A stretch of 64,000 nucleotides of DNA. It comes from Longispora sp. K20-0274. Its GTDB lineage: Bacteria; Actinomycetota; Actinomycetes; Mycobacteriales; Micromonosporaceae. The notes under the pieces were generated by a model that was not told the DNA's origin, ran no database searches, and saw nothing but the letters and a program-made list of their open reading frames with translations. The DNA lies in contig NZ_CP139447.1 of assembly GCF_047121295.1 (NCBI RefSeq), positions 3,298,665-3,362,664 of the forward strand. Reading direction: 5' to 3'. The translations under genes and the position numbers were made by a program. This document shows, piece after piece, positions 1 to 64,000 of this stretch; position 1 is the stretch's first letter, and each line of letters begins with the position of its first letter.

Positions 1-272
1 TGGAGGCCGTCGCCTACTTCGTGGTGTCCGAGGCGCTCACCAATGTCGCCAAGCACGCCCAGGCGACCAGGATCGACGTCAGCGCCGAGACGATCGGAGA
101 CCGGTTGTGGCTTGTGATCGCAGACGACGGCGTGGGCGGGGCCCGGCAGGAGAAAGGCAGCGGGCTGCGTGGCCTGGCCCAACGGGTCGGATCGGTGGAT
201 GGCAGGCTGAAGATCGACAGCCCGCTCGGCGGGCCCACCCTGATCGTCGTGGAGCTGCCATGCGCATCGTGA
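1..272 (+). CDS. Sensor histidine kinase, C-terminal HATPase_c fragment (NarL/LiaS-type); 5' end lies outside the window
   Basis: Translation ...VVSEALTNVAKHAQATRIDVS...DDGVGG...GSGLRGLAQRV matches the H-box-distal ATPase region of NarL-family kinases. The stop overlaps the start of the downstream response regulator. Confidence 0.75.
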   Translation, partial: EAVAYFVVSEALTNVAKHAQATRIDVSAETIGDRLWLVIADDGVGGARQEKGSGLRGLAQRVGSVDGRLKIDSPLGGPTLIVVELPCAS

Positions 273-901
273 TCGCCGAGGATTCCGTCCTGCTCCGCGA
301 GGGGCTGGTCCGGCTGCTGTCCAGCATGGGCATCGAGGTGGTGCGGGCCGTCGGGGACGCCGAGGCCCTGCTCGACGCCGTCGGCGAGCACGCGCCGGAC
401 CTGGCCCTGGTGGATGTCCGGATGCCGCCCTCGCACACCGACGAGGGGCTGCGCGCCGCGCTGGTGATCCGCCGGCAGTGGCCGAAGGTCGCGGTGCTGG
501 TCCTGTCGCAGTACGTGGAGGAGCGCTACGCCACCGAGCTGCTGTCGGGGGAGACCAGCGGGGTCGGGTACCTGCTCAAGGACCGGATCGCCGACGTGCT
601 GGAGTTCGCCGAGACGGTACGCCGGGTCGCCGGCGGCGGCACCGCCCTGGACCCCGAGGTGGTGTCCCAGCTCCTCGTCCGGCACCGCCGCGACCCGCTG
701 GAACGCCTCAGCCCCCGGGAACGCGACGTCCTGTCCCTGATGGCCGAGGGCCGCTCCAACTCCGCGATCGCCGCGGCGCTGGTGGTCAGCGACAGCGCGG
801 TCGCCAAGCACGTGAACAGCATCTTCACCAAGCTCGACCTGGCCACCGCCGACACGGACCACCGTCGGGTGCTGGCCGTCCTGAAGTATCTCCGAGCCTG
901 A
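260..901 (+). CDS. Two-component response regulator, NarL/LuxR family (REC + HTH_LuxR)
   Basis: MRIVIAEDSVLLREGL...DLALVDVRMPP (receiver domain with phospho-Asp context) and a C-terminal LuxR HTH (LSPRERDVLSLMAEGRSNSAIAA...). The ATG at 260 overlaps the kinase stop. Confidence 0.9.
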   Translation: MRIVIAEDSVLLREGLVRLLSSMGIEVVRAVGDAEALLDAVGEHAPDLALVDVRMPPSHTDEGLRAALVIRRQWPKVAVLVLSQYVEERYATELLSGETSGVGYLLKDRIADVLEFAETVRRVAGGGTALDPEVVSQLLVRHRRDPLERLSPRERDVLSLMAEGRSNSAIAAALVVSDSAVAKHVNSIFTKLDLATADTDHRRVLAVLKYLRA

Positions 902-913
902 GAAAGAGGAACC

Positions 914-1711
914 ATGTCCACCACCAGTCGCAGCGGTTGGCTGATCGGCGGCGCGGTGTTCACCGTCGCGGCCCTCGTGATCGGCGGCGTGACCCTGTGG
1001 TCCACCCTGCTCGGCGCGTCCGAGCCCGGCGAGGCCACCGAGAAGCAGACGTACCAGCAGGCGGTGACCCGGATCGAGCTGGACGTGGACCGGGGCGCCG
1101 TGACCCTGGTGGCCGGCGAGGCGGGCCAGGTGGCCGTGGAGCGGCACTTCCGCTGGTCGTCGGAGAAGCCGAAGGTCACCGAGCGCTGGGACGGCGGCAT
1201 CCTGCGGATCAGTACCGAGTGCACCGCCGACGAGATCAACATCGTCGGGCACGCGACGTGTGACGTGGACTACACCCTGACCGTGCCCGAGGGCGTCGAG
1301 ATCGAGGCGCACACCAACTCCGGGGCCGTGGTCAGCCGCAACCTGCTCGGCGCGCTGAAGCTGGGCAGCACGTCCGGCGACATCACGGTGACGAAGTCCG
1401 GCGGCGCGCTGCGGCTGGAGGCCACCTCCGGCAAGGTGCGGGCGTCGGAGCTGGGGTCGGCCGAAGTGGACGCGCAGGCCAGCTCCGGCGGGGTGGAACT
1501 CGCGTTCACCACGGCGCCGCGCAAGGTGCGCGCGGAGGCCAACTCGGGCGACGTGCGGGTCACGGTGCCCAAGCCCGACGCCTACCGGGTGGAGGCGCAG
1601 ACCAACTCCGGGCAGGAGTCGGTGACCGTCGCCCAGGACGGCGGCGCGACCCGGACGATCTCCGCGCAGACCAACACCGGCGACGTCGACGTGCGTTACC
1701 TGGCCGGCTGA
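914..1711 (+). CDS. DUF4097 (LiaG-like putative adhesin) membrane-anchored protein
   Basis: N-terminal TM segment followed by a repetitive beta-rich region (repeated 'TNSG/SGDV' segments) typical of DUF4097. It sits directly downstream of the two-component system, as in lia-type loci. RBS-like AAAGAGGA lies upstream of the ATG. Confidence 0.7.
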   Translation: MSTTSRSGWLIGGAVFTVAALVIGGVTLWSTLLGASEPGEATEKQTYQQAVTRIELDVDRGAVTLVAGEAGQVAVERHFRWSSEKPKVTERWDGGILRISTECTADEINIVGHATCDVDYTLTVPEGVEIEAHTNSGAVVSRNLLGALKLGSTSGDITVTKSGGALRLEATSGKVRASELGSAEVDAQASSGGVELAFTTAPRKVRAEANSGDVRVTVPKPDAYRVEAQTNSGQESVTVAQDGGATRTISAQTNTGDVDVRYLAG

Positions 1712-2454
1712 GTCGCCCGCAACGCGGTGGACAGATCGGCGAGCAGAGCCTTCTCCCCGGGTACCAGATAGAAGTGGTCGCCCGGCAGCACCCTCAACCG
1801 GAAGCCGCCCGTCGTCGCCGCCTCCCACGCGGCGGCGTCGGGCACGGCACAGCCCGGGTCGGCGTCCCCGGTGTAGGCCACGACCGGGGCGGACACCGTC
1901 CCGGTCGACGGCACGTGCGTCTCGATCAGCCGGTAGTCGGCCCGCAGCGCCGGCATGATCAGCTCCATGAGCTCGGGCATCTCGAACACGGCCGGCTCGA
2001 TCTCGCCCTGGCCGCGCACGTGCGCGATCAGCTCGGCGTCGGTCCGGGTGTGCAGCTCGGTGCGCGGCGCGTGGCCCGGGGCCTCCCGACCCGACACGGC
2101 CAGCAGCGCGGGGGTGACGCCGTGGTCGCGTTCGAGCCGGATGGTCACCTCGTGCGCGACCGACGCGCCCATGCTGTGCCCGAACAGCGCGACCGGCACC
2201 CCGCCGGCCACCAGTGGCAGCAGCGCCTCGGTGACCCGGTCGGCCATCTCGGTCATGTCCTCGATCAGCGGCTCGGTGAACCGGTCCTGCCGGCCCGGGT
2301 AGCGCACCGCCAGGGTCTCCACGTCGGCGGGCAGCCCGGCGGGCCAGGAGTGGAAGAACGTCGCGGTCCCGCCGGCGTGCGGCAGGCACACGAGGCGCAG
2401 CCCGAGGGGGGCCGTCGCGGGGTACCGCCTGAACCAGAGCTCCGTACCAGCCAT
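1696..2454 (-). CDS. Type II thioesterase (alpha/beta hydrolase, GrsT/TEII-like)
   Basis: LVCLPHAGGTATFFHSWP...GHSMGASVAHEV (GxSxG nucleophile elbow) and a C-terminal GDHFYL motif typical of editing thioesterases. The ATG at 2454-2452 was chosen because upstream in-frame sequence is low-complexity. Confidence 0.8.
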   Translation of the reverse strand: MAGTELWFRRYPATAPLGLRLVCLPHAGGTATFFHSWPAGLPADVETLAVRYPGRQDRFTEPLIEDMTEMADRVTEALLPLVAGGVPVALFGHSMGASVAHEVTIRLERDHGVTPALLAVSGREAPGHAPRTELHTRTDAELIAHVRGQGEIEPAVFEMPELMELIMPALRADYRLIETHVPSTGTVSAPVVAYTGDADPGCAVPDAAAWEAATTGGFRLRVLPGDHFYLVPGEKALLADLSTALRATQPAR

Positions 2455-2500
2455 GCCCCACACCCTAGACGGCGGAAACGGGGCTGCGGTGCGCCGGGGC

Positions 2501-3457
2501 ATGGTGCATGATCCGGTGCGCATACCGCCAAAAAGGGGAGTCACGTTGATCCGTACCGTCCGACCCGGCGAGCTCGACTCGTGCACCGACCTGGCCGGGG
2601 CCACCGGCGACCGCAACGTCGCGGCCCGGGCCACCCTGCGCGGCTACCTCGCCCAGGGCACGACGCGTCCCGAGTGGTGCTTCGTCGCCGAGGAGGACGG
2701 CCGGACCGTCGGGCACGTCGTGCTGTGGAGCACGCCCGGCAACGATGTGCCCCTCGACCTGATCCTCGTGGAGGCCGGCCCCGACGACACCGGCCGGGCG
2801 CTGCTGGACCACGCGGCGGAGTACGCGCGGGCGCACGGCGGCACCCGCCTGGGCCACGCCCTCGACCACCCCGTCGCCTCGGCGCACGCGTCCGTCGAGG
2901 AGCGGCGCGCGCTGCTGGAGTCCGCCGGGTTCAGCCTGGCCCGCGACGGGATGCGCTGGCGCTGGACGGCCGGATCCCCCGTGCCGGCGGACACCAGCGG
3001 GCTGCGCTGGGCGTCGATGCCCGAGGTCGGCCGGGAGGCGTTCGTCGACGCGCTCGAACACGTCGTCGTGGACACCGCCGACTCGTGGATCCGGCTGGAG
3101 ATCGCCGAGCACGGGGTGCGGCGCGCGGGGGAGATCCTGCTGGAGGGCTGCGAGGGGATGCGGCACGAGCCCGGGTGGTTCGAGATCGGCTACGCCGGCG
3201 ACTCCCCGGCGGCGGTCAGCCTGCCGGCCGCGAACCCGAACGTGTCCGTCCTCGGCTTCGTCGGCGTGACCGTCGGGCACCGGGGGCGCGGGTACGCCAC
3301 GGCCGTCGTCGCGCGCGGCACCGGCATCCTCGCCGCCGCCGGGGTCGCGGAGATCCGGGCCGACTGCGACCGGTTCAACCCGGCGATGGTGCGGGCGTTC
3401 CGGCGGGCGGGATACGAGAACTTCGTCAGCCGGTTGGACTACGCCAAGGCGCTGTGA
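2501..3457 (+). CDS. GNAT family N-acetyltransferase (two tandem GNAT-like halves)
   Basis: Acetyl-CoA binding-like segments (VGHVVLW..., GHRGRGYATAVV). The start is uncertain: a TTG at 2546 lies 7 nt after a GGGGAG RBS and may be the true start. Confidence 0.65.
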   Translation: MVHDPVRIPPKRGVTLIRTVRPGELDSCTDLAGATGDRNVAARATLRGYLAQGTTRPEWCFVAEEDGRTVGHVVLWSTPGNDVPLDLILVEAGPDDTGRALLDHAAEYARAHGGTRLGHALDHPVASAHASVEERRALLESAGFSLARDGMRWRWTAGSPVPADTSGLRWASMPEVGREAFVDALEHVVVDTADSWIRLEIAEHGVRRAGEILLEGCEGMRHEPGWFEIGYAGDSPAAVSLPAANPNVSVLGFVGVTVGHRGRGYATAVVARGTGILAAAGVAEIRADCDRFNPAMVRAFRRAGYENFVSRLDYAKAL

Positions 3458-3513
3458 GCGCACCCGGGTCGGCCCCGACCCCGGGGCGGGCGCGCCCACG
3501 CCCGCTCCGGGGC

Positions 3514-4128
3514 TCACCCCAACAGGGCGAGCATCTGTTGGATCTGGGCCGTGCGGGACTGGTCGATCCGGGCCGCCAGTTCCCGGGCCCGCCGGTCCGC
3601 GCCGGCGTTGGTCTCCATCCGGGCCACCTGGATCGCGTCGTCCTGGTGCGCGATGAGCATGTTCAGCAGCCCGCGCTCGAACTCCACCCCGGACTTGCGG
3701 GCCAGGGCCGCGATCTCGCCCTCGGTGGTGCCGGGCATGCCGCCGTGCGCCGCGTGCCCGTTCGGGTCGCCGGTCAGCGGCTGGCCCCACCCGGTCAGCC
3801 AGCCGGTCATGGTCTCGCGTTCGGCGGCCTGGGTGACCACGATCGCCGCCGCCAGGTCCTTCAGCTCCTGGCGCACCGGCCGGTCCCGGGCCAGGCCGGC
3901 GATCTCGATGCCCTGGTGGTGGTGCGGAAGCATCATCTGCAGGAACATCACGTCGGTCTCGTTGTACGGCCCGTCGGTCACCCGGTGCGTGCCGGCGGCG
4001 GTCGGGGTCGGCGCGGCGGCCGGCGCGCCCTGGCAGCCGGCGAGGAGCGCGAGGCCCACGGCGAGCGCGAGAAGTGCCCGGGGGGTGCGGGGCCGCCCCG
4101 CACCCCCCGGAATCAGACGGCCAGCCAC
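3514..4128 (-). CDS. DUF305 domain lipoprotein (CopM-like, two DUF305 repeats)
   Basis: Two repeats of the DUF305 signature (MMLPHHHQGIEIAG...; MLIAHQDDAIQVARM...). A GTG start at 4128 gives a lipoprotein signal ...RALLALAVGLALLAGC (lipobox LAGC). The start overlaps the stop of the LPMO gene by 16 nt. Confidence 0.6.
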   Translation of the reverse strand: MAGRLIPGGAGRPRTPRALLALAVGLALLAGCQGAPAAAPTPTAAGTHRVTDGPYNETDVMFLQMMLPHHHQGIEIAGLARDRPVRQELKDLAAAIVVTQAAERETMTGWLTGWGQPLTGDPNGHAAHGGMPGTTEGEIAALARKSGVEFERGLLNMLIAHQDDAIQVARMETNAGADRRARELAARIDQSRTAQIQQMLALLG

Positions 4129-4997
4129 AGGGCCGGCACGTTCGGCGGTTCCCAGCCGACGATCGCGGTGTGCGGCTGCCGGCAGGTGTAGCTCACGCCG
4201 TTGTAGGTGACCCGGTCGCCGGTCTTGTACGCCGTCCCGGCCTTCCACGTCCCGCCCGGCTGGCCGGTCGGCGAGACGGTGGGCGAGGGGCTCGGTGACG
4301 CCGTGGGTGACGGCGACGGCGACGGTGACGGTTTCGGGGACACCGTGGGGGAGGGCGACGGGCTGGGCCCGCCCCCGCCGAAGTCCACGTCGGAGCAGGT
4401 GTAGAAAGCCTCGTTGCTGTACTGGACGCGCTGCCAGATCGAGTAGATCAGGGCCCGCCCGGTGCGGGGCGGGATCGGCAGGGTCCAGCTCGTGAAGGTC
4501 GTCGGGTTGACGTTGGTGAAGCTCTTGAGCAGCACCAGGTCCGACCACTTCAGCGGCATGGTCGGGTTCCAGCCGTCCCGGGTGATGTAGAACTCGAAGT
4601 TGCTGCCGGCGTGCGGCGCGGTCGCGTGGTAGGTGACCGTCAGGTTGCCGGCGGAGATCTGCTTGGCGGGCCAGTCGTCGCGGGCCAGGTCCAGGCCCCG
4701 GTACTTCTCCCGCCCGGCGCTGCACAGCTTGCCGTCCGGGATCAGCTCGCGGTGCCGGCCGCCGGCGTCGATCAGCGACACCTCGTTCCAGTCGTAGAAG
4801 GCCTGGGTGCCGCCGGCGGCGACGGCGGCCTTGCACGCGGCGGAGGTCGGGTTCTCCGGGCCCTCGTTCTTGCAGGTGTACACCCGGCTGGCCGGGTCGG
4901 ACATCGAGCCGTGCGCCTCGGCGACGCCGCCGGGCAGCAGGGTGGCCGCCACCAGCGCGGCGGCGAGGGACAGGGTGATCGCGTGTCGTCGTCTCAT
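4113..4997 (-). CDS. AA10 lytic polysaccharide monooxygenase (LPMO) with Pro/Ser-rich linker and C-terminal CBM5/12-like chitin-binding module
   Basis: Signal peptide ...GGVAEA|HGSMSDPASRVYTC places His1 at the mature N-terminus (copper histidine brace). Conserved AA10 core, a (SP)n linker, and C-terminal ...YKTGDRVTYNGVSYTCRQPHTAIVGWEPPNVPALW. AGGAGA RBS sits 6 nt upstream. Confidence 0.8.
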   Translation of the reverse strand: MRRRHAITLSLAAALVAATLLPGGVAEAHGSMSDPASRVYTCKNEGPENPTSAACKAAVAAGGTQAFYDWNEVSLIDAGGRHRELIPDGKLCSAGREKYRGLDLARDDWPAKQISAGNLTVTYHATAPHAGSNFEFYITRDGWNPTMPLKWSDLVLLKSFTNVNPTTFTSWTLPIPPRTGRALIYSIWQRVQYSNEAFYTCSDVDFGGGGPSPSPSPTVSPKPSPSPSPSPTASPSPSPTVSPTGQPGGTWKAGTAYKTGDRVTYNGVSYTCRQPHTAIVGWEPPNVPALWLAV

Positions 4998-5237
4998 GGA
5001 GGTGTCTCCTCGGGTGAGGGGATGAGCCGGGTGGTTCCGGCTCCCCGAGCGCTATTAGGAAGGAGTCCTAATAGTTAGTTCGTGGGGTGACGATAACTCC
5101 TCGACCCGGGGTTCGGGAATAGTTGACACATCCGTGCGGCTCGATCGGCCGGATGTGGCCCGCGTCACGGGGAACCTTCCGGGGGCCGGCCCCCTCCTGG
5201 GGTGGTGAGAGCACTCATCACCCCAGGGAGCCCACCC

Positions 5238-6572
5238 ATGCACCACAGACGACTCGGCACGGCGGTCGGCGCCGTGCTGGCGACCGACGCCCTCTTCCAC
5301 GGGTACTGGACCACCGGCGCCACCTGGCCCGCCCCCGACGCCCGCACCCTGTCCTACGCCGTCCTCGGCGCCGTCGACGTGCCGTTCACGCCCCGGGTGC
5401 TGCTCCCGCTGATCGGGGCCCTGCTGCTCGCGGCCGGCTGCGTCGTCGCCCGGTCCCGCGACCGGGGCGGGTGGGTCACCCGGTGGGGCACCCTGCTCGT
5501 CGCCACGGGACTGCTGGTCCGGGGCGCGCTGGGCGTCGCCTGGTGCTTCGGGCTCGGCGTCGAGCCGCCGTTCTTCTGGATCAACCTGGTCCTCTACACC
5601 CCACTGTGCCTGGTGGCCGGGTGCGCCACGTTCGCCGTCGCCCGGGTGCCCCGCTGGGCGGCGGTCGTGCCCGCCGTCCCGCTGCTGCTGGTCGCGGCCC
5701 TGCTCAGCGGCGCGTACGGCTGGGCCCCGCCCGAGCACCGCGAGTACACCGCCCCGGACGGCGCCAGCTACGTCGACACCCCGCTCGCCCGGTTCCACTA
5801 CGAGCGGGAGGGCTCCGGCCCGCCCGTCGTCCTGCTGTCACCGGGCGCGGCGTGGACGTACGCGTGGCGGCCCCAGGTCGCGGCGTTGCGTGCCGCGCAC
5901 ACCGTCTACGTCGTGGACCTGCCCGGGCAGGGCTTCACCACCGCGCACGACCGGGGCCTGACCTGGGACCTGGACGGCATGACCCGGGCGGTCGGCTCCT
6001 TTCTCGACGCGATGGCGCTGGACCGGGTCGCCCTGGCCGGCAACTCGTGGAGCGGCGGCTGGGCGCTGCGGTACGCGCAGCTGCACCCCGACAGGGTCGG
6101 CTCCCTCGTCCTGCTCGCCCCGTCCGGCCTCGCGGAGAAGGACCCGCGCTCCTGGGAGCTGATGAAGTACCCGGTGCTCGGCGAGCTGCTGGCCGACGCG
6201 GGTGCCGCCTCCCGCGACAGCACCGCCCGGGGGGTGCGCGCGCTGTTCGCCCACCCGGAGCTGGCCACGGACGAGGTGGTCGACGCGATGTGGGCGCCCA
6301 ACACGTTCGCCGACAACCGCGCCGCGATGTACCGGCTGGAGCGTGGCCTCGACTGGCGGGTCACCGAGGCCGCGCTGCCCGGCACGGCCACCCCGACGCT
6401 GGTCGTGTGGGGGGACAGGGACACCGTGCTGCCCGTCGCGCGCGCGGCCAGGTTCGGCGCGCTGCTCCCGCACGCCGAGGTCCGGGTCCTGGACACCTGC
6501 GGGCACGCGCTCACCCTCGACTGCGCGGACCGGGTGTCGGCGCTGATGGCAGACTTCCTCCGTGATCACTGA
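5238..6572 (+). CDS. Membrane-anchored alpha/beta-fold hydrolase
   Basis: N-terminal ~190 aa with several hydrophobic TM segments, then an alpha/beta hydrolase domain (VVLLSPGAAWTY..., GNSWSGGWAL nucleophile elbow, catalytic His near the C-terminus ...CGHAL). GGGAG RBS lies 8 nt upstream of the ATG at 5238. Confidence 0.7.
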   Translation: MHHRRLGTAVGAVLATDALFHGYWTTGATWPAPDARTLSYAVLGAVDVPFTPRVLLPLIGALLLAAGCVVARSRDRGGWVTRWGTLLVATGLLVRGALGVAWCFGLGVEPPFFWINLVLYTPLCLVAGCATFAVARVPRWAAVVPAVPLLLVAALLSGAYGWAPPEHREYTAPDGASYVDTPLARFHYEREGSGPPVVLLSPGAAWTYAWRPQVAALRAAHTVYVVDLPGQGFTTAHDRGLTWDLDGMTRAVGSFLDAMALDRVALAGNSWSGGWALRYAQLHPDRVGSLVLLAPSGLAEKDPRSWELMKYPVLGELLADAGAASRDSTARGVRALFAHPELATDEVVDAMWAPNTFADNRAAMYRLERGLDWRVTEAALPGTATPTLVVWGDRDTVLPVARAARFGALLPHAEVRVLDTCGHALTLDCADRVSALMADFLRDH

Positions 6573-7053
6573 CCGGGGCCCCGCGCTGGTCCGGGCCGCG
6601 CAGGGCGGCGACACCCTGGCCATGGCGGACCTGCTCGACGAGCTGACCCCGTACGTCGCGCGGATCTGCGGGGGCATCGCGCTCGGCGGCGGGGCGGACG
6701 CGGCGCAGGAGACCCTGATCGTGGTGTTCCGTACCCTGAAGAGTCTCCGGGATCCGCAGGCCCTGCGCGGCTGGGTGCGGGTGATCGCCGTCCGCGAGGC
6801 GGTCCGGGTCGCCCGGCAGAACGCGCGCGCCGTGCCCGCCGAGCTGCCCGACCGGGGCACCGCGCACCTCGCCGCCGACATCCGGGCCGTCCTCGCCGGA
6901 CTCAGCCCCGAGCACCGCGCGATCCTGGTCCTCCGCGACCTGGAGGGCCTGGACGAACAGGCCACGGCGGACCTGCTCGCCGTGTCCAAGGGCACCGTCA
7001 AGTCCCGGCTGCACCGCGCCCGGGCCAGCTTCCGGAAGGCGTGGACGTCATGA
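6562..7053 (+). CDS. ECF (sigma-70 family) RNA polymerase sigma factor
   Basis: Region 2 (LLDELTPYVARIC...) and region 4 HTH (ILVLRDLEGLDEQATADLLAVSKGTVKSRLHRAR). The GTG start overlaps the stop of the upstream hydrolase. Confidence 0.8.
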   Translation: MITDRGPALVRAAQGGDTLAMADLLDELTPYVARICGGIALGGGADAAQETLIVVFRTLKSLRDPQALRGWVRVIAVREAVRVARQNARAVPAELPDRGTAHLAADIRAVLAGLSPEHRAILVLRDLEGLDEQATADLLAVSKGTVKSRLHRARASFRKAWTS

Positions 7054-7505
7054 CAGCGCAGTGGCCGACGGCCGACCTCGACCCGGTCCAGCGGCTCCGG
7101 GCCCTCACCGCCGGGGTGCGCGGCGCGGTCGTGATCGAGCAGTTCTTCGACGCGTCCTTCGAGGACGTGTGGACCGTGATGTCCGACCTGGAGGGCGGGT
7201 TCGGGCACTTCCAGCCGGACATGTCCCGGGTCACGGTCACCGCCCGCGACGGCGACCGGGTGACGGCGCTGGCCCGGAGCAGGTACGGCTTCCGCGCCCG
7301 GCTCGACGGCGTGCTGCGGCCCGGCTGGTGCTGGCTGCAGAGCCGCTTCGTGATCATCGGCATGGCGGCGACCCCGACCGCCTCCGGGGGCACGCACGTC
7401 GCGCTGACCGGCGGCCTGCGGATCCCCGGCCGGGCCAGGGTCGTTCCCTGGGGTGCCCGTCGCGAGCTGCGCCGGGCCGCCGACCGGCTCGCCGACCTGG
7501 TGTGA
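7050..7505 (+). CDS. SRPBCC (Bet v1/polyketide-cyclase-like) family protein
   Basis: ~150-aa protein with an SRPBCC-like pattern (VIEQFFDASFEDVWTVMSDLEG...). Its ATG overlaps the sigma factor stop as ATGA, indicating translational coupling. Confidence 0.5.
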   Translation: MTAQWPTADLDPVQRLRALTAGVRGAVVIEQFFDASFEDVWTVMSDLEGGFGHFQPDMSRVTVTARDGDRVTALARSRYGFRARLDGVLRPGWCWLQSRFVIIGMAATPTASGGTHVALTGGLRIPGRARVVPWGARRELRRAADRLADLV

Positions 7506-7547
7506 GGCCCGGCTCCCCCTGGGCGGGGAGCCGGACCGGTCGGCCGG

Positions 7548-8456
7548 TCAGCCGCAGAACACCGGGGTCGCGTGCGCCGGGTCCAGGGCGTTGGTCACGT
7601 GGTGCAGGGCGGTCGGGCTGAACGCCATCGCCACGTGCTCCGGGAACGCCACGAGGCAGGAGTCCTGCACGACCAGGTTGGTCACGTTCGCCCCCGACAG
7701 CTGCTGGGTGCGCCACGGCGTGACGACCTGGTCGTACCAGGTGGAGATGACCGTGTACCGCACCCCGGCCACGGTGTCCCCGCCCGCGTTGAGCTGCGTC
7801 ATCGTCGCCGACCCGACCACCTGGTCCTGGCAGGCCGGGCAGGCGGTGTAGACGAGCTGGGCGACGCCGGGGAAGTAGTCGGCGAGGTTGGCGATGCCCG
7901 ACAGCGTGGTGCCGTGGTTGCTGGGCGCCAGCCCGACGAGCTTGTCGACCTTGGCCGCGCCGCCGAGGAACTTCAGGTAGTACCGGGGCATCATGCCGCC
8001 CTGGGAGTGCCCGACGATGTCCACCTTGGCCGCGCCGGTGCTCGCGCGCACCCGGTCCACGAAGGTCGCGAGCTGCGCGGCCGACGCGGCCACCGGCTGC
8101 AGTCCGCCGATCGGGAGCACGATGCCGCTCCCGGTCGAGGTCCAGCTGTCACCGGTCAGGCCGTAGGTGAGGGCGTAGACGCAGTAGCCCCTGCTCTTGA
8201 GCAGCGGGGACAGCACGAGCCAGTTCTCGTACTGGTTGGCGAACGTGCCGTGCACGAGCACCACCGGGTTGGGGTGCGCGGCACTCGGCCGGCAGGACCA
8301 GTCGTTCGCGCCGGGCGGGTCGGCCACCTGGCTGTCGGTGCCGTCGGCGGCCGCCGCGGAGGCGGGCGCGGCCGAGGCGGGCGCGGCCGTGCCGAACAGC
8401 AGGCCGGTGGCGAGGACGGCGGCGGCGAGGAGGGGACGAAGGCGGGTGAGGGGCAC
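7548..8456 (-). CDS. Secreted lipase/esterase (alpha/beta hydrolase, Streptomyces-type lipase)
   Basis: Sec signal MPLTRLRPLLAAAVLATGLLFGTAAPASA, GHSQGG nucleophile motif, and paired cysteines. GTG start with GGAGG 5 nt upstream. Confidence 0.8.
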   Translation of the reverse strand: MPLTRLRPLLAAAVLATGLLFGTAAPASAAPASAAAADGTDSQVADPPGANDWSCRPSAAHPNPVVLVHGTFANQYENWLVLSPLLKSRGYCVYALTYGLTGDSWTSTGSGIVLPIGGLQPVAASAAQLATFVDRVRASTGAAKVDIVGHSQGGMMPRYYLKFLGGAAKVDKLVGLAPSNHGTTLSGIANLADYFPGVAQLVYTACPACQDQVVGSATMTQLNAGGDTVAGVRYTVISTWYDQVVTPWRTQQLSGANVTNLVVQDSCLVAFPEHVAMAFSPTALHHVTNALDPAHATPVFCG

Positions 8457-8569
8457 TGTTACCTCCGGGAATTCAGATGTTTACTGGTGGGTAACGTTGT
8501 GCCTCCCAGGATGGGTTCTCGCCCGCGACCGGAGGCTGGGACTCTCACCAGACCTGAGCGGGGGTTGTT

Positions 8570-9919
8570 GTGACCGAGAACAACGCGGCGCCGCTCGTGA
8601 TCGCCGGCCGGCCGCTCGTCGAACGGTTCCTGGCGGCCGTGCCGGCGATGACCCGGGCGGTCGTCACCGAGCTCGTGGGCGCCGTCCCCGTCTACGGGCT
8701 GCTGCCCCGCGAGGAGCTGGCCGGCGACATCCCCCGGATCGTGGAGCGCACCCTGCGCACCTTCGGCGAGGTGCTGCGCAGCCGGGGCGTGCCGAGCGCG
8801 GAGACCCTGGCCGGGATCCGCGAGTCGGCGACCCGGCGCGCGGAGGAGGGGGTGCCGATCGACGCGGTGCTCACGGCCTACCACCTGGGGGCCCGGGTCT
8901 GCCTCGACCACGTGGCCGGCGACGCGGGGCCGGCCGACGTCATCGACCTGCTCGCCACCCAGCGGCTGATCCTGGAGTTCCTGCAACGGGTCACCTCGGC
9001 CGTCGCCGCCGGGTACGTGGAGGAGCGCCCCGCCGACGACCACTCCGCCCGGCGGGCGCTGCTCGCCGCGCTCCTCGACGGGCTGCTGGTCGAGCCGGCC
9101 GCCGCCCGGGCCGGGGTCCGGCTGCCGCCGTGCTACCTGGTCCTCAGCCTGCACCTGGCCCCGCACCCGGACGAGGAACCGCCCGGGGCCGACCCGCCGC
9201 CCCCGCCCACCGACCGCGTCCCGGCGCGCCCCACCAACCGCGCGCCTGCCCCGCCCACCGACCGCGCGCCGGCGGGGCGCGCCGACGACCTGCCGGCGGC
9301 GGGGCCGGGCCCGGCCGTCGCCGCCCGGCGCAAGGTACGCCGGGTCCGCGTCGAGCTCGACCACCAGTCCGCCGACCCCGTCCTGACCATGCTCACCGCC
9401 GAGGGTGGCGTCGCCCTGATCCCGTGCCCGACCCCGCCGGAGACGCTGACCGGGGCCGACTGGCGGCGGTTCGCGGAGATCGCCGCCCGGCTGGCCCGGG
9501 TGGCCGGGACGGACGTGCTCGCCGGGGCCGCCGTCGCCGCCCCGCGCGACGTGGCCGACGCGGCCGTGCTGGCCCGGGAGATCCTCGGGGTCGCGCGCGT
9601 GTTCGGCCGGCGGTCGGGGCTGTTCCGGCTGGACGACCTGCTGGTCGAGTACCAGCTCACCCGGCCGTCCGCCGCCCGCGACCAGCTCGCCGGCCTGCTC
9701 GCCCCGCTCGACACGGAGCTGCTGGCCACGCTGCGCGCCTACGTGGAGAGCGGCCTGAGCCGGCAGCGCGCCGCCCGGCACCTGCACGTGCACCCCAACA
9801 CCGTGGACTACCGGCTGCGCAAGGTCGCGGCGCTCACCGGGCTCGACGCCAGCCGGGCGGGGGAACTGCCGAGGATCGCCGCCGCGCTGGCGGCCCGCGA
9901 CGCGGCGGACCGCCGTTAG
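8570..9919 (+). CDS. PucR/CdaR family transcriptional regulator
   Basis: C-terminal PucR HTH (LRAYVESGLSRQRAARHLHVHPNTVDYRLRKV) and an internal Pro-rich PTDRxPA repeat linker. Confidence 0.8.
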   Translation: MTENNAAPLVIAGRPLVERFLAAVPAMTRAVVTELVGAVPVYGLLPREELAGDIPRIVERTLRTFGEVLRSRGVPSAETLAGIRESATRRAEEGVPIDAVLTAYHLGARVCLDHVAGDAGPADVIDLLATQRLILEFLQRVTSAVAAGYVEERPADDHSARRALLAALLDGLLVEPAAARAGVRLPPCYLVLSLHLAPHPDEEPPGADPPPPPTDRVPARPTNRAPAPPTDRAPAGRADDLPAAGPGPAVAARRKVRRVRVELDHQSADPVLTMLTAEGGVALIPCPTPPETLTGADWRRFAEIAARLARVAGTDVLAGAAVAAPRDVADAAVLAREILGVARVFGRRSGLFRLDDLLVEYQLTRPSAARDQLAGLLAPLDTELLATLRAYVESGLSRQRAARHLHVHPNTVDYRLRKVAALTGLDASRAGELPRIAAALAARDAADRR

Positions 9920-10050
9920 GACGACCGGGAGCCCGCCCCACGCGGGAGACTGCCGGCCAGGTCGACCAGGAGCCGTCCTACGAGGGGACCGCCGTCAGGA
10001 CGACCGGGATCCGCCCGCGACGCGGCGGACCGGCGCCAGGACGGGGCGGC
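9893..10050. repeat. Imperfect intergenic direct repeats (CGCGACGCGGCGGACCG.CG..AGGACG and AGGACGACCGGGA motifs, two copies each)
   Basis: CGCGACGCGGCGGACCG[C/G]CG..AGGACG occurs at ~9898 and ~10017. AGGACGACCGGGA occurs at ~9919 and ~9996. The repeats span the 3' end of the PucR gene and the downstream spacer. Confidence 0.3.
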
Positions 10051-10135
10051 GCGGCAGGGGAGGCGGGGAGGCGCCGGGACGGCCGGGAGACGCGGCCGGC
10101 GCGCGGCGCTAGCCTGGTACCAAAAAGGAGTGTCG

Positions 10136-11125
10136 ATGGACAACCCCTCACGTACCCCTCTCCTCGACTGGACCGGCGCGGCCCTCGCGGCGTGGCTGGT
10201 CGGCGGCGCCTGCATCGACGCGTGGGCGCACTGGCACATCCCGGAGCTGGAGTCGTTCTTCACGCCCTGGCACGCGATCCTCTACTCCGGCATGTTCGTC
10301 AACATCGTGTTCGTCGGCGTGCTGTTCCTGCGCGGCCGGGTGGCCGGCGGCCCGCTGCGCGCGGCGTTCCCGCCCGGCTACGGCCTGACCGCCGTCGGTT
10401 GCCTGGTGTTCCTGCTCGCCGGCCAGGGCGACATGGCCTGGCACATCTACTTCGGCATCGAGCAGAACACCGCGGCGCTGCTCAGCCCCACCCACCTCGG
10501 GCTGATGACCGGCGCGACCCTGGTCGCGGCCGGCCCGTGGCGGGCCGCCCGGGCGCGGGGCGGGCGCGGCGACCACCCGGCGGCCGTGTCGGCGGGCCTG
10601 GTGCTGACCATGCTGTGGTTCTTCCTCCAGTTCGACCTGCCCTACACGGCGCACTGGGCGGCCGTCGCGGTGCGCGGCGTCGACCGGGGCGTGCAGCTCG
10701 GGGTCCTCGGCGTGCTGGTCGCGACGGTCACCATGGTCGGGGTGGTGCTGCTGTTCCTCCGCGACCTGACCCCGCCGCCGGGCCTGGTCACGATCGCGAC
10801 CGGGGTGCCGACACTGTTCGTGGTGGGCTTCTCCGGCCAGCACGAACCGCTGATCGCCGACCTCGGCGCGCTCACCGCCGCCGTCCTCGCCGACCTGCTG
10901 CTGAACCTCGCCCCGCGCCCGGTGTTCGTCGTGGCGTTCCCGGCGCTGGTGTGGGCGGCGTACTTCGGCGGCCTCGCGGTCACCGAGGGGGTCGCGTGGA
11001 GCGTGCACGTCTGGGCCGGCTGCGTCGTGGTCGCCGGGCTGATCGGCTGGGCGATGAGCCAGCTGGTCCCGGCCGCCTCGGGCGTGGTCCACCCCGCCGT
11101 TCGGGAACCGGCCGCCATGGACTGA
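10136..11125 (+). CDS. Integral membrane protein of unknown function (about 8-9 TM helices)
   Basis: Hydrophobic helices throughout. AAAGGAG RBS lies 6 nt upstream of the ATG at 10136. Confidence 0.6.
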   Translation: MDNPSRTPLLDWTGAALAAWLVGGACIDAWAHWHIPELESFFTPWHAILYSGMFVNIVFVGVLFLRGRVAGGPLRAAFPPGYGLTAVGCLVFLLAGQGDMAWHIYFGIEQNTAALLSPTHLGLMTGATLVAAGPWRAARARGGRGDHPAAVSAGLVLTMLWFFLQFDLPYTAHWAAVAVRGVDRGVQLGVLGVLVATVTMVGVVLLFLRDLTPPPGLVTIATGVPTLFVVGFSGQHEPLIADLGALTAAVLADLLLNLAPRPVFVVAFPALVWAAYFGGLAVTEGVAWSVHVWAGCVVVAGLIGWAMSQLVPAASGVVHPAVREPAAMD

Positions 11126-11240
11126 CGCGCGAATGTGTGGCTGGAACCCATGGACAGCCCTCTGATTGTGTGCGGTGGACATATGGCCCGGGGTGTCGCG
11201 GGATCGATAGTGTTCGCCGTCACAGGAGGTGCGAACACAT

Positions 11241-11999
11241 ATGCCGCCAGTCATCGCGACCAGGGGACTGTCCAAGGAGTTCCGCGGTTTCCGGGCCGTC
11301 AACAACGTCACCCTCGACGTCGCCGAGGGATCCGTGCACGCCCTCGTCGGCCCGAACGGCGCCGGGAAGACGACGCTGTTCAACCTGCTCACCGGGTACT
11401 TCCGGCCCACCGGCGGCCGGATCGAGCTCGCCGGCCGCGACGTCACCGGCTACGCCCCCGAGCGGGTCGCCCGGCTCGGGATGGCCCGGTCGTTCCAGAT
11501 CTCCAGCCTGTTCGAGCGGCTGACCGTGGTCGGGCACGTGGAGCTCGCGTTGCAGGCCACCACCTCGCTCGGCTGGCGGTTCTGGCGCTCCGACCGGCTG
11601 CTGGACACGTTCCGGCCCCGGGCGCTGGAGCTCCTCGACCAGGTGGGCCTCGCCGACGAGGCGGACACCGTCGCCGGCGAGCTGTCCTACGGCCGCAAGC
11701 GCGCCCTCGAACTGGCCGTCGCGCTCGCCTCCGACCCGAAGGTGCTGCTCCTCGACGAGCCGACCGCCGGGATGGGCGTCGAGGACGTGGACCGCACCGT
11801 CGAGCTGATCGGCCGGGTCCGGGCCGGGCGCACCGTCGTGCTGGTCGAGCACAACATGTCCGTCGTCGCGAGCCTCGCCGACCGGGTCACCGTGCTGCAG
11901 CACGGCGAGGTGCTGGTCGAGGGCGGGTACGCCGAGGTCCGCACCGACCCGCGCGTCATCACCGCGTACCTGGGGGAGCCCGATGCTGACCGTTCGTGA
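11241..11999 (+). CDS. livG: Branched-chain amino acid ABC transporter ATP-binding protein (LivG-type)
   Basis: Walker A GPNGAGKTT, ABC signature LSYGRKRAL, Walker B LLLDEP. AGGAGG lies upstream. Confidence 0.85.
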   Translation: MPPVIATRGLSKEFRGFRAVNNVTLDVAEGSVHALVGPNGAGKTTLFNLLTGYFRPTGGRIELAGRDVTGYAPERVARLGMARSFQISSLFERLTVVGHVELALQATTSLGWRFWRSDRLLDTFRPRALELLDQVGLADEADTVAGELSYGRKRALELAVALASDPKVLLLDEPTAGMGVEDVDRTVELIGRVRAGRTVVLVEHNMSVVASLADRVTVLQHGEVLVEGGYAEVRTDPRVITAYLGEPDADRS

Positions 12000-12675
12000 C
12001 CTCACCGCCTCCTACGGCCAGGCGCTGGTGCTGCGCGGGGTGTCCCTCGACGTCGCCGCCGGCGAGATCGTGACCCTGGTCGGCCGCAACGGCGCCGGCA
12101 AGACCACCCTGCTGCGCTGTGTGATGGGCCTGCACCGCGAACAGACCGGCGAGATCGCGCTGGAGAAGCCGCTCACCGGTCTCGCCCCGCACCAGCGGGC
12201 CCGCGCGGGCCTCGGCTACGTGCCCGACGACCGGGGCGTCTACGCGGGCCTGACCGTCGAGGAGAACCTGCTCCTCCCGCCCACCGTCAGGGGCGGTGAT
12301 CCGTGGTCGATGGCCCGGATCTACGAGGCGTTCCCCGTGCTGTGGCAGCGCCGACGGTTCCCGGGGACGAAGCTGTCGGGCGGCGAGCAGCAGATGCTGG
12401 CGCTGGCCCGGGTCCTGCGGACGGGCGCCCGCCTGCTGCTGTGCGACGAGCCGACCGAGGGCCTGTCGCCGCTGCTGGTCCGGCAGATCGGCGACATCCT
12501 GCGCGAGGTCAAGGCACACGGCGTGACCGTGCTGCTGATCGAACAGAACCTGCACTTCGCGACCACGGTCGCCGACCGGCACTACCTGCTGGCCGAGGGC
12601 CGGGTCGTGGAGAACCTCGACAACTCCGAGGTGCTGGCCCGTGAACACGAACTTCTCACCTACCTAGGGATCTGA
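11983..12675 (+). CDS. livF: Branched-chain amino acid ABC transporter ATP-binding protein (LivF-type)
   Basis: Walker A GRNGAGKTT, signature LSGGEQQML, Walker B LLLCDEP. Overlaps the livG end. Confidence 0.85.
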   Translation: MLTVRDLTASYGQALVLRGVSLDVAAGEIVTLVGRNGAGKTTLLRCVMGLHREQTGEIALEKPLTGLAPHQRARAGLGYVPDDRGVYAGLTVEENLLLPPTVRGGDPWSMARIYEAFPVLWQRRRFPGTKLSGGEQQMLALARVLRTGARLLLCDEPTEGLSPLLVRQIGDILREVKAHGVTVLLIEQNLHFATTVADRHYLLAEGRVVENLDNSEVLAREHELLTYLGI

Positions 12676-12676
12676 C

Positions 12677-13908
<1,232 letters not shown>

Positions 13909-13912
<4 letters not shown>

Positions 13913-14781
13913 CGAACTTCCTGCAACAGTGCTTCAACGGGCTGGTCAGCGGCTCCTTCTACGGGCTGCTGGCCCTCGGCCTGGCCGTCATCTTCGGCAT
14001 GCTCGGCGTGGTGAACTTCGCGCACGGCGCGTTCTACATGCTGGGCGCGTTCGGGGCGTACGTGCTGCTCACCGAGGCGGGGATCGACTTCTGGCTCGCG
14101 CTGGCACTCGTACCCGTCATGTTGGCGGTCTTCGGTGGTCTGGTCGAACGTTTCCTCGTCCGGTGGCTGACCGGGCTCGACCCGCTCTACAACTTCCTGC
14201 TCACCTTCGGCATCACGCTGGTGCTCCAGGACCTCGTGAAGCGCGAGTACGGGGTCGCCTCGCAGCCCTACCCCAGGCCCGCCGCGCTGTCGGGCACCGT
14301 GAACCTGGGGCTGTTCGAGTACCCCGCCTACCAGGTGTTCGCGTTCGTCGTGTCCGTCGCGCTCTGCGTCGCGGTGTGGCTGCTGCTCACGAGGACGAGG
14401 ATCGGGCTGATCGTCCGGGCGGCCACCGAGCGGCCCGAACTGACCGGCGCGCTCGGCATCAACGTCCGGCGCTGGGTGACTCCGGTGTTCGCGTTCGGGG
14501 TGGGCCTCGCCGGCCTCGCCGGAGTGCTCGCGGCCCCGATGCGGGCGGTCAACCCGCTGATGGGCGCCGACATGGTGATCGCCGTGTTCGCCGTCGTCGT
14601 CATCGGCGGACTGGGCTCGATCTTCGGATCGGTGCTCGCCGGGTACGCCGTCGGCCTCCTCCAGGCCCTCGGCCAGCTCTACGTCCCCGGCCTCGCCCAG
14701 ATCCTCACCTTCGTGCTGATGGCCGTCGTCCTGCTCTGGCGGCCGTCCGGGCTGTTCGGCCGAGAGGAGGCCCGGGCATGA
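13909..14781 (+). CDS. livH: Branched-chain amino acid ABC transporter permease (LivH-type)
   Basis: MTNFLQQCFNGLVSGSFYGLLALGLAVIFG... is the classic LivH N-terminus. The ATG overlaps the SBP stop as ATGA. The supplied ORF track fuses this gene into a wrong-frame ORF. Confidence 0.85.
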
Positions 14782-15716
14782 TCCTGCGACACCTCGCCGG
14801 CCGGCCGGTGCTGCTCGCGATCGGCCTCGTCGTCGCGCTCGCGCTGCCCTGGTTCGTCTACCCGCCGATCGCGATGGACATCGCCACCTGGGCGCTGCTC
14901 GCCGTCGCCGTGGACCTGCTCCTCGGCTACACCGGGCTGCTGTCCTTCGGGCACGCGGCCTTCTGGGGCTCGGCGGCCTACGCGACCGGGCTGCTCGGCC
15001 TGCACACCGGCCTGCCGTTCCCGGTCGCGGTTCTCGGCGGGGCCGTGTTCGCGGCGGCCCTGGCCGTCCCGATCGGCTACCTGTCGGTGAAGCGCACCGG
15101 GATCTACTTCGCCATGGTCACCCTCGCGTTCGCCCAGATGGTGTACTTCGTCGCCAACCAGTGGCGGGCCGTCACCGAGGGCGAGAACGGGTTGCAGGGC
15201 ATCCCGCGCCCGCTGTTCGGCGTGGACCTGTCCGAGCCGTTCTACTTCTACTACGCGGGGCTGCCGTTCGTCCTCCTCGGACTCCTCGCGGCTTGGCGGG
15301 TGGTCCGGTCCCCGTTCGGCCGGGTACTCGTCGCCATCCGCGACAACCCGGCCCGGGCGAGGGCGCTGGGCTACCCGGTGGACCGGTACAAACTCGTGGT
15401 CTTCATGATCTCCGCCGCCCTCGCCGGGCTGGCCGGCGGGCTGTCGGCGGTCAGCCACGGGTCGGCCTCGTTGCAGGGCGTGCACTGGACCACCTCCGGG
15501 CAGGCCGTGATGATGGTCGTCCTCGGCGGGATCGGCACCCTGTGGGGTGGGGTGTTGGGCGCGGGGCTCGTCGTGCAGCTGGAGGACTACCTGTCCACCG
15601 CGCAGTTCGACGGGCCGGGCATCGTGACCGGGTCGGTGTTCGTGCTGGTCGTGCTCCTGTTCCGCAAGGGGCTGTGGGGCACGGTCGCCGGCTGGAGGAG
15701 GGCCCGTGTCGAGTGA
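14778..15716 (+). CDS. livM: Branched-chain amino acid ABC transporter permease (LivM-type)
   Basis: Polytopic permease with an ATGA overlap onto the livH stop. Confidence 0.85.
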   Translation: MILRHLAGRPVLLAIGLVVALALPWFVYPPIAMDIATWALLAVAVDLLLGYTGLLSFGHAAFWGSAAYATGLLGLHTGLPFPVAVLGGAVFAAALAVPIGYLSVKRTGIYFAMVTLAFAQMVYFVANQWRAVTEGENGLQGIPRPLFGVDLSEPFYFYYAGLPFVLLGLLAAWRVVRSPFGRVLVAIRDNPARARALGYPVDRYKLVVFMISAALAGLAGGLSAVSHGSASLQGVHWTTSGQAVMMVVLGGIGTLWGGVLGAGLVVQLEDYLSTAQFDGPGIVTGSVFVLVVLLFRKGLWGTVAGWRRARVE

Positions 15717-16521
15717 CCCGTCGGGCCCCGGCCGGGGCCCCGCCCGGCCCGGGCCCGGGGCTCCTGTCCCCGGCGGGGTGGACCTGACCGGGCGGACCGC
15801 GCTCGTCACCGGCGGGGCCAGCGGCATCGGCCGGGCCGTCGCGGAACGGCTCGCCGCCGCCGGGGCCACCGTCGTGATCGCCGACCGCGACGGCCCGGCC
15901 GCCGAGGAGGCCGCCGAGGCGGTCGGCGGCCGGGCCTGGGTGGTCGACCTGACCGACCTCGACGCCGTCGACGAGGGGCTCGGCCGGGTCGACGTGATCG
16001 TCAACAACGCCGGCCTGCAACATGTGGCACCCCTGGAGGACTTCCCTCCGGAGCGGTTCTCGATGATCATGCGTCTCATGGTGGAGTCCCCGTTCAGGCT
16101 CGTACGGCGCGCGCTGCCGCACATGTACGCCCAGGGCTGGGGCCGGGTCGTGAACATCTCCTCCGTGCACGGGCTGCGCGCCTCGCCGTTCAAGTCCGGA
16201 TACGTGGCGGCGAAGCACGCCCTCGAAGGGCTGTCGAAGGTGATCGCGCTCGAGGGCGCCCCGCACGGGGTCACGTCGAACTGCGTCAACCCGGCGTACG
16301 TGCGCACCCCGCTCGTGACCAGCCAGATCGCCGGCCAGGCCCTCGCGCACGGGCTGCCGGAGTCCGAGGTGGTCGAACGGATCATGCTCGCGCCGTCGGC
16401 CATCAAGCGGCTCATCGAACCGGACGAGGTGGCCGAGCTCGTCGCGTACCTGTGCGGGCCGCCCGCCTCGTTCATCACCGGGGCCTCGATCACCATGGAC
16501 GGCGGATGGACAGCCCACTGA
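15706..16521 (+). CDS. SDR family oxidoreductase (3-hydroxybutyrate-dehydrogenase-like)
   Basis: TGGASGIGRA NAD-binding motif, NNAG, and catalytic Y-x3-K (YVAAK). Confidence 0.8.
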   Translation: MSSDPSGPGRGPARPGPGAPVPGGVDLTGRTALVTGGASGIGRAVAERLAAAGATVVIADRDGPAAEEAAEAVGGRAWVVDLTDLDAVDEGLGRVDVIVNNAGLQHVAPLEDFPPERFSMIMRLMVESPFRLVRRALPHMYAQGWGRVVNISSVHGLRASPFKSGYVAAKHALEGLSKVIALEGAPHGVTSNCVNPAYVRTPLVTSQIAGQALAHGLPESEVVERIMLAPSAIKRLIEPDEVAELVAYLCGPPASFITGASITMDGGWTAH

Positions 16522-18581
16522 CGCACTTCCTCGACCTGCTGGCCCGCGAGGCGCCGGCCGTCGAGTTCGAACGCCCCGGACTCGACGCCCGGCTCGCCGG
16601 CGCCCCGGTCGAGGCCCTCGCCGCCCTCGACCGGGACAAGGCGGTGGCGCTGCGGGTCCGGGCGCTGCTGGAGCGCCGCCGGGCCCGGGAGGCGGAGCTG
16701 TCCGCCCTGTTCGACACCGTCGCCGACCTCGCCACGCTCCGGGACACCGACGCCGTCCTGGAGGCCATCGTCCGCCGGGCCCGCAAGCTGCTCGGCACGG
16801 ACGTGGCGTACCTGACGCTGACGGATCCGGAGCGCGGGGACACGTACATGCGGGTCACCGACGGGTCGGTGTCGGCCCGGTTCCAGCGGCTCCGGCTGTC
16901 CATGGGCGCCGGGCTCGGCGGGCTCGTGGCCCAGCTCGCCGCCCCGTACGAGACGGCGAACTACCCGGAGGACCAGCGGTTCCGGCACACCGGGGAGATC
17001 GACGCCAGCGTCGGCGAGGAGGGCATCGTGGCCATCCTCGGCGTGCCCCTGAAGCTGGGCCCCCAGGTGATCGGCGTGCTGTACGCCGCGAACCGCTCCG
17101 CCCGGCCGTTCGCCCGCGAGGAGGTGACGCTGCTCAGTTCGCTGGCGGCGCACGCCGCCGTCGCGATCGACAACGCCCGGCTGCTCGCCGAGACCCGGGC
17201 CGCGCTGAGGGAACTGAGCGCGGCCAACACGGCCGTCCGCGAGCACAGCGACGCCGTCGAACGCGCCGCCGAGGCGCACGACCGGCTCGCGGACCTGATC
17301 CTGCGCGGCGGGGACGTGGAGGAGCTGGCCCGCACCGTGGCCGGCATCCTGCGCGGCCCGCTCGCGGTGCTCGACGCCGACGGCCGCCCCCTGGTCGCGA
17401 TCGGCGACTTCCACCCCGACGACGCCGTGGCGAGCCGCGAGGGGGCGAGGGGCGGGGCGGCCGACGGCGCCTATGCACCGCACACCGGGCACGTCGCCGC
17501 CACGCACAGGGCGCACCCCGCCGACGCCGCACACACCGGCCCCTCCGCGCGGTCCGGTGCCGGCCCGGGCCCGGGGCCGCGCGGTGACCGGGGCACCGCC
17601 CCCGACGCCCGGCCCGGCCCGCTCGACGAGCTCGGCGACGTCGTCGCCCGGTCGAGGTCGCTGGGCCGGGCCGTGCGCGACGGCGGCCTGTGGGTGTCGG
17701 CCGTCGGCACCGGTACGGAGGGGCTGTGCGCCCTCGTCCTGCGCTCCGCCGCCGACCTCACGGAGGCCGACCAGCGGATCTTCGAGCGGGCCGCCGTGGT
17801 GACCGCCCTGCTCCTGTTGTCCCGGCGCAACGCGGCCGACGCCGAGAGCCGGGTGCGCGGCGAACTCCTCGACGAGCTGATCAGCCGGCCCGACCCGGGA
17901 TCGGCCCGGGACCGGGCTCGCCGCCTCGGGCTCGACCTCGACCGGCCGCATGTCGTGCTGGTCCTCGCCGGTACGGCCGACGCCCGGCAGCGGGCCGCGT
18001 CCTGGGCCGCCGCCGAGGCCGCCGCGCACGGCGGACTGTCAGGTCACCGCGACGGCAGGGAGGTGCTCCTGCTGCCCGGAGACGATCCGGGAAACCTTGC
18101 CCGCCGGGCCGCCCACGACCTCGGTGCCGTGCTGCGCACCCCGGTCACGGCGGGCGCCGCCGGACCGGTGACGGGGCCGGCGGCGGTGCGGGGCGGGTAC
18201 GCCGAGGCGCACCGGTGCGCCTCCGCCCTGCTGGCGCTGGGCCGGGCCGGGGAGGGCGCGGGGCCGGCGGACCTCGGGTTCGTGGGGCTGCTGCTCGGCT
18301 CGGGGCGCGACGTCGGGTCGTTCGTGGCGGACACCCTCGGGCCGGTGCTCGACTACGACGCGCGCCGGGCGACGCTGCTGGTGGCGACGTTGTCGGCGTA
18401 CTTCGCGTCCGGGGGCAGCCCGGCGCGCTCGGCCGGGGTGCTGCACGTGCACGTGAACACCGTCAACCAGCGGCTCGACCGGATCGGCCAGCTGCTCGGC
18501 GCGGACTGGCAGCAGCCGGAGCGGGTGCTCCAGATCCAGCTCGCGCTCCAACTGCACGAACTGCGCGGCAGCCTGGAATAG
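16506..18581 (+). CDS. GAF-domain / PucR C-terminal HTH transcriptional regulator (CdaR-like) with a long low-complexity insert
   Basis: Central GAF-like region (ILGVPLKLGPQVIGVLYAAN) and C-terminal PucR HTH (...SPARSAGVLHVHVNTVNQRLDRIG). An Ala/Gly/Pro-rich insert spans ~aa 300-420. Confidence 0.7.
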   Translation: MDSPLTHFLDLLAREAPAVEFERPGLDARLAGAPVEALAALDRDKAVALRVRALLERRRAREAELSALFDTVADLATLRDTDAVLEAIVRRARKLLGTDVAYLTLTDPERGDTYMRVTDGSVSARFQRLRLSMGAGLGGLVAQLAAPYETANYPEDQRFRHTGEIDASVGEEGIVAILGVPLKLGPQVIGVLYAANRSARPFAREEVTLLSSLAAHAAVAIDNARLLAETRAALRELSAANTAVREHSDAVERAAEAHDRLADLILRGGDVEELARTVAGILRGPLAVLDADGRPLVAIGDFHPDDAVASREGARGGAADGAYAPHTGHVAATHRAHPADAAHTGPSARSGAGPGPGPRGDRGTAPDARPGPLDELGDVVARSRSLGRAVRDGGLWVSAVGTGTEGLCALVLRSAADLTEADQRIFERAAVVTALLLLSRRNAADAESRVRGELLDELISRPDPGSARDRARRLGLDLDRPHVVLVLAGTADARQRAASWAAAEAAAHGGLSGHRDGREVLLLPGDDPGNLARRAAHDLGAVLRTPVTAGAAGPVTGPAAVRGGYAEAHRCASALLALGRAGEGAGPADLGFVGLLLGSGRDVGSFVADTLGPVLDYDARRATLLVATLSAYFASGGSPARSAGVLHVHVNTVNQRLDRIGQLLGADWQQPERVLQIQLALQLHELRGSLE

Positions 18582-18643
18582 CGGGGACGCCCCACTCGTA
18601 AAATGTGATGGTTTTTGGATCTTGGTTCTGTAGCGTTTCGCGG

Positions 18644-19612
18644 GTGAGGGATCTGCGCGCGTTACCGAAGGCCCACCTGCACGTCCACCTGGAGAGCACC
18701 GTCCGGTGGGCCACGCTCGCCGAGATCGGCGCCGGCAACGGGATCACGGTGCCCGACCGGCCCGCCTCCTTCGCCGGCTTCGCGGACTTCTTCGACCAGA
18801 ACGACCTGGTCCGCGCCTGCCTGCGCCGGCCGGCGGACTTCCACCGGATCGCGCTGGAGTTCTGCGAGGACTCCGCCGCCGACGGCGTGCGCTACGCGGA
18901 GGTGTCGTTCACCGCCGCCGGGCACGGCGACCGGCTCGGCGACCCGACCATGCCCCTCGAGGCCGTCCTCGACGGGCTGGCCGAGGGTCGGGAACGCTTC
19001 GGCATCGAGTGCCGGGTCCTGATCGACCACTCCCGCCGCCGGTCCGTGGACCGGGCCTGGCGCAGCCTTGACCTGGCTGAACGCTACGCCGGCGTGGTCG
19101 CGGTCGGCCTCGCCGGCGACGAGGCGTTCCCCGGCGACCCGTTCGTCGAGGTGTTCGCCGCCGCCCGGGACCGGGGCGTGCACGTGGTGCACCACGCGGG
19201 GGAGGCATGCGGGCCGGCCAGCATCCGGCAGGCGGTCGGCGCGGGCCGCACCGAGCGGATCGGGCACGGCATCACGATCCTCGACGATCCCGACCTGGTC
19301 GCGGAGGTGCGCGAACGCGGCCTGGCGCTGGAGGTGTGCCCGTCGTCCAATGTGGCGCTCGGCTTCGCCCGCACGCTCGCCGACCACCCGCTGCCCCGGC
19401 TGCGCGACGCGGGCCTGCTCGTCACGATCAACACCGACATACCCTCCCTGATCGGTACGCCGCTGGCGTCGGAGTACTCCCGGGTCCGCGACGCCTTCGG
19501 GTACGACGACCGGGTCGTGGCCGAGCTGGCCCGCAACGGGGTGCGCGCGTCGTTCGCGCCCGACGCGGTCCGCGACCGGATCCTGGCGGACATCGACGCC
19601 TGGCTCGCCTAG
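18644..19612 (+). CDS. add: Adenosine deaminase
   Basis: Metal-binding LPKAHLHVHLEST motif near the N-terminus, and further conserved residues (HHAGE, TINTD). A GTG start at 18644 was chosen; alternative in-frame starts exist at 18605-18608. Confidence 0.8.
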   Translation: MRDLRALPKAHLHVHLESTVRWATLAEIGAGNGITVPDRPASFAGFADFFDQNDLVRACLRRPADFHRIALEFCEDSAADGVRYAEVSFTAAGHGDRLGDPTMPLEAVLDGLAEGRERFGIECRVLIDHSRRRSVDRAWRSLDLAERYAGVVAVGLAGDEAFPGDPFVEVFAAARDRGVHVVHHAGEACGPASIRQAVGAGRTERIGHGITILDDPDLVAEVRERGLALEVCPSSNVALGFARTLADHPLPRLRDAGLLVTINTDIPSLIGTPLASEYSRVRDAFGYDDRVVAELARNGVRASFAPDAVRDRILADIDAWLA

Positions 19613-19719
19613 GTGGCTGGCGTACACCGCGACCGGCGGCTCCTCCGGGCCGTAGCGGAAAGTCGTCACGGCGCGACGCTAGCGACACCTCGGGCCCCGG
19701 CGCACGGGTCTTTCCGGTC

Positions 19720-20967
19720 TCACGGCCGGGGCTCCGGGCCGACGTACGTGCCCTGGTAGCGGAACCGCAGGCCCGGCTCCTCGTACTCCTCCAGGGCGTG
19801 CGCGATCCACCCCGCCGTCCGGGCCAGCGCGAACACCGCCTCCCCGGCGTCCGGGACCATCCCACACACGTGCGCGAGGACGGCCAGGGCGAACTCGATG
19901 TTCGGCAACCGGGGCGAGCGGCCACCGGCGGCGGCGAGCAGCCCGTCCACGGCCGCCCGGACCCCCGGCGGGGTGGGCACGCGAGCGAGGAGCCGCAGCA
20001 GTGCCCGGGCCCGGACGTCGCCCTCGGGGTACAGCGGGTGCGCGCCCGGGAAGAAGCCCTCGACGCGGCCCTCGACGCGCAGCCGCTCGGCGTACACGCC
20101 GAAGGGGTCCTTCGTGGTGATCGCGTCGGCGAGGAGCCGGTGGGCCTGGGTCGCGGCGGCGCCGTGCAGGGGGCCGTCGAACGCGCTCAGGCCGGCGGCG
20201 ACCACGGCGTAGGGGTGCGCGCGGGCGGAGGCGGCGACCCGGGCGGCGAACGTGGAGGCGGCCAGGTCGTGGTCGGCGAGCAGGACGAGGGCGGCGTTCA
20301 GCGCGCGGACCGCGCCGGCGGACGGCGGCTGGGACGTGAGGCGGGGCCACAGCCGGGCGGCGAGGGAGTCGCCCCCGTCGGGGGCCGGCCCGGTGCCGGC
20401 GGACGTCGGGCCGGTCGGCGTCGGGCCGAGTCGGGGGAGCGCGTCGACCATCGTGGCCAGCAGTGCCGCCCCGGTCCCGGCGACCGCGTCCGGCTGGATG
20501 TTGAACCGCTCCGGATCCGCCGAGGACGCCACGGCCACGATTACCCGCAGCCGGTCGGTGAGCCGGGTCCCCGCCGGCAGCGGCGCGGTCGCGGCCCGCG
20601 CGAGGTCGACCAGCCGGGCCGGCGCCGCGAACCGGGCGTCCGGATCGGGTGTTTCCGACCACAGCAGCGTCGCCACGGACTCGAAGCTGTGCCCCTCGGC
20701 GAGCTCCGCCGCGTCCAGCCCCCGGTAGCGCAGCCGGCCGTCGCGGATCAGCGTCAGGGCCGTCCGGACCACCGGCCCGGTCTCCCGCACCGGCCGGTTG
20801 CGCGAGCCCCGCGCGGCGAGTTGTTCCACCTCAGCGGGGTCGAACAGGCTGCCCCGGCCGTCCTTCGCCCGGGTGCTGTGCAGGAGTCCCCGGCTGACGT
20901 ACGCGTACACCGTCTCGGGTTTGACGCCGAGTCGCGCGGCGGCCTGGTCGGTCGTGAGCTGATCCAC
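19720..20967 (-). CDS. Citrate-synthase-like protein with N-terminal MerR/excisionase-type HTH
   Basis: N-terminal HTH (LTTDQAAARLGVKPETVYAYVSRGLL) fused to a citrate-synthase fold segment (...PNIEFALAVL...GWIAHALEEYEEP). Confidence 0.75.
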   Translation of the reverse strand: MDQLTTDQAAARLGVKPETVYAYVSRGLLHSTRAKDGRGSLFDPAEVEQLAARGSRNRPVRETGPVVRTALTLIRDGRLRYRGLDAAELAEGHSFESVATLLWSETPDPDARFAAPARLVDLARAATAPLPAGTRLTDRLRVIVAVASSADPERFNIQPDAVAGTGAALLATMVDALPRLGPTPTGPTSAGTGPAPDGGDSLAARLWPRLTSQPPSAGAVRALNAALVLLADHDLAASTFAARVAASARAHPYAVVAAGLSAFDGPLHGAAATQAHRLLADAITTKDPFGVYAERLRVEGRVEGFFPGAHPLYPEGDVRARALLRLLARVPTPPGVRAAVDGLLAAAGGRSPRLPNIEFALAVLAHVCGMVPDAGEAVFALARTAGWIAHALEEYEEPGLRFRYQGTYVGPEPRP

Positions 20968-21034
20968 GTCGTCATCCTCTCACATTGACTAGTCAACATT
21001 GACAACTCATGGCGAGTGGGGCGACAGTCGGGGC

Positions 21035-22171
21035 ATGGCACACACAATTGACGTCCCCCGGGGACTGGCCGGCGTGATCGTGACCGACACGACGATCGGT
21101 GACGTCCGGGGCCTGGAGGGCTTCTACCACTACCGGGAGTACTCGGCGATCGAGCTCGCCCGCACCCGGAGCATCGAGGACGTGTGGCAGCTCCTCCTCG
21201 ACGGCTCGCTGCCCGACCAGGCGCGCCGGGTGGCCTTCGCCGCCGAGATCGCGCCGCTGCGCCGGATCCCCGACCAGCTCCGCCCGCTGCTCGGGCCGAT
21301 CGCCCGGGTGTCCACCCCGCTGGAGGGCCTGCGCACCGCCCTGTCGCTCGCCGGCTCGCTGCACGGCGTCCGCCCGCTGCTGGACACCGGCCCCGAGGCC
21401 CGCCGCGCCGACGCGCTGTTCGCCTGCGCGCTGACCCCGACCCTGCTCACGGCCCTGCACCGGGTCCGCAACGGCCAGCTGCCGATCGAGCCCCGCGAGG
21501 ACCTGTCCTACGCCGCCAACTACCTGTACATGCTCACCGGCGCCGAGCCCGAGGAGGCGCACGCCCGGGCCGTGGAGTCCTACCTGATCTCCACGATCGA
21601 CCACGGCTTCAACGCGTCCACGTTCACCGCCCGGGTGATCGCCTCCACCGGCGCCGACCTGGTCGCCTGCCTGGTCGGCGCCCTCGGCTCGCTGTCCGGC
21701 CCGCTGCACGGCGGCGCGCCCAGCCGGGCCCTGGACACCCTCGACGCGATCGGCACCCCGGACCGGATCGACCCGTGGATCCGTGACCGGGTACTCGCCG
21801 GGGAGCGCATCATGGGCTTCGGCCACCCGGTGTACCGCACCGACGACCCGCGCTCCGTCATGCTCCGCGAGATCGCCCAGGGCATCGGCGGTCCGCTCGT
21901 GGACTTCGCGGTCCAGGTCGAGGCGCGGGTGCTCGACATCCTCGCCGAGCTGAAGCCCGGCCGGGAGCTGTTCACCAACGTGGAGTTCTACGCCGGGGTG
22001 GTGATGGAGCTGTGCGGGCTGCCCCGGGAGATGTTCACGCCGACGTTCGCGTCGAGCCGGGTGATCGGGTGGTGCGCGAACATCCTGGAGCAGGCGGCGG
22101 ACACGAAGATCATCCGGCCGGCCGCGCGGTACGTGGGGCCCGTGCCGCCGGTGCCGGTGCCCACCCGCTGA
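21035..22171 (+). CDS. Citrate synthase / 2-methylcitrate synthase family protein
   Basis: Conserved citrate synthase catalytic region (GFGHPVYRTDDPR, NVEFYAGVVM, RVIGWCANILEQ). Divergent from the HTH-citrate-synthase-like gene. Confidence 0.8.
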   Translation: MAHTIDVPRGLAGVIVTDTTIGDVRGLEGFYHYREYSAIELARTRSIEDVWQLLLDGSLPDQARRVAFAAEIAPLRRIPDQLRPLLGPIARVSTPLEGLRTALSLAGSLHGVRPLLDTGPEARRADALFACALTPTLLTALHRVRNGQLPIEPREDLSYAANYLYMLTGAEPEEAHARAVESYLISTIDHGFNASTFTARVIASTGADLVACLVGALGSLSGPLHGGAPSRALDTLDAIGTPDRIDPWIRDRVLAGERIMGFGHPVYRTDDPRSVMLREIAQGIGGPLVDFAVQVEARVLDILAELKPGRELFTNVEFYAGVVMELCGLPREMFTPTFASSRVIGWCANILEQAADTKIIRPAARYVGPVPPVPVPTR

Positions 22172-22190
22172 GCCCGGACCCCGGGGCGGG

Positions 22191-23030
22191 TCAGGCGGGC
22201 CCGACCGGTTCCTCCAGGCTGCCGAACCGGGCCAGCGCCAGGCACCCGCCCAGCGCGAGCGCGAACCCGGCCACCGCCACCGGCCCGAACCCGGCCCGGG
22301 TGCCGTCCCCGAACACCAGCACCCCGAGCACCGACGGCAGCACGGTCTCCCCGATCACGAGCCCGGCCGTGACCGTGGTGACCGCGCCCCGTTGCAGCCC
22401 GGTCGTCAGGTACACGAAGGCGACCGCCCCGGCGAGCACCAGCGCGTATACGGCGGGGTCGCGGACCAGGCGTCCCGGGTCGAACGCGGTCACCGACCGG
22501 GCGGCCAGCGCCACGACCCCGAACGCGAGCCCCGCGACCAGCCCGAGGGCCGCCGAGCGGGCCCGGACGGGCAGCCGCAGGGCCGCCAGGCCGGCCACGC
22601 CCAGGGCCACGGCGGTCGGCAGGAGCGCGATCCGGAACGCCGTCGACGCGTGCCGGGCGCTCTCGGCCCCGGCGGACAGGCCCAGCAGGGCCAGCCCGCC
22701 GCACACGGCCCCGACGGCCGCCCACTGCGGGCCGGTCAGCTTCAGCCGGAGCACCATGGTCGCCACGACGGCGGTCACCGCGAGGCTGGCCGCGAGCGCC
22801 GCCTGTACCACGAACACGGGTTGTGACCGCAGGGCCCAGAACTGGAATCCGAACCCGGCGCCGTCCAGCGCGAGGCCGAGCAGGAACGGGGTCTGCCGCA
22901 TCACCCGCACGACGAGCCTGGGGTCGACGCCCTCGCCGGCGGGGGTGGCCCGGGCGGCGACTGCCTGCAGCACGGAGGCCACGCCGTAGCAGATCGCGGC
23001 GAGGATCGCGGCGACCAGTCCCCAGCTCAT
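22191..23030 (-). CDS. Integral membrane protein of unknown function (about 9 TM, DMT/EamA-like)
   Basis: Hydrophobic helices throughout. Confidence 0.5.
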   Translation of the reverse strand: MSWGLVAAILAAICYGVASVLQAVAARATPAGEGVDPRLVVRVMRQTPFLLGLALDGAGFGFQFWALRSQPVFVVQAALAASLAVTAVVATMVLRLKLTGPQWAAVGAVCGGLALLGLSAGAESARHASTAFRIALLPTAVALGVAGLAALRLPVRARSAALGLVAGLAFGVVALAARSVTAFDPGRLVRDPAVYALVLAGAVAFVYLTTGLQRGAVTTVTAGLVIGETVLPSVLGVLVFGDGTRAGFGPVAVAGFALALGGCLALARFGSLEEPVGPA

Positions 23031-23230
23031 GGCCCGATCCTACGGCGTGGTCGCCGACCGGGAAGCCGTTCCGGCGCGGCGCCCGCCGGGGCCCGGAAGG
23101 CGGTCCGCGGCAGGGTGCGCCGCGACCCCGACGGGGAGCCGCCAGCCCCACCTCTCATTCCTTTGTGGATTTCCGTCCACGACCTCTCCTGGTCCATAGT
23201 GGCGGTGGTCTATCGAGAGGAATTCCCGTC

Positions 23231-24262
23231 GTGACGACGAGTGCGGACATCGGTACCCCCATGGCGCTCATGGGTCTCATGCAGGGCGTGTGGGCAGCCA
23301 AAACAGTCGCAGTGGCCCACGAGATCGGCGTCTTCGAGCATCTGTCCGACGGCCGGCCCATGGCGCTGGCCGAACTGGCCCGGCTGTGCGACATCGAGCA
23401 CCGGCCGGCCGAGGCGGTGGTGACGACCTGCACCGCCCTGGGGCTCCTGGAATTCGACGGCGCGGAGTGCCGGCTCACCCCGGTCTCCGCCGAGTACCTG
23501 GTGGAGGGCAAACCATACTATTTCGGGCCGGCCGTGGCGCTGTTCGACCACCACTACGCCGGCTGGATGCGCCTCGGCGGCGCGATCCGGACCAACCGTC
23601 CTTCCACCTGGGACGACGAGGCGACCGACACGATCTTCGACCAGGACGACGCGACGTTCAAGCAACGGTTCTGGCAGGGGATGTACGCGATGTCGGCGTA
23701 CACGACCCGGGAGATGGCCCGCGCGCACGACTTCTCGGGGGTGCGCCGCATCCTCGATGTCGGCGGCGGGGTGGGCGCCCACGACATCGAGCTGTGCCGG
23801 CACTACCCGGAGCTGCGCGCCACGGTGTACGACCTGGCGCTCGTCTGCGAGATGACCCAGAAGCGCATCGCCCAGGAGGGGCTGTCGCACCGGGTGTCGG
23901 TGCACCCGGGCGACTTCTTCAAGGACGAGGAGCTGCCCGGCGGGCACGACGCCGTGCTGTTCTCGATGATCCTGCACGACTGGTCGGAGCGGGAGAACCG
24001 GATGCTGCTCGGCAAGGCGTTCGCCGCGCTGCCCTCCGGCGGCACGGTGATGGTCGCCGAGCTGCTCGTCGACGACGACCGGACCGGCCCGCTGCCGGCC
24101 GCCCTGATGGACGTGGCGATGGTCGCCAACACCCGGGAGGGGCGCAACTACACGGCGGGGGAGTACCAGGCCTGGATGCGCGACACCGGCTTCGTCGACG
24201 TGCGCACCGTGCGGTTCGAGGCCCCGGCGGCCAACGGGCTGGTCCTCGGCACGAAGCCCTGA
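23231..24262 (+). CDS. Class I SAM-dependent O-methyltransferase (with N-terminal dimerisation domain)
   Basis: SAM-binding motif LDVGGGVGAH and C-terminal OMT motifs. A GTG start at 23231 was chosen. The track ORF is fused in-frame with upstream low-complexity sequence. Confidence 0.75.
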   Translation: MTTSADIGTPMALMGLMQGVWAAKTVAVAHEIGVFEHLSDGRPMALAELARLCDIEHRPAEAVVTTCTALGLLEFDGAECRLTPVSAEYLVEGKPYYFGPAVALFDHHYAGWMRLGGAIRTNRPSTWDDEATDTIFDQDDATFKQRFWQGMYAMSAYTTREMARAHDFSGVRRILDVGGGVGAHDIELCRHYPELRATVYDLALVCEMTQKRIAQEGLSHRVSVHPGDFFKDEELPGGHDAVLFSMILHDWSERENRMLLGKAFAALPSGGTVMVAELLVDDDRTGPLPAALMDVAMVANTREGRNYTAGEYQAWMRDTGFVDVRTVRFEAPAANGLVLGTKP

Positions 24263-24319
24263 GACGGGGGTGGGTGCCCACCGTTACGTCCTGTTTCACG
24301 CGATGAAGCACGATGAAGG

Positions 24320-25486
24320 ATGGCAGGGGCACCCACCCACCGCGACCCTGGAACAGTGACACGACTCGAAGCGATCCGGCTCGCCGCGCAGGAGCGGGCC
24401 ACAGTGATGGTCGAACAACTCCGCACCCTGGTGGCGCACGAGTCCCCGCCGGAGAGTCCTGAGGAACTCACCGCCTGCGCCGACCTCCTCGACCGGTGGG
24501 GCACGGCGGTCCTCGGCCGCCCCGCGCGCCGGGTCATGCTCGACGGTCTCCCGCACCTGCTCTGGGCGGCCGATGACCAGGCGGTCCTCCTCCTCGGGCA
24601 CTACGACACGGTCTGGCCCGCCGGTACCCACGCCGAGTGGCCCTTCGCCCTCACCGGCGACCGCGCCACCGGGCCGGGCGTGTGCGACATGAAGGCCGGC
24701 ATCGTCCAGATGCTCACCGCCCTCGAACTCGTCGGGGACACCTCCCGGGTCGGCCTGCTGCTGACCTGTGACGAGGAGACCGGCTCCCCGGCGTCCCGGC
24801 CGCTGATCGAGGACCAGGCGGCCCGGTCCGGCGCGGTACTGGTCGGCGAGCCCAGCACCGAGAACGGCGAGCTGAAGGTCGCCCGCAAGGGTGGCTCCGT
24901 CTACCGGATCACGGTGCACGGGCGGGCCGCGCACGCCGGGGTCGAGCCGCACCGGGGGGTCAACGCCTCGGTGGAGGCCGCCCTGCACGTCCTCGCGGTG
25001 CGCGACTTCGCCGCCGACGGTACGAGCGTCACGCCGACCCTGTTCACGTCCGGCACGATGACGAACGTGGTGCCGGAGCGGGCCGAGTTCTGCGTGGACG
25101 TGCGGGCGTGGACCCGGCAGGAACTCGACCGGGTCGACGGCCTGATCCGGGGCCTGACCCCCCGGCTGCCGGGGGCGAGCCTGTCGTTCGGGGGCGGCAT
25201 CAACCGGTACCCGTTGCAGACCGCCGTGTCGGGGCAGCTGCTGGAGCTGGCGCAGCTCGCCGGCAAGGAGATGGGCCTGGCCCCGGTCGACGGGGTGTCG
25301 GCGCCCGGCGCGTCGGACGCGAACTTCACCGGCTCGCTCGGCGTGCCCACGCTGTGCGGCCTGGGCGGGGTCGGCGGCGGCTCGCACGCCCGCGACGAGT
25401 GGGTCGACGTCGCGCGGATGCCCGAGCGCGCGGCGCTGCTCGCCGGGCTCGTGGAGCTGATCCTTAACCCTCCACAGAGGAACTAG
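24320..25486 (+). CDS. M20 family metallopeptidase (ArgE/DapE/CPG2-like)
   Basis: Metal-binding motifs (LLGHYDTV, CDMKAG, DEETGS, HARDEW). Start uncertain: a GTG at 24356 is an alternative. Confidence 0.75.
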   Translation: MAGAPTHRDPGTVTRLEAIRLAAQERATVMVEQLRTLVAHESPPESPEELTACADLLDRWGTAVLGRPARRVMLDGLPHLLWAADDQAVLLLGHYDTVWPAGTHAEWPFALTGDRATGPGVCDMKAGIVQMLTALELVGDTSRVGLLLTCDEETGSPASRPLIEDQAARSGAVLVGEPSTENGELKVARKGGSVYRITVHGRAAHAGVEPHRGVNASVEAALHVLAVRDFAADGTSVTPTLFTSGTMTNVVPERAEFCVDVRAWTRQELDRVDGLIRGLTPRLPGASLSFGGGINRYPLQTAVSGQLLELAQLAGKEMGLAPVDGVSAPGASDANFTGSLGVPTLCGLGGVGGGSHARDEWVDVARMPERAALLAGLVELILNPPQRN

Positions 25487-25580
25487 GGCGTGTCGCGCGC
25501 CCCGTGCGGGCCCGGGACAGTAGCCTGTCGCCGGGCCGGGCCTTCGCCGGCTGTTCGCCGACGAGAAGGTAGCTGCCTGC

Positions 25581-26711
25581 ATGGGTGCCGCGGACGAGTC
25601 GCACCGGACCGGGTCCGGTCCCCGGTTCGGCGTCGAGGAGGAGTTCCTGGTGGTCGACCCGGTGTCCCGGGTCGTCGTGCCACAGGCCGAGGTGGTGATC
25701 CGCCGGGCCCGGGAGCGCCTGGGCGCGCGGGTCTCCGGTGAGCTGACGAAGATGCAACTGGAGACCAGGACCGACCCGTGCGGCTCCGTGAAGGAGCTGC
25801 ACGCGCAGCTCACGGAGGCCCGGGGAGTGCTCGGCGCCTGTGCGGCGGCCGAGGGCGTGCGGGTGGTCGCGACCGGAACCTCGGTCCTTGCGGGTACGGT
25901 GCCGCCGCCGATCACCGAGGGCGCGCGCCAGGACCGGGGCATCGAGAAGTACCGGGGGCTGCACGACGAGCAGGCCATCTGCGCCGTGCACGTGCACGTG
26001 GAGCTGCCCGACCGCGAGCGCGCGCTGAAGGTGAGCAACCACCTGCGGCCGTTCCTGCCGGTGCTGATCACGCTGACGGCGAACTCGCCGTTCTGGGAGG
26101 GCCGCGACAGCGGGTTCGCGAGCTGGCGCACCACCGTCTGGCCCCGCTGGCCGGTCGCCGGCCCGCCGCCGTTCTTCACGTCGGTCGAGCACTTCGACAA
26201 CCTGGTCGACACGTTCCTGACCGCCGGCACCCTGGTCGACATCGGCACCCTGTTCTGGGACATCCGGCCGTCGGCGAACCATCCGACGATCGAGATCCGG
26301 GTCGCCGACGTGCCGATCACGGCCGAGGAGTCGGCGCTGTACGCGGCGCTGGTCCGCGCGCTCGTCGTGCACGTCGGCGCGGCCGTCGACCGGGGCGAGG
26401 ACGGCCCGCAGATCCAGCCGGAGCTGCTGCGCGTGGCGTACTGGCAGGCGGCCCGCGACGGGCTCGGCGGCCAGGGCCTCGACGTGCGCACCGGGCTGCT
26501 GGTGCCGGCCGCCGAGCAGGTCACGGCACTGTTCGACCTGGTCCGGCCCGTGCTGGAGGACAACGGCGACCTGGACCTGGTGTCCGGCTGGCTGCGCCGG
26601 CTGCTCGACGGCGGCACGGGCGCGGCCCGGCAGCGGGCGGCGGCCGGGCGGGCGGGCGACCCGATCGGCGCGGTCGACCACCTCGTGGCGCACACCGCCC
26701 CGCACGACTGA
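25581..26711 (+). CDS. Carboxylate-amine ligase, YbdK/GCS2 family (glutamate-cysteine-ligase family 2)
   Basis: FGVEEEFLVVDP N-terminal motif, HVHVELPD motif, and family-wide conservation. Confidence 0.8.
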   Translation: MGAADESHRTGSGPRFGVEEEFLVVDPVSRVVVPQAEVVIRRARERLGARVSGELTKMQLETRTDPCGSVKELHAQLTEARGVLGACAAAEGVRVVATGTSVLAGTVPPPITEGARQDRGIEKYRGLHDEQAICAVHVHVELPDRERALKVSNHLRPFLPVLITLTANSPFWEGRDSGFASWRTTVWPRWPVAGPPPFFTSVEHFDNLVDTFLTAGTLVDIGTLFWDIRPSANHPTIEIRVADVPITAEESALYAALVRALVVHVGAAVDRGEDGPQIQPELLRVAYWQAARDGLGGQGLDVRTGLLVPAAEQVTALFDLVRPVLEDNGDLDLVSGWLRRLLDGGTGAARQRAAAGRAGDPIGAVDHLVAHTAPHD

Positions 26712-26784
26712 GCAACCTGGAGGAACCGGACGGGCGCGCGGTGCGCGACGCTGGAGGGGATCCCACCTCGACGGGAGGCGTCCC

Positions 26785-27438
<654 letters not shown>

Positions 27439-27532
27439 GGAGATCAAGACCTTTTTCCGGTTACGGTGGTCCCTGCCCCGGCGCGCGTCGGCCCCCGCCG
27501 CACCCGGCCGGCCCGGCCACGCCGCGCGGGGC

Positions 27533-29083
27533 TCAGCCCAGCTGCTCCGTGAAGAACTCCCGCAGCGGGTCGACGTGCCGGTCCTGCCGCCGCCACTCGG
27601 CGAGCAGGTCCTCCAGCAGGTGCTTCTCGGCCACGAGCTCGCCGTGCGAGTACCGCCGGATCACCGGGTGGATGAACGCGCTCTCCCGTGCCCGGTCGGG
27701 CTCGGGGTGCCGTTCGATGGCGAACACGTCCCCGTAGTCGTCGCGGCCCCAGCGCAGCGAGAACGCGTACACGTGCGGCTCGTCGGCGAACCGGGACACG
27801 ACGTAGTCCTCGGGCAGGTCCTCGTAGTGCCGGACCTGCCCGGTCTCCTCGTCGACGACGAGCGCGTCGCACAGGAACTCGAACTGGGTCCACAGCGCCG
27901 AGCTCCAGTTCACCCGGTCCAGCACGAGCGTGGTCAGCGCGTCCGGCTCGGCGGCCACCGCGCCGGGCGAGAGCGGCACATCCTCGTAGCGCTCCCGGAG
28001 CAGCGCGGTGAGGGTGCGCAGGTTGTACCGGAACCCGTCGATGAACGCCGACGACGCCTTCTTGAAGTCCCGGGCCTGGGCGAGGGTGCCGGCGAAGTAC
28101 AGGCCGTCGACGTTGGGGGACTGCCAGTCCGGCCCGGTGGTGGGCATCCGGCCGCTGGCGACGAGCTCCGGCTCGCACCCGGCGTCGAACACGTCGGTGT
28201 CCATGGCGAACCCGGTGCAGCGCAGCACCGACTCGTACTCCAGGGTCGCCGTCTCGCCGTCCGCGTGCGTGTAGGTGATGTCCACCTCGAAGTGGTCCCC
28301 GACGGGGCGGATCTCGTCGATGACGCAGTCGAGCACCGAGTGCAGGGTCTTGAACTGGTAGCTGTCCAGCACCGCCCCGAACTGGCCCCGCACGTCGCCG
28401 GGGTGCTTGGTGTTCCAGGCCAGCCGCAGCGGCCGGGGGCTGGCCAGGTGCACCATGGCCGCGTGCCCGAGGATCGCCGACGCGGTCTCGAACGCCGAGT
28501 TGCCCTTGCCGATGACGAGGACCCGCTGGTTGGCGTAGCGGGCCGGGTCGGTGTCCATCACCTCGTACCCGACGGCGTGTTCGATGCCCCTGATCTTCGG
28601 CACGTTGGGCTTCTGCCAGCCGGTGGCCATGATCAGGCACTCGCAGCGCAGCACTCGGTCGGCGGTGTGCACGAGGAACCCGCCCTCGATCTTCTCGACC
28701 CGGGTGACGTCCACCCCGAACCGCACCGCGAGCTGGTGGTACCGCTGGAAGTCGGCCAGGTAGCGCACGATGTCGTCGGCGTGCGGAAAATAGTCGGTGC
28801 TGTACTTGGCGAACGGCAGATCGGCCGGCTCGTGCAGCAGGGAGTTCCAGTCCCACCGCAGCCGGATCTCCGGGTCCGTACTCCGGGTGTGCACCTTGTT
28901 CAGGGAGATCAGTTTGCGGTGTCGGGGGAACACCCGGAAGAACTCGGCCGGGGCCCCCGTGCGCTCCAGGGTCAGGTAGTCGCTGCCGGCCTGGTGAAGG
29001 TAGTAGCTCAGCTGCACGCCCGCAGGGCCCGCGCCGACAATGATGTACTTGTGGAATTCCTCTGCTCCGCCATCGCGTGACAT
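27533..29083 (-). CDS. FAD/NAD(P)-binding oxidoreductase (flavin-containing / N-hydroxylating monooxygenase-like)
   Basis: Two dinucleotide-binding motifs (IIVGAGPAG; VLVIGKGNSAFETA). An ATG at 29083 was chosen. The track ORF runs further upstream across the tRNA, which is implausible. Confidence 0.75.
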   Translation of the reverse strand: MSRDGGAEEFHKYIIVGAGPAGVQLSYYLHQAGSDYLTLERTGAPAEFFRVFPRHRKLISLNKVHTRSTDPEIRLRWDWNSLLHEPADLPFAKYSTDYFPHADDIVRYLADFQRYHQLAVRFGVDVTRVEKIEGGFLVHTADRVLRCECLIMATGWQKPNVPKIRGIEHAVGYEVMDTDPARYANQRVLVIGKGNSAFETASAILGHAAMVHLASPRPLRLAWNTKHPGDVRGQFGAVLDSYQFKTLHSVLDCVIDEIRPVGDHFEVDITYTHADGETATLEYESVLRCTGFAMDTDVFDAGCEPELVASGRMPTTGPDWQSPNVDGLYFAGTLAQARDFKKASSAFIDGFRYNLRTLTALLRERYEDVPLSPGAVAAEPDALTTLVLDRVNWSSALWTQFEFLCDALVVDEETGQVRHYEDLPEDYVVSRFADEPHVYAFSLRWGRDDYGDVFAIERHPEPDRARESAFIHPVIRRYSHGELVAEKHLLEDLLAEWRRQDRHVDPLREFFTEQLG

Positions 29084-29201
29084 GTTGCGACGATCGCGGA
29101 TGGACAGCCGGGTGTCAACGCGCCGCACGACACGGGTGATCCGAGAGTGACGACCACCCGGCCGGTCGGCCCCCTCAAGCGCCGGCCGGGATGGTCGTTC
29201 G

Positions 29202-29276
29202 AGACAGGGACGGGACTCGAACCCGCGATCTCCAGTTTTGCAGACTGGTGCCTTAGCCGCTCGGCCACCCTGTCGG
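29202..29276 (-). tRNA. tRNA-Cys (anticodon GCA)
   Basis: Hand-folded from the sequence. The acceptor stem GACAGGG/CCCTGTC and a 5-bp anticodon stem CCAGT/ACTGG are perfect, and the 7-nt loop CTGCAAA carries U33-GCA-A37. The T arm is GCGGG-TTCGAGT-CCCGT (one G-U pair) with a 5-nt variable loop, and the discriminator is U73, a Cys identity element. No CCA is encoded. Confidence 0.8.
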
Positions 29277-29670
29277 GGAATTGTTTTCCGGCATGCGAAA
29301 CAGCGGCGTGCCGAATGGTGAAAAGGGAAAAGAAAAACCGCCTCGGAAGACTTCTCCGGGCGGCCGTGGGCACAGGTTTCCCTATGTCGTGACAGGCTCC
29401 CGGAGGGGCGGACAACACCGACAACCGTGCAGCTCAACGCCCAGCGGGAGCGCACGGGGCGCCTCGCTGACCATGTGGGCTTCGCGGTTCATCGTCGTCA
29501 CCTATTCTCTGTCGTCGTGCGGTTAGTCAGAACAGTACCGGCACTATTCGAGGTCCGCAATGGTGTTCGACGACGAATTGTCGAATGACACGTGTTCGCG
29601 GGATGGCGGGCCGGCTGAGGGGCAATTAGGCTCGGCGCGGATGCACAGTGGACAACGGGGACGGGTGGTC

Positions 29671-30777
29671 ATGCGGCACATCGGCGCCGACGCGGAACTC
29701 GGGGAGCTGCTGCCCGTCGACGAGGCGGTACGGCTGCTGCGCGGCGCCCTCCTGGCCCGCGCGCACACCGCGCTGGACCCCGCCGGCGACGACCCCGCAC
29801 GGCAGGCGTGCGACGCCCCGGCCTGGCCGCGCCCCGTAGCCCCGCACCGGCAGACCGCCAGCCCGCACGGCCCCGCGCACGCCCCCGCCGGCCCGCACCC
29901 CGGCAGCACTCCGGCCGCCCGGCATCTCGGCAGCGCCCTTGCCGCGCCGCACCACGGCAGCACCCCGGCCGGCCGGTTCCTCGCCGCCGGCCTGCGCGGC
30001 GACGGCCCCCAGGCCACGATCGTGTTCGACGACCTCACCGGCGCGGTCGAGGGCCTGGTCCTCGGCACGGGCCCCGGCGACCTGCGCGCGGCGGCGACCT
30101 CCGTCCTCGCCGCCGAACACCTCGCGCCCCGGCACCCCTACCGGCTGACGATCCTCGGCGGGGGCGGTCGGGCGTACGCCCAGCTGCGGTTTCTCGCGGC
30201 CCGCCAGAACCCGGCCGAGATCCTGGCGCACGGCCCCGACGCCGACACCCTCGCTGCCCGGGCGCGCGCGGAACTGGGCCTGACCGTCACCGCCGTCCGC
30301 GACCCGGCCGCCGCCGTCCGGGGCGCGCAGCTCGTCGTCGCCGACGGATTCCCCCTCGACCCGGACTGGCTCTCCCCGGGCACCCACGTCACGGCGCTCG
30401 ACTGGCACCGCGCCCGGCCCGCCGCCCTGCTGGCCCGCGCGGACCGCGTGGTCACCGACGCACCGGCCCTCGCCCACGCCCGCCTCGCGACCCTGGCCGG
30501 CCTCCCTACTCCGACCAGCCTCCCGACCCCCGCCGGCCGTCCGACCCCGGCCCCGGCGCGCGTTCCGGTCCCGGCCCGGCTGGACGACCTCGCGGACCTG
30601 GTTGCCGGGCGCGCGTCCGGCCGGCGGAGCGCCGACGAGGTCACCCTGCTGCTGTCGTGCGGCCTGCCGGGCGCCGACCTGCTCCTCGCGGCGGCCGCCC
30701 TGCGCCGCGCCCCCGCGCCGGTGGCCCCCGCCTCCCCGCGCCGCCGGTCCAACTACCGCACCCACAGAAAACCCTGA
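29671..30777 (+). CDS. Ornithine cyclodeaminase / mu-crystallin family protein with His/Pro/Ala-rich N-terminal insertion
   Basis: Rossmann-like region (LTILGGGGRAYAQLRFL...VVADGFPLDPDWLSPGTHVTALD) typical of the OCD family. Start uncertain; an ATG at 29671 was chosen (MRHIGAD...). A ~45-bp tandem repeat around 29890-29990 encodes HxGSTPA(A/G)R.L twice. Confidence 0.55.
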   Translation: MRHIGADAELGELLPVDEAVRLLRGALLARAHTALDPAGDDPARQACDAPAWPRPVAPHRQTASPHGPAHAPAGPHPGSTPAARHLGSALAAPHHGSTPAGRFLAAGLRGDGPQATIVFDDLTGAVEGLVLGTGPGDLRAAATSVLAAEHLAPRHPYRLTILGGGGRAYAQLRFLAARQNPAEILAHGPDADTLAARARAELGLTVTAVRDPAAAVRGAQLVVADGFPLDPDWLSPGTHVTALDWHRARPAALLARADRVVTDAPALAHARLATLAGLPTPTSLPTPAGRPTPAPARVPVPARLDDLADLVAGRASGRRSADEVTLLLSCGLPGADLLLAAAALRRAPAPVAPASPRRRSNYRTHRKP

Positions 30778-31010
30778 AGATCCACCCCATCCAGGGTTAC
30801 GGAGGTCCCCGACCCGGCTCCCAACGGTCCTCCGGCCCCTGCCCGCGTAAGCCCGCTCGCCGTCGGGCCGAGCTGCGGCGCGGGGCACGGCGGGGTGGCC
30901 TGGGCGCGTCGGCCGAGCGGAGCGGGCGTGCTGGTCGGGCGGGCCGTGCCGCTCGGTGATGGCGCCGGCCCGCGCGGGCACCCGGGGTCGGGTACCCGCG
31001 CGGGGGAGGG

Positions 31011-32990
31011 TCACTCCTCCTCGGGCTGTTCCTCCCCGCCCCCCGGCAGGGTCAGCGTCCCGTTGTTCAGCGCCTTCATCAGCGTCCCGGCGAGGCCGTC
31101 GAGGGTGGAGCCGCCGGTGACCAGTACCTCCGGAACGATCTTGATCTGGCCCTCCGCGACCGCGCCGGCCACCGCGACCAGGGCCGTGGACAGCTCACCG
31201 ATCGCCTCGCGCTGTGCGGCGAACCCGGCCGCCCGGGCCAGCCCCAGCGCCTCGGCCGCCTTCGCCTCGGCGAGGCCGAGGGCCTGCACCTTGTCGGCCT
31301 GGGCCTGACCGGTCAGCCGGACGTACGCCGCCTCGCCGCCGGCCTCCGCCTCGCGGGCCTCGGCCCGGTTCCGGTTGATCTCCACCGACACCTGGGCGGC
31401 GGCGAGGTCGGCCTGCATGTTGGCCGTGCCCCGCGCCTTCTCCATCTGGATGCGGACGGTCTCCGCGCGCTGCTGCTCCTCGTAGGTGGCCCGCTGCTGG
31501 TTGGCGATCTCGCGGTGGGTCAGGACCTCCACGAGCTCGGGCGGGAACACCACGTCCTGGATGTACACGCCCCGGGTCTCCACCTCGTACCCGGTCAGGT
31601 ACCGGGTGATCGCCGTGAACGCCGCCTCCTGCACCTCCTGGCGGGTCTCGATGAACCGGATGGCCTCCAGATCCTGCAGCGTGTTGCGGAAGTGGTTGCC
31701 CACGGCCGACTGCAGCACCTCGTTGACCAGGTTGAGGATCGTGCCCACCGAGGAGATCACCTTGGGCGCGCGGGTGTCGGAGATGTGGATCTGGACCTGC
31801 AGGTCGATGGTGAACACGAAACCCTCGCGGCTCTTGCCGACGATGGACTCCAGCCGGGCGTCGAGGTTGTGCGCCTGGGAGGAGGCGCTCGCCCAGTTGA
31901 GGGTCAGGATCGAGGTGGGCACGATCTCGGCGGCGTAGATCCGCGGGTTGATCGCGTACTTGCCGGTCCGCAGCGGCTCCTGCCAGATGCCCCGGTGCCC
32001 GGGCCGCACGATGCTGCCGAACTTGAAGTCCACGCCGGACGTGTCCAGGGTGGGCAGCCCGACGAAGCCCTTGATGACGGCGACCTGACCCTGGTTGACG
32101 ACGAGCATCGGCACCATCTCGACGCGGACCAGGAACGGGTTGAGCAGGTACGCGCCGTACAGCAGCGGGTCGTGTTGCAGGCCGATCCGCCCGCCGTTGT
32201 CGAGGAACTTCTGGAAGTCCTGGTAGTTGTTGTGCAGGCTGTTCTTCGAGCCGAGGAGCACGTCGATGATCCCGGCGTCGGAGGTCTCCTCCTCCATACC
32301 GGCGATGTCGTCGAACCCGCCGAGCCGGCTGGCGATGTCCCCGGACGGCAGCGGTTCACCCTCCAGCACCGTGACCAGGCCGATCATGTCCCGGTTCTCG
32401 TTCGGCGCGATCACCACGACGTTGAGCTGCTCGTGCCGCAGCCCGAAGGACTCCGGGGTGAGCTGGTGCTGGTGCTCGGCGAACGCGAGCTCCGGGGCCA
32501 CGGGCAGCCCGAACACCTCCCGGGTCGTGATGACCAGGAACGCGACCGGGTGGATCGGGGCGAGGGTGCCCGGCGGCAGCACAGGGCGCTGGACGCCCTT
32601 CTCGCCGCCGTTGTCGAGGAACGCGCGCAGGTCGCCGTAGTTGCCGAACTCCGGCCGGTAGTGCGCGCTCTTCGCGCCGATCGGCAACGGCTGGCCCACC
32701 TGGGCGATCACCACGCCGATCTCGCCGGCCGGGACCTGCACCCAGGGGAACTTCACGACCGAGTACACCGGCCACAGCTTGAACCGCGCGCCGGGCATCA
32801 GCAGCTCGGCCTGGTAGCCGGCCTCGCCCCGGAACGCGATCGGGTTGTCGTCGGGGAGCCGGCGGAACCCGTACCGCTTGGTGACGAGGCCGACCTGGGT
32901 GGGGCCGATCCGGTGCACCGACCGGAAGAACAGGAGAAGGAGTAGTAACGCGACGACGGCTCCGAGGATGCCGAACAGACCAACCCCCAT
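31011..32990 (-). CDS. Flotillin / SPFH (band-7) domain protein with long C-terminal coiled-coil (FloT-like)
   Basis: N-terminal TM segment, SPFH domain, and an extended Ala/Glu/Gln-rich coiled coil (...EEQQRAETVRIQMEKARG...). GGGAGG RBS lies 5 nt upstream. Confidence 0.85.
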   Translation of the reverse strand: MGVGLFGILGAVVALLLLLLFFRSVHRIGPTQVGLVTKRYGFRRLPDDNPIAFRGEAGYQAELLMPGARFKLWPVYSVVKFPWVQVPAGEIGVVIAQVGQPLPIGAKSAHYRPEFGNYGDLRAFLDNGGEKGVQRPVLPPGTLAPIHPVAFLVITTREVFGLPVAPELAFAEHQHQLTPESFGLRHEQLNVVVIAPNENRDMIGLVTVLEGEPLPSGDIASRLGGFDDIAGMEEETSDAGIIDVLLGSKNSLHNNYQDFQKFLDNGGRIGLQHDPLLYGAYLLNPFLVRVEMVPMLVVNQGQVAVIKGFVGLPTLDTSGVDFKFGSIVRPGHRGIWQEPLRTGKYAINPRIYAAEIVPTSILTLNWASASSQAHNLDARLESIVGKSREGFVFTIDLQVQIHISDTRAPKVISSVGTILNLVNEVLQSAVGNHFRNTLQDLEAIRFIETRQEVQEAAFTAITRYLTGYEVETRGVYIQDVVFPPELVEVLTHREIANQQRATYEEQQRAETVRIQMEKARGTANMQADLAAAQVSVEINRNRAEAREAEAGGEAAYVRLTGQAQADKVQALGLAEAKAAEALGLARAAGFAAQREAIGELSTALVAVAGAVAEGQIKIVPEVLVTGGSTLDGLAGTLMKALNNGTLTLPGGGEEQPEEE

Positions 32991-33062
32991 GGGGGCCTCC
33001 CGCTTCGAAGGGCTCTGGAGATTCGCAGAGTACGCCGGGCGGAGGTGGGCGCGCTGTCCCGT

Positions 33063-33473
33063 TCAGGCGCAGTGCAGCCGGGCCCTCACCGCGGCGGGCA
33101 TCTGGGGGAGTTCGGGCAGGTCACACATCGACCCGGTGCCCAGGGTGAGGCCCTGCCACACGCCGCCGACCCGGTGCGTGACGAACGTCGCACCGCCCAC
33201 TTCGGAGTCCAGGGAGCCGACCGCCCACCCGGCCTCGCACACCAGGCTGCCGGCCCGCACGGACGCGCTGGCCGGGAGTCCGCCGTTGACGACCCTCGCG
33301 GCGGCCAGGACCTCGGCGTCGGTCGGGCACGCCGCCGGGCTCGGGCTCGCGGCGGCCGTCGTCGGAGCGTTCGTCGGGGCGGTGACCGGGGTGTTCGGCC
33401 CGCAGCCGGTGCCGCCGGCGAGGATCAGGAGGACCGGCACGAGGGAAATCAGGGGCCTACGCATGATCAACAT
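33063..33473 (-). CDS. Small lipoprotein of unknown function
   Basis: MLIMRRPLISLVPVLLILAGGTGC gives a lipobox LAGG-TGC. Upstream in-frame sequence is low-complexity, so the start was trimmed to the ATG at 33473. Confidence 0.45.
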   Translation of the reverse strand: MLIMRRPLISLVPVLLILAGGTGCGPNTPVTAPTNAPTTAAASPSPAACPTDAEVLAAARVVNGGLPASASVRAGSLVCEAGWAVGSLDSEVGGATFVTHRVGGVWQGLTLGTGSMCDLPELPQMPAAVRARLHCA

Positions 33474-33821
33474 CTTACGGATCCCCGGTCGGGCGCAACC
33501 CGGGCCGGCCCTGCTTCGTTGCACCCGGTGGGCTCCCCGAGGGCCCGGCGAGCGCGGGTCCACAGTGTCGAGGCTGTGGGCCCGTTCGTCGTGTCCGCCC
33601 GGATCCTGTGTGGCCGGCCGGTAGACCGACGTCCCGACGCGCAGTCCCCTGAGCAGCCGGGACGCCGTCCCCCGTGAAGGCACTGCGCAATAGGTACTGC
33701 AGTACCTTCCGTGGGCACTCTAGGTGCTTTGGCGGGAGTCTGGCAAGCGTGATCAGGGGTACCGTCGCCGCCTATCGGGTGATAGGAACAAGTAGCATCG
33801 GAGCGCTGGAGGGAGGACGCG

Positions 33822-34274
33822 ATGGCCGTGGATCGCCGGATGATCGGACTGCGCATCAAGGAACGCCGCGTCCGTCTCGGCATGCTCCAGCAGGACGTCG
33901 CCGACGCCGCGGGCGTGCACCTGCGGGCCTTCGGGAAGATCGAGCGCGGTGAGGTGACGCCCCACCTGCACACCTGTTCGCTGTTGGACGGAGCGCTGCA
34001 GCTGACGCCCGGCTCCCTGGCCGGCGCGTACCAGACGGGGGCCGAACTCGTACCGCTCTCACTGCCGGACCAGCTGCCGGCGGACTGGAGGGACGGCGCC
34101 CCCGACCTGACGTCCGTCGTCCACGATCCGGCCGCCGCCGCCGAACTGCGGGACTGGTTCGAGGACGCGATGCGGCAGATGTACGAACGGGGCCGCCAGG
34201 CCCAGCGCGCGGACCAGGAGGCGCGGGAGGCCCGGGCCGCGACGATCGGCAGGACGAGAGGCCGGGGCGCGTGA
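33822..34274 (+). CDS. XRE-family helix-turn-helix transcriptional regulator
   Basis: IGLRIKERRVRLGMLQQDVADAAGVHLRAFGKIERGE matches the HTH_XRE pattern. Confidence 0.65.
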   Translation: MAVDRRMIGLRIKERRVRLGMLQQDVADAAGVHLRAFGKIERGEVTPHLHTCSLLDGALQLTPGSLAGAYQTGAELVPLSLPDQLPADWRDGAPDLTSVVHDPAAAAELRDWFEDAMRQMYERGRQAQRADQEAREARAATIGRTRGRGA

Positions 34275-35194
34275 GGCCTGGCCGTGGAGACGCGGGCGGC
34301 ACGAGTTGGCACGTTGTCCGGTTCGTCACAGGACTTTCGTCCTGCGTGGGGTTCGCCGTGCTCGGCTGGCAGGCCCGCAGCCGACCGGACCTGTTGCCCT
34401 GGTACATCCGCCAGCACGCCATGTCGGTGGTGGCCGCCCTCACCATCACCGCGCTGGTGTGCCACCTCCAGCTCCGGTTGGCCCGGTTCACCTCGGGCGG
34501 GGTGGAACAGGCCGCGAACCGGGTGATCCGTCTGGCGGCCCAGTGCGCGTCGGCCGGCGTCGTTCTGCAGGCTGTCCTCACCGTGTACATGGCCAGCTCG
34601 GGCGGGGCGCTGCGGATCGAGTACCACGAGCTCCTGCTCGGCGCGTCGAACTGTCTCACCCTGGCGGGCGTCGTCGTGGTCTACGGCCTGTCGAGGGCCG
34701 TGCGCGTGTTGCGGACGCCGGTCGGACAGGTCCCCGACCAGGCCGTGGTCACGGCGGCGCACCTTCGACTCCGTCGCCTCAGCCGGGTCGCGGCGGCCGC
34801 CGCGGTCGCGGGATTCGGCGGGGTCGTGTATCTCGACGTGTACCAGCCCGACGCCGTGTCGCAGTTCTGGCACCAGAGCCTGTGCAGCCTGGCGGCCATG
34901 CCCCTGATCATCGCCGTGATCAGCCACGAGGAGGCCCGCGGCCCGGACCTCGTCCGCGCGCGGCGCTGCGTCACCGTCGGTGGCACGCTCTGGGGGACGC
35001 TCCTCGCGGCGCAGGTGGTCAGCGGCGGGGCCGTCGGGTTCCGCTGGCAGGAGTACCTGCTGTGCGCGGGCAGCGCCGTGACCATCGCCGGACTGCTGCT
35101 GAGATTTGGTATCTACCATATGTCCAGAATGGTCGCTGCACTGCGGGAGATGCAGCGGCGTATCGCCGAGCACACGACGAGATCGGAACGGTGA
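34271..35194 (+). CDS. Integral membrane protein of unknown function
   Basis: Multiple hydrophobic helices. The GTG start overlaps the XRE gene stop, and the stop lies 2 nt before the P450 start. Confidence 0.5.
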   Translation: MRPGRGDAGGTSWHVVRFVTGLSSCVGFAVLGWQARSRPDLLPWYIRQHAMSVVAALTITALVCHLQLRLARFTSGGVEQAANRVIRLAAQCASAGVVLQAVLTVYMASSGGALRIEYHELLLGASNCLTLAGVVVVYGLSRAVRVLRTPVGQVPDQAVVTAAHLRLRRLSRVAAAAAVAGFGGVVYLDVYQPDAVSQFWHQSLCSLAAMPLIIAVISHEEARGPDLVRARRCVTVGGTLWGTLLAAQVVSGGAVGFRWQEYLLCAGSAVTIAGLLLRFGIYHMSRMVAALREMQRRIAEHTTRSER

Positions 35195-35196
35195 CC

Positions 35197-36564
35197 ATGA
35201 CGCTCGACGAACGCGGCACCATCGCCACGCAACAACCCCGCAGGATCAGGATCGTGCGCAACCTGGGGCAACTCAGGAAGCGGCCGGCGGACTTCCTCGA
35301 CGACGTGGGCCGCCAGCTGCCCAACGGCGAGATCGGCGAGATCCGGCTGGGCCCGAAACGGGCGGTCCTGGTGACGGATCCCGACCACCTCCAGCAGGTG
35401 TTCGTGACCGAGCGCGACAGGTACAGCCGGGAGGGCATGATCTGGCGCCCGATGAGCAGGCTCACGGGAACGGGGCTGGCGGGCGACGGCGCGCCGTGGA
35501 AGCGGAGCCGCAGTCTGATGGCGCCGCTGTTCCAGCGCAGCAGGATCGAGTCCCTCATGGTCGTGATGTCCCGGGCGATCGACGAGGCGGTCAACGACCT
35601 GGATGTCCGGATGGCCGGGGAGGAGTCCGTCGACGGGCTCAAGGAGATGACCCGGATCGTCCACACGGCGCTGATCAGAGCCTTCTTCGGCGACCGGATC
35701 TCCCTGTCGGACGCCGCCCGTCTGGGGGCCGCGACCGTGACGGCCTTCGGGGCGCTCGGTGCCCGCCTCCTCATGCCGTTCGTGCCGAACGCGGTGCCCA
35801 TGCCCGGCGACCGGCGGTTCATGAGGGCCGTGCGGGTCGTCGACGAGATCATGCTGCCGCTGGTCCGCGAGTCCATGGTCCCGGGCGCCGACGGCGAGGA
35901 CATCGTGACCTGGCTGGCACAGGACAACCACAAGATCGACGTCCCGCTGACCGAGCAGGAGATCCGCGACAACGTCGTCGCGTTGTTCGTCGGGGGTACG
36001 GAGACCACGTCCCTGGCGCTCACCTGGCTGTGGACCCGCCTCGCCGACGAACCCGCCGTCGCCGGGCGGTTGGCCGAGGAGGTCGGCCGGGTGGTCGGCT
36101 CGGATGTTCCGGGTCCCCGACATCTCGCGGGCCTGGACTACGTCCGCAGGACCCTCCAGGAGACGCTGCGACTACACCCCGGCAGCTTCGTCCTTCCCCG
36201 GTCCGTGGTCGCGCACGACACGATCGGCGGGGTCGCCGTCCGCCCGGGAGACATGGTCATCGTCAGTCCCTACCTGACCCACCGGCTGGCCCACCTGTGG
36301 CCCGACGCCCGGACCTTCGACCCGGACCGGTTCCTTCCCGAGCGCTCGGAGGGCCGACACAAGCTCGCGTACTTCCCGTTCGGGGCCGGTGGGCACAAGT
36401 GCATCGGCGAGCACCTCTACGTCGTGGAGGCCCAGATGCTCGCCGCCAGGATCCTGCGCGACTACACGCCGGAGGTGCTCAACGCCCGCGACGTGTGGCC
36501 ACGCCCCGACATCACGCTGCCACCGAACGTGCCGGTGCGACTGCGACTGACCCGGCGGACGTAG
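35197..36564 (+). CDS. Cytochrome P450 monooxygenase
   Basis: Heme-binding loop FPFGAGGHKCIG, K-helix ETLR motif (ETLRLHP), and I-helix AGTETT-like segment (VGGTETTS). Confidence 0.9.
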   Translation: MTLDERGTIATQQPRRIRIVRNLGQLRKRPADFLDDVGRQLPNGEIGEIRLGPKRAVLVTDPDHLQQVFVTERDRYSREGMIWRPMSRLTGTGLAGDGAPWKRSRSLMAPLFQRSRIESLMVVMSRAIDEAVNDLDVRMAGEESVDGLKEMTRIVHTALIRAFFGDRISLSDAARLGAATVTAFGALGARLLMPFVPNAVPMPGDRRFMRAVRVVDEIMLPLVRESMVPGADGEDIVTWLAQDNHKIDVPLTEQEIRDNVVALFVGGTETTSLALTWLWTRLADEPAVAGRLAEEVGRVVGSDVPGPRHLAGLDYVRRTLQETLRLHPGSFVLPRSVVAHDTIGGVAVRPGDMVIVSPYLTHRLAHLWPDARTFDPDRFLPERSEGRHKLAYFPFGAGGHKCIGEHLYVVEAQMLAARILRDYTPEVLNARDVWPRPDITLPPNVPVRLRLTRRT

Positions 36565-36620
36565 ACGCGTCCGGTGAAGCGGGTGCGACGCCCTTGGTGG
36601 AGCATCCGTCGTGGTCACAG

Positions 36621-36656
36621 CCTCGGTCGGTCAGGACGCGTCCTGACCGACCGAGG
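36621..36656. terminator. Perfect 18-bp inverted repeat (CCTCGGTCGGTCAGGACG|CGTCCTGACCGACCGAGG) between the convergent P450 and terpene cyclase genes; candidate bidirectional terminator
   Basis: The palindrome is visible directly in the sequence, 55 nt after the P450 stop and 85 nt after the cyclase stop. Confidence 0.45.
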
Positions 36657-36740
36657 ACCCGCCCGGACCTGCCACGCGGGGCTGGACGGCGTCGATCATG
36701 CTGACGGCCCACGACGGCTGGGCAGAGGCCGCCGTGGGAG

Positions 36741-38165
36741 CTACGCCATCCTCAACGCGGCCAGCCGGGCGGCCCGGATCACGGTGATCGGCGCGTACAG
36801 GTCCTTGGCGTGCCACAGCGCCGGGTAGGCCGCCGGGTCGTCGTTGCCGACCAGGAACGCACGGCCGCGCGCGATCAGGGCTGCGTGCGCGGGATCGCCG
36901 GCCCGCAGCAGCACCTGCACCGCGTACGCGGTCTCCTCCACGGTGCCCGTCCACCGGCCCCACGAGCCGTCGGGGCGCTGGGTGGCGGCGACCCAGCGCG
37001 CGGCGGCGGCCACGGCCGGCCCGGCGCCGGGGCCGCCGTACGCGGCGAGGGCCAGCGCGCAGCACGCCGTCGCGTAGTACGGGGACGCGTGCCACTTGTC
37101 CAGCCAGCTGCCGTCGGCGTCCTGGGTGGCCAGCAGCCAGTCCACGACCATCGACCGGGGCCCGCCGAACCGGGGGTCCTCGTCGGGCCGGGCGGCCAGG
37201 TAGACGCCCAGCGCCTCCAGCACGTGCGCGTTGGTGCTGATCGAGGGGTTGCGCTCGTCGGGGAAGCAGGTGAAGTAGCCGTCGGTGCGGTAGTCCAGCA
37301 GGCTGTCGGGCCGGCGGACCCTGCCGTGCGAGGTGAGCGCGTGCAGCACGGCGGCGGTGTCGTCGGCGTCGCAGGGCAGGCCGGGGGCCGCCGGCGCGCC
37401 GTACTCGCCGAGCGCGGCGTCGAGGCTGTCGAGCATGCCCTCCGGTACCAGATAGGGATCCGAGGTCAGGGCCAGGCTGTTGAGGACCCAGGCCCGCTCG
37501 AAGAACGTGATGGGGGTGACGCCCGGCACCGGGCCGCCGGCCGACGCCTGGATCGCGCGCAGGTAGCCGGCCGAGGGCTCGTCGGGGTCGCCGTCGTCGC
37601 CGAGCCAGGCGGCCGTGGCGGCGGGGGAGCAGGCCACCGCGCCGTCGGCGGGTTCGGCGCCACCCTCGCGGGCGGCGGCGCCGAGGACCTCCAGGGAGGC
37701 CCACAGCTTCACGGGTACCCGGCTGCCCCGGTCGACCCGGTCACGCAGCTTCAGCAGCGGCTTCTCGTCGAAGCCGCGCGGCAGGCCGAGGTGGTCGGGC
37801 CGGGGGAGGCGCGCGTTGATCTGGCCGGTCAGCGCCGGCACGACGAGCTCGACCGCGATGGTGTCCGGCAGCGCGCGGCCGCCGGCCAGCCAGGACCGCA
37901 GCCAGGCCAGGCCGCGCCCGGCGGCGGCGGGGTGACCGGCGGCGAAGAGGCTCTCGGTGGCGCTGAGGGTGGGCACGTACCCGTAGCCGTCGGCCTCGCC
38001 CCAGGAGCCGTCCGGGGCCTGCGTCCGGAGCAGGAAGTCCACTCTGGCCTGGTGGCCGGTGAGCCGGGGGAGCAGCGAGACGAGCCGGGACGTGTCGTAG
38101 ACCGAGGTGGACACCTGACTACCGTCGGTCATCACGGTGGCCAGCAGGGTGTCGATTTCCTTCAT
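36741..38165 (-). CDS. Class II (type B) terpene cyclase, copalyl/terpentedienyl-diphosphate-synthase-like
   Basis: DxDD protonation motif (LPCDADDTAAV) plus three QW repeats (LLRTQAPDGSWG, LLATQDADGSWL, VAATQRPDGSWG). The ~475-aa size fits bacterial class II diterpene cyclases. Confidence 0.8.
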   Translation of the reverse strand: MKEIDTLLATVMTDGSQVSTSVYDTSRLVSLLPRLTGHQARVDFLLRTQAPDGSWGEADGYGYVPTLSATESLFAAGHPAAAGRGLAWLRSWLAGGRALPDTIAVELVVPALTGQINARLPRPDHLGLPRGFDEKPLLKLRDRVDRGSRVPVKLWASLEVLGAAAREGGAEPADGAVACSPAATAAWLGDDGDPDEPSAGYLRAIQASAGGPVPGVTPITFFERAWVLNSLALTSDPYLVPEGMLDSLDAALGEYGAPAAPGLPCDADDTAAVLHALTSHGRVRRPDSLLDYRTDGYFTCFPDERNPSISTNAHVLEALGVYLAARPDEDPRFGGPRSMVVDWLLATQDADGSWLDKWHASPYYATACCALALAAYGGPGAGPAVAAAARWVAATQRPDGSWGRWTGTVEETAYAVQVLLRAGDPAHAALIARGRAFLVGNDDPAAYPALWHAKDLYAPITVIRAARLAALRMA

Positions 38166-38523
38166 GGAGGACGCCTCTCGGGGGGACCAGAAGCTGTCAA
38201 CATCACGGTCTGTAGTGATCCGTTGTGGACCGGGTGAGTTTGCCACACTCAGCTTGTACCGAACAAGGCGCAAGTATGTTTACTGTCGGCATGGGTAGGG
38301 ATGCGCATCGTGCGACAGAGTGACCTAAGTCTCATTCTGTTCTTTGTCTGTCGCGGACCTGCCAGTTTACTCACGTCGATCATGTCCATGACCTTGTGCT
38401 GATACCGGATTACGCGTGGTCCATAATGGATCGCTGGGTGCGCGCCTTGGCTGATACTTGTCCCGCTGATATCGTCACCCCGGCTGATTAGCGCAATAAT
38501 GTCGACTTCGTCGGGATGGTGGG

Positions 38524-40845
38524 ATGAAGTTCCGCAGTACTCGGGTGCGGACCAAGGTCGTGGCTCTGCTGCTCTCCCTCTTCGCACTGTGGGCGTTCGC
38601 CGCAGGTGTGACGTTGCGCGAGGGCCTCGGCCTCCTCGACCTCAGTACGCTCAGCACACAGCTGGGCACGCCCGCTGACGCGTTGGTCTCAGAGCTCCAA
38701 CAGGAGCGCAGGCTGTCCAGCGTGTACCTCGGCAACGCCGCTCCGGACAGCAGGTCAGCCCTGACCGCGCAGCGGACGCGGACCGATCAGGCCCGCAACA
38801 CGTTCACGCGGCTGGCCGGTGGCAGCGACGTGCGGAGCGTCGCCAACGACGCGCTGCGGCAGCGGCTCGACGAGGCGTTCCGCAGCCTCGACAGCCTGAA
38901 GTCCACCCGGGACGCGATCGACGCGGGGAGCATCGAGCGGGGCAAGGCGACCGCGGCCTTCGGTGACATCATCGCCGCCGGCTTCCGGATCTACGGCTCG
39001 ATGGCCAGCCTGGACGACCAGGAGATCGCCAAGGAGTCCCGGACCCTCATCGCCCTCAGCCACGCCCGTGAGGTGCTGAGCCAGGAGGACGCCCTGCTCG
39101 CCGGCGTGATCGCCGCGGGCAAGTTCGGCGCGGGCGAGCACGAGCAGTTCGTGGCTTTCAACGGCACCCAGCGCTTCCTGTACTCCGAGGCCGTCGCCGA
39201 GCTGCCCGCCGCGGACCGCGCCAAGTACGAGCACCTGACCGGCCTGAGCGCCCTTCGCATCCTGGAGGACCGGGTCATCGAGAAGGGGCGGGTGGGTGCC
39301 GCGCCCCCCGTGGACACCGCCGGCTGGAAGACCGCCACGGAGCAGGCCCTGTCCGACCTGCGGGCCCTGGAGCTGGAAGCCACGAAGGGCACCGTCGAGC
39401 GCTCCAAGCCGGCCGCCATGTGGGTCCTCATCCGGCTGGCCCTCGCCGGCGGCCTCGGCCTGATCGCCGTCATCGCCTCCATCGTCATCTCCATCACCAC
39501 CGCCCGGACCCTGGCGGCCCAGCTCACCCGGCTCCGCGAGGCCGCCTGGGAGCTGTCCACCACCCGGCTGCCGGGCGTGGTCGAGCGGCTCCGGCGCGGC
39601 GAGGAGGTGGACGTCTCCGTCGAGGCCCCGCCGCTGCCGTCCGGCGAGGACGAGATCGGCGCGCTCAGCCGGGCGTTCAACGCCGTGCAGCAGACCGCCA
39701 TCGAGACGGCCGTCGAGCAGGCGGCGCTGCGTCAGGGTGTCCGCGACGTGTTCCTCAGCCTCGCCCGCCGCACCCAGGCCCTCGTGCACCGCCAGCTCAA
39801 GCTCCTCGACGTGATGGAGCGGCGCGAGAAGAACAGCCCCGAGGAGCTGGCCGACCTGTTCCGGGTCGACCACCTGGCCACCCGGATGCGGCGCAACGCC
39901 GAGAACCTGATCGTCCTGTCGGGCGCCACCGCCGGCCGTGGCTGGCGCAACCCGGTCCCGCTGATGGACGTCGTGCGGGGCGCCCTCGCCGAGGTCGAGG
40001 ACTACGAGCGGGTCCGGGTGCTGCCCATCGGCCCGGTCGCCCTCACCGGCCGCGCGGTCGGCGACGTGATCCACCTGCTCGCCGAGCTGATCGAGAACGC
40101 CACCGCCTACTCCCCGCCGGACACCCCGGTGCAGGTCACCGGCCAGCGGGTCGCCAACGGTTTCGTCATCGAGGTCGAGGACCGTGGCCTGGGGGTCAGC
40201 CCCGAGGACATGGAAGCGGCCAACGAGCGGATGAAGAACCCGCCGGAGTTCAAGTTGTCCGGCAGCGCCCACCTCGGGCTGTACGTGGTCGGCAAGCTGG
40301 CCGGCCGGCACGACATCCAGGTCCGGCTCCGCGACTCGCCGTACGGCGGGACGACGGCGATCGTGCTGGTCCCCACGTCCCTCGTGGTGGACGGGCCCGA
40401 CGAGCCGGTCGCAGCGCCGCCGTCCGTGACCGACCCCGTGCGGATCCTGCCCGGGCCGCGCCCGGTGCGGACCCCGCACCGGACCCTGGAGGTCGTCCCC
40501 GCCCCGCGCGGGCCGATCCTGCCCGACCGGGGTCCCGAGCCGGACATCGATGTCCACCAGCAGCCCGACACCCCCGAATCCCAGGGAGGCGAGCCGGAGG
40601 TGCCAGAGTCCACACCGTCCGGGCTGCCCCGCCGGGTCCGCCAGGCCAGCCTGGCCGCCCCGCTGCGCGAGCAACCCGCGCCCGTCGCGACTCCGCCAGC
40701 GGAGCCGCCGGGCCGAGCGCCCGAAGAGATCCGCTCGATGATCGGCTCCTACCAACGGGCCACCCGCAGGGGTCGGCGCGAGGCGGACCAGGCGACATCG
40801 GAGTCCCCGGTCCCGCCCGCCGAGGTTGACCAGCCCACCAGTTAG
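38524..40845 (+). CDS. cvnA: Conservon sensor-kinase-like membrane protein (CvnA; nitrate/nitrite-sensing-like domain + HAMP + HATPase)
   Basis: TM-anchored N-terminal sensing region, a HAMP-like linker, a C-terminal HATPase (IENATAYSPP...VEDRGLGVS), and a Pro-rich tail. It is followed by cvnB, cvnC and cvnD in the canonical order. Confidence 0.8.
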   Translation: MKFRSTRVRTKVVALLLSLFALWAFAAGVTLREGLGLLDLSTLSTQLGTPADALVSELQQERRLSSVYLGNAAPDSRSALTAQRTRTDQARNTFTRLAGGSDVRSVANDALRQRLDEAFRSLDSLKSTRDAIDAGSIERGKATAAFGDIIAAGFRIYGSMASLDDQEIAKESRTLIALSHAREVLSQEDALLAGVIAAGKFGAGEHEQFVAFNGTQRFLYSEAVAELPAADRAKYEHLTGLSALRILEDRVIEKGRVGAAPPVDTAGWKTATEQALSDLRALELEATKGTVERSKPAAMWVLIRLALAGGLGLIAVIASIVISITTARTLAAQLTRLREAAWELSTTRLPGVVERLRRGEEVDVSVEAPPLPSGEDEIGALSRAFNAVQQTAIETAVEQAALRQGVRDVFLSLARRTQALVHRQLKLLDVMERREKNSPEELADLFRVDHLATRMRRNAENLIVLSGATAGRGWRNPVPLMDVVRGALAEVEDYERVRVLPIGPVALTGRAVGDVIHLLAELIENATAYSPPDTPVQVTGQRVANGFVIEVEDRGLGVSPEDMEAANERMKNPPEFKLSGSAHLGLYVVGKLAGRHDIQVRLRDSPYGGTTAIVLVPTSLVVDGPDEPVAAPPSVTDPVRILPGPRPVRTPHRTLEVVPAPRGPILPDRGPEPDIDVHQQPDTPESQGGEPEVPESTPSGLPRRVRQASLAAPLREQPAPVATPPAEPPGRAPEEIRSMIGSYQRATRRGRREADQATSESPVPPAEVDQPTS

Positions 40846-40885
40846 AACCACGCCCCGGGACCACCGGGGCCTCCTGGGGAGAGAC

Positions 40886-41305
40886 ATGGCACAGAAGACG
40901 AGTACGGTGCGGGATCTCGCCTGGCTGCTCGATGACCTGGTGGACCGGGTCGCGCATGCCCGGCAGGCGGCGGTGCTGTCGGCCGACGGCCTGCTGATCG
41001 CGGCGTCCAGTGGGCTCGACCGCGAGGACGCCGACCACCTCTCGGCCGTCGCGGCCGGGTTCCAGAGCCTGGCCCGGGGCGCCGGCCGGCACTTCGGTGG
41101 CGGCTCGGTGCGCCAGACCATCATCGAGATGGACTCGGCCTTCCTGTTCGTGATCGCCGCCGGGCACGGGGCGTGCCTGGCGGTCCTCGGGTCGGAGGAC
41201 GCCGACATCGGCCTCATCGCGTACGAGATGGCGATGCTCGTCGCCCGGGTCGGGCAGTACCTGGCCACCCCGTCGCGTACCTCCGTCATGGCTGCCGAGG
41301 TCTGA
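40886..41305 (+). CDS. cvnB: Roadblock/LC7 domain protein (CvnB)
   Basis: ~140 aa with the typical Roadblock pattern (...AAVLSADGLLIAAS...FLFVIAAGHGACLAVLG...). GGGGAGAG RBS lies upstream. Confidence 0.8.
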   Translation: MAQKTSTVRDLAWLLDDLVDRVAHARQAAVLSADGLLIAASSGLDREDADHLSAVAAGFQSLARGAGRHFGGGSVRQTIIEMDSAFLFVIAAGHGACLAVLGSEDADIGLIAYEMAMLVARVGQYLATPSRTSVMAAEV

Positions 41306-41307
41306 CC

Positions 41308-41661
41308 ATGAACGAATGGCTGGACGAGGATGCCGGGCCGGTCGTCCGCCCGTACGCCATGACCCGTGGCCGGACCCGCCCCTCCACGGGCGAGTTCGAC
41401 CTGATCGCCCTCGTCGTCTCCACCGGTGCGACGGCCGCCGGCCTCGAGCCGGAGCACACGGCGATCCTGGGCCTGTGCGACGCGCCCCTGTCGGTGGCCG
41501 AGATCTCGGCGCACCTGGACCTGCCGGTCGGCATCATCCGGGTGTTCCTGGGCGACCTGCTCACCGCCGGGCTGATCCAGGCCCGTGCGCCGCAGCCGGC
41601 GGCCGAGCTGCCGAGCAGGCGGACCCTCCTGGCGGTGATCGATGGTCTCCGTGCCCTCTGA
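41308..41661 (+). CDS. cvnC: DUF742 protein (CvnC)
   Basis: VRPYAMTRGRTRP...FDLIALV...LSVAEISAHLDLPVGIIRVFLGDLL is the characteristic DUF742 pattern. It starts 3 nt after the cvnB stop. Confidence 0.75.
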   Translation: MNEWLDEDAGPVVRPYAMTRGRTRPSTGEFDLIALVVSTGATAAGLEPEHTAILGLCDAPLSVAEISAHLDLPVGIIRVFLGDLLTAGLIQARAPQPAAELPSRRTLLAVIDGLRAL

Positions 41662-42223
41662 CGCCACCACGCTGCCCACCGCGATCAAGATCCTGGTCGC
41701 GGGCGGGTTCGGCGCGGGCAAGACGACCCTCGTCGGCGCGGTCAGCGAGATCAAGCCGCTGCGCACCGAGGAGACCATCACCGAGGAGAGCGTCGGCATC
41801 GACGACCTGTCCGGGGTGGAACGCAAGGAGACCACGACGGTCGCCATGGACTTCGGCCGGATCACGATCAACCCGGAGCTGGTGCTGTACCTGTTCGGCA
41901 CCCCCGGCCAGGACCGGTTCTGGTTCGTCTGGGACGAGCTCGCGCTCGGCGCCGTCGGTGCCGTCGTGCTGGCCGACACCCGCCGGCTGCCCGGCTGCTT
42001 CCCGTCGATCGACTACTTCGAACGCCGGGGCACCCCGTTCATCGTCGCCGTGAACTGCTTCGACGGCGCCGACCGGCACGACCCGGCCGAGGTGCGCGCG
42101 GCGCTGGACCTGGACCCGGAGGTGCCGGTCGTGCTGTGCGACGCCCGGGTCCGCGCGTCCAGCAAGGAGGTCCTGATCACGCTGGTCGAGCACGTGGTGA
42201 ACTCCACCCCGGCCTACGCGTAG
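41642..42223 (+). CDS. cvnD: ATP/GTP-binding protein, small Ras-like GTPase (CvnD)
   Basis: P-loop GGFGAGKTT, DTPGQ, and NCFD (NKxD-like) motifs. Overlaps the cvnC end. Confidence 0.8.
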   Translation: MVSVPSDATTLPTAIKILVAGGFGAGKTTLVGAVSEIKPLRTEETITEESVGIDDLSGVERKETTTVAMDFGRITINPELVLYLFGTPGQDRFWFVWDELALGAVGAVVLADTRRLPGCFPSIDYFERRGTPFIVAVNCFDGADRHDPAEVRAALDLDPEVPVVLCDARVRASSKEVLITLVEHVVNSTPAYA

Positions 42224-42237
42224 AGCGCCGCCGGCTC

Positions 42238-43134
42238 CTAGCGGTCGGCCAGGAAGTCCAGCACCGCCCCGGCGACGGTTCCGGGCGCCTCCACGTGCGC
42301 GAGGTGCCCGACCGTGTCGAGGATCAGCAGTCGGCTGTCCGGGATCGCCGCGGCGACCCGGGGCGCGACCCGGATGTCGATCAGCCGGTCCCGCCGGCCG
42401 GCGATGACCATCGTCGGAGCGGTCACGCCGGCGGCGGTCCGCCACAGTGAGCCCCCGCCCGGCAGCGGCGCGCGGAGGAACGCGCCCACCAGGTCGCGGA
42501 AGGTCCGGACGGTGGCGGCCGGGTACCAGGGCAGCGACTGGCGTCGGCGCACCTCGTCCGCGACCCGGGCGACCCGCTCCTCGGTGATCAGCGTCGGGTC
42601 GCCGTAGCACCGGCGCAGGTTGTCCCGGGCCACCTCGGTCGGGTCCAGCCCGGACAGGTACCGCGCGGACAGGACGTCCACCCACGGCACCAGCAACAGC
42701 GGCAGCAGCCGGGAGTGCTCCGACCAGCGCGGATCGGTGAACGGCATCGCCGGCGAGATCAGCGTGAGACTGCGGACCAGGTCGGGCCGGCGCGCGGCGA
42801 CCACGATCGACACCGTCCCGCCGTGCGAGTTGCCGAACAGGTGCACGGGCCCCCGCCCGGACTCCTCCAACCAGCGGATCGTCCGGTCGGCGCAGGCGGT
42901 GACCCCGTACCGTCGGCCGGGTTCGCTGCGCCCGAAGCCGGGCAGGTCGATGGCCTGGGCGGACAGCCGGGACGTCAGGAGCGGCGCGAGGTCCGCCCAG
43001 TCCAGGCCCGAACCGCCGAGGCCGTGCACGTACAGGGCCGGCTCGGCGTCCGGGTCGTCGCCGGGGATGTCCCGGACGTGGGTGATCAGGCCGTCGAGGG
43101 CGACCGCCCGGCCGGGTGGGAGGCGTGTGGTCAT
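42238..43134 (-). CDS. Alpha/beta-fold hydrolase
   Basis: HGLGGSG oxyanion region, GNSHGG nucleophile elbow, and a C-terminal His (VGHLAHVE). Confidence 0.7.
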   Translation of the reverse strand: MTTRLPPGRAVALDGLITHVRDIPGDDPDAEPALYVHGLGGSGLDWADLAPLLTSRLSAQAIDLPGFGRSEPGRRYGVTACADRTIRWLEESGRGPVHLFGNSHGGTVSIVVAARRPDLVRSLTLISPAMPFTDPRWSEHSRLLPLLLVPWVDVLSARYLSGLDPTEVARDNLRRCYGDPTLITEERVARVADEVRRRQSLPWYPAATVRTFRDLVGAFLRAPLPGGGSLWRTAAGVTAPTMVIAGRRDRLIDIRVAPRVAAAIPDSRLLILDTVGHLAHVEAPGTVAGAVLDFLADR

Positions 43135-43437
43135 CGCCCCAGCGTGCCACGTGCGAGCGGAGGCCACACCCGCCAGATCAACCCCTTCCTTTCCGGTTAC
43201 GGCGACACCTGCCCCGGTCTCCGTCAGCCGCCGGGGCACACGGCCCGGCGGCGCACCCGGACCGGCGCCGTCGGCCGGATCCGGGTTCGACCCCACGGTC
43301 CGCTTCGCCAGCTTCGACGCGGACGGCCTCACCCGGCTCTACCGCGTCGTCACCGTCCTGGGTGCCGTGCCGACCAGCCCGACGGAGGCCCCGGACGTGT
43401 CGGCGTGGACGGACAACCCGGTCCGCCAGCGTCCCGC

Positions 43438-44577
43438 CTAGTGGTGGAAGAGGCGCAGGCCGGTGCGGGACAGGGTGATGCCGTGTTCCCGGCAGGCGGC
43501 CTCGACCTCGGCCGACCGCGCCGACCCGCCAGGCTCGGCGATGTACCGCACGCCGTGTCGGTGGGCGTGGTCCACGTTGTCCCGGAAGGGCAGCGCCCCG
43601 TCGGAGACGAACGCGACGCCGCGCCGCAGGGCGAGCCAGGCCCCGCGGTCGGCGGCCGGGAACCCGGGCGCGGGGGTGGCCAGCGCCGCCGCGAGCCGGG
43701 CGGACTCGTCCGGGGTGAGGTCGTCCTCCAGGTACCGGACCTGCCAGTTCAGCCGGTCCTGTCGGCGCACGCCCGGCCGGAAGTCCAGCGCCCGGACGGC
43801 CGGGTGCCGGCGCAGCCACCAGGTGTCGGCCTTCGCGCCGGCCAGCCGGGTGCAGTCCACCCGGGACTGCTGGCCGGCCCCGATCCCGAGGGTCGCCCCG
43901 TCGCGCAGGTAGCAGACGGAGTTGGACTGGGTGTGCCGGAGCACGACCAGTCCCAGCAGCAGGTCCTCGGCGGCGCCCGGTGGCAGGTCGGCGTCGCCGA
44001 GCAGCGCGGCCGTCAGCGGCGCGGCGTCGCGGTCCTCGGTGAGTCGCAGCCCGAAGATCTCCCGGCTCTCCCGGGCCGGGGGCGTGAACGCCGGGTCGGC
44101 CTCCAGCACCAGGAAGCGGCCGTTCTTCTTCGCGGCGAGCGTCGCGACGGTACCGGGCGCGTAGCCGGGGGCGATGATCCCGTCGCAGACGACGCGGCCG
44201 AGCAGGTCGGCGAGTTCGGCGTCCACCGGGTGCGAGACGGCGGCGAGGTCGCCGTAGGAGGACTTGGGGTCGGCGTCGCGGGCTCGCGCGTACGCGCTGG
44301 TGAGCGGGCCGCACCCCGCGATGCCGTACAACTCGGCCGCCACCTCGTCGACGGGGCCGGCGACGGCCGCACCGGCGGGGGAGACGTGTTTGTAGGACGC
44401 GGCGGCCGGCCGGCCGAGGGCCGTCGCCGCCTCCCGGACGAGCTGCCAGCCGTGCAGCGCGTCGAGCAGGTTGATGGTCGACGGGTGCCCGTGCAGCACC
44501 CGGACCGGCCACCGGCCGGGTGCGGTGGGGGTGATCGTGGCCGCCTGGTGCGGGTTGGTGCCGTAGCGCAGATCCAT
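43438..44577 (-). CDS. AICAR transformylase (PurH C-terminal AICARFT domain only; no MGS/IMP-cyclohydrolase domain)
   Basis: Conserved AICARFT segments (...SNSVCYL..., ...GSARSAEVEAACREHGI...). At ~379 aa it is much shorter than bifunctional PurH. Confidence 0.65.
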   Translation of the reverse strand: MDLRYGTNPHQAATITPTAPGRWPVRVLHGHPSTINLLDALHGWQLVREAATALGRPAAASYKHVSPAGAAVAGPVDEVAAELYGIAGCGPLTSAYARARDADPKSSYGDLAAVSHPVDAELADLLGRVVCDGIIAPGYAPGTVATLAAKKNGRFLVLEADPAFTPPARESREIFGLRLTEDRDAAPLTAALLGDADLPPGAAEDLLLGLVVLRHTQSNSVCYLRDGATLGIGAGQQSRVDCTRLAGAKADTWWLRRHPAVRALDFRPGVRRQDRLNWQVRYLEDDLTPDESARLAAALATPAPGFPAADRGAWLALRRGVAFVSDGALPFRDNVDHAHRHGVRYIAEPGGSARSAEVEAACREHGITLSRTGLRLFHH

Positions 44578-44692
44578 CCTGGCCTCCTCAGCGTGGTCAC
44601 TGACGGGAGGCGCCCAGGCGGTCGACGCTCACGCGGTGCGACGGCCGCTCCCCGGTGGTCGTCCACCTTCGCCAGTCGCGGCCGACCTCATG

Positions 44693-46207
44693 TTAACGCC
44701 CCCGGGTGCGGGCCTTCATCTGGTACATCGCCCTGTCCGCCCGGTCGATCGCGCACGTCAGCCCGGTCTCGGTGAGGTGCGCCCACCCGATGGCGAGGTT
44801 CAACGCGCTGTCCGGGACGAGGGAGTTCCAGTCCTCGGCGGCGACCGCCTCGTGGATCCGGCCGCCGGTCGCCCGCGCGCCGGACAGGTCGACGCCCGGC
44901 AGGACGAGGACGAACTCGTCGCCGCCGTACCGGGCGGCGAAGCCGTGGCCGACCTCCCGGGTGAGCACCCCGGCGAGGCGTTGCAGGACGAGGTCGCCGG
45001 CGAGGTGGCCGTACCGGTCGTTGACGGCCTTGAAGCCGTTGAGGTCGGCGACGCCGACGACGGCCGGGGTGTCGACGGCGAGCAGCCCGGTGACGTACTC
45101 GTGCAGCCCGCGCCGGTTCGGCAGCCCGGTCAGCGGGTCGGTGAGCGCGGCGTCGGCGTACCGGTCGGCGACCCGGCGCAGGTTCTCGTGGTCGATCCGG
45201 GCGGCGACCCCGTCGACGAACAGCGCCGACAGCGGGTCGAGGGCGAGGTGCACCGCCCGGCTGGCCGCGCGTTCGGCGGCGATCGCCAGGGGCAGCCGGC
45301 CGGCGAGGGAGTGCGCGAGGGCGCCCAGCCGGTGCACCTCGGCCACGCCGAAGGTCGCGTGGTGCACGGGGGCGGTGTCGAGCAGGGCGAGGGCGGCGTC
45401 GCCGTTCCCGGCGGCCAGGGCGGCGCAGACCGGGGTGAGGGCGCGGATGGTGCGCTCGTCCACGTCGTGGCCGACGCCGTCGAGCAGCCCGCCGAGGTCC
45501 GGCACGCCGGGGCAGCCGAGCGCGGCCAGCCGGGCGGCGGCGTACGCGATGTGCGCCCGGTCCACCGACCAGGCCGGGGCCGGGCCGCGACCGAAGTCGT
45601 CGACGACCTGGCGGAGCAGGCGGACGGCGGTGGCGGTGTCGCCCCGGTGGTCGACGGCGACGGCGTGCCGGACCCTGATCTGCGCCCCGGTCTCCTCGTC
45701 GCTGAGCCCGAGCAGGGAGTACAGCGCGTTGGCCCGTTCGACGGCGTCGAGCGCCTGGTCGTGCAGGCCGGCCTGGGAGCAGCCGAGCGCGAGGTCGTAC
45801 CAGGCGTCGGCCGCGCCCACCCAGTCCGGCGCGGTGACGAGATGCCGGCGGCTGTACTCGAAGTGCCGCACGCAGCGTTCCAGCGCGCCGTGCAGGCAGG
45901 CGACGGAGCCGGCGATGGCGTGCAGCTCCCCGGCGACGGTGGCGTCGTCCACCTCGTCGAGCAGGGCGAACGCGCGGTCGAGCACCGGCGCGTACCCGGT
46001 GAGGTCCGCGACGTTGAGCATCGCGCCGAGTTCGAACGCCAGCGCCTGGGCGACGATGACAGGGGCGGAGGCCCGGGCGGCGATCCGCCGGGCCTCGGCG
46101 AGGGCCGCGTCGGAGCGGCCCTGTTGCATCAGCGCGCGCAGCCGGCCGTAGACCGCATGGTGGTCATGCGGTCCTTCGGCGGATTCGTCCTCGTGCACCG
46201 CATCCAT
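44693..46207 (-). CDS. GGDEF-domain diguanylate cyclase with N-terminal helical (TPR-like) region
   Basis: RYGGDEF active-site motif, and LTGLPNRR at the start of the GGDEF domain. Confidence 0.75.
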   Translation of the reverse strand: MDAVHEDESAEGPHDHHAVYGRLRALMQQGRSDAALAEARRIAARASAPVIVAQALAFELGAMLNVADLTGYAPVLDRAFALLDEVDDATVAGELHAIAGSVACLHGALERCVRHFEYSRRHLVTAPDWVGAADAWYDLALGCSQAGLHDQALDAVERANALYSLLGLSDEETGAQIRVRHAVAVDHRGDTATAVRLLRQVVDDFGRGPAPAWSVDRAHIAYAAARLAALGCPGVPDLGGLLDGVGHDVDERTIRALTPVCAALAAGNGDAALALLDTAPVHHATFGVAEVHRLGALAHSLAGRLPLAIAAERAASRAVHLALDPLSALFVDGVAARIDHENLRRVADRYADAALTDPLTGLPNRRGLHEYVTGLLAVDTPAVVGVADLNGFKAVNDRYGHLAGDLVLQRLAGVLTREVGHGFAARYGGDEFVLVLPGVDLSGARATGGRIHEAVAAEDWNSLVPDSALNLAIGWAHLTETGLTCAIDRADRAMYQMKARTRGR

Positions 46208-46564
46208 ATACCACAGCGGATGCGGTCCGGCGTCCTCATCGGACGGGGTGCGCGGCCCGACCCACGTGGGCGGCGGCGACGGCGCGGTCGCCGACCCGGT
46301 CCTCGGAGGCGGGGTCGAGGGCCGCGAGGTCGGCGTCGATCCGCTCGGCGTCGCGGTCGGTGACGGCGGGCCCACTGCCGGCGAGCCGGGGGAGCGGGCG
46401 GGTGACGCGGTTGTGCTGGGCCTGGAGGGCGTAGCCGACGAGGGCCAGAAGGGCGAGGCTGACGAGTACGGTGCTCATGGCTCTAAGTATTCGCCCATCA
46501 ATTTCCCGCCAACAGTGGCAGGATTGCCGTTGTGCATCAAAATCCTGCCAGCTAGGCTGGGGGC

Positions 46565-47518
46565 ATGTTGAGGACCATCGCAGTCGTGATCATGGACGGG
46601 GTCGCGCCGTTCGAGCTCGGCCTGTTGTGCGAGGTCTTCGGCGTCGACCGCTCCGACGACGGCGTGCCGAGGTTCGACTTCCGGGTGTGCGGCGAGCGGG
46701 CCGGCGAGCCGCTGCGCTCCGGGGTGGGCATGCTCGTCACCCCCGAGCACGGGCTCGACGCGCTCGCCGGCGCGGACCTGGTCGCGGTCCCCGCACACGG
46801 CATCATCGACGACTACCCGCCCGCCGTGCTGGCCGCGCTGCGCGCCGCCGCCGACCGGGGCACCACCCTGGTGTCGGTGTGCAGCGGGGTGTTCGTCCTG
46901 GGCGCCGCCGGCCTGCTCGACGACCGGCCGTGCACCACGCACTGGCGGCACGCGGAGGAGTTGGCCCGCCGGTTCCCGGCCGCCAAGGTCGACGCCGACG
47001 TGCTGTTCGTCGACGACGGCACCCTGGTCACCAGCGCCGGCACGGCGTCGGGCATCGACGCCTGCCTGCACGTCGTCCGCCGCGAGCTCGGCTCCGGGGT
47101 GGCCAACGCCATCGCCCGGCGGATGGTCGTCGCGCCGCAGCGCGAGGGCGGCCAGCGCCAGTTCGTGGAGCTGGCCATCCCCGAGTGCACCGGCGACAGC
47201 CTCCAGCCCCTGCTGGCCTGGATGCTGGAGCACCTGGACACCGAGCACTCCGTGGCCGACCTCGCGCACCGGGCGATGATGTCCGAGCGCACCTTCGCCC
47301 GCCGGTTCGCGGCCGAGACGGGCACCACCCCGGGGCGGTGGATGGCGTTGCAGCGGGTGCTGCACGCCCGCCGGCTGCTGGAGGAGACCCAGCTGTCCGT
47401 CGAGGAGGTCGCGCACGTCTGCGGCTTCGGCACCGCCGCGCTGCTCCGGCACCACTTCCACAAGATCGTCGGGGTGGCGCCGAAGGACTACCGGCGCTCG
47501 TTCGCCAGCACGCCGTAG
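46565..47518 (+). CDS. GlxA-family transcriptional regulator (DJ-1/PfpI domain + AraC-type HTH)
   Basis: N-terminal class I glutamine-amidotransferase-like domain (...VSVCSGVF...) and two C-terminal AraC HTH helices. Confidence 0.8.
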   Translation: MLRTIAVVIMDGVAPFELGLLCEVFGVDRSDDGVPRFDFRVCGERAGEPLRSGVGMLVTPEHGLDALAGADLVAVPAHGIIDDYPPAVLAALRAAADRGTTLVSVCSGVFVLGAAGLLDDRPCTTHWRHAEELARRFPAAKVDADVLFVDDGTLVTSAGTASGIDACLHVVRRELGSGVANAIARRMVVAPQREGGQRQFVELAIPECTGDSLQPLLAWMLEHLDTEHSVADLAHRAMMSERTFARRFAAETGTTPGRWMALQRVLHARRLLEETQLSVEEVAHVCGFGTAALLRHHFHKIVGVAPKDYRRSFASTP

Positions 47519-48534
47519 GCCACCAGGCAGTGCCAGAGCTGCTTGACGTACTGCAGGGTCTCCGCCCGGGTGCCCCACTCCGCCCACAGGTCCGGGTCCG
47601 TGACCACGGACCGGGCCGCGTGGCCGAGCACGGCGGCGTCGAGCACGCCGGACGGTGCGTGGTCGCCGAGGATCCGCGCGGCCAGGGGCCGCATCACCGG
47701 ACCCCGGAATTCGACGGGTACCTCGTCCGCCGTCAACGTGAAGCCGCCGTGCCACTCGACCCCGATCCCGCACCGGTCGGCCAGCACGACCAGGAGCTTC
47801 CCGGTCTCCGTGCCGTCGAACGACGGGTCGAGCACCAGTGCCTCGGCGTCGGCGGCCAGGTCGACGGGCCCGTGCACCTGGGCCTCCACGTAGTCGTCCA
47901 GCGCCCTGCCGGGCGCCTGCGCGGGGTCGACGCCGGACCGCGCGGGCAGGGCCAGCAGGTGGGCCACCGGGTCCACGCCCGGCACGCCCAGCATGGCCTC
48001 CGTCGCGCCCCCGACCAGCCCGGCCAGGACGTCCTCGAACGCGTCGATCGTGCCCAGGTCCGTCGGCCCCGTATGGCTGTCTCCGTGGCAGAACGTGGCC
48101 CGCTCCGACACCGCCGCCCGCAGCCGGACGTGGCACGAGCCGAACCGGGGCGCGGCCCCGTCCGGGTGCCCCATCAGGTCCAGCGCGCCGTAGGTCGGCC
48201 GGTCCGCCACGCGGACGCCCGGGGCCTGGTACGCCCCGCCGAACAGCCGCTCCTCCCAGCGGTCGCGGTCGCCCCCGGGATACGCCGTCAGGCCGCCGTT
48301 GGACACCCCGGTCTCGAACTGGCTGCGGTACCGGCCGTCAGACGCCAGCCCCTCGGCCACGGTCCGCCCGTCGGCGAGCAGCCGGTCGGGGTGGAAGTTG
48401 AGCGTGATCCGGCCGTGGGCGCGGACGGCTGCGAGCAGCGCGGCGGAGTCGGGGAGCGCGCGGTCGCGGCGGACGGTGGAGCGGACGTGGTCGAGGGCCG
48501 CGCGCTGGGCGGCGGTCAGTGGGGTGGGCTGCAC
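47488..48534 (-). CDS. DUF3626 domain protein (unknown function); last gene of the minus-strand lanthipeptide operon
   Basis: Conserved DUF3626-like core (...RITLNFHPDR..., GGAYQAPG...). A GTG at 48534 was chosen; an upstream ATG at 48699 would add a Pro-rich low-complexity extension. Confidence 0.5.
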   Translation of the reverse strand: MQPTPLTAAQRAALDHVRSTVRRDRALPDSAALLAAVRAHGRITLNFHPDRLLADGRTVAEGLASDGRYRSQFETGVSNGGLTAYPGGDRDRWEERLFGGAYQAPGVRVADRPTYGALDLMGHPDGAAPRFGSCHVRLRAAVSERATFCHGDSHTGPTDLGTIDAFEDVLAGLVGGATEAMLGVPGVDPVAHLLALPARSGVDPAQAPGRALDDYVEAQVHGPVDLAADAEALVLDPSFDGTETGKLLVVLADRCGIGVEWHGGFTLTADEVPVEFRGPVMRPLAARILGDHAPSGVLDAAVLGHAARSVVTDPDLWAEWGTRAETLQYVKQLWHCLVAYGVLANERR

Positions 48535-48631
48535 CCGGGAAGTATCGGCGCGGTCCGGTACCCCCGGCAATCGGTTTGTCCGCCGCCCCCCCGGAGCGGG
48601 CAGGGGCGGCCGCCCGCGGCCGGTGGACGGT

Positions 48632-49852
48632 TCAGGTGCCGGCGGTCGCGGGCCGGGCGACGCCGATGCGGACCAGGTCCGTGACCAGCTCGGTCGCATC
48701 GGCGGCGTCGAGTCCGGGCACGAGGTCGGCGGCACACCACGGTTCCGGGTCGTCGGCGGTCAGCAGTGCCGCAACGACGGCGGCGGCCGGCTCCTCGAAC
48801 TCGACGGTGAACGCGCCGAGGTGCAGCCGGAGCCCGCCGCCGTCGAGTGCGGTGACCCCGCAGACCGCTTCGGCGACCGTGCGCACCGGGGTGTCCTCGG
48901 CCAGGCCGGGCAGGATCGCCGCGGTGGCGGCCGGGGTGCGCGGTTCGAGGAAGAACCTCCGGTAGGCGTCGGCCATGACCTCGGCGTCGGCGGCCGGATC
49001 GAGGCTGTTCAGGGCCGCGCGGAGCTGCGCGACCGTCGTGGCGACGGCCCTGGCTCGGAGGCGGGGGTCGGCGCAGAATCCCCACGGGACCTCCGCGCGC
49101 AGCTCTTCGACGGCGTCGAGCCGGGCGAGGAGCTGTGTCGCGATCCAGTGGCCGGTCAGCGCGGGGAAGGCCAGACTCAGGTGCAGTGAGTGCTCGTCGG
49201 TGGCGAACCCGTTGTGCACCCAGCCGCGGGGGATCCACAGCGCGTCCCCGACACGGAGCACGGTCTCCAGTTGGGGGGTGCCGTGGCGCAGTCGGGCCCA
49301 ATCCGCGTCGGAGACCCGCTCGGCGCGGAACGGCTGGTGTTCCAGCGGATCGGTGAGCACCGGGGCGTGCACCTGCCACGTCTTACTGCCGGAGGTCTGC
49401 ACGATCAGGACGGCATGCGTGTCGTGGTGGTGGGCGAAGCCCTGGCTGCCGGCCGGGGTGAGGTAGGCGTTCGCGCCGACCGGCAGGCCGGTCTCCCAGC
49501 TCAGGCGGCGGCACAGGTCGCCCACCGGTGGCCAGGTTCGGTGGAGCGACTCCAGCACCACGGTCGAGCCGTCGCGCAACAGGGTGGTGAGCCGGGCCGG
49601 GCGGACCACGTCGGCGAATCCGGGCTGGACAGGTCTGCCCGACCAGGTGTAGGTGCCGCCGGGCACCCGTCGGCCGTCGGTGACCACGCTGACCATCTGC
49701 CGGTGCAGCGACCCGTGGTCGAGCAGCGCGTCGACGTCCGCGAGACAGAACGGCGGCGGGGCCGGCAGCGACCAGATGGCCGGACGCCGGGGCGGAGCGG
49801 CGAGAAAGCCGGCGGGATCGGGTACGAGCCCCGACAGGGCGGTCAGGCGCAT
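48632..49852 (-). CDS. JmjC/cupin-4 family 2-oxoglutarate/Fe(II)-type oxygenase (putative peptide hydroxylase)
   Basis: HxD...H iron facial triad candidates (FAHHHDTHAV ... WVHNGF) in a cupin fold. GAGGAG RBS lies 6 nt upstream. The start overlaps the MFS stop by 10 nt. Confidence 0.7.
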   Translation of the reverse strand: MRLTALSGLVPDPAGFLAAPPRRPAIWSLPAPPPFCLADVDALLDHGSLHRQMVSVVTDGRRVPGGTYTWSGRPVQPGFADVVRPARLTTLLRDGSTVVLESLHRTWPPVGDLCRRLSWETGLPVGANAYLTPAGSQGFAHHHDTHAVLIVQTSGSKTWQVHAPVLTDPLEHQPFRAERVSDADWARLRHGTPQLETVLRVGDALWIPRGWVHNGFATDEHSLHLSLAFPALTGHWIATQLLARLDAVEELRAEVPWGFCADPRLRARAVATTVAQLRAALNSLDPAADAEVMADAYRRFFLEPRTPAATAAILPGLAEDTPVRTVAEAVCGVTALDGGGLRLHLGAFTVEFEEPAAAVVAALLTADDPEPWCAADLVPGLDAADATELVTDLVRIGVARPATAGT

Positions 49853-51087
49853 CGTCTGCTCCTCAGGGGTTGTCCGGCGTGCGCCGGTGCGGGTGCGGTC
49901 AACTGGGCGCGCACGGGACCCACGGTGCAGAGCGCGGCGCACAGGCCCAGACAGGCCGCCATCGTGCCGTAGCCGGCCTGCGGGCCGAACCGTTGCAGCA
50001 GCCAGCCCATGGTGACGAAGGCGAACGGGTAGAGGACGGAGCCGATCAGGGTCATCGAACTCTGGGCGCGGCCCATCAGGTCGTCGGGCACCAGTCGGTA
50101 GGTGTGCGCGGTGAGCGCGATGACGAGGACCGGGCCCATCGCGGACAACAGGGCCAGCCCGACGGCCGTCGGGACCGGGTACGGCGCCACCGCCACGAAT
50201 GTCGTCACGGCGACGGCGCCGACGCCGCTGGTCAGCACGGCGGTGTACGGCCGGTCGGTGACCAGCCGGGGGGCCAGGGCCGCGCCGACCAGTGCTCCGA
50301 CGGAGACCGTGCCGGCCAGTACCCCGATGAGGGTCGGTGTGGTGCCGTGTGCCCGCAGCATCGGCACCAGGCCGAAGAACGCACCGGCGGTGGCGAAGTT
50401 CAGCACCGACGACCAGACGGTGACGACGCGCAGGAACGGCTGACCGGCGACGAACCGCAGGCCGGTGCCGATGTCGGCGAGCATGCCACCGGCCGAACGC
50501 GGCGCCCCGCCGCCGAGGTCGCCGCCGATCCCGGCCACCAGCACCGCGCACGCGACGAACGTCGCCACGTCGAGGACGAAGGGAGCCCACGGCCACAGCG
50601 CGAACAGCGCCCCGCCGATCGCCGGTCCGAGGAGTCCGGCGGCGTAGGTCCGGGTCTCGTTGAGCGACACCGCCCGGGTGAGCTGGTCCGACCCGACCAG
50701 CGCGCGGAGCGCCCCGCCCAGCGACGGGTTGTACACGGAACTGACGAGGCCGTCGAGACCCGCGATCAGGAGCAATGGCCACACCGCGCGCGCCCCGGTG
50801 GCCAGCATGACCGCCGGGCCGGCCCACAGCACCGCCTTGACGAGGTCGACCCGGATCATGACGGTGCGCCGGCGCCACCGGTCGGCGAGGACGCCGGCCG
50901 GCAGCCGGGCCACGTTCAGCACGACGAGCCTGACGGTGGCCAGACCACCGGCCGCGACCGCCGAGCCGGTCAGGTGCAGGAGCAACAGCGGCAGGCAGAT
51001 GTCGCTGATCCGGGAGCCGAGCGCCGACAGCGCCTGGCCCCACCAGAACCGACCGAAGTCGCGGTTGCCCCGCAGCAGGCCGGTCAT
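49843..51087 (-). CDS. MFS transporter (putative exporter)
   Basis: 12-TM major facilitator pattern. The ATG overlaps the stop of the upstream flavoprotein gene as ATGA. Confidence 0.75.
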   Translation of the reverse strand: MTGLLRGNRDFGRFWWGQALSALGSRISDICLPLLLLHLTGSAVAAGGLATVRLVVLNVARLPAGVLADRWRRRTVMIRVDLVKAVLWAGPAVMLATGARAVWPLLLIAGLDGLVSSVYNPSLGGALRALVGSDQLTRAVSLNETRTYAAGLLGPAIGGALFALWPWAPFVLDVATFVACAVLVAGIGGDLGGGAPRSAGGMLADIGTGLRFVAGQPFLRVVTVWSSVLNFATAGAFFGLVPMLRAHGTTPTLIGVLAGTVSVGALVGAALAPRLVTDRPYTAVLTSGVGAVAVTTFVAVAPYPVPTAVGLALLSAMGPVLVIALTAHTYRLVPDDLMGRAQSSMTLIGSVLYPFAFVTMGWLLQRFGPQAGYGTMAACLGLCAALCTVGPVRAQLTAPAPAHAGQPLRSRRCA

Positions 51088-51629
51088 CCGGCTGCCCGCC
51101 ACTGCGCCTCGACGATCTTCGCGGTGCCCGAGGGGCCGGGCATGGCATGGCTGTCGCCGAACTCGCCGTTCCACAGGGTCAGGACGGTGGTCGGTTCCGG
51201 GGAGACCACCACGACCCCGCGCTCCCTCAGGCCGCGCACGGCGGCCTGCGTGGTCCGGGCCCGCCACATCGTCGGGTGCATGTGGGGGAAGAGAACGACC
51301 GGGGCGGGCGTGGCCAGCACGGCCGTGAGCGCGGGCGAGTTGGCCAGCCCCAACGCGGCGGACACCACGAAATTGGCCGTGGCGGGGGCGACGACCAGCA
51401 GCCGGGCGGTGTGCGCGAACGCGACCGGGTTGAATCCGGTCGCGTTCGGCTCGACCACCTCGTCGGCCAGCAATCGGATAGCGGTCGGCTGCACGAACGT
51501 CAGGGCGGCCGAGGTGAGCAGGACGGTGGTGGGCACCGGGAGCCGCCGCCGCCAGGCGGTCAGGTGCGCGGGCAGTTCGAGGGCCGCGCTGGCGCCGGTG
51601 CACACCACCGCCAACCGGTCAGCGGGCAT
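51084..51629 (-). CDS. lanD: HFCD-family flavoprotein, peptidyl-cysteine decarboxylase (LanD/EpiD/MicD-like)
   Basis: Flavoprotein fold (LAVVCTGASAALELP..., VVAPATANFVVSAALGLANS, PAPVVLFPHMHPTMW) typical of homo-oligomeric flavin-containing Cys decarboxylases. The start overlaps the lanKC stop by 11 nt. Confidence 0.75.
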   Translation of the reverse strand: MPADRLAVVCTGASAALELPAHLTAWRRRLPVPTTVLLTSAALTFVQPTAIRLLADEVVEPNATGFNPVAFAHTARLLVVAPATANFVVSAALGLANSPALTAVLATPAPVVLFPHMHPTMWRARTTQAAVRGLRERGVVVVSPEPTTVLTLWNGEFGDSHAMPGPSGTAKIVEAQWRAAG

Positions 51630-54204
51630 GGCCGACCCCGACGCCCGACCAGCCGTACCGCAGGTCCAGGGTCCGACCGCCGGTGGCCAGGCGGCGCAGC
51701 GCCAGGGCGATGCCCGCCGAGCCGGTCGCGAGGTCGCAGCTCAGCCGCAGCAGCCCGTCGCCGGGGAACGCCACGCCGTCGGGTCCGGGTCGGCGCAGCG
51801 CCACGATCTGCCCGACGAGGCCGGCCAGAGCCTCGTCGACGGCCGGGTCGCCGGGCAGCACGTCCCGGCAGTCCAGCAGGAACTCCACCAGGCCGGTCAT
51901 CCCGGAGAACAGCCCCGGATTGACGGTGAACGGCATGGCCACCCCGCGCACGATCGAGCCGAGGGTCGTCGTGAGCCGTTCGTCGCCGGTGACCGCGAGC
52001 CGCCGGGCCACGGCCATGCCGACGCCCGCTCCGCCGCGCAGGAGGTACGGCTCGTACGCCGTGGCCCGCGCGTACGCGCCAAAGCCCAGGCCGCCGTTGC
52101 GCCGGAGCCGGCCGCGTTCGAGGTCGAAGGCCAGCGCCCGGCCGCCGAGTCGCAGCAGGCGGTCGTCGCCGGTCCGCGCGCCCAGTTCGGTGAGGAAGCC
52201 CGACACCCCGGACGATCCGTGCAGGTAGCCGAGCGGGTGCCGCGCGGTGTCCGTGGGCCACCACAGTCCCGTGCCGTCATCCTCGGCCTCGCCGGTCAGC
52301 CGGGCGGCGACCTCCGTGGCCAGGTCCGTCCAGGAGCCGTCGCCGGTCGCGTCGGCCGCCGCGAGCAGGCCGAGCCCGACGCCGGCGCGTCCCGTGGCCA
52401 CCCCGGCCGGTAGCTTGCCGTCGACCGCCCGGCGCGCCGCGTCGCGCAACAGTGCCGTGCCCCGGTCGGTCTCGCCGGCCTCGAGGATGGTGACGGCGAT
52501 GCCCGTGGCGCCGACGTACAGTCCGGCGGGAAGCGCGGGGTGCTCGTCGAGCCGGGCCAGCAGCCAGTCGAGTGCCACCGGATCGGCCACGCCATCGAGG
52601 AGCAGCAGGGCGCGCAGGACGCCGGCGGCTCCGTAGGCCACCGACAGCGGATTCGTGCGGAACAGCTCCGGGTGGGCGGGGAAGAGCCGGTCGGCGCGGT
52701 GGGGGGTCGCCGCCGATCGCAGGTGCCGGACGACCCCGTCGACCAGCTCGGGTGGCGTGGGCGCCGGGCCGTCGTCGGCGGCGACGCCGGGGGCACCGCG
52801 CTCCAGGACGGCCAGCAGGTCCCCGAGCGGGCGGTCCAGCGCGGCGGCGGTGTGCCGCAGGGTGCGCCCGAACACGCCCGGGTCCAGGCCCAGCAGCGCG
52901 TTGCGGGGAACGACGCAGGCCGCCTCGACGGCGGCGACGGAGAACCGCAGGTAGTCGTGGTCCACGCCCCATGCCGGTGAACCGACCTCCGGCGCGAACC
53001 CCAAGGTCCGGGGGTACCCGGCGGGGTCGTCTCCGGCGGGACGGCAAGCCTCGAAGTCGACCAGCCGCACCGTGTCGTCCTCGTCGACGAGGATGTTGGT
53101 GAGGGACAGGTCGCCGTGCACGACGCCATGGTCCGCGCAGGTCCGCACGGCGGCGGCGAGCTGCGTGAGCAGACCGTCGACCCTCCGGTTGTACGCGGCG
53201 ACCGTGTCGCGATCGGTGAATCCGCGCGCGAAGGGGTGGTGCCGCGCCAGCCACACCTGCAGAGTGATCCCGGGGACCAGGCTCTGCACGAGGAACGTGT
53301 GCTCCCACAGCCGGGTGAGCTCCACGGCCGCCGGCGCGACCCCGGTGCCGGCCAGGTCCAGCAGGAAGGCGTGCTCCCGGTGCAGCCGTTCGACCGCGTC
53401 GGACCCGTCGGGGGCGAACGCCGTGTGCGGCCGGGCCTCCTTGAGTACGACGTCGCGACCGTCGGGCCCGGTGGCCAGGTACACCCCGCCGGCTGTGGAG
53501 TGGCGCAGGACGGACCGGACCCGGTACCTGGTCAGCAGGTCACCACCGGTCGGTTCCGTCCCCGGCGGGAAGGGGTCCTCGGTGACCCACGGCGGCAGCG
53601 TGAACCGGGGGGTGCGCGCATCCGTCCACGCGGTCCCGTCCGGGCCGGTCACCGTGGCCGTGACGTGCCCGTCGGCATCGACGCCGGCCGGCCGGCGCAC
53701 CGTGCCGTACCGGTACTGCACCGTGCCGCTGCCCGGGTAGCGCCGGTCGGTCAGGATGTGCGGCCCCGCGAACCCGTCGAGGCGGTGGGCCAGCCGGTCG
53801 GCGAGCTCGCGGGCGTGCCCGACCGAGGTGGGGTACACCGTCACGGCCTTTCCCGCCCCGCCCCTCGACCACCAGCGGCTGAGCTGGGCGACGGCGAGCT
53901 CCGTGGACCGCACGCACTTGAAGCTGAACGGGCCCTCGAGGTACTCGTCGACGACCGCGTCCACCACGGCCAGCACGTCGGCGGGCCGGCAGGACACGTG
54001 CAGTTTCCAGCCGTGCGCCGGCAACTGTGACATGGGCTGGGCCAGGCACCGGACCCAGATCCCCATGGCCGAGACCGCGCCGGTGTCACCGAGGCGGTCG
54101 CGCACCAGGTCACGCAGGTCGGCGGTGTCGGGCCCGTGGTCGATCCGCTCGTAGTACAGCGGATCGGCGATCGCGTAGGCCCGCAACGATTCGATGATGG
54201 ACAC
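51619..54204 (-). CDS. lanKC: Class III lanthipeptide synthetase LanKC (N-terminal lyase, central Ser/Thr kinase, C-terminal zinc-ligand-free LanC-like cyclase)
   Basis: Lyase-domain N-terminus (...GWKLHVSCRP...) and a kinase core (VVHGDLSLTNILV ... VDFE). The C-terminal cyclase domain has GYLHGSSG and NPGLFSGMTG where LanC/LanM enzymes carry WCHG and CHG, so the Cys-Cys-His zinc site is absent. A GTG at 54204 is preceded by GGAGGA. The track shows a 1294-aa ORF whose first ~430 aa are antisense low-complexity artefact. Confidence 0.85.
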   Translation of the reverse strand: MSIIESLRAYAIADPLYYERIDHGPDTADLRDLVRDRLGDTGAVSAMGIWVRCLAQPMSQLPAHGWKLHVSCRPADVLAVVDAVVDEYLEGPFSFKCVRSTELAVAQLSRWWSRGGAGKAVTVYPTSVGHARELADRLAHRLDGFAGPHILTDRRYPGSGTVQYRYGTVRRPAGVDADGHVTATVTGPDGTAWTDARTPRFTLPPWVTEDPFPPGTEPTGGDLLTRYRVRSVLRHSTAGGVYLATGPDGRDVVLKEARPHTAFAPDGSDAVERLHREHAFLLDLAGTGVAPAAVELTRLWEHTFLVQSLVPGITLQVWLARHHPFARGFTDRDTVAAYNRRVDGLLTQLAAAVRTCADHGVVHGDLSLTNILVDEDDTVRLVDFEACRPAGDDPAGYPRTLGFAPEVGSPAWGVDHDYLRFSVAAVEAACVVPRNALLGLDPGVFGRTLRHTAAALDRPLGDLLAVLERGAPGVAADDGPAPTPPELVDGVVRHLRSAATPHRADRLFPAHPELFRTNPLSVAYGAAGVLRALLLLDGVADPVALDWLLARLDEHPALPAGLYVGATGIAVTILEAGETDRGTALLRDAARRAVDGKLPAGVATGRAGVGLGLLAAADATGDGSWTDLATEVAARLTGEAEDDGTGLWWPTDTARHPLGYLHGSSGVSGFLTELGARTGDDRLLRLGGRALAFDLERGRLRRNGGLGFGAYARATAYEPYLLRGGAGVGMAVARRLAVTGDERLTTTLGSIVRGVAMPFTVNPGLFSGMTGLVEFLLDCRDVLPGDPAVDEALAGLVGQIVALRRPGPDGVAFPGDGLLRLSCDLATGSAGIALALRRLATGGRTLDLRYGWSGVGVGHAR

Positions 54205-54221
54205 GCTTCCTCCCCTGGGGT

Positions 54222-54246
54222 GGGGCCCGGAGCGGATCCGGGCCCC
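54222..54246 (-). promoter_or_regulatory. Stem-loop (10-bp GC stem GGGGCCCGGA/TCCGGGCCCC, 5-nt loop) between precursor gene and lanKC; candidate attenuator/processing site
   Basis: Perfect inverted repeat seen in the 55-nt spacer between the precursor stop and the lanKC start. No U-tract follows it. Confidence 0.4.
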
Positions 54247-54259
54247 GTGAGCGGTCGGA

Positions 54260-54358
54260 CTAGCAGCCGTAGCTGACGCCGCTGCCGTCGGTGTCGGGCG
54301 AGACGTACTCGGCCGTCTCGTCGTTCTCGATGACCTGCAGGTCCAGAACCTCTGCCAT
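54260..54358 (-). CDS. lanA: Class III lanthipeptide precursor peptide, 32 aa: MAEVLDLQVIENDETAEYVSPDTDGSGVSYGC
   Basis: This ORF is absent from the supplied track because it is shorter than 60 aa. AAGGAG RBS lies 6 nt upstream of the ATG. The leader carries the class III (I/L)(L/F)(D/E)LQ recognition motif as VLDLQ. The core ends in S-x-x-S-x-x-C with a C-terminal Cys, a labionin/avionin-type motif. It lies immediately upstream of lanKC on the same strand. Confidence 0.75.
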   Translation of the reverse strand: MAEVLDLQVIENDETAEYVSPDTDGSGVSYGC

Positions 54359-54436
54359 GACGATCTCCTTCGGTGATGTCGGGAGCCGAGGTGTTCGGCC
54401 CCGGCGGACTCGGGCTCGCCGAGCCACGGACAACAG

Positions 54437-54467
54437 CTCACCAGCGGATATCGACCCGCCGCTATGG
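54437..54467 (-). promoter_or_regulatory. Candidate sigma70-like promoter for the precursor operon (TTGCCG - 18 nt - CGATAT on minus strand)
   Basis: Hexamer-like elements seen ~90 nt upstream of the precursor ATG in the divergent intergenic region. Weak, unverified. Confidence 0.2.
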
Positions 54468-54550
54468 GTATCGGCAATGCGGGGGTCCGGCCCTCGGCGC
54501 CGGGTGGCGGCGGTGACCCGCCGACCCGGGAATCTGGGTGCTGAGCACGC

Positions 54551-57500
54551 ATGCGCGCCGGCCGGACAGCGGGCATGCTGTCGTGCATGGACGGTGACGG
54601 GCGCGCGGGGACGGAGCGGTGCTGGTGGGCGCGCGGGCTGACCCTGACCGAACGGCCGACGCCGGCCCCCGGGCGGGTCGTCGCCGGGGACGCCGACCGG
54701 GCGGCCCGCAGGCTGGCCCGGTGGCGCACGGTGTTCCCGACCGGCGAGGCGTTCGGTGCCCGGCTCGCCGCGGCCGGCATCGACGAGAATGTCCTGGCGC
54801 TGCTGCTGGCCGAGGACGCCACCTCGCTCGCCGGCCGGGTCGACCGGCCCGACTGGGCCGGCTTCGCCGAACGGGCCGCCCAGCTGGCCCGGCCACCGAC
54901 CGGGCGGGAATTCACCTGGGAGGACGGGTTCGGCGCCATCGTCGGCCCGTTCGCGGAGCTGGCGGCCCGTGAACTGCTGGCCGCCGAGCCGGGACTGCGC
55001 GACCTGCGGGCCGGCTTCACCGCCCAGACCAGGGGGCTGCTGACGCGCCTGGCCCGCCGGACACTGGTCCTGGAGCTCAACGTGTACCGGGTGTCCGGCC
55101 GCCTCGACGGGGCCATGCCCCGTGACCGGTTCGCCAGCTTCGTGCGCCAGCTGTGCACCAGGGAGGGACTCACCGCGCTGATCGAGGAGTACGCGGTGCT
55201 GGCCCGGCTGCTGGCCCAGGCGTGCCTGCAGAACGTGACCGCCTGGGTGGAGCTGTACGGAAGGTTCACCCGGGACCGCCCCGCCATCGTCGCCGACCTG
55301 CTGGGCGCCGTCGAACCAGGTCCGTTGGTGGAGATCGCCTCCGGCGCCGGTGACCGGCACCGGGGCGGCCGGTCCGTGGCGGTGCTGAGGTTCGCCGACG
55401 GCGCGCGGGTCGTGTACAAACCCCGACCGGTGACCGCGCACGCCCTGTTCAACTGTGCCGTGCGCTGGCTCAACGCGCGGATGCCGGGGCCGGCCCTCCC
55501 CACGCTGGCTCTGCTGTCGCGACCGTCCCACGGCTGGGTGGAGTTCGCGGCCCACGCGCCGTGCCGGGACCGCGACGGGGTCGACCGGTTCTACCGCAGG
55601 CAGGGCGCGACCCTGGCCCTGCTGCACGCTCTGGACGCCACCGACATCCACCACGAGAACCTCGTGGCCCGTGGCGACGAGCCGGTGCTGGTGGACCTCG
55701 AGACCCTGCTGCATCCGACCCTGCCGGTCCCCGGACCGCGCGCCACGGACCCGGCGGCCCGGGCGATGGACTCCTCGGTGTACCGAACGGCCCTGCTGTC
55801 CCTGCCGGTGGTCGGCGACCACGGCATGATCGACCTGTCCGGCCTCGGCGCGGACAAGGGGGCTTTGAGCCCGCTGGACGGGGTCGGCTGGGGCGCGCCC
55901 GGTACCGACGAGATGCGGCTGGTCCGCCGGCAGGAGACCTTCGAGGGCTCGGACAACCGTCCCCGGCTCGACGGACGCGACGCCGATCCGGCGGCGTACA
56001 CCGCCAGCCTGCTCTCCGGTTTCCGCGACGCGTACCAGGCCATCGCCTCGGGTCGGGCCGAACTCGTCGGTCCCGACGGGCCGTTGGCCGCATCCGGGGG
56101 TGCCGACCTGCGGGTGGTGGTCCGACCCACCCGGGTGTACGCGACGCTGCTCGACGAGTCGACCCACCCCGACGTGCTGCGCGACGCCCTCGACCGGGAC
56201 CGGCTGCTGGACACACTGTGGGCGGACTCGACCGGCGCCGCGCTGTGGTGGCAGGTGGCCGGCGCGGAGATCGCCGGCCTGTGGGCGGGCGACATTCCGC
56301 TGTTCGACACCAGGTCGGACTCCCTCGCCCTGGCTTCGGGCGGGTTCACCCTCGACGGGGCACTCGACGCCACCGGCGTGCGCCGGGTCTCCGCCAAGCT
56401 CGCCGCGCTGGGCGGGCCGGACCAGTACGACCAGGAATGGATCATCCAGGCCGCGCTCGCCACCCGCGCACCGCTGCCCGAGCACCGGCCGGGGCGGTCC
56501 GGCGCCCATCCGCACGCGACGACGGTGCCCGACCGCGACCGGCTTCTCGCCTCGGCCTGCGGCATCGCCGACCAGTTGGTCGCGATGGCCTTCGAGGACG
56601 ACCACCACGCGAACTGGCTGGGCCTGGAGCCCGTCGACGACCGGCACTGGATGGTGCTGCCTCAGGGCGCGGGCCTGGCCCACGGGTACTGTGGCACCGC
56701 GCTCCTGCTCGCCCAGCTGGCGGGGATCACCGGGACCGCCCGGTACGCGCGGCTCGCCCGCAGGGCGGTGTGCCCGATTCCGAACCTGCTCGACCACCTC
56801 GCCCGGCACCCCGAACAGGCCGCGGCGGTCGGCTGCGGCGGATTCGCCGGCTTCGGCGGCATCGCCTACGCCCTCAGCCACCTGGCGGCGCTCCTGGACG
56901 ACGGGGAGGTCGCCGGCTGGGTGCCGGGCGCGGTCCGGCTGGTCGCCGGGGCCGCCCACGGCAGCGGGCCGGGCGTGCTGACCGGGGCCGCCGGCGGGGT
57001 GGCCGCCATGCTCGCCGTGCACGCGACAACGGGTTCGGACCTGGCCTGGGACGCGGCGCGGACCTGTGCCGACGCGGTACTGGCAGCCGATCCGGCCGGG
57101 TTGCCCGCCGGATTCGGCACCGGACTCGCGGGGATGGGCTGGGCCCTCGCCCGGTTCGGGGCCTCCGGCGGTGGCACCCGCTACGCCGACGCCGGCCGCG
57201 CGCTGCTGGCCGCGAGCCGTCCGGCGGCGGACGATCCCAGCTGGTGCCACGGCCTGCCAGGCCTGGCGCTCGCCCTGGCCGACCTGGGGGACACACCGGC
57301 GGGCGGGACCGTGGACCGGGCGGTCGGCGCCGTGGCGGCCCGGCCGCCGCTGGACGACCACAGCCTGTGCCACGGCGAGCTCGGCGGCCTGGAGCTGCTG
57401 GTGGAGGCCGCCGCCGGCGGGCACCACGCCGCCAGGGCCGGGCGGATCCCCCGGGCGGGCCTGCTGCTGGCGGCCCTGGACCGCGTCGGCCCTCAGTGCG

Positions 57501-57673
57501 CCACCCCGGGCCTGGTGCCCAGCCCGGGTCTGCTCACCGGGCTGGCCGGGATCGGCTACGGACTGCTGCGGCTGGGCTTCCCCGACCGGACGCCCAGCGT
57601 CCTCCTGCTCAGACCACCCCACGCGCCCGCGACTCGGCCGGGCGCGGTGTCCCTACGACAAGGAGCGACATGA
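54551..57673 (+). CDS. lanM: Class II lanthipeptide synthetase LanM (N-terminal DUF4135 dehydratase domain + C-terminal LanC-like cyclase with intact zinc ligands)
   Basis: Dehydratase/kinase-like motifs DIHHENLVARGDEPVLVDLETLL, and cyclase motifs LAHGYCG, SWCHGLPG, SLCHGELGG (Cys-Cys-His zinc site). Start uncertain; ATG 54551, 54575 and 54587 are all possible. Confidence 0.8.
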   Translation: MRAGRTAGMLSCMDGDGRAGTERCWWARGLTLTERPTPAPGRVVAGDADRAARRLARWRTVFPTGEAFGARLAAAGIDENVLALLLAEDATSLAGRVDRPDWAGFAERAAQLARPPTGREFTWEDGFGAIVGPFAELAARELLAAEPGLRDLRAGFTAQTRGLLTRLARRTLVLELNVYRVSGRLDGAMPRDRFASFVRQLCTREGLTALIEEYAVLARLLAQACLQNVTAWVELYGRFTRDRPAIVADLLGAVEPGPLVEIASGAGDRHRGGRSVAVLRFADGARVVYKPRPVTAHALFNCAVRWLNARMPGPALPTLALLSRPSHGWVEFAAHAPCRDRDGVDRFYRRQGATLALLHALDATDIHHENLVARGDEPVLVDLETLLHPTLPVPGPRATDPAARAMDSSVYRTALLSLPVVGDHGMIDLSGLGADKGALSPLDGVGWGAPGTDEMRLVRRQETFEGSDNRPRLDGRDADPAAYTASLLSGFRDAYQAIASGRAELVGPDGPLAASGGADLRVVVRPTRVYATLLDESTHPDVLRDALDRDRLLDTLWADSTGAALWWQVAGAEIAGLWAGDIPLFDTRSDSLALASGGFTLDGALDATGVRRVSAKLAALGGPDQYDQEWIIQAALATRAPLPEHRPGRSGAHPHATTVPDRDRLLASACGIADQLVAMAFEDDHHANWLGLEPVDDRHWMVLPQGAGLAHGYCGTALLLAQLAGITGTARYARLARRAVCPIPNLLDHLARHPEQAAAVGCGGFAGFGGIAYALSHLAALLDDGEVAGWVPGAVRLVAGAAHGSGPGVLTGAAGGVAAMLAVHATTGSDLAWDAARTCADAVLAADPAGLPAGFGTGLAGMGWALARFGASGGGTRYADAGRALLAASRPAADDPSWCHGLPGLALALADLGDTPAGGTVDRAVGAVAARPPLDDHSLCHGELGGLELLVEAAAGGHHAARAGRIPRAGLLLAALDRVGPQCATPGLVPSPGLLTGLAGIGYGLLRLGFPDRTPSVLLLRPPHAPATRPGAVSLRQGAT

Positions 57674-57867
57674 CCGACACAGATCTGATCAGGTCCTGGA
57701 AGGACCCGGAGTCCCGCGACGAGCCGGCCGCCGACCATCCGGTGGGGGAGATCCGACCCAGGATCGACCTGCGCGCGGGCTCCCGAGTCCTGGCGCTGGT
57801 CGGCATGGCCGGCGTCCTGTTCGCGTCGCTGCCGGGCACCGAGACGACGACCTCGCTGACCGGGTGA
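57670..57867 (+). CDS. 65-aa peptide with class II (LanM-type) leader motif but no cysteine: MTDTDLIRSWKDPESRDEPAADHPVGEIRPRIDLRAGSRVLALVGMAGVLFASLPGTETTTSLTG
   Basis: The ATG overlaps the lanM stop (ATGA) and has AAGGAG 5 nt upstream. The N-terminus carries the (I/L)xxWK(D/N)PxxR leader motif seen in mersacidin/lichenicidin-alpha-type LanA peptides. The C-terminal half is hydrophobic with a TETTTS tail and contains no Cys. Confidence 0.5.
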   Translation: MTDTDLIRSWKDPESRDEPAADHPVGEIRPRIDLRAGSRVLALVGMAGVLFASLPGTETTTSLTG

Positions 57868-57942
57868 GCCGCCGCCGGCCTCCGGGGCCCGCCCGGGCGG
57901 CGGCCCATAGATACTGATCATCATGGACGGTAATCTCGGACC

Positions 57943-60870
57943 ATGCAGCTGACGTCTCCGGTGCTCATCGGCCGCAGTTCCGAGATCGCCGCGCTGGAGG
58001 CCGGGATCGAGGCCGCCCGCACCGGTTCCGGGCGGGCGGCCTTCCTGGTCGGGGAGGCGGGGGTCGGCAAGTCCCGGCTGGCCGCCGAGTGCGCCTACCG
58101 GGCGTTCGCCGCCGGCATGCCCGTGCTGCGCGGCCGGTGCAGTTCCACCGGGGTGCGGATGCCGCTGCGTCCCATCACGGAGGCGCTACTCTCCCTGTTC
58201 CGCACCGGAGGTCCGCCGAGGAACCCGGAACTGGAACCGTACCGGCCCGCCCTCGCCCGGCTCGTGCCCGACTGGCGGGACAAGGGGGCGCCGGACGAGC
58301 CCGGGGCTTTGATCGAGACCGCCGAGGCGGTGCTGCGCCTGCTCGCGGTGGTCGGCGCGGACGGCGGCTGCGTTCTCGTGCTGGAGGACCTGCACGACGC
58401 CGACGCCGAGACACTGGCGGTGCTGGAGTATCTGGTCGACAACGTCGCCGGCCTGCGCGTGTTCCTGCTCGGCGCCCTGCGCTCGGCACCCGGCCCGGCC
58501 CTCGACCTGGCCAGGGCCACCGGGCGACGGCGGACGGCGGTCCTCGCCGAACTCGCCGGGCTGACCGATGAGCAGGTGCGACAGATGGCGGCGGCGTGCC
58601 TGTCCGTCCCCGTCGACGAGCTGTCCGGTCCGGTCGCCGACCGGCTCGTCCGGTACGGCGACGGGAACCCGTTCGTCGTCGAGGAACTCCTCGGCGGCAT
58701 GGTCGCGGCGAACCTGCTGCGCCCCTCGACCGACGGGTGGCGGGTGTTCGGCGACCTGACCCTGGACGTTCCGACCACCGTGGTGCGCAGCGTGACCCTG
58801 CGCGTCGACGGCCTCGGCCCGCAGGGCGCCGAGCTGTTGCACGTCGCCGCCGTGCTCGGCCGGCGGTTCACGCTGTCGGAACTGCGGACCGTGACCGGCC
58901 TCGACGACCGCGGCCTGCTGGGGCACCTGCGCGCCGGGGTCAACGCCCAACTGGTATCGCCGAGCGGACCCGCTCCCGACTGCTACGAGTTCCGCCATGC
59001 GCTCACCGTCGAGGCGCTGCTCAGCTCGATCGGGCCCGCGGAGAGGGCGGCCATCGCCCGGCGGGCCGCCGACGCGCTCGAGGCCGCGCACCCCGGGCAG
59101 CCCGGCGACTGGTGTCAACGACTCGCCGTGCTGCGCCAGTCCGCCGGCGATCCGGTGGCGGCCGGCCTGCTGCTCGTCCGTTCCGGCCGGGCGGCGCTCG
59201 CCTCCGGCGCGGTCGCGTCGGCGGTGGACCTGCTCGAACGGGCCCAGGGCCTCGCCCCGGAGATGGCCCCCGAGCAGCGGGCCGACGTCCTCGAGGCGTT
59301 GTTGTACGCGCTCGCCGAGGCCGGCCAGCTCGACCGGGCCCAGACGGTGCTGGCCACGGCACCCGTCGCCGGGCCTGGAGCCCTCGACCGGGTCAGGGGC
59401 GCCGCGCTGCGGGCCCGGCTGGCCTGGGTGGCGGTGACCGCGGGGCGGATGGCCGACGCCGCGATCCACCTCGCGGTGGCCCGGCAGCTGGCCGGACCCG
59501 GACCCGGGCCGCAGGTCGCCGCCGCCATCGACATCGTCGCGGCCCGGCTGACGTTCTCGGGCAGGGACGGCACCCGGGGGCTCGACCGGGTCGCGGAGGC
59601 CGAGGAACTGGCCCGCCGGGCCGCCGATGCCGCGGAGTCGGCCGGGCTGCCCGTGGTGGCCTGCCAGTCCTGGCAGTTCCTCGCCCTGCTCGCCCGGCGG
59701 CGTGGCATCGACGCCTCCGACAGCTGTGTCCATCGGCTGCTCGCGGTGGCGGAGGAGCACTCGCTACCGGTCTGGTACGCCAACGGCCTGCTCTGGCTGG
59801 GGATCAACGAGTTCCTCCGCACGGCGGAATCCAGCCACCTCGAGCGGGCCCGTCAGGCCACGCTCGGTCTCGGACGGATCGCGCTGACCCACACGGCCGA
59901 GGCGACGCTCGCGATGCACGCCGTGTTCCGGGCCGACTTCGCGACGGCCCGCCAACTCGCCGACTCCTGTGCCGACGCCAGCGCCCGGCTGCGCGACGTG
60001 GACAACCACCAGTACGCGGTGCTGGCCCGGGCCGCGCTCGCCGCGCACCAGGGCCGGCGCCGGGAGATGGACACCGAACTGGCCGAGTTCCGCGACTGGC
60101 AGGGCGAACAGTCGATGCTCATGCCGTTGGTCTTCGGCCGGTGCAGGGCCGTCTGCGCGCTCCTGGAGGAGAAACGGGGCGAGGCGATGGCCGAGCTCGA
60201 CCGCGGGGCTGCCTGGGAGGACCAGCACCCGAACGTGTTCCACCTCGACGGCAGGTACGGGCTCCGCCCGCTGCTCGGTGTCCTCGCCGGCCGGGTGACG
60301 GCGTCCGAGCACGCGAGCCTGGCCGCCGAGCCCGCCGCCCAGCTGCGGTGGAACCGGCAGTTCGTCCTGCTCGCGAGGGCGGTGCTGCTCGGCACGGCCG
60401 GCGACGCGTCGGCGGCGGCGGAGGCGGTCGTCGAGGCGCGCGCGGAGGCGGCGCCGTTTCCGACGACCCATCACCTCGGACTGCGGTTGGTCGCGGAGGC
60501 CGCGCTCGCCGACGGTTGGGGCGAACCGGTCGCCTGGCTCCGCACGGCCGAGGGGTACTTCCACGGTGCGGGAATCCCCGCGGTGGCCGGGGCGTGCCGC
60601 GCGTTGCTCCGGCGGGCCGGCGCGAACGTGGGCCAGCGCCGGGCCGGGATCGAGGAGGTTCCCGTCGCGGTCCGCAGACAGGGGATCACCCTCAGGGAGT
60701 ACCAGGTCCTGCAACTTCTCGTGGCCCGGCCCAGCAACCAGGACATCGCCCAGCGGTTGTTCATCTCTCCCCGGACGGTGGAGAAGCACATCGCCAGCCT
60801 GATCGCGAAGACCCACCGCCCCGACCGCGCGGCACTGAGCGAGTACGCGGCGGACCTGTCGGCGACCTGA
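57943..60870 (+). CDS. LAL-family transcriptional regulator (N-terminal AAA ATPase, TPR-like middle, C-terminal LuxR HTH)
   Basis: Walker A GEAGVGKS, Walker B VLVLEDLHDAD, and a C-terminal LuxR HTH (LREYQVLQLLVARPSNQDIAQRLFISPRTVEKHIASL). Confidence 0.85.
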   Translation: MQLTSPVLIGRSSEIAALEAGIEAARTGSGRAAFLVGEAGVGKSRLAAECAYRAFAAGMPVLRGRCSSTGVRMPLRPITEALLSLFRTGGPPRNPELEPYRPALARLVPDWRDKGAPDEPGALIETAEAVLRLLAVVGADGGCVLVLEDLHDADAETLAVLEYLVDNVAGLRVFLLGALRSAPGPALDLARATGRRRTAVLAELAGLTDEQVRQMAAACLSVPVDELSGPVADRLVRYGDGNPFVVEELLGGMVAANLLRPSTDGWRVFGDLTLDVPTTVVRSVTLRVDGLGPQGAELLHVAAVLGRRFTLSELRTVTGLDDRGLLGHLRAGVNAQLVSPSGPAPDCYEFRHALTVEALLSSIGPAERAAIARRAADALEAAHPGQPGDWCQRLAVLRQSAGDPVAAGLLLVRSGRAALASGAVASAVDLLERAQGLAPEMAPEQRADVLEALLYALAEAGQLDRAQTVLATAPVAGPGALDRVRGAALRARLAWVAVTAGRMADAAIHLAVARQLAGPGPGPQVAAAIDIVAARLTFSGRDGTRGLDRVAEAEELARRAADAAESAGLPVVACQSWQFLALLARRRGIDASDSCVHRLLAVAEEHSLPVWYANGLLWLGINEFLRTAESSHLERARQATLGLGRIALTHTAEATLAMHAVFRADFATARQLADSCADASARLRDVDNHQYAVLARAALAAHQGRRREMDTELAEFRDWQGEQSMLMPLVFGRCRAVCALLEEKRGEAMAELDRGAAWEDQHPNVFHLDGRYGLRPLLGVLAGRVTASEHASLAAEPAAQLRWNRQFVLLARAVLLGTAGDASAAAEAVVEARAEAAPFPTTHHLGLRLVAEAALADGWGEPVAWLRTAEGYFHGAGIPAVAGACRALLRRAGANVGQRRAGIEEVPVAVRRQGITLREYQVLQLLVARPSNQDIAQRLFISPRTVEKHIASLIAKTHRPDRAALSEYAADLSAT

Positions 60871-60872
60871 CC

Positions 60873-61328
60873 TCAGTGCGTGTCCGGGCGTCCCCGGCGC
60901 GCGTGCCGGTCGGCCCGCTCCCGGGCGAGCCGGTGGGCGGAGATGAGCAGGTCCCCGACGGCCTCCGATGTCCGGGGGCCCGGGTTGACGACGGACAGCC
61001 AGTGCAGGGCGCCGTAGACCGGGTGCGGAAAGAGCACGTCGGCGGCGTCGGTCGGCGCGGTGCCCGCCCACTCGCGGAACCGTTCCGCGCCGGCGGCGAT
61101 GTTCAGCCGGAACGCTCCCGGGCGGTCGAGGCGCGAGACGTCGTCGTCGGGATAGTCCTTCGTCACGATGGTGGCGAACGGCTGGGTGTGCGGGACCGTG
61201 CCGTCGGGGGCGTAGTAGAAGAAGACGTCGCCCCAGGCGATCTCGGGTGACCCGTCCCCGGGTCCGGGGGTGAGCACCAGGACCCCGTCCAGGGCGCCGA
61301 TCCGGTCGATGATGTCGTGAATCTCCAT
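60873..61328 (-). CDS. Conserved hypothetical protein (no recognisable catalytic motif)
   Basis: ORF with a plausible ATG at 61328 (MEIHDIIDRIGAL...). Function unknown. Confidence 0.45.
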   Translation of the reverse strand: MEIHDIIDRIGALDGVLVLTPGPGDGSPEIAWGDVFFYYAPDGTVPHTQPFATIVTKDYPDDDVSRLDRPGAFRLNIAAGAERFREWAGTAPTDAADVLFPHPVYGALHWLSVVNPGPRTSEAVGDLLISAHRLARERADRHARRGRPDTH

Positions 61329-61477
61329 ACCTTCCAGCATCACATTGTTGTGCCCTTGGAGACTTCTGCCGGGGCTGCCGGCGAAGTGCGGAGGAAAAGT
61401 CTCAAGCGCGGCGTGCGGTTGGCGGGAGCGTGGCGCGGCGGTCTAGATTTCTGGGTACCGGATACGTGGAGGTCGTC

Positions 61478-62419
61478 GTGCGTGCTGTCGCCGTGTCGGA
61501 GTTCGGAGCGACCCCCGGGGTGGTGGAGCTGCCCTCCCCGGAGCCCGGCCCCGGGCAGGTCCTGGTCCGGATGCGCGCCGCCGGGCTCAACCCGTTCGAC
61601 TGGAAGGTCGGCGAGGGTGCGCTGGACGGCCGGGTGCGGCACCGGTTCCCGCTGGTCCTCGGCTCGGACGGCGCGGGCGAGGTGGCGGGGCTCGGCGCGG
61701 GCGTCACCGGGTTCGCCGAGGGCGACCGGGTGTTCGGCTCCTTCATGCGCCTCGGCGACGGCGGCGGCTCCTACGGCGAGTACGCGGTCGCCGACGCCGC
61801 CGGGCTCGCCCGGATGCCCGACGGGGTGGCGTTCACGGACGCCGCCGCGTTGCCGATGGCCGCGACGACGGCCCTCAACCTCGTGGACGGCGCGCACGTC
61901 TCGCGGAGCCAGACGGTGCTGGTGGTCGGGGCGACCGGCGGGGTCGGCACGTTCGTCGTGCAGCTGGCCGCCGGGCGCGGCGCGCACGTGATCGCCACGG
62001 CCCGCCCCGACGCCGCCGACGCGGTGCTCGCGCTCGGGGCGCAGGAGACCGTGGACCACACGGCGGGTCCGGTGGCGAGGCAGGTGCTGGCCCGGTACCC
62101 GCATGGTGTGGATGTCCTGATCGACGTCGCCAGCGACCATGCCGGCCTGGCGGCGGTGTCGGCGGCGGTCCGCTGGGGCGGGGTGGTCGGGGCCAGCACC
62201 TGGGCCGTGGACCCCGAGGCCCTGGCCGCGCGCGACATCCGGGGCTTCAACCTCGACAACCGGGCCACGGCCGAGCACCTGCGCACCGTGGTCGAGGAGG
62301 TGGCCGCCGGCCGGCTGCGGGTCGCGATCGACAGCGTCGTGCCCCTCGCCGAGGCGCCCGCCGCGCTGGCCCGCAGCCGGGCTGGCTCGGCGCGCGGCAA
62401 GACGGTCATCACGATCTGA
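61478..62419 (+). CDS. MDR-superfamily NAD(P)H:quinone oxidoreductase / zinc-binding alcohol dehydrogenase-like
   Basis: GroES-like N-terminus and a Rossmann motif VVGATGGVGTFVVQLA. A GTG at 61478 was chosen, with GGAGG 6 nt upstream. Confidence 0.75.
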   Translation: MRAVAVSEFGATPGVVELPSPEPGPGQVLVRMRAAGLNPFDWKVGEGALDGRVRHRFPLVLGSDGAGEVAGLGAGVTGFAEGDRVFGSFMRLGDGGGSYGEYAVADAAGLARMPDGVAFTDAAALPMAATTALNLVDGAHVSRSQTVLVVGATGGVGTFVVQLAAGRGAHVIATARPDAADAVLALGAQETVDHTAGPVARQVLARYPHGVDVLIDVASDHAGLAAVSAAVRWGGVVGASTWAVDPEALAARDIRGFNLDNRATAEHLRTVVEEVAAGRLRVAIDSVVPLAEAPAALARSRAGSARGKTVITI

Positions 62420-62456
62420 GGCCGACGGGCACGGAACGCCCGGTGCGGCCCCGGGA

Positions 62457-63677
62457 TCACCGGGGCGGCGGCGTCACGTACTTGCCGAGGAACCGTTCGA
62501 GGGCGTGCTTCGTGATCTGGGTGCCCCAGCCGCCCCACTGGAAGTCGTAGCCGTGGTCGGTCATCGGCAGGGTGATCAGCTCGTGCGGCACGCCGACCCC
62601 CTCCAGCTTGACCGCGAGCGGGATGGACTGGGTGTCGGGGTCCACGAGCGCGTCGTGTTCGCCGTGCACGAGCAGCGTCGGCGGCAGCTTGCCCCGGACG
62701 TAGGAGACGGGGGAGGCGATCCGGTAGGCGTCGGCGGCCGTCGTCGGGGTGCCGCCGGTGTACTTCTCGACCGCGTCGCGGGTGTACCCGCCGAGCGTGT
62801 CGTCGTGCCAGCCCGCCACGAGGTCGGTCGCCGGGTACAGGCCCACGACGGCCTTCACCGACGTGTCGGGCGCCGGGCAGCTCGGCGGCAGGGCGGCGTC
62901 GCCCGCGCTGTAGGCGGCCAGGAGCGCGAGGGTGCCGCCGGCCGACTCGCCCATCAGGACGATCCGGGTCGGGTCGACCGCGTACTGGGCGGCGTGTTCG
63001 CGGACCCAGCCGATCGCGCACTTCACGTCGCCGGCCGCCTGGTTCCACCTGGGCGGCGGGGCGAGCCGGTACTGGATGTCGAACACCGCGTAGCCGTGCT
63101 CGTTGAGCCAGGCGTTCCACTTCGGGTACTGGCCCTGTTGGCCGCCGATGAACGCACCGCCGTGCACGGCGACCACGGCGGGCGCGGGTCGGGCGGCCGA
63201 CCGGGGCGGCAGCCACACGTCGAGGGGCAGGTCGCGGCCCTCGACCGTGGCGTACGTGACGGTGCGGGCCGGGTCCGGCTTGCCGAGGTTGATCCCGCCG
63301 GTGAAGTACTCCCCGACGGACAGGTGGGTGCCGGTCAGGTGCGCCGTGATCCACAGGTTCGCGGTCGGCAGCAGGCCGGCGATGATGGCGAGCATGGCGA
63401 CGACGGTGACGGTCCACGCCAGCCGGTAGCGCTGCCAGGCCCGCAGCGCGAGGGTGAGCAGCAGGCACAGCACGCCGAGGAGCACGACGTACAGCGCGTA
63501 CTCGCTCGTGACCAGGTAGGTCTTCCACGCCCAGCCCGCCGGGGGCAGCGGGGCCCACAGGGCGACGAGGGCAATGATGAGGACCAGGGTCAGCAGGACA
63601 CTCAGGACGATGACGGTCCGGCCGCCGAGGGACAGGCGCCGGGCCCTCGGGAGCGGCGGGGCTTCGAGCTGCTGCAT
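62457..63677 (-). CDS. Membrane-anchored alpha/beta hydrolase (esterase/lipase, HSL-like)
   Basis: N-terminal TM helices, HGGAF oxyanion motif, GESAGG nucleophile elbow, and a C-terminal DHGYD region. Confidence 0.75.
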   Translation of the reverse strand: MQQLEAPPLPRARRLSLGGRTVIVLSVLLTLVLIIALVALWAPLPPAGWAWKTYLVTSEYALYVVLLGVLCLLLTLALRAWQRYRLAWTVTVVAMLAIIAGLLPTANLWITAHLTGTHLSVGEYFTGGINLGKPDPARTVTYATVEGRDLPLDVWLPPRSAARPAPAVVAVHGGAFIGGQQGQYPKWNAWLNEHGYAVFDIQYRLAPPPRWNQAAGDVKCAIGWVREHAAQYAVDPTRIVLMGESAGGTLALLAAYSAGDAALPPSCPAPDTSVKAVVGLYPATDLVAGWHDDTLGGYTRDAVEKYTGGTPTTAADAYRIASPVSYVRGKLPPTLLVHGEHDALVDPDTQSIPLAVKLEGVGVPHELITLPMTDHGYDFQWGGWGTQITKHALERFLGKYVTPPPR

Positions 63678-63749
63678 GTCTTCCTCCCCGGGGCGCGCCA
63701 GGTTGGCCTCCCCAGCATGCCACCGGCGCCGGACAACGGGGAGCCTTTT

Positions 63750-64000
63750 CTACAGCGGTAGTCCGCCCCGGTCCTTGAGGCGTTTCATCGTGATCTGCGA
63801 GTTGATCTTCGTGACGCCGGGCAGGGAGGTCAGCCGCTCGATGCACAGCACCTCGTACGCGCTGATGTCGGCGACCGCGACCCGCAGCAGGTAGTCGGGC
63901 ACCCCGAACAGCCGGTACGCCTCCACCACGTCCGGGATGCCGTCGAGCCCCTCCTCGAACGCCGTGATCGTGTCGCGGTCCTTGGCCTGCAGCTCGATGG
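63750..64000 (-). CDS. Lrp/AsnC-family transcriptional regulator, C-terminal (RAM domain) fragment; 5' end outside window
   Basis: Translation of the minus strand gives ...IELQAKDRDTITAFEEGLDGIPDVVEAYRLFGVPDYLLRVAVADISAYEVLCIERLTSLPGVTKINSQITMKRLKDRGGLPL*, a typical AsnC RAM domain. Confidence 0.7.
   Translation of the reverse strand, partial: IELQAKDRDTITAFEEGLDGIPDVVEAYRLFGVPDYLLRVAVADISAYEVLCIERLTSLPGVTKINSQITMKRLKDRGGLPL

Follow-up and report, generated by a model that had tools for sequence, protein, structure and literature searches.

The window, by which we mean the whole 64-kb stretch of the Longispora sp. K20-0274 genome analysed here, carries a gene for a class II terpene cyclase that converges on a cytochrome P450 gene over a 176-bp spacer. 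Directly upstream of the cyclase, and divergently transcribed from it, lies a conservon, cvnABCD (38524-42223, plus strand), identified by its four consecutive genes cvnA, cvnB, cvnC and cvnD. The features are as follows, with positions in the window.

33822-34274, plus strand: XRE-family HTH regulator, 150 aa (81% identity to its homologue in Longispora sp. NPDC051575)
34271-35194, plus strand: membrane protein with about seven hydrophobic segments and no Pfam family, a Longispora-specific accessory
35197-36564, plus strand: cytochrome P450, 455 aa, CYP170A1-like, of the core P450 orthogroup (Pfam, 3DBG match, NJ tree)
36621-36656, no strand: perfect 36-nt palindrome in the convergent spacer (identical to its own reverse complement; folding)
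36741-38165, minus strand: class II diterpene cyclase, 474 aa, beta-gamma didomain, as assigned from Pfam, the 5BP8 match and catalytic residues
38166-38523, no strand: divergent intergenic and putative promoter region between cyclase and cvnA (GC, conserved blocks, sigma70-like matches)
38524-40845, plus strand: cvnA, histidine-kinase-like sensor with NIT, HAMP and HATPase domains (Pfam, HMM)
40907-41305, plus strand: cvnB, Roadblock/LC7 protein (Robl_LC7; Pfam, HMM)
41308-41661, plus strand: cvnC, DUF742 protein (HMM)
41642-42223, plus strand: cvnD, small Ras-like GTPase (ATP_bind_1; Pfam, HMM)

Judged from its sequence, the 474-aa protein is a class II diterpene cyclase of the actinobacterial CPP-synthase/PtmT2 family. 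Its Pfam domains are SQHop_cyclase_C and SQHop_cyclase_N, and it contains a single DxDD motif (DADD at residue 266, in the context CDADDTA) as well as three QW-type repeats (QxxDGSW at residues 49, 348 and 396). Among solved structures, phmmer finds a full-length match to PtmT2 (PDB 5BP8; E=3e-143, residues 7-473) with 52-56% identity, and further matches to Tpn2 (7XKX, 1e-60) and Rv3377c (6VPT, 2e-34); PtmT2 is also present, at 52% identity, among 2164 homologues of the cyclase, and one recorded protein, from Longispora sp. K20-0274 itself, is identical to it. The original prediction of a class II diterpene cyclase, made from the DxDD motif and the three QW repeats, is thus borne out by the motifs and by the 5BP8 match. 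The catalytic residues, whose roles are used as defined in PMC9814783 and PMC9585517, include the acid motif D266-A-D268-D269 with the activating H314, the Mg2+/diphosphate elements D101-TIAV-E106 (DxxxxE) and D356-K357-W358 ((D/E)KW), and also Y457, and D266, D268 and H314 are invariant across 23 homologues. A squalene-hopene cyclase was considered and rejected, as the protein falls short of the cut-offs of both models (57 bits where TIGR01507 requires 431, and 51 bits where TIGR01787 requires 323), matches only over residues 309-444 and is 474 aa long against an expected ~630 aa. By the same TIGR01507 comparison, the protein is also not a squalene-hopene-cyclase fragment, the kind of homologue that had been named as the competing possibility.

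PtmT2 shares with the window cyclase the didomain architecture, the DxDD acid, the activating His, the Lys of (D/E)KW, the DxxxxE element and the Tyr of the C-terminal LWHxKDxY motif, but the two differ at a pair of positions, occupied in PtmT2 by the His of WHTLE and by Asp502 of LWHDKDIY, and in the window cyclase by Ala (A156 and A453). Across the family, Asp is found at the D502 position in 84% of members and His at the position of Tpn2 H180 and AtCPS H263 in 95.6% (PMC9814783), and neither of these two marks of an ent-CPP synthase is present in the window cyclase. With A156 and A453 in place of this His and Asp, the enzyme probably makes something other than plain ent-CPP. The earlier description as CPP/terpentedienyl-PP-synthase-like therefore holds for the fold but does not warrant CPP as the product, the two product-determining residues being different from those of PtmT2. 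The window cyclase belongs to a Micromonosporaceae subclade (clade B) in which both positions are Ala in all 14 cyclases, whereas types A and C and PtmT2 have His and Asp; a class I partner is kept beside nine of these 14, and enzymes with both Ala are therefore presumably functional. The double Ala is a rare pair at two positions that steer the labdane versus clerodane or halimane outcome, and this Micromonosporaceae clade is a good target both in the search for new products of bacterial class II enzymes and for better prediction of products from sequences.

Two further characterised enzymes bear on these positions. Tpn2/Cyc1, a terpentedienyl diphosphate (clerodane) synthase of the same actinobacterial family, also lacks the switch Asp (G485), and the single change G485D turned it from clerodane-forming to mainly labdane-forming (PMC9814783), a precedent from which a rearranged product is predicted for a cyclase with A453. 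It differs, however, in keeping His180 and in its cluster, which holds the class I synthase Tpn3, a GGPPS, two P450s and mevalonate genes and for which no conservon is reported. Since H180F/V, at the position of A156, abolished the activity of Tpn2 (PMC9814783), the window cyclase could also be inactive or act differently. The halimadienyl (tuberculosinyl) diphosphate synthase of M. tuberculosis, Rv3377c/MtHPS, has A475 at the position of A453, the base Y479 at that of Y457, and F171 at that of A156 (PMC9814783; PMC9585517). Like the window cyclase, it has no canonical class I partner, but it is distant (E=2e-34), has DxDT in place of DxDD, is paired with Rv3378c and not with a P450, and has no conservon link. 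PtmT2 and the other characterised members are not known as conservon-linked.

The PtmT2 cluster of Streptomyces platensis, which makes platensimycin and platencin, is large and includes the class I synthase PtmT3, the UbiA-type PtmT1 and the GGPPS PtmT4. The 64-kb window, by contrast, holds no such partners, and its cyclase adjoins a conservon. Among the 57 called genes, Pfam gave no match to a class I terpene synthase, to UbiA or to a polyprenyl synthase, and a six-frame scan of the 64 kb with HMMs made from the partner genes of relatives (three class I profiles, a UbiA profile and a polyprenyl-synthase profile) gave no class I, UbiA or GGPPS match, intact or degenerate, at E<1e-3. The absence of GGPPS and class I synthase within 64 kb was thereby confirmed, and of a canonical labdane-related cluster (GGPPS, class II and class I) both partners are missing in this stretch, which is 64 kb of a 7.6-Mb genome in which a class I synthase may exist elsewhere. 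None of the three partner types was found at any Longispora locus examined.

Comparative genomics gives a clear outline to a cluster whose boundaries had been described as unclear: the conserved module consists of conservon, cyclase and P450, with class I synthase and GGPPS added in relatives. What is conserved above all at this locus is the link between conservon and cyclase. A NIT-type cvnABCD immediately adjoins the cyclase, in three gene orders, in 53 of 84 related loci, the 80 comparison loci being the closest relatives of the query, gathered through orthologues, and not a random sample of the family; conservon and cyclase are co-directional in 38 and divergent in 15 of the 53. In nearly all of these loci there is also a partner enzyme of class I or UbiA type, in many cases a GGPP-type synthase, and an orthologue of the window P450, the neighbour families being polyprenyl_synt, Terpene_syn_C_2 and UbiA. 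From the conservon side, among the 120 best CvnA homologues 20 or more lie on a contig that also carries a cyclase or class I match, and a reciprocal CvnA search recovered the arrangement P450, class I, class II and cvnABCD in four of five independently sampled neighbourhoods. The CvnD proteins next to cyclases and those of second conservons share 65-80% identity throughout, a conservation too high to separate a cyclase-linked clade from the three outgroups, two of which are recent tandem copies. Clusters of cyclase and conservon occur in Micromonosporaceae, Streptosporangiaceae, Thermomonosporaceae and at least one Amycolatopsis. That the cyclase lies immediately upstream of a conservon had been correctly noted, but as an aside, and this weighting does not stand. 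The persistence of the linkage implies functional coupling, adjacency alone being evidence of linkage and not of mechanism.

These data also bear on an ordinary split pathway, in which the cyclase would make ent-CPP or a close isomer, class I synthase and GGPPS would reside elsewhere in the chromosome and the conservon would be a mere neighbour. Such a pathway would fit the ~55% identity to PtmT2, an ent-CPP synthase, and the coverage of 64 kb out of a 7.58-Mb contig, and missing or unlinked partners are not rare, as 67 of 342 biosynthetic gene clusters of this cyclase family have no second cyclase nearby (Stowell et al., PMC9814783). We nevertheless regard it as unlikely. The fixed position of the conservon across three gene orders, together with the outcome of the reverse search, indicates that the adjacency is not casual, and A156 and A453 set the enzyme apart from every CPP-type relative with His and Asp. 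Further, Longispora is absent among the 25 matches to the class I family of this clade (f20) in a profile search of 5.8 billion proteins, which relies on shared 5-residue words and covers this family only and not other class I families.

The locus is reduced throughout the genus, as all five Longispora species examined have a single P450 next to conservon and cyclase and nothing more of the cluster. Downstream of the cyclase the slot is mosaic, with four different contents in the five species, and in Planosporangium the cyclase is gone while P450 and conservon remain. Together with the missing class I synthase and GGPPS at all Longispora loci, and with the Ala at the position where substitutions inactivated Tpn2, this is what would be expected of a decaying remnant, that is, of a cyclase left functionless by the loss of its class I partner and retained fortuitously or because transcription reads through from the promoter region of the conservon. 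Against such decay, the reading frame is full-length with all catalytic residues in five species that diverge down to 66% amino acid identity (dS >=0.7), and the dN/dS of the cyclase within Longispora is 0.28-0.40, equal to that of cvnA and below that of some flanking genes (0.44-0.55), although these NG86 estimates are crude at 73% GC and a value of ~0.3 means only moderate constraint. The Longispora cyclase is thus under purifying selection. Moreover, A156 and A453 are no sign of degeneration, because nine relatives with a complete cluster share them, and we consider a functionless remnant highly improbable.

The P450 that converges on the cyclase was identified by Pfam (p450, 4e-62) and by the heme loop FGAGGHKCIG and the ETLR and GGTET motifs. 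Its best solved relative is CYP170A1 (3DBG, E=3.5e-46), the albaflavenone monooxygenase of S. coelicolor, and its best NCBIfam models are CYP170A1 and, second, the pentalenene oxygenase PtlI. Both are terpene-oxidising P450s, but with 208 bits against a cut-off of 700 for the CYP170A1 family model the window P450 is not an orthologue, and its substrate is presumably a diterpenoid. In the NJ tree it clusters with the cyclase-adjacent P450s of Dactylosporangium, Nonomuraea, Microbispora and others, and its orthogroup accompanies the cyclase in more than 50 species. This co-occurrence shows that it is a conserved tailoring oxygenase of the cyclase pathway and upholds its original placement as a genuine partner. 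In L. fulva and Longispora sp. NPDC051575 the core P450 is swapped for an unrelated one, of 400 aa in the L. fulva type, so the pairing is not obligatory.

The P450 had also been linked to the conservon, in the remark that Streptomyces conservons often include such an enzyme. The S. coelicolor conservons have the same four-gene cvnABCD unit as the window, and P450s beside conservons do have precedent. CvnE-type P450s are extra genes of the cvn operon, and CvnE and CvnF have been reported only with CvnA proteins that lack the NIT domain (PMC13343842). The window P450 was rejected as an accessory of this type, as its sequence is CYP170-like, as its gene is separated from the conservon by the cyclase and stands outside the cvn operon, and as the CvnA here carries a NIT domain (6e-46); the remark does not apply to this locus.

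In the spacer between P450 and cyclase, the 36-nt palindrome is likely a bidirectional terminator. The folding energy of the spacer is -113.7 kcal/mol (z=-4.0), equalled by none of 200 shuffles, and a scan for intrinsic terminators that required a T-run found none in it.

On its other side, the P450 gene is tightly packed with the genes for the XRE regulator and the membrane protein, which overlap each other by 4 nt and are followed by a 2-nt gap before the P450 start. The plus-strand packing agrees with the operon originally proposed for the three genes, but they are no conserved unit, as the XRE and membrane pair occurs without this P450 in Longispora sp. NPDC051575 and is missing in L. urticae and L. 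fulva. The only homologue of the membrane protein is that of Longispora sp. NPDC051575 (52% identity). A relationship to the DUF6545 membrane proteins encoded ahead of the class I-P450 operons of MAG relatives was considered and discarded, there being no BLAST or HMM similarity, and a role as a non-canonical synthase replacing the class I enzyme is likewise unsupported, given the lack of DUF6545 similarity and the restriction of the gene to Longispora.

Our preferred reading, which we hold to be somewhat better than evenly probable, is that an active PtmT2-family class II cyclase and its P450 form the reduced core of a conservon-joined diterpene cluster, with a product that is probably not CPP. 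In its widespread fuller form this cluster comprises P450, class I synthase and class II cyclase, optionally a GGPPS, joined to a NIT-type cvnABCD. With class I synthase and GGPPS gone from the Longispora locus, GGPP would be supplied by a synthase elsewhere in the genome. By homology and from the conserved residues, the DxxxxE/Mg2+ site and Lys357 would hold GGPP, and Asp268 of the DADD motif, activated by His314, would protonate the terminal double bond to give a bicyclic prenyl diphosphate. With A156 and A453 where CPP synthases supply or position the quenching base, the carbocation would probably not be quenched to ent-CPP and would more likely undergo a halimane- or clerodane-type rearrangement or capture water. 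The diphosphate product might then be hydrolysed by a general phosphatase and oxidised, or passed to an unlinked enzyme, with the convergent CYP170-like P450 oxidising the pathway product as a tailoring step.

A different substrate, such as FPP for a drimane-type product, GFPP, or an epoxy or aromatic-prenyl compound, would remove the need for GGPPS and class I synthase, and would suit both the absence of a prenyl-diphosphate synthase from the 64 kb and the unusual active-site residues. We find this quite improbable, as the closest characterised relatives, PtmT2, Tpn2 and Rv3377c, all use GGPP (PMC9814783), as relatives of the same clade have polyprenyl and class I synthases beside them, of the kind usual in diterpene clusters, and as the enzyme keeps the DxxxxE motif and K357, its diphosphate-binding Lys.

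For the reduced diterpene cluster that we favour, the simplest coupling would be that the Cvn system controls the expression of the terpenoid genes, much as Cvn8 of S. coelicolor controls an adjacent lanthipeptide cluster (PMC13343842, PMC8510531); it may alternatively respond to the terpenoid. In the literature searched, we found no report of a terpene cyclase or terpene cluster as a conservon partner. The cyclase family is already known, and the conservon-coupled diterpene cluster and its reduced Longispora form look new.

To our knowledge, the inputs of conservons are unknown and the NIT domains of CvnA sensors have no assigned ligand. In this regard, a biosynthetic operon attached to one CvnA subfamily is a testable candidate for a conservon signal or a regulated output. 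A bolder extension, which we put forward tentatively and regard as possible though doubtful, is that the diterpenoid is the cognate signal or dedicated output of the attached NIT-type conservon, with Longispora holding the minimal form and the double-Ala cyclases making a new product class. If true, a terpenoid would act in these bacteria as a "hormone" connected to G-protein-like signalling, and in Longispora a double-Ala cyclase and one P450 would suffice to make the ligand. The Longispora loci are natural minimal versions with two alternative P450 families, and could show the fate of the class II product without a class I enzyme. The intergenic region between cyclase and cvnA has a GC content of 55%, against ~73% in the genome, and contains sequence blocks conserved in four Longispora species as well as two sigma70-like matches that face cvnA.

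The class II diterpene cyclase of the window adds a member to a well-known family and is ordinary in kind. It is of interest chiefly because it belongs to a conserved diterpene module coupled to a conservon, and further because two positions that determine the product are both substituted throughout its clade and the class I partner has been lost across the genus. In total, 57 genes were called in the window (GC ~73%) by a third-position GC criterion, including the following around the cyclase.

33822-34274 (+), XRE regulator, 5' of the P450 and overlapping the membrane protein gene by 4 nt
34271-35194 (+), membrane protein with ~7 transmembrane segments, 2 nt from the P450
35197-36564 (+), cytochrome P450, 455 aa (Pfam 4e-62), with heme loop FGAGGHKCIG, ETLR and GGTET
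36741-38165 (-), class II cyclase, 474 aa, with one DxDD motif (DADD at residue 266, context CDADDTA)
first conservon gene, divergent from the cyclase, cvnA (NIT, HAMP and HATPase domains)
further conservon genes, cvnB (Roadblock), cvnC (DUF742) and cvnD (GTPase), which make the conservon complete

The original prediction had described a DxDD cyclase convergent with a P450 and lacking a class I synthase or prenyltransferase within 64 kb. This description was accurate, as none of the called genes in the 64-kb window gave a Pfam hit to a class I terpene synthase, a UbiA enzyme or a polyprenyl synthase, and a six-frame scan of the same 64 kb, using HMMs made from the partner families of relatives, returned no partner enzyme. 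The interpretation drawn from it was borne out only in part. Orphan status alone is not novel, since 67 of 342 clusters of the actinobacterial class II family are already on record without a second cyclase nearby (PMC9814783).

A protein identical to the cyclase is recorded for Longispora sp. K20-0274 (Micromonosporaceae), and its best full-length structural match is the ent-CPP synthase PtmT2 (5BP8), followed by the clerodane synthase Tpn2 (7XKX, 1e-60), while the halimadienyl diphosphate synthase Rv3377c (6VPT) matches at 2e-34. Squalene-hopene cyclases align over only ~130 residues and their NCBIfam models score the protein far under their cut-offs, so the reading as a class II diterpene cyclase, rather than a squalene-hopene cyclase fragment, holds. 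Three QxxDGSW repeats are present (residues 49, 348 and 396), and all the family residues important by mutagenesis (PMC9814783, PMC9585517) are kept, namely D101xxxxE106, D266-A-D268-D269, the activating H314, K357-W358 and Y457.

Two further positions set the cyclase apart, with equivalences counted through the structure-match alignments. Residue 453 (Ala) aligns with PtmT2 D502, Tpn2 G485 and Rv3377c A475, and residue 156 (Ala) with Tpn2 H180 and Arabidopsis CPS H263. A single Gly-to-Asp change at Tpn2 G485 turns the clerodane product into mainly labdane, and in the actinobacterial family surveyed by Stowell et al. the 453-equivalent is Asp (84.1%) or Gly (13.3%) and the 156-equivalent His (95.6%; PMC9814783). 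Among the cyclases compared here, Ala/Ala occurs in 14/14 of the Micromonosporaceae clade, and every cyclase outside it, PtmT2 included, has His and Asp (occasionally Gly). For nine of these 14 the cluster is still complete and includes a class I synthase, which argues for a functional subfamily and not for decay. With both candidate bases gone, the A156/A453 active site is predicted to yield something other than plain ent-CPP; candidates would be a rearranged diphosphate of the halimane/clerodane type, with Y457 or the DxDD aspartate as quencher, or a water-captured product.

To place the locus, we compared four Longispora loci (including L. albida) and the 80 best species-level genome loci, which represent the closest relatives and not a random sample, using gene calling, clustering of neighbour proteins, Pfam annotation of recurrent families and six-frame re-scoring by family HMMs. 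The recurrent neighbours of the cyclase (CYC) were a P450, a polyprenyl synthase, a UbiA-type enzyme, the four conservon genes and three class I terpene synthase subfamilies carrying DDxxD and NDxxSxxxD motifs. Three architectures were distinguished, and these track the cyclase tree, built by neighbour-joining only.

Type A (38 loci), [GGPPS<] P450> classI> CYC> cvnA> cvnB> cvnC> cvnD>; Nonomuraea, Microbispora, Herbidospora, Planotetraspora, Sphaerimonospora, Acrocarpospora, Actinomadura and Micromonospora
Type B (15 loci), cvnDCBA< CYC>, convergent with P450< classI<; Dactylosporangium, Micromonosporaceae MAGs, Longispora and one Amycolatopsis, in which UbiA replaces class I
Type C (31 loci), no conservon adjoining the cyclase; CYC> P450> UbiA> in 23/31, usually then a convergent Methyltransf_19, mostly Pseudonocardiaceae; a class I synthase in 2 and neither enzyme in 6 (some contigs short)

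The four-gene set of cyclase, P450, UbiA-type enzyme and convergent Methyltransf_19 is very conserved in Pseudonocardiaceae of type C (e.g. loci L016-L018, L067, L070 and L079), and Amycolatopsis anabasis carries this set together with a divergent conservon. In the co-directional type A cyclases (38 loci, among them L012, L019 and L029), DxDD is replaced by DxDT in 37/38 and by DxDS in the other one, and Arg takes the place of the diphosphate-binding Lys357 in 37/38; the DxDT variant is also known from Rv3377c (PMC9585517). One metagenome protein (P0138, ENA, 485 aa) has Terpene_syn_C_2 and p450 Pfam domains on a single predicted chain; apparently a P450 and the class I synthase of this clade have fused naturally.

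A conservon directly adjoins the cyclase in 53 of the 84 distinct loci, all from the closest relatives of the query, and does so in three gene orders, a pattern difficult to account for unless the two are functionally coupled. The linkage was also seen from the conservon side, where at least 20 of the top 120 homologues of the window CvnA share contigs with hits for the cyclase or a class I synthase, and in some cases the locus tags are adjacent. Of five high-ranking CvnA homologues absent from the cyclase lists, four (Phytohabitans, Actinomadura scrupuli, Actinoallomurus and a soil metagenome) lie at P450-classI-classII-cvnABCD clusters, and the fifth, from Planosporangium, has only the conservon and, next to it, a member of the window P450's orthogroup (40% identical to that P450). 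At this last locus (L085, P. mesophilum, 6285-15235) there is no cyclase at all; the P450 is divergent beside the closest-type cvnA, after which conservon genes are partly duplicated in tandem, and the arrangement looks like a further-reduced stage. Conservon genes flank the diterpene cluster on both sides in Actinomadura scrupuli, as a complete second cvnDCBA set upstream (L064) or a second NIT-type cvnA where the locus is cut off (L087), and tandem second conservons occur downstream in two Micromonospora loci (L035, L059).

We found no description of conservon linkage to terpene or diterpene genes in the literature searched, although absence there is no proof of novelty. It is not mentioned in the accessible part of the supplements to the Tpn2 genome-neighbourhood study, nor is cyclase linkage mentioned in a 2026 survey of conservon accessory genes, which treats only CvnE (P450) and CvnF (GAF), both with CvnA lacking NIT (PMC13343842). 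In contrast to the CvnE-bearing conservons, the window CvnA has NIT and the window P450 is not CvnE-like.

The conservon, the cyclase and one P450 are present in 5/5 Longispora species (the window strain and four others), and at none of these five loci does a class I synthase, a UbiA enzyme or a GGPPS lie within 10 kb. A profile built on the class I family of the clade recovered only 25 proteins among 5.8 billion, none from Longispora. The cyclase ORF is intact in all five, with a dN/dS of 0.28-0.40 (crude at this GC) that equals that of cvnA and is below some flanking genes. In a blastn comparison of L. fulva with the window, homology stops exactly at the cyclase stop codon and returns 3.2 kb on, and this slot has four different contents in the genus.

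Window, convergent 455-aa P450 preceded by XRE and membrane protein
L. urticae, lone convergent 451-aa P450
L. fulva, co-directional 398-aa P450
Longispora sp. NPDC051575, co-directional 403-aa P450 plus convergent XRE and membrane pair

The constant far edge of the slot in close Longispora species is a predicted lipoprotein of 131-137 aa without a Pfam family (window 33063-33473 (-), also loci L001, L003 and L004), with a signal peptide and a Cys-rich C-terminal part.

By neighbour-joining, the P450s of the window, L. urticae and L. albida group with the core P450 found in clusters of types A and B, which identifies the window P450 as the ancestral partner of the cyclase, its convergent orientation notwithstanding; the ~400-aa P450s belong to another family (30% identity over 133 aa only). 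The best solved relative of the window P450 is the terpene oxidase CYP170A1 (3DBG, 3.5e-46), and PtlI, also a terpene oxidase, is among its best curated relatives. The proposed XRE-membrane-P450 operon is tightly packed on one strand but is not a conserved unit; the XRE-membrane pair forms a module of its own, specific to the lineage. The 176-bp spacer between the convergent P450 and cyclase genes contains a perfect 36-nt palindrome (36621-36656) and folds much more strongly than shuffled controls (z = -4.0).

In the proposed pathway, GGPP would be supplied by an unlinked synthase and protonated by D268 for bicyclisation, and the A156/A453 active site would channel the cation towards something other than simple CPP. 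The diphosphate may be taken off by a general phosphatase or an unlinked enzyme (E. coli phosphatases are known to remove such diphosphates; PMC9814783), and the window P450 would then oxidise the scaffold. The conservon could control the cyclase and P450 genes or respond to their product, the precedent for control being Cvn8 of S. coelicolor, which controls the neighbouring lanthipeptide cluster (PMC13343842).

The divergent cyclase/cvnA spacer (38166-38544) has 55% GC against 73% for the genome and contains several 15-50-nt blocks near-identical across four Longispora species, for example ATCCATTATGGACC and CAGAATGAGACTTAGGTCAC (minus strand of the window, cyclase-coding, as aligned across Longispora), as well as two sigma70-like matches oriented towards cvnA; blocks and matches are candidate operator or promoter elements.

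Cvn8 adjoins the lanthipeptide cluster under its control (PMC13343842); the window conservon lies ~6 kb from a lanthipeptide-type cluster (48632-60870) that also includes a JmjC protein, an MFS transporter, a LanD-like flavoprotein and a LuxR/AAA_16 regulator.

51619-54204 (-), class III/IV-type synthetase (RamC_N, kinase and LanC)
54575-57673 (+), LanM-type synthetase (DUF4135 and LanC)
57670-57867, 66-aa ORF directly 3' of the LanM-type synthetase, a possible precursor peptide

What the first reader, a model, noticed from the sequence alone, without database searches (positions are those of the whole stretch)
47488..51087. Unusual tailoring/export set in the class III operon: MFS exporter, JmjC/cupin oxygenase, DUF3626
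Downstream of lanD, tightly coupled on the same strand (an ATGA overlap, then a 10-nt overlap), are an MFS transporter and a JmjC/cupin-4 2OG-Fe(II)-type oxygenase. The MFS transporter stands in place of the usual ABC exporter. The oxygenase has a HHHD...H metal triad, and by analogy with CinX-like Asp hydroxylases it could hydroxylate Asp, Pro or Tyr of the core (core contains D, D, P, Y). A DUF3626 protein of unknown function follows ~100 nt later. JmjC-type enzymes and DUF3626 are not standard lanthipeptide tailoring components.
Basis: inference. Interest (0 to 1): 0.6.

Follow-up and report, generated by a model that had tools for sequence, protein, structure and literature searches.

The report
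Hydroxylase and exporter in lanthipeptide operon
Two of the three flagged genes, a membrane exporter and an iron-dependent peptide hydroxylase, are conserved parts of a compact operon predicted to make a small bicyclic sulfur-bridged peptide; the third (DUF3626) is an unrelated neighbouring gene.

Summary
On the minus strand lie an MFS transporter (49843-51087), a 406-aa JmjC oxygenase (48632-49852) and a DUF3626 protein (47488-48534), with the stated overlaps and a 97-nt gap.

lanA-lanKC-lanD-MFS-JmjC is a conserved five-gene cassette. I found it in 11 loci: this Longispora window, Kribbella, Micromonospora, an Actinocatenispora MAG and three metagenome contigs. Every JmjC homolog at 52% identity or more for which flanking DNA was retrieved lies in this cassette.

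All precursors read end in T-D-[G/A]-S-x-x-S-x-x-C. This is the SxxSxxC + LanD "avionin" motif of lipolanthines, but there are no PKS, NRPS or FAS genes here.

The JmjC protein has an intact HxD...H/Lys site and the full three-domain fold of ribosomal oxygenases (NO66, YcfD). Its genomic context nevertheless marks it as a RiPP tailoring hydroxylase. The invariant Asp is the most likely target (inference).

DUF3626 is not part of the cluster. A sister Longispora strain has the same flanks with DUF3626 but lacks a 12.9-kb island (48571-61437) that carries the lan genes. The other 10 cassette loci lack DUF3626. DUF3626 is the SopF family (ADP-ribosyltransferase) and is widespread in actinomycetes.

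Verdict: a new variant of a known kind, of moderate interest.

The parts
54260..54358 (-). lanA precursor, 32 aa: MAEVLDLQVIENDETAEYVSPDTDGSGVSYGC. It has an LDLQ-type leader and a core ending in T-D-G-S-x-x-S-x-x-C.
   Evidence: GGAG ribosome-binding site, third-position GC 0.94. Weak NCBIfam class III lanthipeptide hit. Orthologous precursors.
51619..54204 (-). lanKC, class III lanthionine synthetase, 861 aa.
   Evidence: Pfam RamC_N + Pkinase + LANC_like. NCBIfam NF038151, 688.7 bits against a cut-off of 575.
51084..51629 (-). lanD, HFCD-type flavoprotein (predicted peptidyl-Cys decarboxylase), 181 aa. It overlaps the lanKC stop by 11 nt.
   Evidence: PF02441, E 1.4e-13. Weak CypD/CoaC NCBIfam hits, below cut-off. 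58-78% identical orthologs in every cassette locus.
49843..51087 (-). MFS transporter (MFS_3/DHA3-like, EntS/Mef-like), 414 aa. ATGA overlap with lanD. Predicted exporter and/or self-protection pump.
   Evidence: Pfam MFS_1/MFS_3. NCBIfam TIGR00900, EntS and MefA hits, all below cut-off. 55-66% identical orthologs between LanD and JmjC in all cassette loci.
48632..49852 (-). JmjC (ribosomal-oxygenase-type) Fe(II)/2OG oxygenase, 406 aa. 10-nt overlap with the MFS stop. Last gene of the cassette. Predicted leader-dependent peptide hydroxylase.
   Evidence: PF08007. Aligns to the NO66 HxD, Lys and His sites. H142, D144, K157 and H213 are invariant. AF2 model pLDDT 92.7. Foldseek top hits NO66, MINA53, YcfD. 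Orthologs at 52% identity or more with retrieved flanks lie only in lan cassettes.
48571..61437 (.). 12.87-kb strain-specific island. It carries JmjC, MFS, lanD, lanKC, lanA, lanM, a 65-aa ORF, a LuxR/LAL regulator and DUF6194. The sister strain Longispora sp. NPDC051575 has 205 bp in its place.
   Evidence: blastn of the window against L087: 44702-48570 and 61438-64000 align at 82-84% identity; nothing aligns between them.
47488..48534 (-). DUF3626 (SopF-family) protein, 348 aa. It is a flanking core-genome gene, not part of the lanthipeptide cluster.
   Evidence: PF12294, E 7e-112. Same AraC/GGDEF/ADH synteny without lan genes in L087. Absent from the other cassette loci. Profile hit to SopF structure 7dn8, E 1.3e-7.
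54551..57673 (+). lanM (class II synthetase), transcribed divergently from lanA. Present in only 2 of 11 cassette loci, so probably a separate module.
   Evidence: DUF4135 + LANC_like. TIGR03897, 672 bits against a cut-off of 304. A LanM ortholog only in Kribbella L001.
57670..57867 (+). 65-aa ORF overlapping the lanM stop. It has a mersacidin-like leader motif (IRSWKDPESR), no Cys and a hydrophobic stretch.
   Evidence: third-position GC 0.92. TIGR03898, E 0.007, below cut-off.
57943..60870 (+). LuxR/LAL-family regulator (AAA_16 + GerE). 42% identical orthologs lie divergent from lanA in both Micromonospora loci, and an ortholog is also present in metagenome locus L092.

Best explanation
The window carries a 12.9-kb island with a compact class III lanthipeptide operon, lanA-lanKC-lanD-MFS-JmjC.

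Proposed pathway:
1. LanKC dehydrates the two Ser residues of the C-terminal S-x-x-S-x-x-C motif.
2. LanD oxidatively decarboxylates the terminal Cys.
3. Together these give an avionin-type bicycle (labionin plus aminovinyl-Cys), as in the peptide part of lipolanthines. No lipidation genes are present.
4. The JmjC enzyme is a ribosomal-oxygenase-fold Fe(II)/2-oxoglutarate hydroxylase recruited to RiPP tailoring. It adds one hydroxyl group to the peptide, most likely at the beta-carbon of the invariant Asp in the T-D-[G/A] motif just before the rings. It may hold the leader peptide with its C-terminal winged-helix domain.
5. The DHA3-type MFS pump exports the product and/or protects the producer.

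DUF3626 is a SopF-family, ADP-ribosyltransferase-like core-genome gene. It merely abuts the island and is not part of the pathway.

Shown: gene identities, cassette conservation, an intact catalytic site and fold, the island boundary, and the independence of DUF3626.
Inferred: avionin formation (by analogy with MicKC/MicD), hydroxylation as the chemistry, Asp as the site, leader binding by the winged helix, and export by the MFS pump.
For: Cassette conservation:
- Every JmjC homolog at 52% identity or more for which flanking DNA was retrieved lies directly after LanKC-LanD-MFS. These are Kribbella x4, Micromonospora x2, an Actinocatenispora MAG and three metagenome contigs.
- The genes after JmjC differ in every genus (DUF1508/Aldedh, acyltransferase, NucS, CNNM). 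JmjC is therefore the last gene of the cassette.

Precursors:
- The 10 precursors read (9 other loci plus the window) share an LDLQ-type leader and an invariant T-D-[G/A]-S-x-x-S-x-x-C end.
- SxxSxxC plus LanKC plus LanD is the published avionin signature (PMC7540663).

The enzyme:
- HxD, Lys and His align to the NO66 active site and are invariant.
- The AF2 model has pLDDT 92.7. Its top fold hits are NO66, MINA53 and YcfD over the full length.
- More distant relatives (41-45% identity) sit in YcaO/TfuA/ThcOx RiPP clusters next to precursor-like ORFs.
- JmjC hydroxylases acting on RiPP precursors have precedents: CzlI (PMC11575548) and BipG (PMC12707348).

DUF3626 and the island:
- The sister strain lacks exactly 48571-61437 but keeps DUF3626 between the same neighbours.
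Against: - No product or activity data exist.
- The hydroxylation site is inferred only from residue invariance. T, D and [G/A] could instead be conserved for LanKC, LanD or a protease.
- The fold is that of ribosomal protein hydroxylases.
- The winged-helix domain resembles true RREs only weakly (all Foldseek E > 0.01). No PqqD Pfam hit was found.
- The paralog clade outside any gene cluster has the same C-terminal domain.
- LanD scores below the NCBIfam cut-offs.
- A lipid or other modification encoded elsewhere in the genome cannot be excluded.
- DUF3626 lies on the same strand only 97 nt downstream, with no detectable terminator. Only 36 nt of its ancestral upstream region is retained. It may therefore be co-transcribed in this strain.
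Confidence: 0.72

Rival explanations
1. One reading: MFS, JmjC and DUF3626 together form the tailoring and export set of the lanthipeptide, with DUF3626 modifying the peptide or conferring immunity.
For: DUF3626 is on the same strand, 97 nt downstream of JmjC, with no promoter or terminator match in the gap. The island insertion left only 36 nt of the gene's ancestral upstream DNA, so read-through transcription is plausible. SopF-family enzymes are NAD-dependent transferases (PMC10333799).
Against: None of the 10 other cassette loci has DUF3626 within the retrieved flank. The sister Longispora strain has DUF3626 in identical synteny with no lan genes. More than 3480 homologs exist, including in many Micromonospora species, against about 14 close JmjC homologs. 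DUF3626 contexts elsewhere are unrelated to lanthipeptides.
Confidence: 0.04
2. The JmjC protein is a housekeeping ribosomal oxygenase (RoxA/YcfD/NO66-like) that hydroxylates a ribosomal protein and lies next to the lan genes by chance.
For: The best sequence and fold matches are NO66, MINA53 and YcfD, with the complete three-domain architecture. The C-terminal domain profile hits the Rhodothermus marinus YcfD-like winged helix.
Against: Orthologs are rare and patchy, and those with retrieved flanks always lie inside the lan cassette, often with overlapping reading frames. The gene lies inside a strain-specific island that is absent from a sister strain. A separate paralog clade (33-47% identity) is widespread. 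It has its own conserved, non-BGC context, next to a ~1000-aa protein that I judged FtsK/EccC-like by eye, in 40 of 58 loci. It co-exists with the cassette-type gene on what appears to be the same chromosome in Micromonospora sp. SH-82 (same strain name and contig length).
Confidence: 0.05
3. JmjC is a cluster tailoring enzyme, but it acts somewhere other than Asp or uses different chemistry. Options include beta-hydroxylation of the ring residues (Val/Ile, Tyr/Phe/Leu), modification of the invariant Thr or Dhb, aromatic hydroxylation as in CzlI, or desaturation.
For: JmjC RiPP enzymes have diverse targets: Phe to Tyr for CzlI and Orn for BipG. Streptomyces relatives occur as 2-4 paralogs per cluster, with precursors unlike this one. 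That suggests flexible specificity. Thr is as invariant as Asp.
Against: The ring positions vary (G/S, V/I/Y, Y/F/L, G/N/T) while the enzyme is conserved. Seven of the 10 precursors read already encode Tyr at the aromatic position, so a Phe-to-Tyr reaction is not needed. No methyltransferase is present to provide a demethylation substrate.
Confidence: 0.25

Closest known systems
Lipolanthine / avionin systems (MicA-MicKC-MicD of microvionin; nocavionin), PMC7540663
   Same: A class III LanKC paired with a LanD flavoprotein. The precursor has an LLDLQ-type (theta-xx-theta-xx-theta) leader and an S-x-x-S-x-x-C motif at the extreme C-terminus, which is the published signature for the avionin bicycle.
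   Different: There are no PKS, FAS or NRPS genes for the N-terminal guanidino fatty acid in the island, and no PKS/NRPS-sized ORF anywhere in the 64-kb window. The cassette adds a JmjC oxygenase and an MFS pump, and the precursor has an invariant T-D just before the octapeptide. The paper lists glycosyltransferases, P450s and ATP-grasp enzymes as tailoring enzymes. Searching its main text for 'oxygenase', 'hydroxylase' and 'MFS' found none.
Ribosomal oxygenases (ROX): human NO66 and MINA53, E. coli and R. marinus YcfD/RoxA
   Same: Best sequence matches (NO66, E 1e-16) and best fold matches (E 4e-24, TM 0.64, full length). Shared HxD...H triad and 2OG-binding Lys. Shared layout of JmjC domain, helical domain and C-terminal winged helix.
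   Different: The gene is embedded in and translationally coupled to a RiPP operon. Its distribution is rare and patchy, and it lies inside a strain-specific island. Identity to NO66 is only 22-24%. The substrate is predicted to be a 32-aa precursor peptide, not a ribosomal protein.
JmjC hydroxylases of other RiPP pathways: CzlI (curacozole, Phe to Tyr; PMC11575548) and BipG (biphenomycin, Orn hydroxylase; PMC12707348)
   Same: JmjC-type Fe(II)/2OG enzymes encoded in RiPP clusters that hydroxylate a residue of the precursor peptide. The biphenomycin cluster also uses an MFS transporter.
   Different: They belong to different RiPP classes (cyanobactin-like azole peptide; MNIO/rSAM biaryl peptide). 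CzlI's closest structure is YxbC (1VRB), whereas this enzyme is NO66-like with an extra winged-helix domain.
CinX (cinnamycin Asp15 beta-hydroxylase) and CanE (canucin A Asp hydroxylase)
   Same: Functional analogy only: an Fe/2OG enzyme hydroxylating an Asp of a lanthipeptide or lasso peptide core (cited in PMC11575548).
   Different: No evidence of homology was obtained. CinX belongs to a class II lanthipeptide cluster, and the enzyme family was not compared here.
SopF (Salmonella T3SS effector; PDB 7DN8/7DN9), the characterised DUF3626 protein
   Same: The window's DUF3626 protein matches PF12294 end to end (E 7e-112). SopF carries the same Pfam domain (PMC6682159). A 16-sequence actinomycete profile hits the SopF structure at E 1.3e-7. 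The RPxY and Y-[IV]-E-A-x-x-H-G motifs align and are invariant (Y115, E217).
   Different: It is an actinomycete cytoplasmic protein, not a secreted effector. It has no eukaryotic target and the substrate is unknown. It is not linked to the lanthipeptide genes.

Membership tests
Class III lanthipeptide gene cluster | A LanKC synthetase with lyase (RamC_N), kinase and LanC-like cyclase domains | tested here: met
   Pfam RamC_N E 6e-45, Pkinase, LANC_like. NCBIfam NF038151 equivalog, 688.7 bits against a cut-off of 575.
Class III lanthipeptide gene cluster | A short precursor with an LLDLQ-type leader motif and an S-x-x-S-x(2-5)-C core next to lanKC | tested here: met
   MAEVLDLQ...SGVSYGC lies 55 nt upstream of lanKC. 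The same pattern is seen in 9 further loci.
Lipolanthine (avionin lipopeptide) family | SxxSxxC with Cys as the last residue, plus a LanD decarboxylase partnered with LanKC | tested here: met
   The precursor ends ...SGVSYGC*. A PF02441 flavoprotein overlaps the lanKC stop. Definition taken from PMC7540663. Catalytic activity was not tested.
Lipolanthine (avionin lipopeptide) family | PKS, FAS or NRPS genes for the N-terminal (guanidino) fatty acyl group in the cluster | tested here: not met
   The island 48571-61437 holds only JmjC, MFS, LanD, LanKC, LanA, LanM, a 65-aa ORF, LuxR and DUF6194. The window has no PKS/NRPS-sized ORFs. None appear among the annotated genes of the Kribbella and Micromonospora loci.
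JmjC / ribosomal oxygenase (ROX) family | HxD...H Fe(II) triad and a 2OG-binding basic residue in a JmjC barrel | tested here: met
   PF08007, 82.9 bits against a cut-off of 22. H142/D144/H213 and K157 align to the NO66 motifs FAPHYD, GRKLW and PRGFIH. They are invariant in 20 homologs. The NO66 residue roles are from my own knowledge.
JmjC / ribosomal oxygenase (ROX) family | Three-domain architecture: JmjC domain, helical dimerisation domain and C-terminal winged helix | tested here: met
   AF2 pLDDT 92.7. Foldseek full-length matches to NO66, MINA53 and YcfD. The C-terminal domain alone matches the NO66 winged helix at TM 0.72, and its profile hits 4csw residues 317-399.
JmjC / ribosomal oxygenase (ROX) family | The substrate is a ribosomal protein | not testable with these tools
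   Genomic context argues against it: cassette-only distribution and location inside an island.
RiPP recognition element (PqqD-like RRE) | A beta3-alpha3 winged helix that binds the leader peptide | tested here: inconclusive
   The C-terminal domain has beta-strands followed by three helices. Foldseek lists the PbtF RRE (8t19), TbiB1 (5v1v), TigE, McbB, LynD and TruD among its top hits, but all have E > 0.01 and are interleaved with ROX winged-helix domains. No PqqD Pfam hit was found.
DUF3626 / SopF family | A match to PF12294 and homology to the SopF ADP-ribosyltransferase fold | tested here: met
   PF12294, E 7e-112, profile positions 1-301 of 301. Profile hit to 7dn8_C, E 1.3e-7. SopF carries DUF3626 (PMC6682159).
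DUF3626 / SopF family | The I-Y-E catalytic triad (PMC10333799) | tested here: inconclusive
   Y115 and E217 are invariant and align to the SopF PIY and YIEAH motifs. The Ile position is Thr or Lys. Mapping these motifs onto the named triad relies on my recollection of SopF numbering.
Lanthipeptide cluster membership of DUF3626 | Co-occurrence with the lan genes in related clusters | tested here: not met
   0 of 10 other cassette loci carry it. It is present without lan genes in L087, L088 and L091.
MFS efflux transporter (MFS_3 / DHA3-like) | A match to MFS family models above the curated threshold | tested here: met
   PF07690, 75.3 bits against 33.4; PF05977, 65.5 against 27. The NCBIfam subfamily and equivalog models (TIGR00900, EntS, MefA) are all below cut-off, so no specific subfamily name is justified.
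CinX-like Asp beta-hydroxylase | Sequence homology to CinX | not tested
   No CinX sequence was available. The link is a functional analogy only.

The most novel reading that the evidence does not exclude
A ribosomal-oxygenase (NO66/YcfD-type) scaffold has been recruited wholesale into RiPP biosynthesis, and its C-terminal winged helix serves as the leader-peptide recognition element. The cassette would then make a previously unseen natural-product type: a minimal, non-lipidated, beta-hydroxy-Asp-bearing avionin peptide of about 10 residues, exported by an MFS pump. This would link ribosomal-protein hydroxylases and RiPP tailoring enzymes in evolution. It would also extend the avionin motif beyond lipolanthines.
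Probability: 0.3. Interest if true: 0.65.

Novelty: new variant of a known kind. Interest (0 to 1): 0.45.

Why it matters
Avionin-containing lipolanthines are potent anti-MRSA compounds, and so far they are known only as lipopeptides. This cassette is a compact, portable five-gene version that replaces lipidation with a predicted hydroxylation. It recurs in at least 11 loci, so it defines a small uncharacterised subfamily that is easy to express heterologously.

It would also be the first class III lanthipeptide with a JmjC tailoring enzyme in the literature I could search. It is an example of a ribosomal-oxygenase-fold enzyme acting on a ribosomal peptide natural product.

There is a practical lesson for genome mining. 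The cluster boundary falls exactly after JmjC, so DUF3626 should not be included in the cluster annotation.

Tried and rejected
- **Cluster membership of DUF3626:** rejected by synteny.
- **Terminator or promoter in the JmjC-DUF3626 gap:** none found. The spacer folds no better than shuffled sequence, z = -0.84. Co-transcription therefore stays open.
- **Repeats or mobility genes at the island ends:** only chance-level GC-rich matches. No integrase or tRNA was seen among the island genes. Whether this is an insertion here or a deletion in the sister strain is not resolved.
- **RRE identity of the C-terminal domain:** no PqqD Pfam hit. The profile hits only the YcfD-like winged helix. Foldseek resemblance to RREs is weak. 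I kept this as a hypothesis only.
- **TsaJ/ThoJ as JmjC precedents:** rejected. TsaJ is PF05721 (PhyH), per bioRxiv 10.1101/2020.12.17.423248.
- **Metagenome scan with the single protein:** found nothing. The alignment-based scan found two more cassettes.
- **Contig look-ups for P0091 and P0084:** not on record.
- **Literature searches** for class III lanthipeptide + JmjC, avionin, LanKC + hydroxyl/aminovinyl/MFS, and strain K20-0274 found no description of this cassette. The supplement of PMC7540663 is not held.

Full report
**1. What is in the sequence**

The window is about 74% GC, so I called genes by third-position GC. It comes from Longispora sp. K20-0274: the JmjC and DUF3626 proteins are 100% identical to that strain's annotated proteins.

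On the minus strand, in transcription order:
- lanA, 54260-54358, 32 aa, with a GGAG ribosome-binding site.
- lanKC, 51619-54204.
- lanD, 51084-51629, overlapping lanKC by 11 nt.
- MFS, 49843-51087, with an ATGA overlap.
- JmjC, 48632-49852, with a 10-nt overlap and a GAGGAG site.
- A 97-nt gap, then DUF3626, 47488-48534.

Pfam and NCBIfam confirm each identity. An AraC/DJ-1 regulator converges on DUF3626 and overlaps its 3' end. A class II lanM, a 65-aa ORF, a LuxR/LAL regulator and DUF6194 lie on the other side of lanA.

**2. MFS and JmjC belong to the operon**

The closest homologs of the JmjC protein are few. I retrieved their contigs and scanned GTDB genomes and JGI metagenomes with JmjC alignments. 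Every homolog at 52% identity or more for which flanking DNA was retrieved lies directly after LanKC-LanD-MFS. These loci are:
- Kribbella sp. NBC_01245, K. sandramycini and two further Kribbella;
- Micromonospora fluostatini and M. rosaria;
- an Actinocatenispora MAG;
- three metagenome contigs.

With the window, that makes 11 loci. The gene after JmjC differs in each lineage: DUF3626 here, DUF1508/Aldedh, an acyltransferase, NucS, CNNM. JmjC is therefore the terminal gene of a mobile cassette. LanM occurs in only 2 of the 11 loci. A LuxR/LAL ortholog divergent from lanA is present in both Micromonospora loci and in metagenome locus L092.

**3. DUF3626 does not belong**

None of the other 10 loci has a DUF3626 gene within the retrieved flank. 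DUF3626 has more than 3480 homologs and is found in many Micromonospora species, in Catellatospora and in many Streptomyces.

The decisive comparison is with Longispora sp. NPDC051575. That strain has ADH - DUF3626 - AraC/DJ-1 - GGDEF in the same order and orientation, with no lan genes. In blastn, window 44702-48570 and 61438-64000 align to it at 82-84% identity. The 12,867 bp between them correspond to only 205 bp in the sister strain.

The island boundary at 48570/48571 falls inside the 97-nt gap between the JmjC stop and the DUF3626 start. Only 36 nt of the ancestral DUF3626 upstream region survives, and I found no terminator. Read-through transcription from the lan operon in this strain is therefore possible, but it would be an accident of insertion.

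DUF3626 is the family of the Salmonella effector SopF (PMC6682159), an ADP-ribosyltransferase (PMC10333799). A profile of actinomycete members hits the SopF structure 7dn8 at E 1.3e-7, with conserved RPxY and YxEAxxHG motifs. Its contexts elsewhere do not involve lanthipeptides: a flavoprotein and a thioredoxin-like protein in Catellatospora, and GNAT - DUF3626 - CPT in Streptomyces.

**4. What the cassette probably makes**

All the precursors read share an LDLQ-type leader and end in T-D-[G/A]-S-x-x-S-x-x-C. SxxSxxC at the extreme C-terminus, together with LanKC and LanD, is the published signature of the avionin bicycle of lipolanthines (PMC7540663).

Lipolanthine clusters carry PKS, FAS or NRPS genes for an N-terminal lipid. 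This island has none, the window has no PKS-sized ORFs, and no such gene is annotated in the Kribbella and Micromonospora loci. The predicted product is therefore a small avionin peptide without lipid. Avionin formation here is an inference from MicKC/MicD.

**5. The JmjC enzyme**

- It aligns to NO66 across the HxD, Lys and distal His motifs. H142, D144, K157 and H213 are invariant in 20 homologs.
- The AlphaFold2 model is confident (pLDDT 92.7). Its best PDB matches over the full length are NO66, MINA53 and YcfD (E down to 4e-24, TM 0.64). YxbC, TYW5 and FIH follow. It is thus a three-domain ribosomal-oxygenase-type protein.
- A distinct paralog clade (33-47% identity) is widespread and has its own conserved context. 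In 40 of 58 loci it lies next to a ~1000-aa protein that I judged FtsK/EccC-like, with a WXG100-like small protein nearby. I assigned these by eye, without a family search. It co-exists with the cassette-type gene in Micromonospora sp. SH-82 (same strain name and contig length).
- Intermediate relatives (41-45% identity) sit in Streptomyces/Kitasatospora YcaO/TfuA/ThcOx RiPP clusters, with up to four paralogs per cluster.
- JmjC hydroxylases of RiPP precursors are already known: CzlI and BipG. TsaJ/ThoJ are PhyH-family enzymes, not JmjC.

**6. Likely target and recognition (inferred)**

Outside the ring-forming Ser, Ser and Cys, only Thr and Asp are invariant. Beta-hydroxylation of the invariant Asp is the most economical proposal; I put it at roughly 40%. 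Thr/Dhb or a ring residue remain possible.

The C-terminal domain (residues 305-406; model pLDDT 89.8) has beta-strands followed by three helices. In Foldseek it matches ROX winged helices (TM up to 0.72), interleaved with true RiPP recognition elements (PbtF, TbiB1, TigE, McbB, LynD, TruD). All of these have E > 0.01, and there is no PqqD Pfam hit. A leader-binding role for this domain is an untested idea.

**7. The MFS transporter**

It passes the MFS_1 and MFS_3 thresholds. It resembles the DHA3, EntS and Mef pumps, but scores below their specific cut-offs. It is conserved between lanD and JmjC in all 11 loci, and the island has no ABC transporter. Export and/or self-protection is the natural role (inference). 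The biphenomycin RiPP cluster also uses an MFS transporter.

**8. Novelty**

Full-text searches found no description of a class III or avionin cluster with a JmjC enzyme, and nothing on this strain. The library is incomplete. Each component type is known, so this is a new variant of a known kind: an avionin-type class III lanthipeptide cassette with a ROX-fold hydroxylase and an MFS pump, and without lipidation genes. I score interest at 0.45.

**9. Caveats**

- There are no experimental data.
- The genome collection holds one genome per species, so locus counts are lower bounds.
- Whether the island was inserted here or deleted in the sister strain is not resolved.
- The NO66 and SopF residue roles rest partly on my own knowledge.

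Noticed in passing
window 57670-57867 (+); L001 2093-2344 (-): A 65-aa ORF overlaps the lanM stop codon (third-position GC 0.92). It begins with a mersacidin-type leader motif (MTDTDLIRSWKDPESR; TIGR03898 E 0.007, below cut-off). It has no Cys and contains a hydrophobic, transmembrane-like stretch. Kribbella has an analogous 83-aa ORF after its lanM. It could be an atypical class II substrate or a membrane peptide.
   Followed up: partly
window 54551-57673 (+): A class II LanM is transcribed divergently from the class III lanA, inside the same 12.9-kb island. It is found in only 2 of 11 cassette loci (Longispora and Kribbella sp. NBC_01245). It is unclear whether it acts on the same peptide.
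   Followed up: partly
window 48571-61437 compared with L087 9760-9964: The whole lanthipeptide region is a 12,867-bp indel relative to Longispora sp. NPDC051575. I found no integrase, tRNA or boundary repeats. Only 36 nt of the DUF3626 ancestral upstream region is retained.
   Followed up: yes
L091 5353-7601 (Streptomyces beijiangensis); L088 9379-11092 (Catellatospora coxensis): DUF3626 (SopF-family) genes sit in a tight GNAT - DUF3626 - CPT (chloramphenicol-phosphotransferase-like) run in Streptomyces. In Catellatospora one lies next to a divergent PF02441 flavoprotein. The Streptomyces context hints at small-molecule or antibiotic modification rather than protein ADP-ribosylation.
   Followed up: no
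L015-L086 (about 58 full-length loci): A widespread actinobacterial JmjC paralog clade (33-47% identity to the query) is conserved next to a ~1000-aa protein. Often a small protein is also nearby. From the sequences alone they look FtsK/EccC-like and WXG100-like, which would be an ESX/type VII-like context. No family search was run on these neighbours.
   Followed up: partly
L004 3529-12696; L010; L013 (Streptomyces): RiPP clusters with YcaO, TfuA, ThcOx and a LanB-type dehydratase carry two to four JmjC_2 paralogs. This suggests multiply hydroxylated thioamide or azole peptides.
   Followed up: no
window 54275-54286 (-), core residues D-T-D-G: The Longispora core contains D-x-D-G, the motif I recall as the Ca2+-binding motif of calcium-dependent lipopeptide antibiotics. 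The first Asp is not conserved in the other precursors.
   Followed up: no
window 47488-47518: The 3' ends of DUF3626 (minus strand) and the AraC/DJ-1 regulator (plus strand, 46565-47518) overlap convergently by 31 nt. The same overlap is present in the sister strain (L087 11041-11068).
   Followed up: partly

Follow-up and report, generated by a model that had tools for sequence, protein, structure and literature searches.

The region lies within a 64-kb stretch of DNA from Longispora sp. K20-0274 (the window) and carries two lanthipeptide-type gene systems facing away from each other. On the minus strand the order is A1, LanKC, a LanD-like flavoprotein, an MFS transporter and a JmjC oxygenase; on the plus strand it is LanM, the 65-aa peptide A2 and a LAL regulator. 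Third-position GC frame analysis, Pfam and NCBIfam confirmed the gene content as placed by the first-pass annotation, including its description of a class III and a class II system back-to-back across a single divergent region, with a LAL regulator downstream of lanM.

47488..48735, minus strand: DUF3626 protein (Pfam PF12294, E = 1e-111), 3' of the JmjC gene and co-directional with it
48632..49852, minus strand: JmjC/cupin-4 oxygenase (Pfam JmjC_2, 1.7e-23)
49843..51087, minus strand: MFS transporter (Pfam MFS_1/MFS_3, NCBIfam TIGR00900)
51084..51629, minus strand: LanD-like HFCD flavoprotein (Pfam Flavoprotein PF02441, 1.4e-13)
51619..54204, minus strand: LanKC, lyase-kinase-cyclase (Pfam RamC_N, Pkinase and LANC_like)
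54260..54358, minus strand: class III precursor A1, 32 aa, MAEVLDLQVIENDETAEYVSPDTDGSGVSYGC
54359..54586, no strand: divergent intergenic (promoter) region between A1 and lanM, 228 bp
54587..57673, plus strand: LanM, dehydratase and Zn cyclase (Pfam DUF4135 and LANC_like; TIGR03897)
57670..57867, plus strand: LanM-associated peptide A2, 65 aa, MTDTDLIRSWKDPESRDEPAADHPVGEIRPRIDLRAGSRVLALVGMAGVLFASLPGTETTTSLTG
57943..60870, plus strand: LAL regulator, 975 aa (Pfam AAA_16 1e-24, GerE 3e-10, weak TPR_19)

One boundary had to be corrected. The first-pass annotation gave the intergenic region as 54359-54550, about 190 bp, but lanM starts at 54587 and not at 54551: the 1028-aa NCBI product from Longispora sp. 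K20-0274 is 100% identical to the protein read from 54587, and the ATG at 54551 falls within an operator-like palindrome described below. The intergenic region therefore spans 54359-54586 (228 bp), in which neither a sigma-70 consensus match nor an Rfam family was found.

A1 has a ribosome-binding site (GAAGGAG) 7 nt 5' of its start and a GC3 of 0.94. It has the composition of a class III precursor, with a leader carrying the class III motif LDLQ (V4-L7-I10 and LDLQ fall within MAEVLDLQVI) and a core ending in SGVSYGC, an SxxSxxC pattern; its match to the NCBIfam model lanthi_III_b is weak (17.8, below the cutoff of 30). All 12 related A1 peptides share the leader and an SxxSxxC-stop with a free C-terminal Cys. 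The longer terminus TDGSG[VI]S[YF]xC is found in 10 related precursors (L001-L007, L009, L018), and two paralogues in L017 retain SxxSxxC only.

LanKC scored 688.7 bits against the class III model NF038151 (cutoff 575) and 434.4 bits against the class IV model NF038150, below its cutoff of 650, consistent with a class III synthetase. The lanKC stop falls inside the lanD-like gene, whose product has a flavoprotein fold and a PASANT-like motif, PATANF, with best structural matches in the PDB to 7cfu, MrsD, 6jls and EpiD. The expected catalytic His and Asn are both missing: all 10 aligned LanD-like homologues have Pro, in an NPV context, where EpiD has His67 and MrsD has His75, and where EpiD has Asn117 (MrsD Asn125) the window protein has His, most homologues have Asn and L007 has Asp. 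His67 is essential in EpiD (PMC8549060). We predict that the flavoprotein decarboxylates peptidyl-Cys and that its active site is atypical; given the residues at these two positions, decarboxylation and avionin formation are uncertain. The MFS gene, whose start overlaps the lanD stop (ATGA), is kept in all related cassettes. The JmjC start has a 10-nt overlap with the MFS stop; the gene encodes an HHD metal motif and is 51-62% identical in all 11 related cassettes. No DUF3626 homologue occurs in any related class III locus, and the DUF3626 gene, whose start is uncertain (candidates 48699, 48570 and 48534), probably lies outside the class III cassette.

The avionin motif of LanKC and LanD systems is an SxxSxxC at the C-terminus whose last residue is a free Cys (PMC7540663), and the window cassette combines this motif with LanKC and LanD together. 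As in the lipolanthines (MicA-MicKC-MicD of Microbacterium arborescens; nocavionin, goadvionin), LanKC stands beside an HFCD LanD, and lipolanthine precursors resemble A1 in their class III leader, C-terminal SxxSxxC and free terminal Cys (PMC7540663). Unlike in those systems, PKS, NRPS and fatty-acid genes are absent both from the 64-kb window, which has no PKS/NRPS domain matches and no coding ORFs above about 800 aa besides LanKC, LanM and LAL, and from the flanks of the Kribbella cassettes, which are housekeeping genes. With no such lipidation machinery, N-terminal lipidation of the A1 product is not expected, and the product should not be a lipolanthine. Cassettes of the window type also differ from lipolanthine clusters in their conserved JmjC oxygenase and MFS exporter, and the window LanD-like protein in its lack of the canonical catalytic His. 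We propose that LanKC would recognize the LDLQ leader and dehydrate both Ser of the C-terminal SxxSxxC and, with the LanD-like flavoprotein, form a predicted labionin/avionin-type bicyclic C-terminus on A1, with the JmjC enzyme probably acting as a tailoring hydroxylase on a core residue and the MFS protein as the likely exporter of the product.

On the other strand, LanM scored 671.7 bits against TIGR03897 (cutoff 304) and matches CylM and LicM2 (6st5, E = 1e-83), the latter from the mersacidin/lichenicidin-type class II lanthipeptides (TIGR03898 precursors). Beside DUF4135 it has the Cys/Cys/His zinc ligands of a LanC-like domain intact, its motifs WCHG and CHG aligning with YWCHG and LCHG of LicM2, and both motifs are retained in 104 of 120 LanM homologues. 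The start codon of A2 and the stop codon of lanM overlap (ATGA); A2 has a GC3 of 0.91 and is listed by NCBI as a hypothetical protein. Its N-terminal leader segment IRSWKDP resembles the TIGR03898 family leader and the mersacidin leader. A2 scored 16.3 bits against TIGR03898 (cutoff 23.5), leader residues 5-19 alone align, and the core does not combine Ser/Thr with Cys as class II cores do. None of the 65 residues is Cys, seven of the last 20 are Ser or Thr, and a hydrophobic segment reaches a maximum KD of 2.4. The first-pass annotation was thus right that the locus encodes only one Cys-containing precursor, and a lanthionine within A2 is impossible.

A2-type homologues with the same architecture, P0122-P0130 included, lie 3' of LanM in loci L010-L016. 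The family has a conserved leader (L-I/V-R-S-W-K-D-P...H-P-A/V-G-E-I), and Cys is absent from most cores. The window cassette also differs from the mersacidin/lichenicidin type in its accessory genes: it lacks a LanT transporter/protease, immunity genes and LanRK. No ABC transporter or C39 peptidase was among the Pfam matches for genes between 38.5 and 63.7 kb, nor did the LanM-peptide-LAL cassettes of L010-L016 yield one. LanM would recognize the conserved A2 leader and dehydrate the Ser/Thr-rich tail of the hydrophobic core, and the predicted product is a Dha/Dhb peptide without lanthionine rings.

The first-pass annotation regarded the co-localization of two different synthetases with only one Cys-containing precursor as atypical, which is an overstatement. 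According to Walker et al. (2020; PMC7268733), gene clusters with both LanM and LanKC had been identified previously, with LanM-associated peptides lacking Cys, and Zhang et al. (2015; AEM 81:4339) is cited there for them; the window, with its Cys-free LanM peptide, matches this description exactly.

Comparison with related loci showed that each cassette also exists alone. The class III sample comprised 11 loci (seven from Kribbella, Micromonospora SH-82, an Actinocatenispora MAG and two metagenome contigs), across which the cassette is 51-70% identical. In Kribbella, Micromonospora and metagenomes, A1-LanKC-LanD-MFS-JmjC occurs with no LanM; LanM adjoins it in K. deserti only, one of about nine informative relatives. 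The Kribbella cassettes have aminotransferase/aldehyde dehydrogenase genes at one end and infC-rplT at the opposite end. Conversely, the LanM-peptide-LAL cassette recurs in L010-L016, with LanM (50-54% identity) and LAL (51-61%) co-varying, and stands without LanKC in Longispora, Micromonospora and Kribbella: no LanKC was found within 8 kb in L011, L013, L014, L015 or L016. Of the five independent contexts sampled from the LanM side, three have no LanKC in that distance. The proposed synteny check therefore came out divided, since the independent distribution that the first-pass annotation had named as counting against a hybrid locus was found, and the chance adjacency named with it is opposed by a shared cis-element. 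One explanation of the solitary cassettes and of the single LanM-bearing relative is that the two are independent gene clusters brought together by chance or by genomic-island clustering, with LAL controlling lanM-A2 only and the class III operon functionally unconnected to it. However, LanKC genes neighbour the LanM-peptide-LAL cassette in four genera (in the window and in L002 of K. deserti, L010 of Kitasatospora and L012 of S. malaysiense), and clusters with LanM and LanKC are a recurrent finding in the literature (PMC7268733).

The shared element is a palindrome, ATATGGG-N8/9-CCCATAT, present in the promoters of lanM genes and of class III precursor genes alike. The window has two degenerate copies:

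54532..54554, no strand: proximal operator-like palindrome on the lanM side, ATCTGGG-N9-CGCATGC, degenerate relative to ATATGGG-N8/9-CCCATAT
54462..54485, no strand: distal operator remnant CTATGGGTATCGGCAATGCGGGGG, in which a left half-site of canonical form precedes one of the Longispora type

Apart from the proximal copy, nothing in the entire 64-kb window reaches 10/14. This copy ends 33 bp 5' of the lanM start, a spacing it shares with its Kribbella counterparts in L015 and L016. The distal remnant lies 104-127 bp 5' of the A1 ATG, corresponding to the A1-proximal site in Kribbella; 12 of 14 bases equal the left half and spacer of the L014 operator, and its AATGCGGGGG is identical in L011 and L013. 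Scanning 375 kb at a threshold of at least 12/14 returned 24 matches (about 20 sites) against 0.55 expected, all of the sites at lanM promoters or 100-180 bp 5' of A1. Matches of at least 12/14 occur in L002, L010, L012 and L014-L016, compared with 10/14 in the window; L011 and L013 carry a visibly related variant, ATGCGGGGG-N5-CCCCCAT, which the scan left unscored. The two cassettes lie 1.7 Mb apart in Kribbella sp. NBC_01505 and 1.4 Mb apart in Kribbella sp. NPDC005582, and the palindrome stands at both promoters. That one palindrome marks the A1 and lanM promoters even in genomes that separate the cassettes by over 1 Mb argues against independent clusters, and with the recurrence in four genera it indicates that the LanM-LanKC adjacency is non-random. 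The window copy beside A1 is a half-site only, as independent clusters would allow, and we consider that explanation unlikely. Neither the shared palindrome nor the far-apart Kribbella cassettes is described, as far as we could find, for the LanM and LanKC co-clusters of Zhang et al. (2015).

The protein most likely to bind the palindrome, judging from how the two are distributed, is LAL. The window protein has the LAL architecture: a length within the usual ~900-1000 aa, an N-terminal AAA ATPase with Walker A (GEAGVGKS at residue 36) and a C-terminal LuxR/GerE HTH, and, like LAL activators such as PikD and the prototype MalT, it combines AAA_16, TPR-like repeats in the centre and a GerE HTH and is encoded at the cluster edge. 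It is set apart from other LALs by its tight co-inheritance with LanM and a short peptide in a three- to four-gene unit, and by a candidate operator that also stands at a second, physically unlinked RiPP operon. Identity is 51-61% with the LALs 3' of LanM-peptide in L010-L014 and 44% with that of L002.

Alternatively, the palindrome could be bound by another conserved actinomycete regulator, developmental or global, with the cassettes belonging to a wider regulon. The motif-bearing Kribbella class III cassettes have no regulator gene near them, and one of the two upstream sites in L015 and L016 faces a divergent luciferase-like monooxygenase gene, both of which suit such a regulator. Yet the motif tracks LanM-peptide-LAL cassettes in five genera, and LAL is the sole DNA-binding protein common to all of these LanM-peptide-LAL cassettes. 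Motif-linked LALs have a common recognition helix, ISPRTVEKHVASLxxKT; the class III cassettes of L007 and L018, which have a different LAL subtype, lack the palindrome, and their recognition helix is altered. We therefore regard control by another regulator as rather improbable.

The first-pass annotation had also suggested biosynthetic cross-talk or a two-enzyme maturation route. Such a hybrid pathway, with LanM and LanKC/LanD acting jointly on common substrates (the LanM cyclase adding the thiol of the class III peptide to dehydrated A2, for example, or LanKC processing A2), would account for the recurrent adjacency and for the retention of the LanM zinc ligands despite Cys-free cognate cores, which hints at a thiol partner and leaves room for some cross-talk. 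The LanKC of Kitasatospora L010, beside LanM-A2-LAL with no recognizable class III precursor, is likewise hard to fit with strictly separate pathways. Against this, both cassettes occur by themselves elsewhere in complete and conserved form, including the three of five LanM contexts with no LanKC within 8 kb, and this makes joint maturation unlikely; a cognate peptide of its own co-evolves with LanM and bears a leader conserved family-wide; and A1 is essentially constant with or without an adjacent LanM, its sole Cys belonging to the conserved SxxSxxC. In L010 and L012 the LanKC next to LanM shares only 32-35% identity with the window enzyme and has no accompanying LanD, so no specific enzyme pairing is conserved. 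We consider a hybrid pathway very unlikely.

Our preferred reading, held with some reserve, is that the locus consists of two autonomous RiPP cassettes, head-to-head and sharing a palindromic operator, with LAL, the LanM-A2-LAL cassette's own regulator, probably co-activating both. An HTH dimer of LAL would most likely bind the palindrome and activate both operons from the 228-bp divergent region; the apparent shared regulator site suggests that the cassettes are probably induced together and do not yield one hybrid product. Because the window copies are degenerate (10/14 and a half-site), regulation in K20-0274 may be weakened or altered.

The gap between A1 and lanKC contains one further element:

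54222..54246, minus strand: GC-rich stem-loop with a perfect 10-bp inverted repeat

Its predicted RNA fold has an energy of -31.2 kcal/mol (z = -1.9), and stronger stem-loops occur at the equivalent position in L002, L006 and L007 (z = -2.4 to -3.7).

Because the window is high-GC actinomycete DNA (about 74% GC), we called genes using third-position GC and assigned them with Pfam and NCBIfam, which confirmed the gene content of the first-pass annotation for every assignment. The genes fall into two divergent cassettes, which we refer to as cassette 1 (minus strand, headed by the class III precursor A1) and cassette 2 (LanM-A2-LAL, plus strand).

Features of the lanthipeptide locus (window positions)
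47488-48735, minus strand: DUF3626 protein (Pfam/NCBIfam)
48632-49852, minus strand: JmjC oxygenase (Pfam/NCBIfam)
49843-51087, minus strand: MFS transporter, with an ATGA overlap
51084-51629, minus strand: LanD-like flavoprotein, overlapping the lanKC stop
51619-54204, minus strand: LanKC (Pfam and NCBIfam, above the curated class III cutoff)
54222-54246, minus strand: GC-rich hairpin between A1 and lanKC
54260-54358, minus strand: precursor A1, MAEVLDLQVIENDETAEYVSPDTDGSGVSYGC, with ribosome binding site GAAGGAG
start at 54587, plus strand: LanM (Pfam/NCBIfam, above the LanM cutoff)
57670-57867, plus strand: A2, a 65-aa ORF with an ATGA overlap with lanM
57943-60870, plus strand: LAL, an ATPase-LuxR regulator of 975 aa (Pfam/NCBIfam)

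The divergent arrangement stands as originally described, with the lanM start moved from 54551 to 54587 and the intergenic region lengthened from about 190 to 228 bp. To the original gene list of enzymes, A1 and LAL, all retained, must be added a second, Cys-free precursor-like gene (A2) after lanM. The minus-strand genes from A1 to DUF3626 form a densely packed operon. The longest DUF3626 ORF, a tentative member of the operon with a provisional start, overlaps the 3' end of the JmjC gene by about 100 nt, and DUF3626 is absent from all 11 related class III loci compared. A GC-rich hairpin following A2 (57868-57942) was dropped from consideration because its fold was not more stable than those of shuffled sequences (z = -0.7). 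The locus is flanked by unrelated genes (AraC/DJ-1, GGDEF and a conservon upstream; DUF6194, ADH and an esterase downstream). The conservon-like operon (38524-42223, plus strand), unrelated to the lanthipeptide locus, encodes a NIT/HAMP/HATPase sensor, a Roadblock/LC7 protein and an ATP_bind_1 GTPase.

A LanKC scan of one genome per species recovered nine loci related to cassette 1, in seven Kribbella, Micromonospora SH-82 and an Actinocatenispora MAG, and a metagenome scan added only two further close class III cassettes. The order LanKC-LanD-MFS-JmjC is the same in all 11 loci, at 51-78% identity. An LDLQ-type leader and a terminal SxxSxxC are kept in 12/12 related precursors, ten of which end in TDGSG[VI]S[YF]xC. 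One metagenome contig (Ga0326721_10000673, L017:1-510) carries two tandem A1 paralogues, ending in SNVSYNC and SSISYNC, so a class III cassette can hold more than one precursor. In Kribbella, the five-gene cassette has an aminotransferase/aldehyde dehydrogenase pair on one side and DUF1844-infC-rplT on the other, and no regulator gene lies nearby. A strong, GC-rich stem-loop occupies the gap between precursor and lanKC in all loci checked (window 54222-54246, minus strand; L002:9905-10000; L006:9935-10000; L007:9905-10000). Its position is conserved but its sequence is not, pointing to an attenuator or a processing hairpin that would set the precursor-to-enzyme ratio.

The lipolanthine avionin scaffold is defined by an extreme C-terminal SxxSxxC together with LanKC and LanD (PMC7540663). 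Cassette 1 resembles the lipolanthines in having a C-terminal SxxSxxC, a LanKC and a LanD-like protein, but differs in its JmjC oxygenase and its lack of lipidation genes. No PKS, NRPS or fatty-acid genes occur in the window or beside the Kribbella cassettes, and membership in the lipolanthines therefore fails on lipidation. Avionin formation is itself only a prediction, because the LanD-like protein lacks the canonical catalytic histidine: the position of EpiD His67, which is essential in EpiD (PMC8549060), and of MrsD His75 is proline in all ten aligned LanD homologues (window 51084-51629, minus strand, and L001-L009). The histidine of the FPH motif is invariant across these homologues and may substitute for the missing one. 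The window protein, alone among the homologues, has histidine at the position equivalent to EpiD Asn117.

The LanM of cassette 2 belongs to a large family of 47-56% identity found in Kitasatospora, Longispora, Micromonospora, Kribbella and other genera. The LanM family of cassette 2 includes the LanM of Longispora sp. K20-0274, the source of the window, at 100% identity. In every readable context, one or two ORFs of 55-80 aa come directly after LanM, and a LAL comes next.

LanM-peptide-LAL loci
L002: K. deserti
L010: Kitasatospora MAP12-15
L011: L. fulva
L012: S. malaysiense
L013: Longispora sp.
L014: Micromonospora
L015 and L016: Kribbella

Across L010-L014, identity to the window proteins is 51-61% for LAL and 50-54% for LanM, and the two vary together, arguing that LanM-peptide-LAL is co-inherited as a unit. 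A word-index protein search with A2 returned only the query, and the A2 family was recovered by exhaustive phmmer. Its members share the leader L-[IV]-R-S-W-K-D-P-x-x-R...H-P-A-G-x-I...R-R-A-x-L-L-A-G, followed by a variable hydrophobic segment rich in Ala, Gly and Leu and a Thr/Ser-rich tail, and most have no cysteine in the core. A frameshift hiding a Cys-containing A2 core was rejected on the basis of a core-half GC3 of 0.94 and the Cys-free homologues in several genera. Assignment of A2 to the actinopeptins (DUF6229 peptides, PMC13509491) was likewise rejected, as A2 has no Pfam match. Despite the Cys-free peptide, both LanM zinc-ligand motifs are kept in alignment with LicM2.

The proposal that the two systems form a hybrid locus with two-enzyme maturation is not supported, since the cassettes are separable by gene distribution. 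Ten of the 11 cassette 1 loci include the upstream stretch in which A1 and LanM are expected, and of about nine informative relatives only K. deserti (L002) has LanM next to cassette 1. From the other side, three of the five independent LanM-side contexts (L011/L013, L014 and L015/L016) have no LanKC within 8 kb. Adjacency to some LanKC nevertheless recurs, in the window, L002, L010 and L012; the LanKCs of L010 and L012 are 32-35% identical to that of the window and have no LanD. In Kitasatospora sp. MAP12-15 (L010:3691-8001), a LanKC (32%, no LanD) and a SARP regulator lie directly upstream of LanM-A2-LAL, with no recognisable class III precursor. In Streptomyces malaysiense (L012:11942-15959), two LanKC-like genes, the first with no kinase match, lie downstream of LanM-A2-LAL and enclose a class III precursor, MSKVLSLQNMETAQADEELAVEGGSWAFCSERSYFLCA. 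Walker et al. 2020 (PMC7268733) report that LanM+LanKC clusters had been identified earlier, citing Zhang et al. 2015, and that the LanM-associated peptides lack cysteine, which places LanM/LanKC co-localisation already on record.

A cis-element is a stronger link between the cassettes than gene distribution. Alignment of lanM upstream regions gave the palindrome consensus GGAATATGGG-N7-CCCATGTGGG, and a scan of the window and 16 loci (375 kb) for ATATGGG-N5-9-CCCATAT with at least 12/14 matching positions returned 24 matches. These amount to about 20 distinct sites, where Markov-shuffled sequence predicts 0.55. All sites fall in one of two places. Those at lanM precede the gene, with the proximal copy roughly 33 bp from its start and, in L015/L016, a second copy that faces a divergent luciferase-like gene. 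The rest precede the A1 ATG by 100-180 bp, and six Kribbella loci have a pair there, 60 bp apart. The motif is at both promoters in Kribbella sp. NBC_01505, with cassette 1 at 1.05 Mb and LanM-A2a-A2b-LAL at 2.78 Mb, and in Kribbella sp. NPDC005582, whose two cassettes are 1.4 Mb apart. The window copies are degenerate: 54532-54554 matches at 10/14, the sole match of at least 10/14 in the 64 kb, and ends 33 bp before 54587, the same spacing as in L015 and L016, while a half-site at 54462-54485 is placed like the A1-proximal site of Kribbella. A sigma-70 consensus scan and Rfam returned nothing in the intergenic region or locus.

We infer that LAL binds the palindrome and would co-regulate both operons, because no DNA-binding protein other than LAL recurs in every cassette and the LAL helix is shared where the motif is present (ISPRTVEKHVASLxxKT) and altered where it is absent. 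In the class III loci L007 and L018, the LAL is directly divergent and belongs to another subtype (39-40% identity); its helix differs, and the motif is missing. In L010 and L012, too, the scan found no operator ahead of the LanKC genes, so the link is not universal among LanKC neighbours. The suggestion of a shared divergent promoter under LAL is supported and can be widened to a probable regulon, with the same palindrome at the A1 and lanM promoters. Extra operators about 60 bp upstream of divergent luciferase-like monooxygenase and aldehyde dehydrogenase genes (L015:7479-7501, L016:7641-7663) indicate that the putative regulon may exceed the two RiPP cassettes. A different palindrome, CTACCAG-N3-GGTAG, occurs in the LAL/A1 intergenic region of L007 (9340-9830) and L018 (3000-3300), which have no LanM.

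The LanM/LanKC pairing is already known; genome surveys have included such clusters with Cys-free LanM peptides since 2015 and put them aside as 'not lanthipeptides', and we found no account of their function. In the present locus, a lipid-free avionin-type class III cassette whose LanD is atypical is combined with a LanM/Cys-free-peptide/LAL cassette, for which we found no report of chemistry or role. One LAL may control LanM/dehydropeptide and avionin-type class III cassettes, whether adjacent or megabases apart, and the shared operator offers a concrete, testable link between them. The locus also poses three biochemical questions, concerning a predicted avionin-type peptide that has no lipid and a JmjC enzyme for tailoring, an HFCD flavoprotein without the canonical catalytic histidine, and a LanM whose zinc cyclase domain is intact although its substrate has no cysteine. 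LAL-based activation of the locus would be a practical route to both products.

A further reading, which we consider improbable, is that LanM-A2-LAL is a peptide-based regulatory switch and not an antibiotic pathway. Since transporter, protease and immunity genes are all missing from the LanM-peptide-LAL cassettes examined, the LanM-dehydrated, hydrophobic A2 would never be exported and would act as a ligand of the LAL sensor domain or as a membrane-tethered signal, with LAL turning on adjacent or unlinked class III operons through the ATATGGG-N8/9-CCCATAT operator. If so, a RiPP enzyme and its peptide would together form an integral source of signal for a transcription factor. A second LanM of the family, 52% identical (P0013), is encoded elsewhere in the Longispora sp. 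K20-0274 genome.
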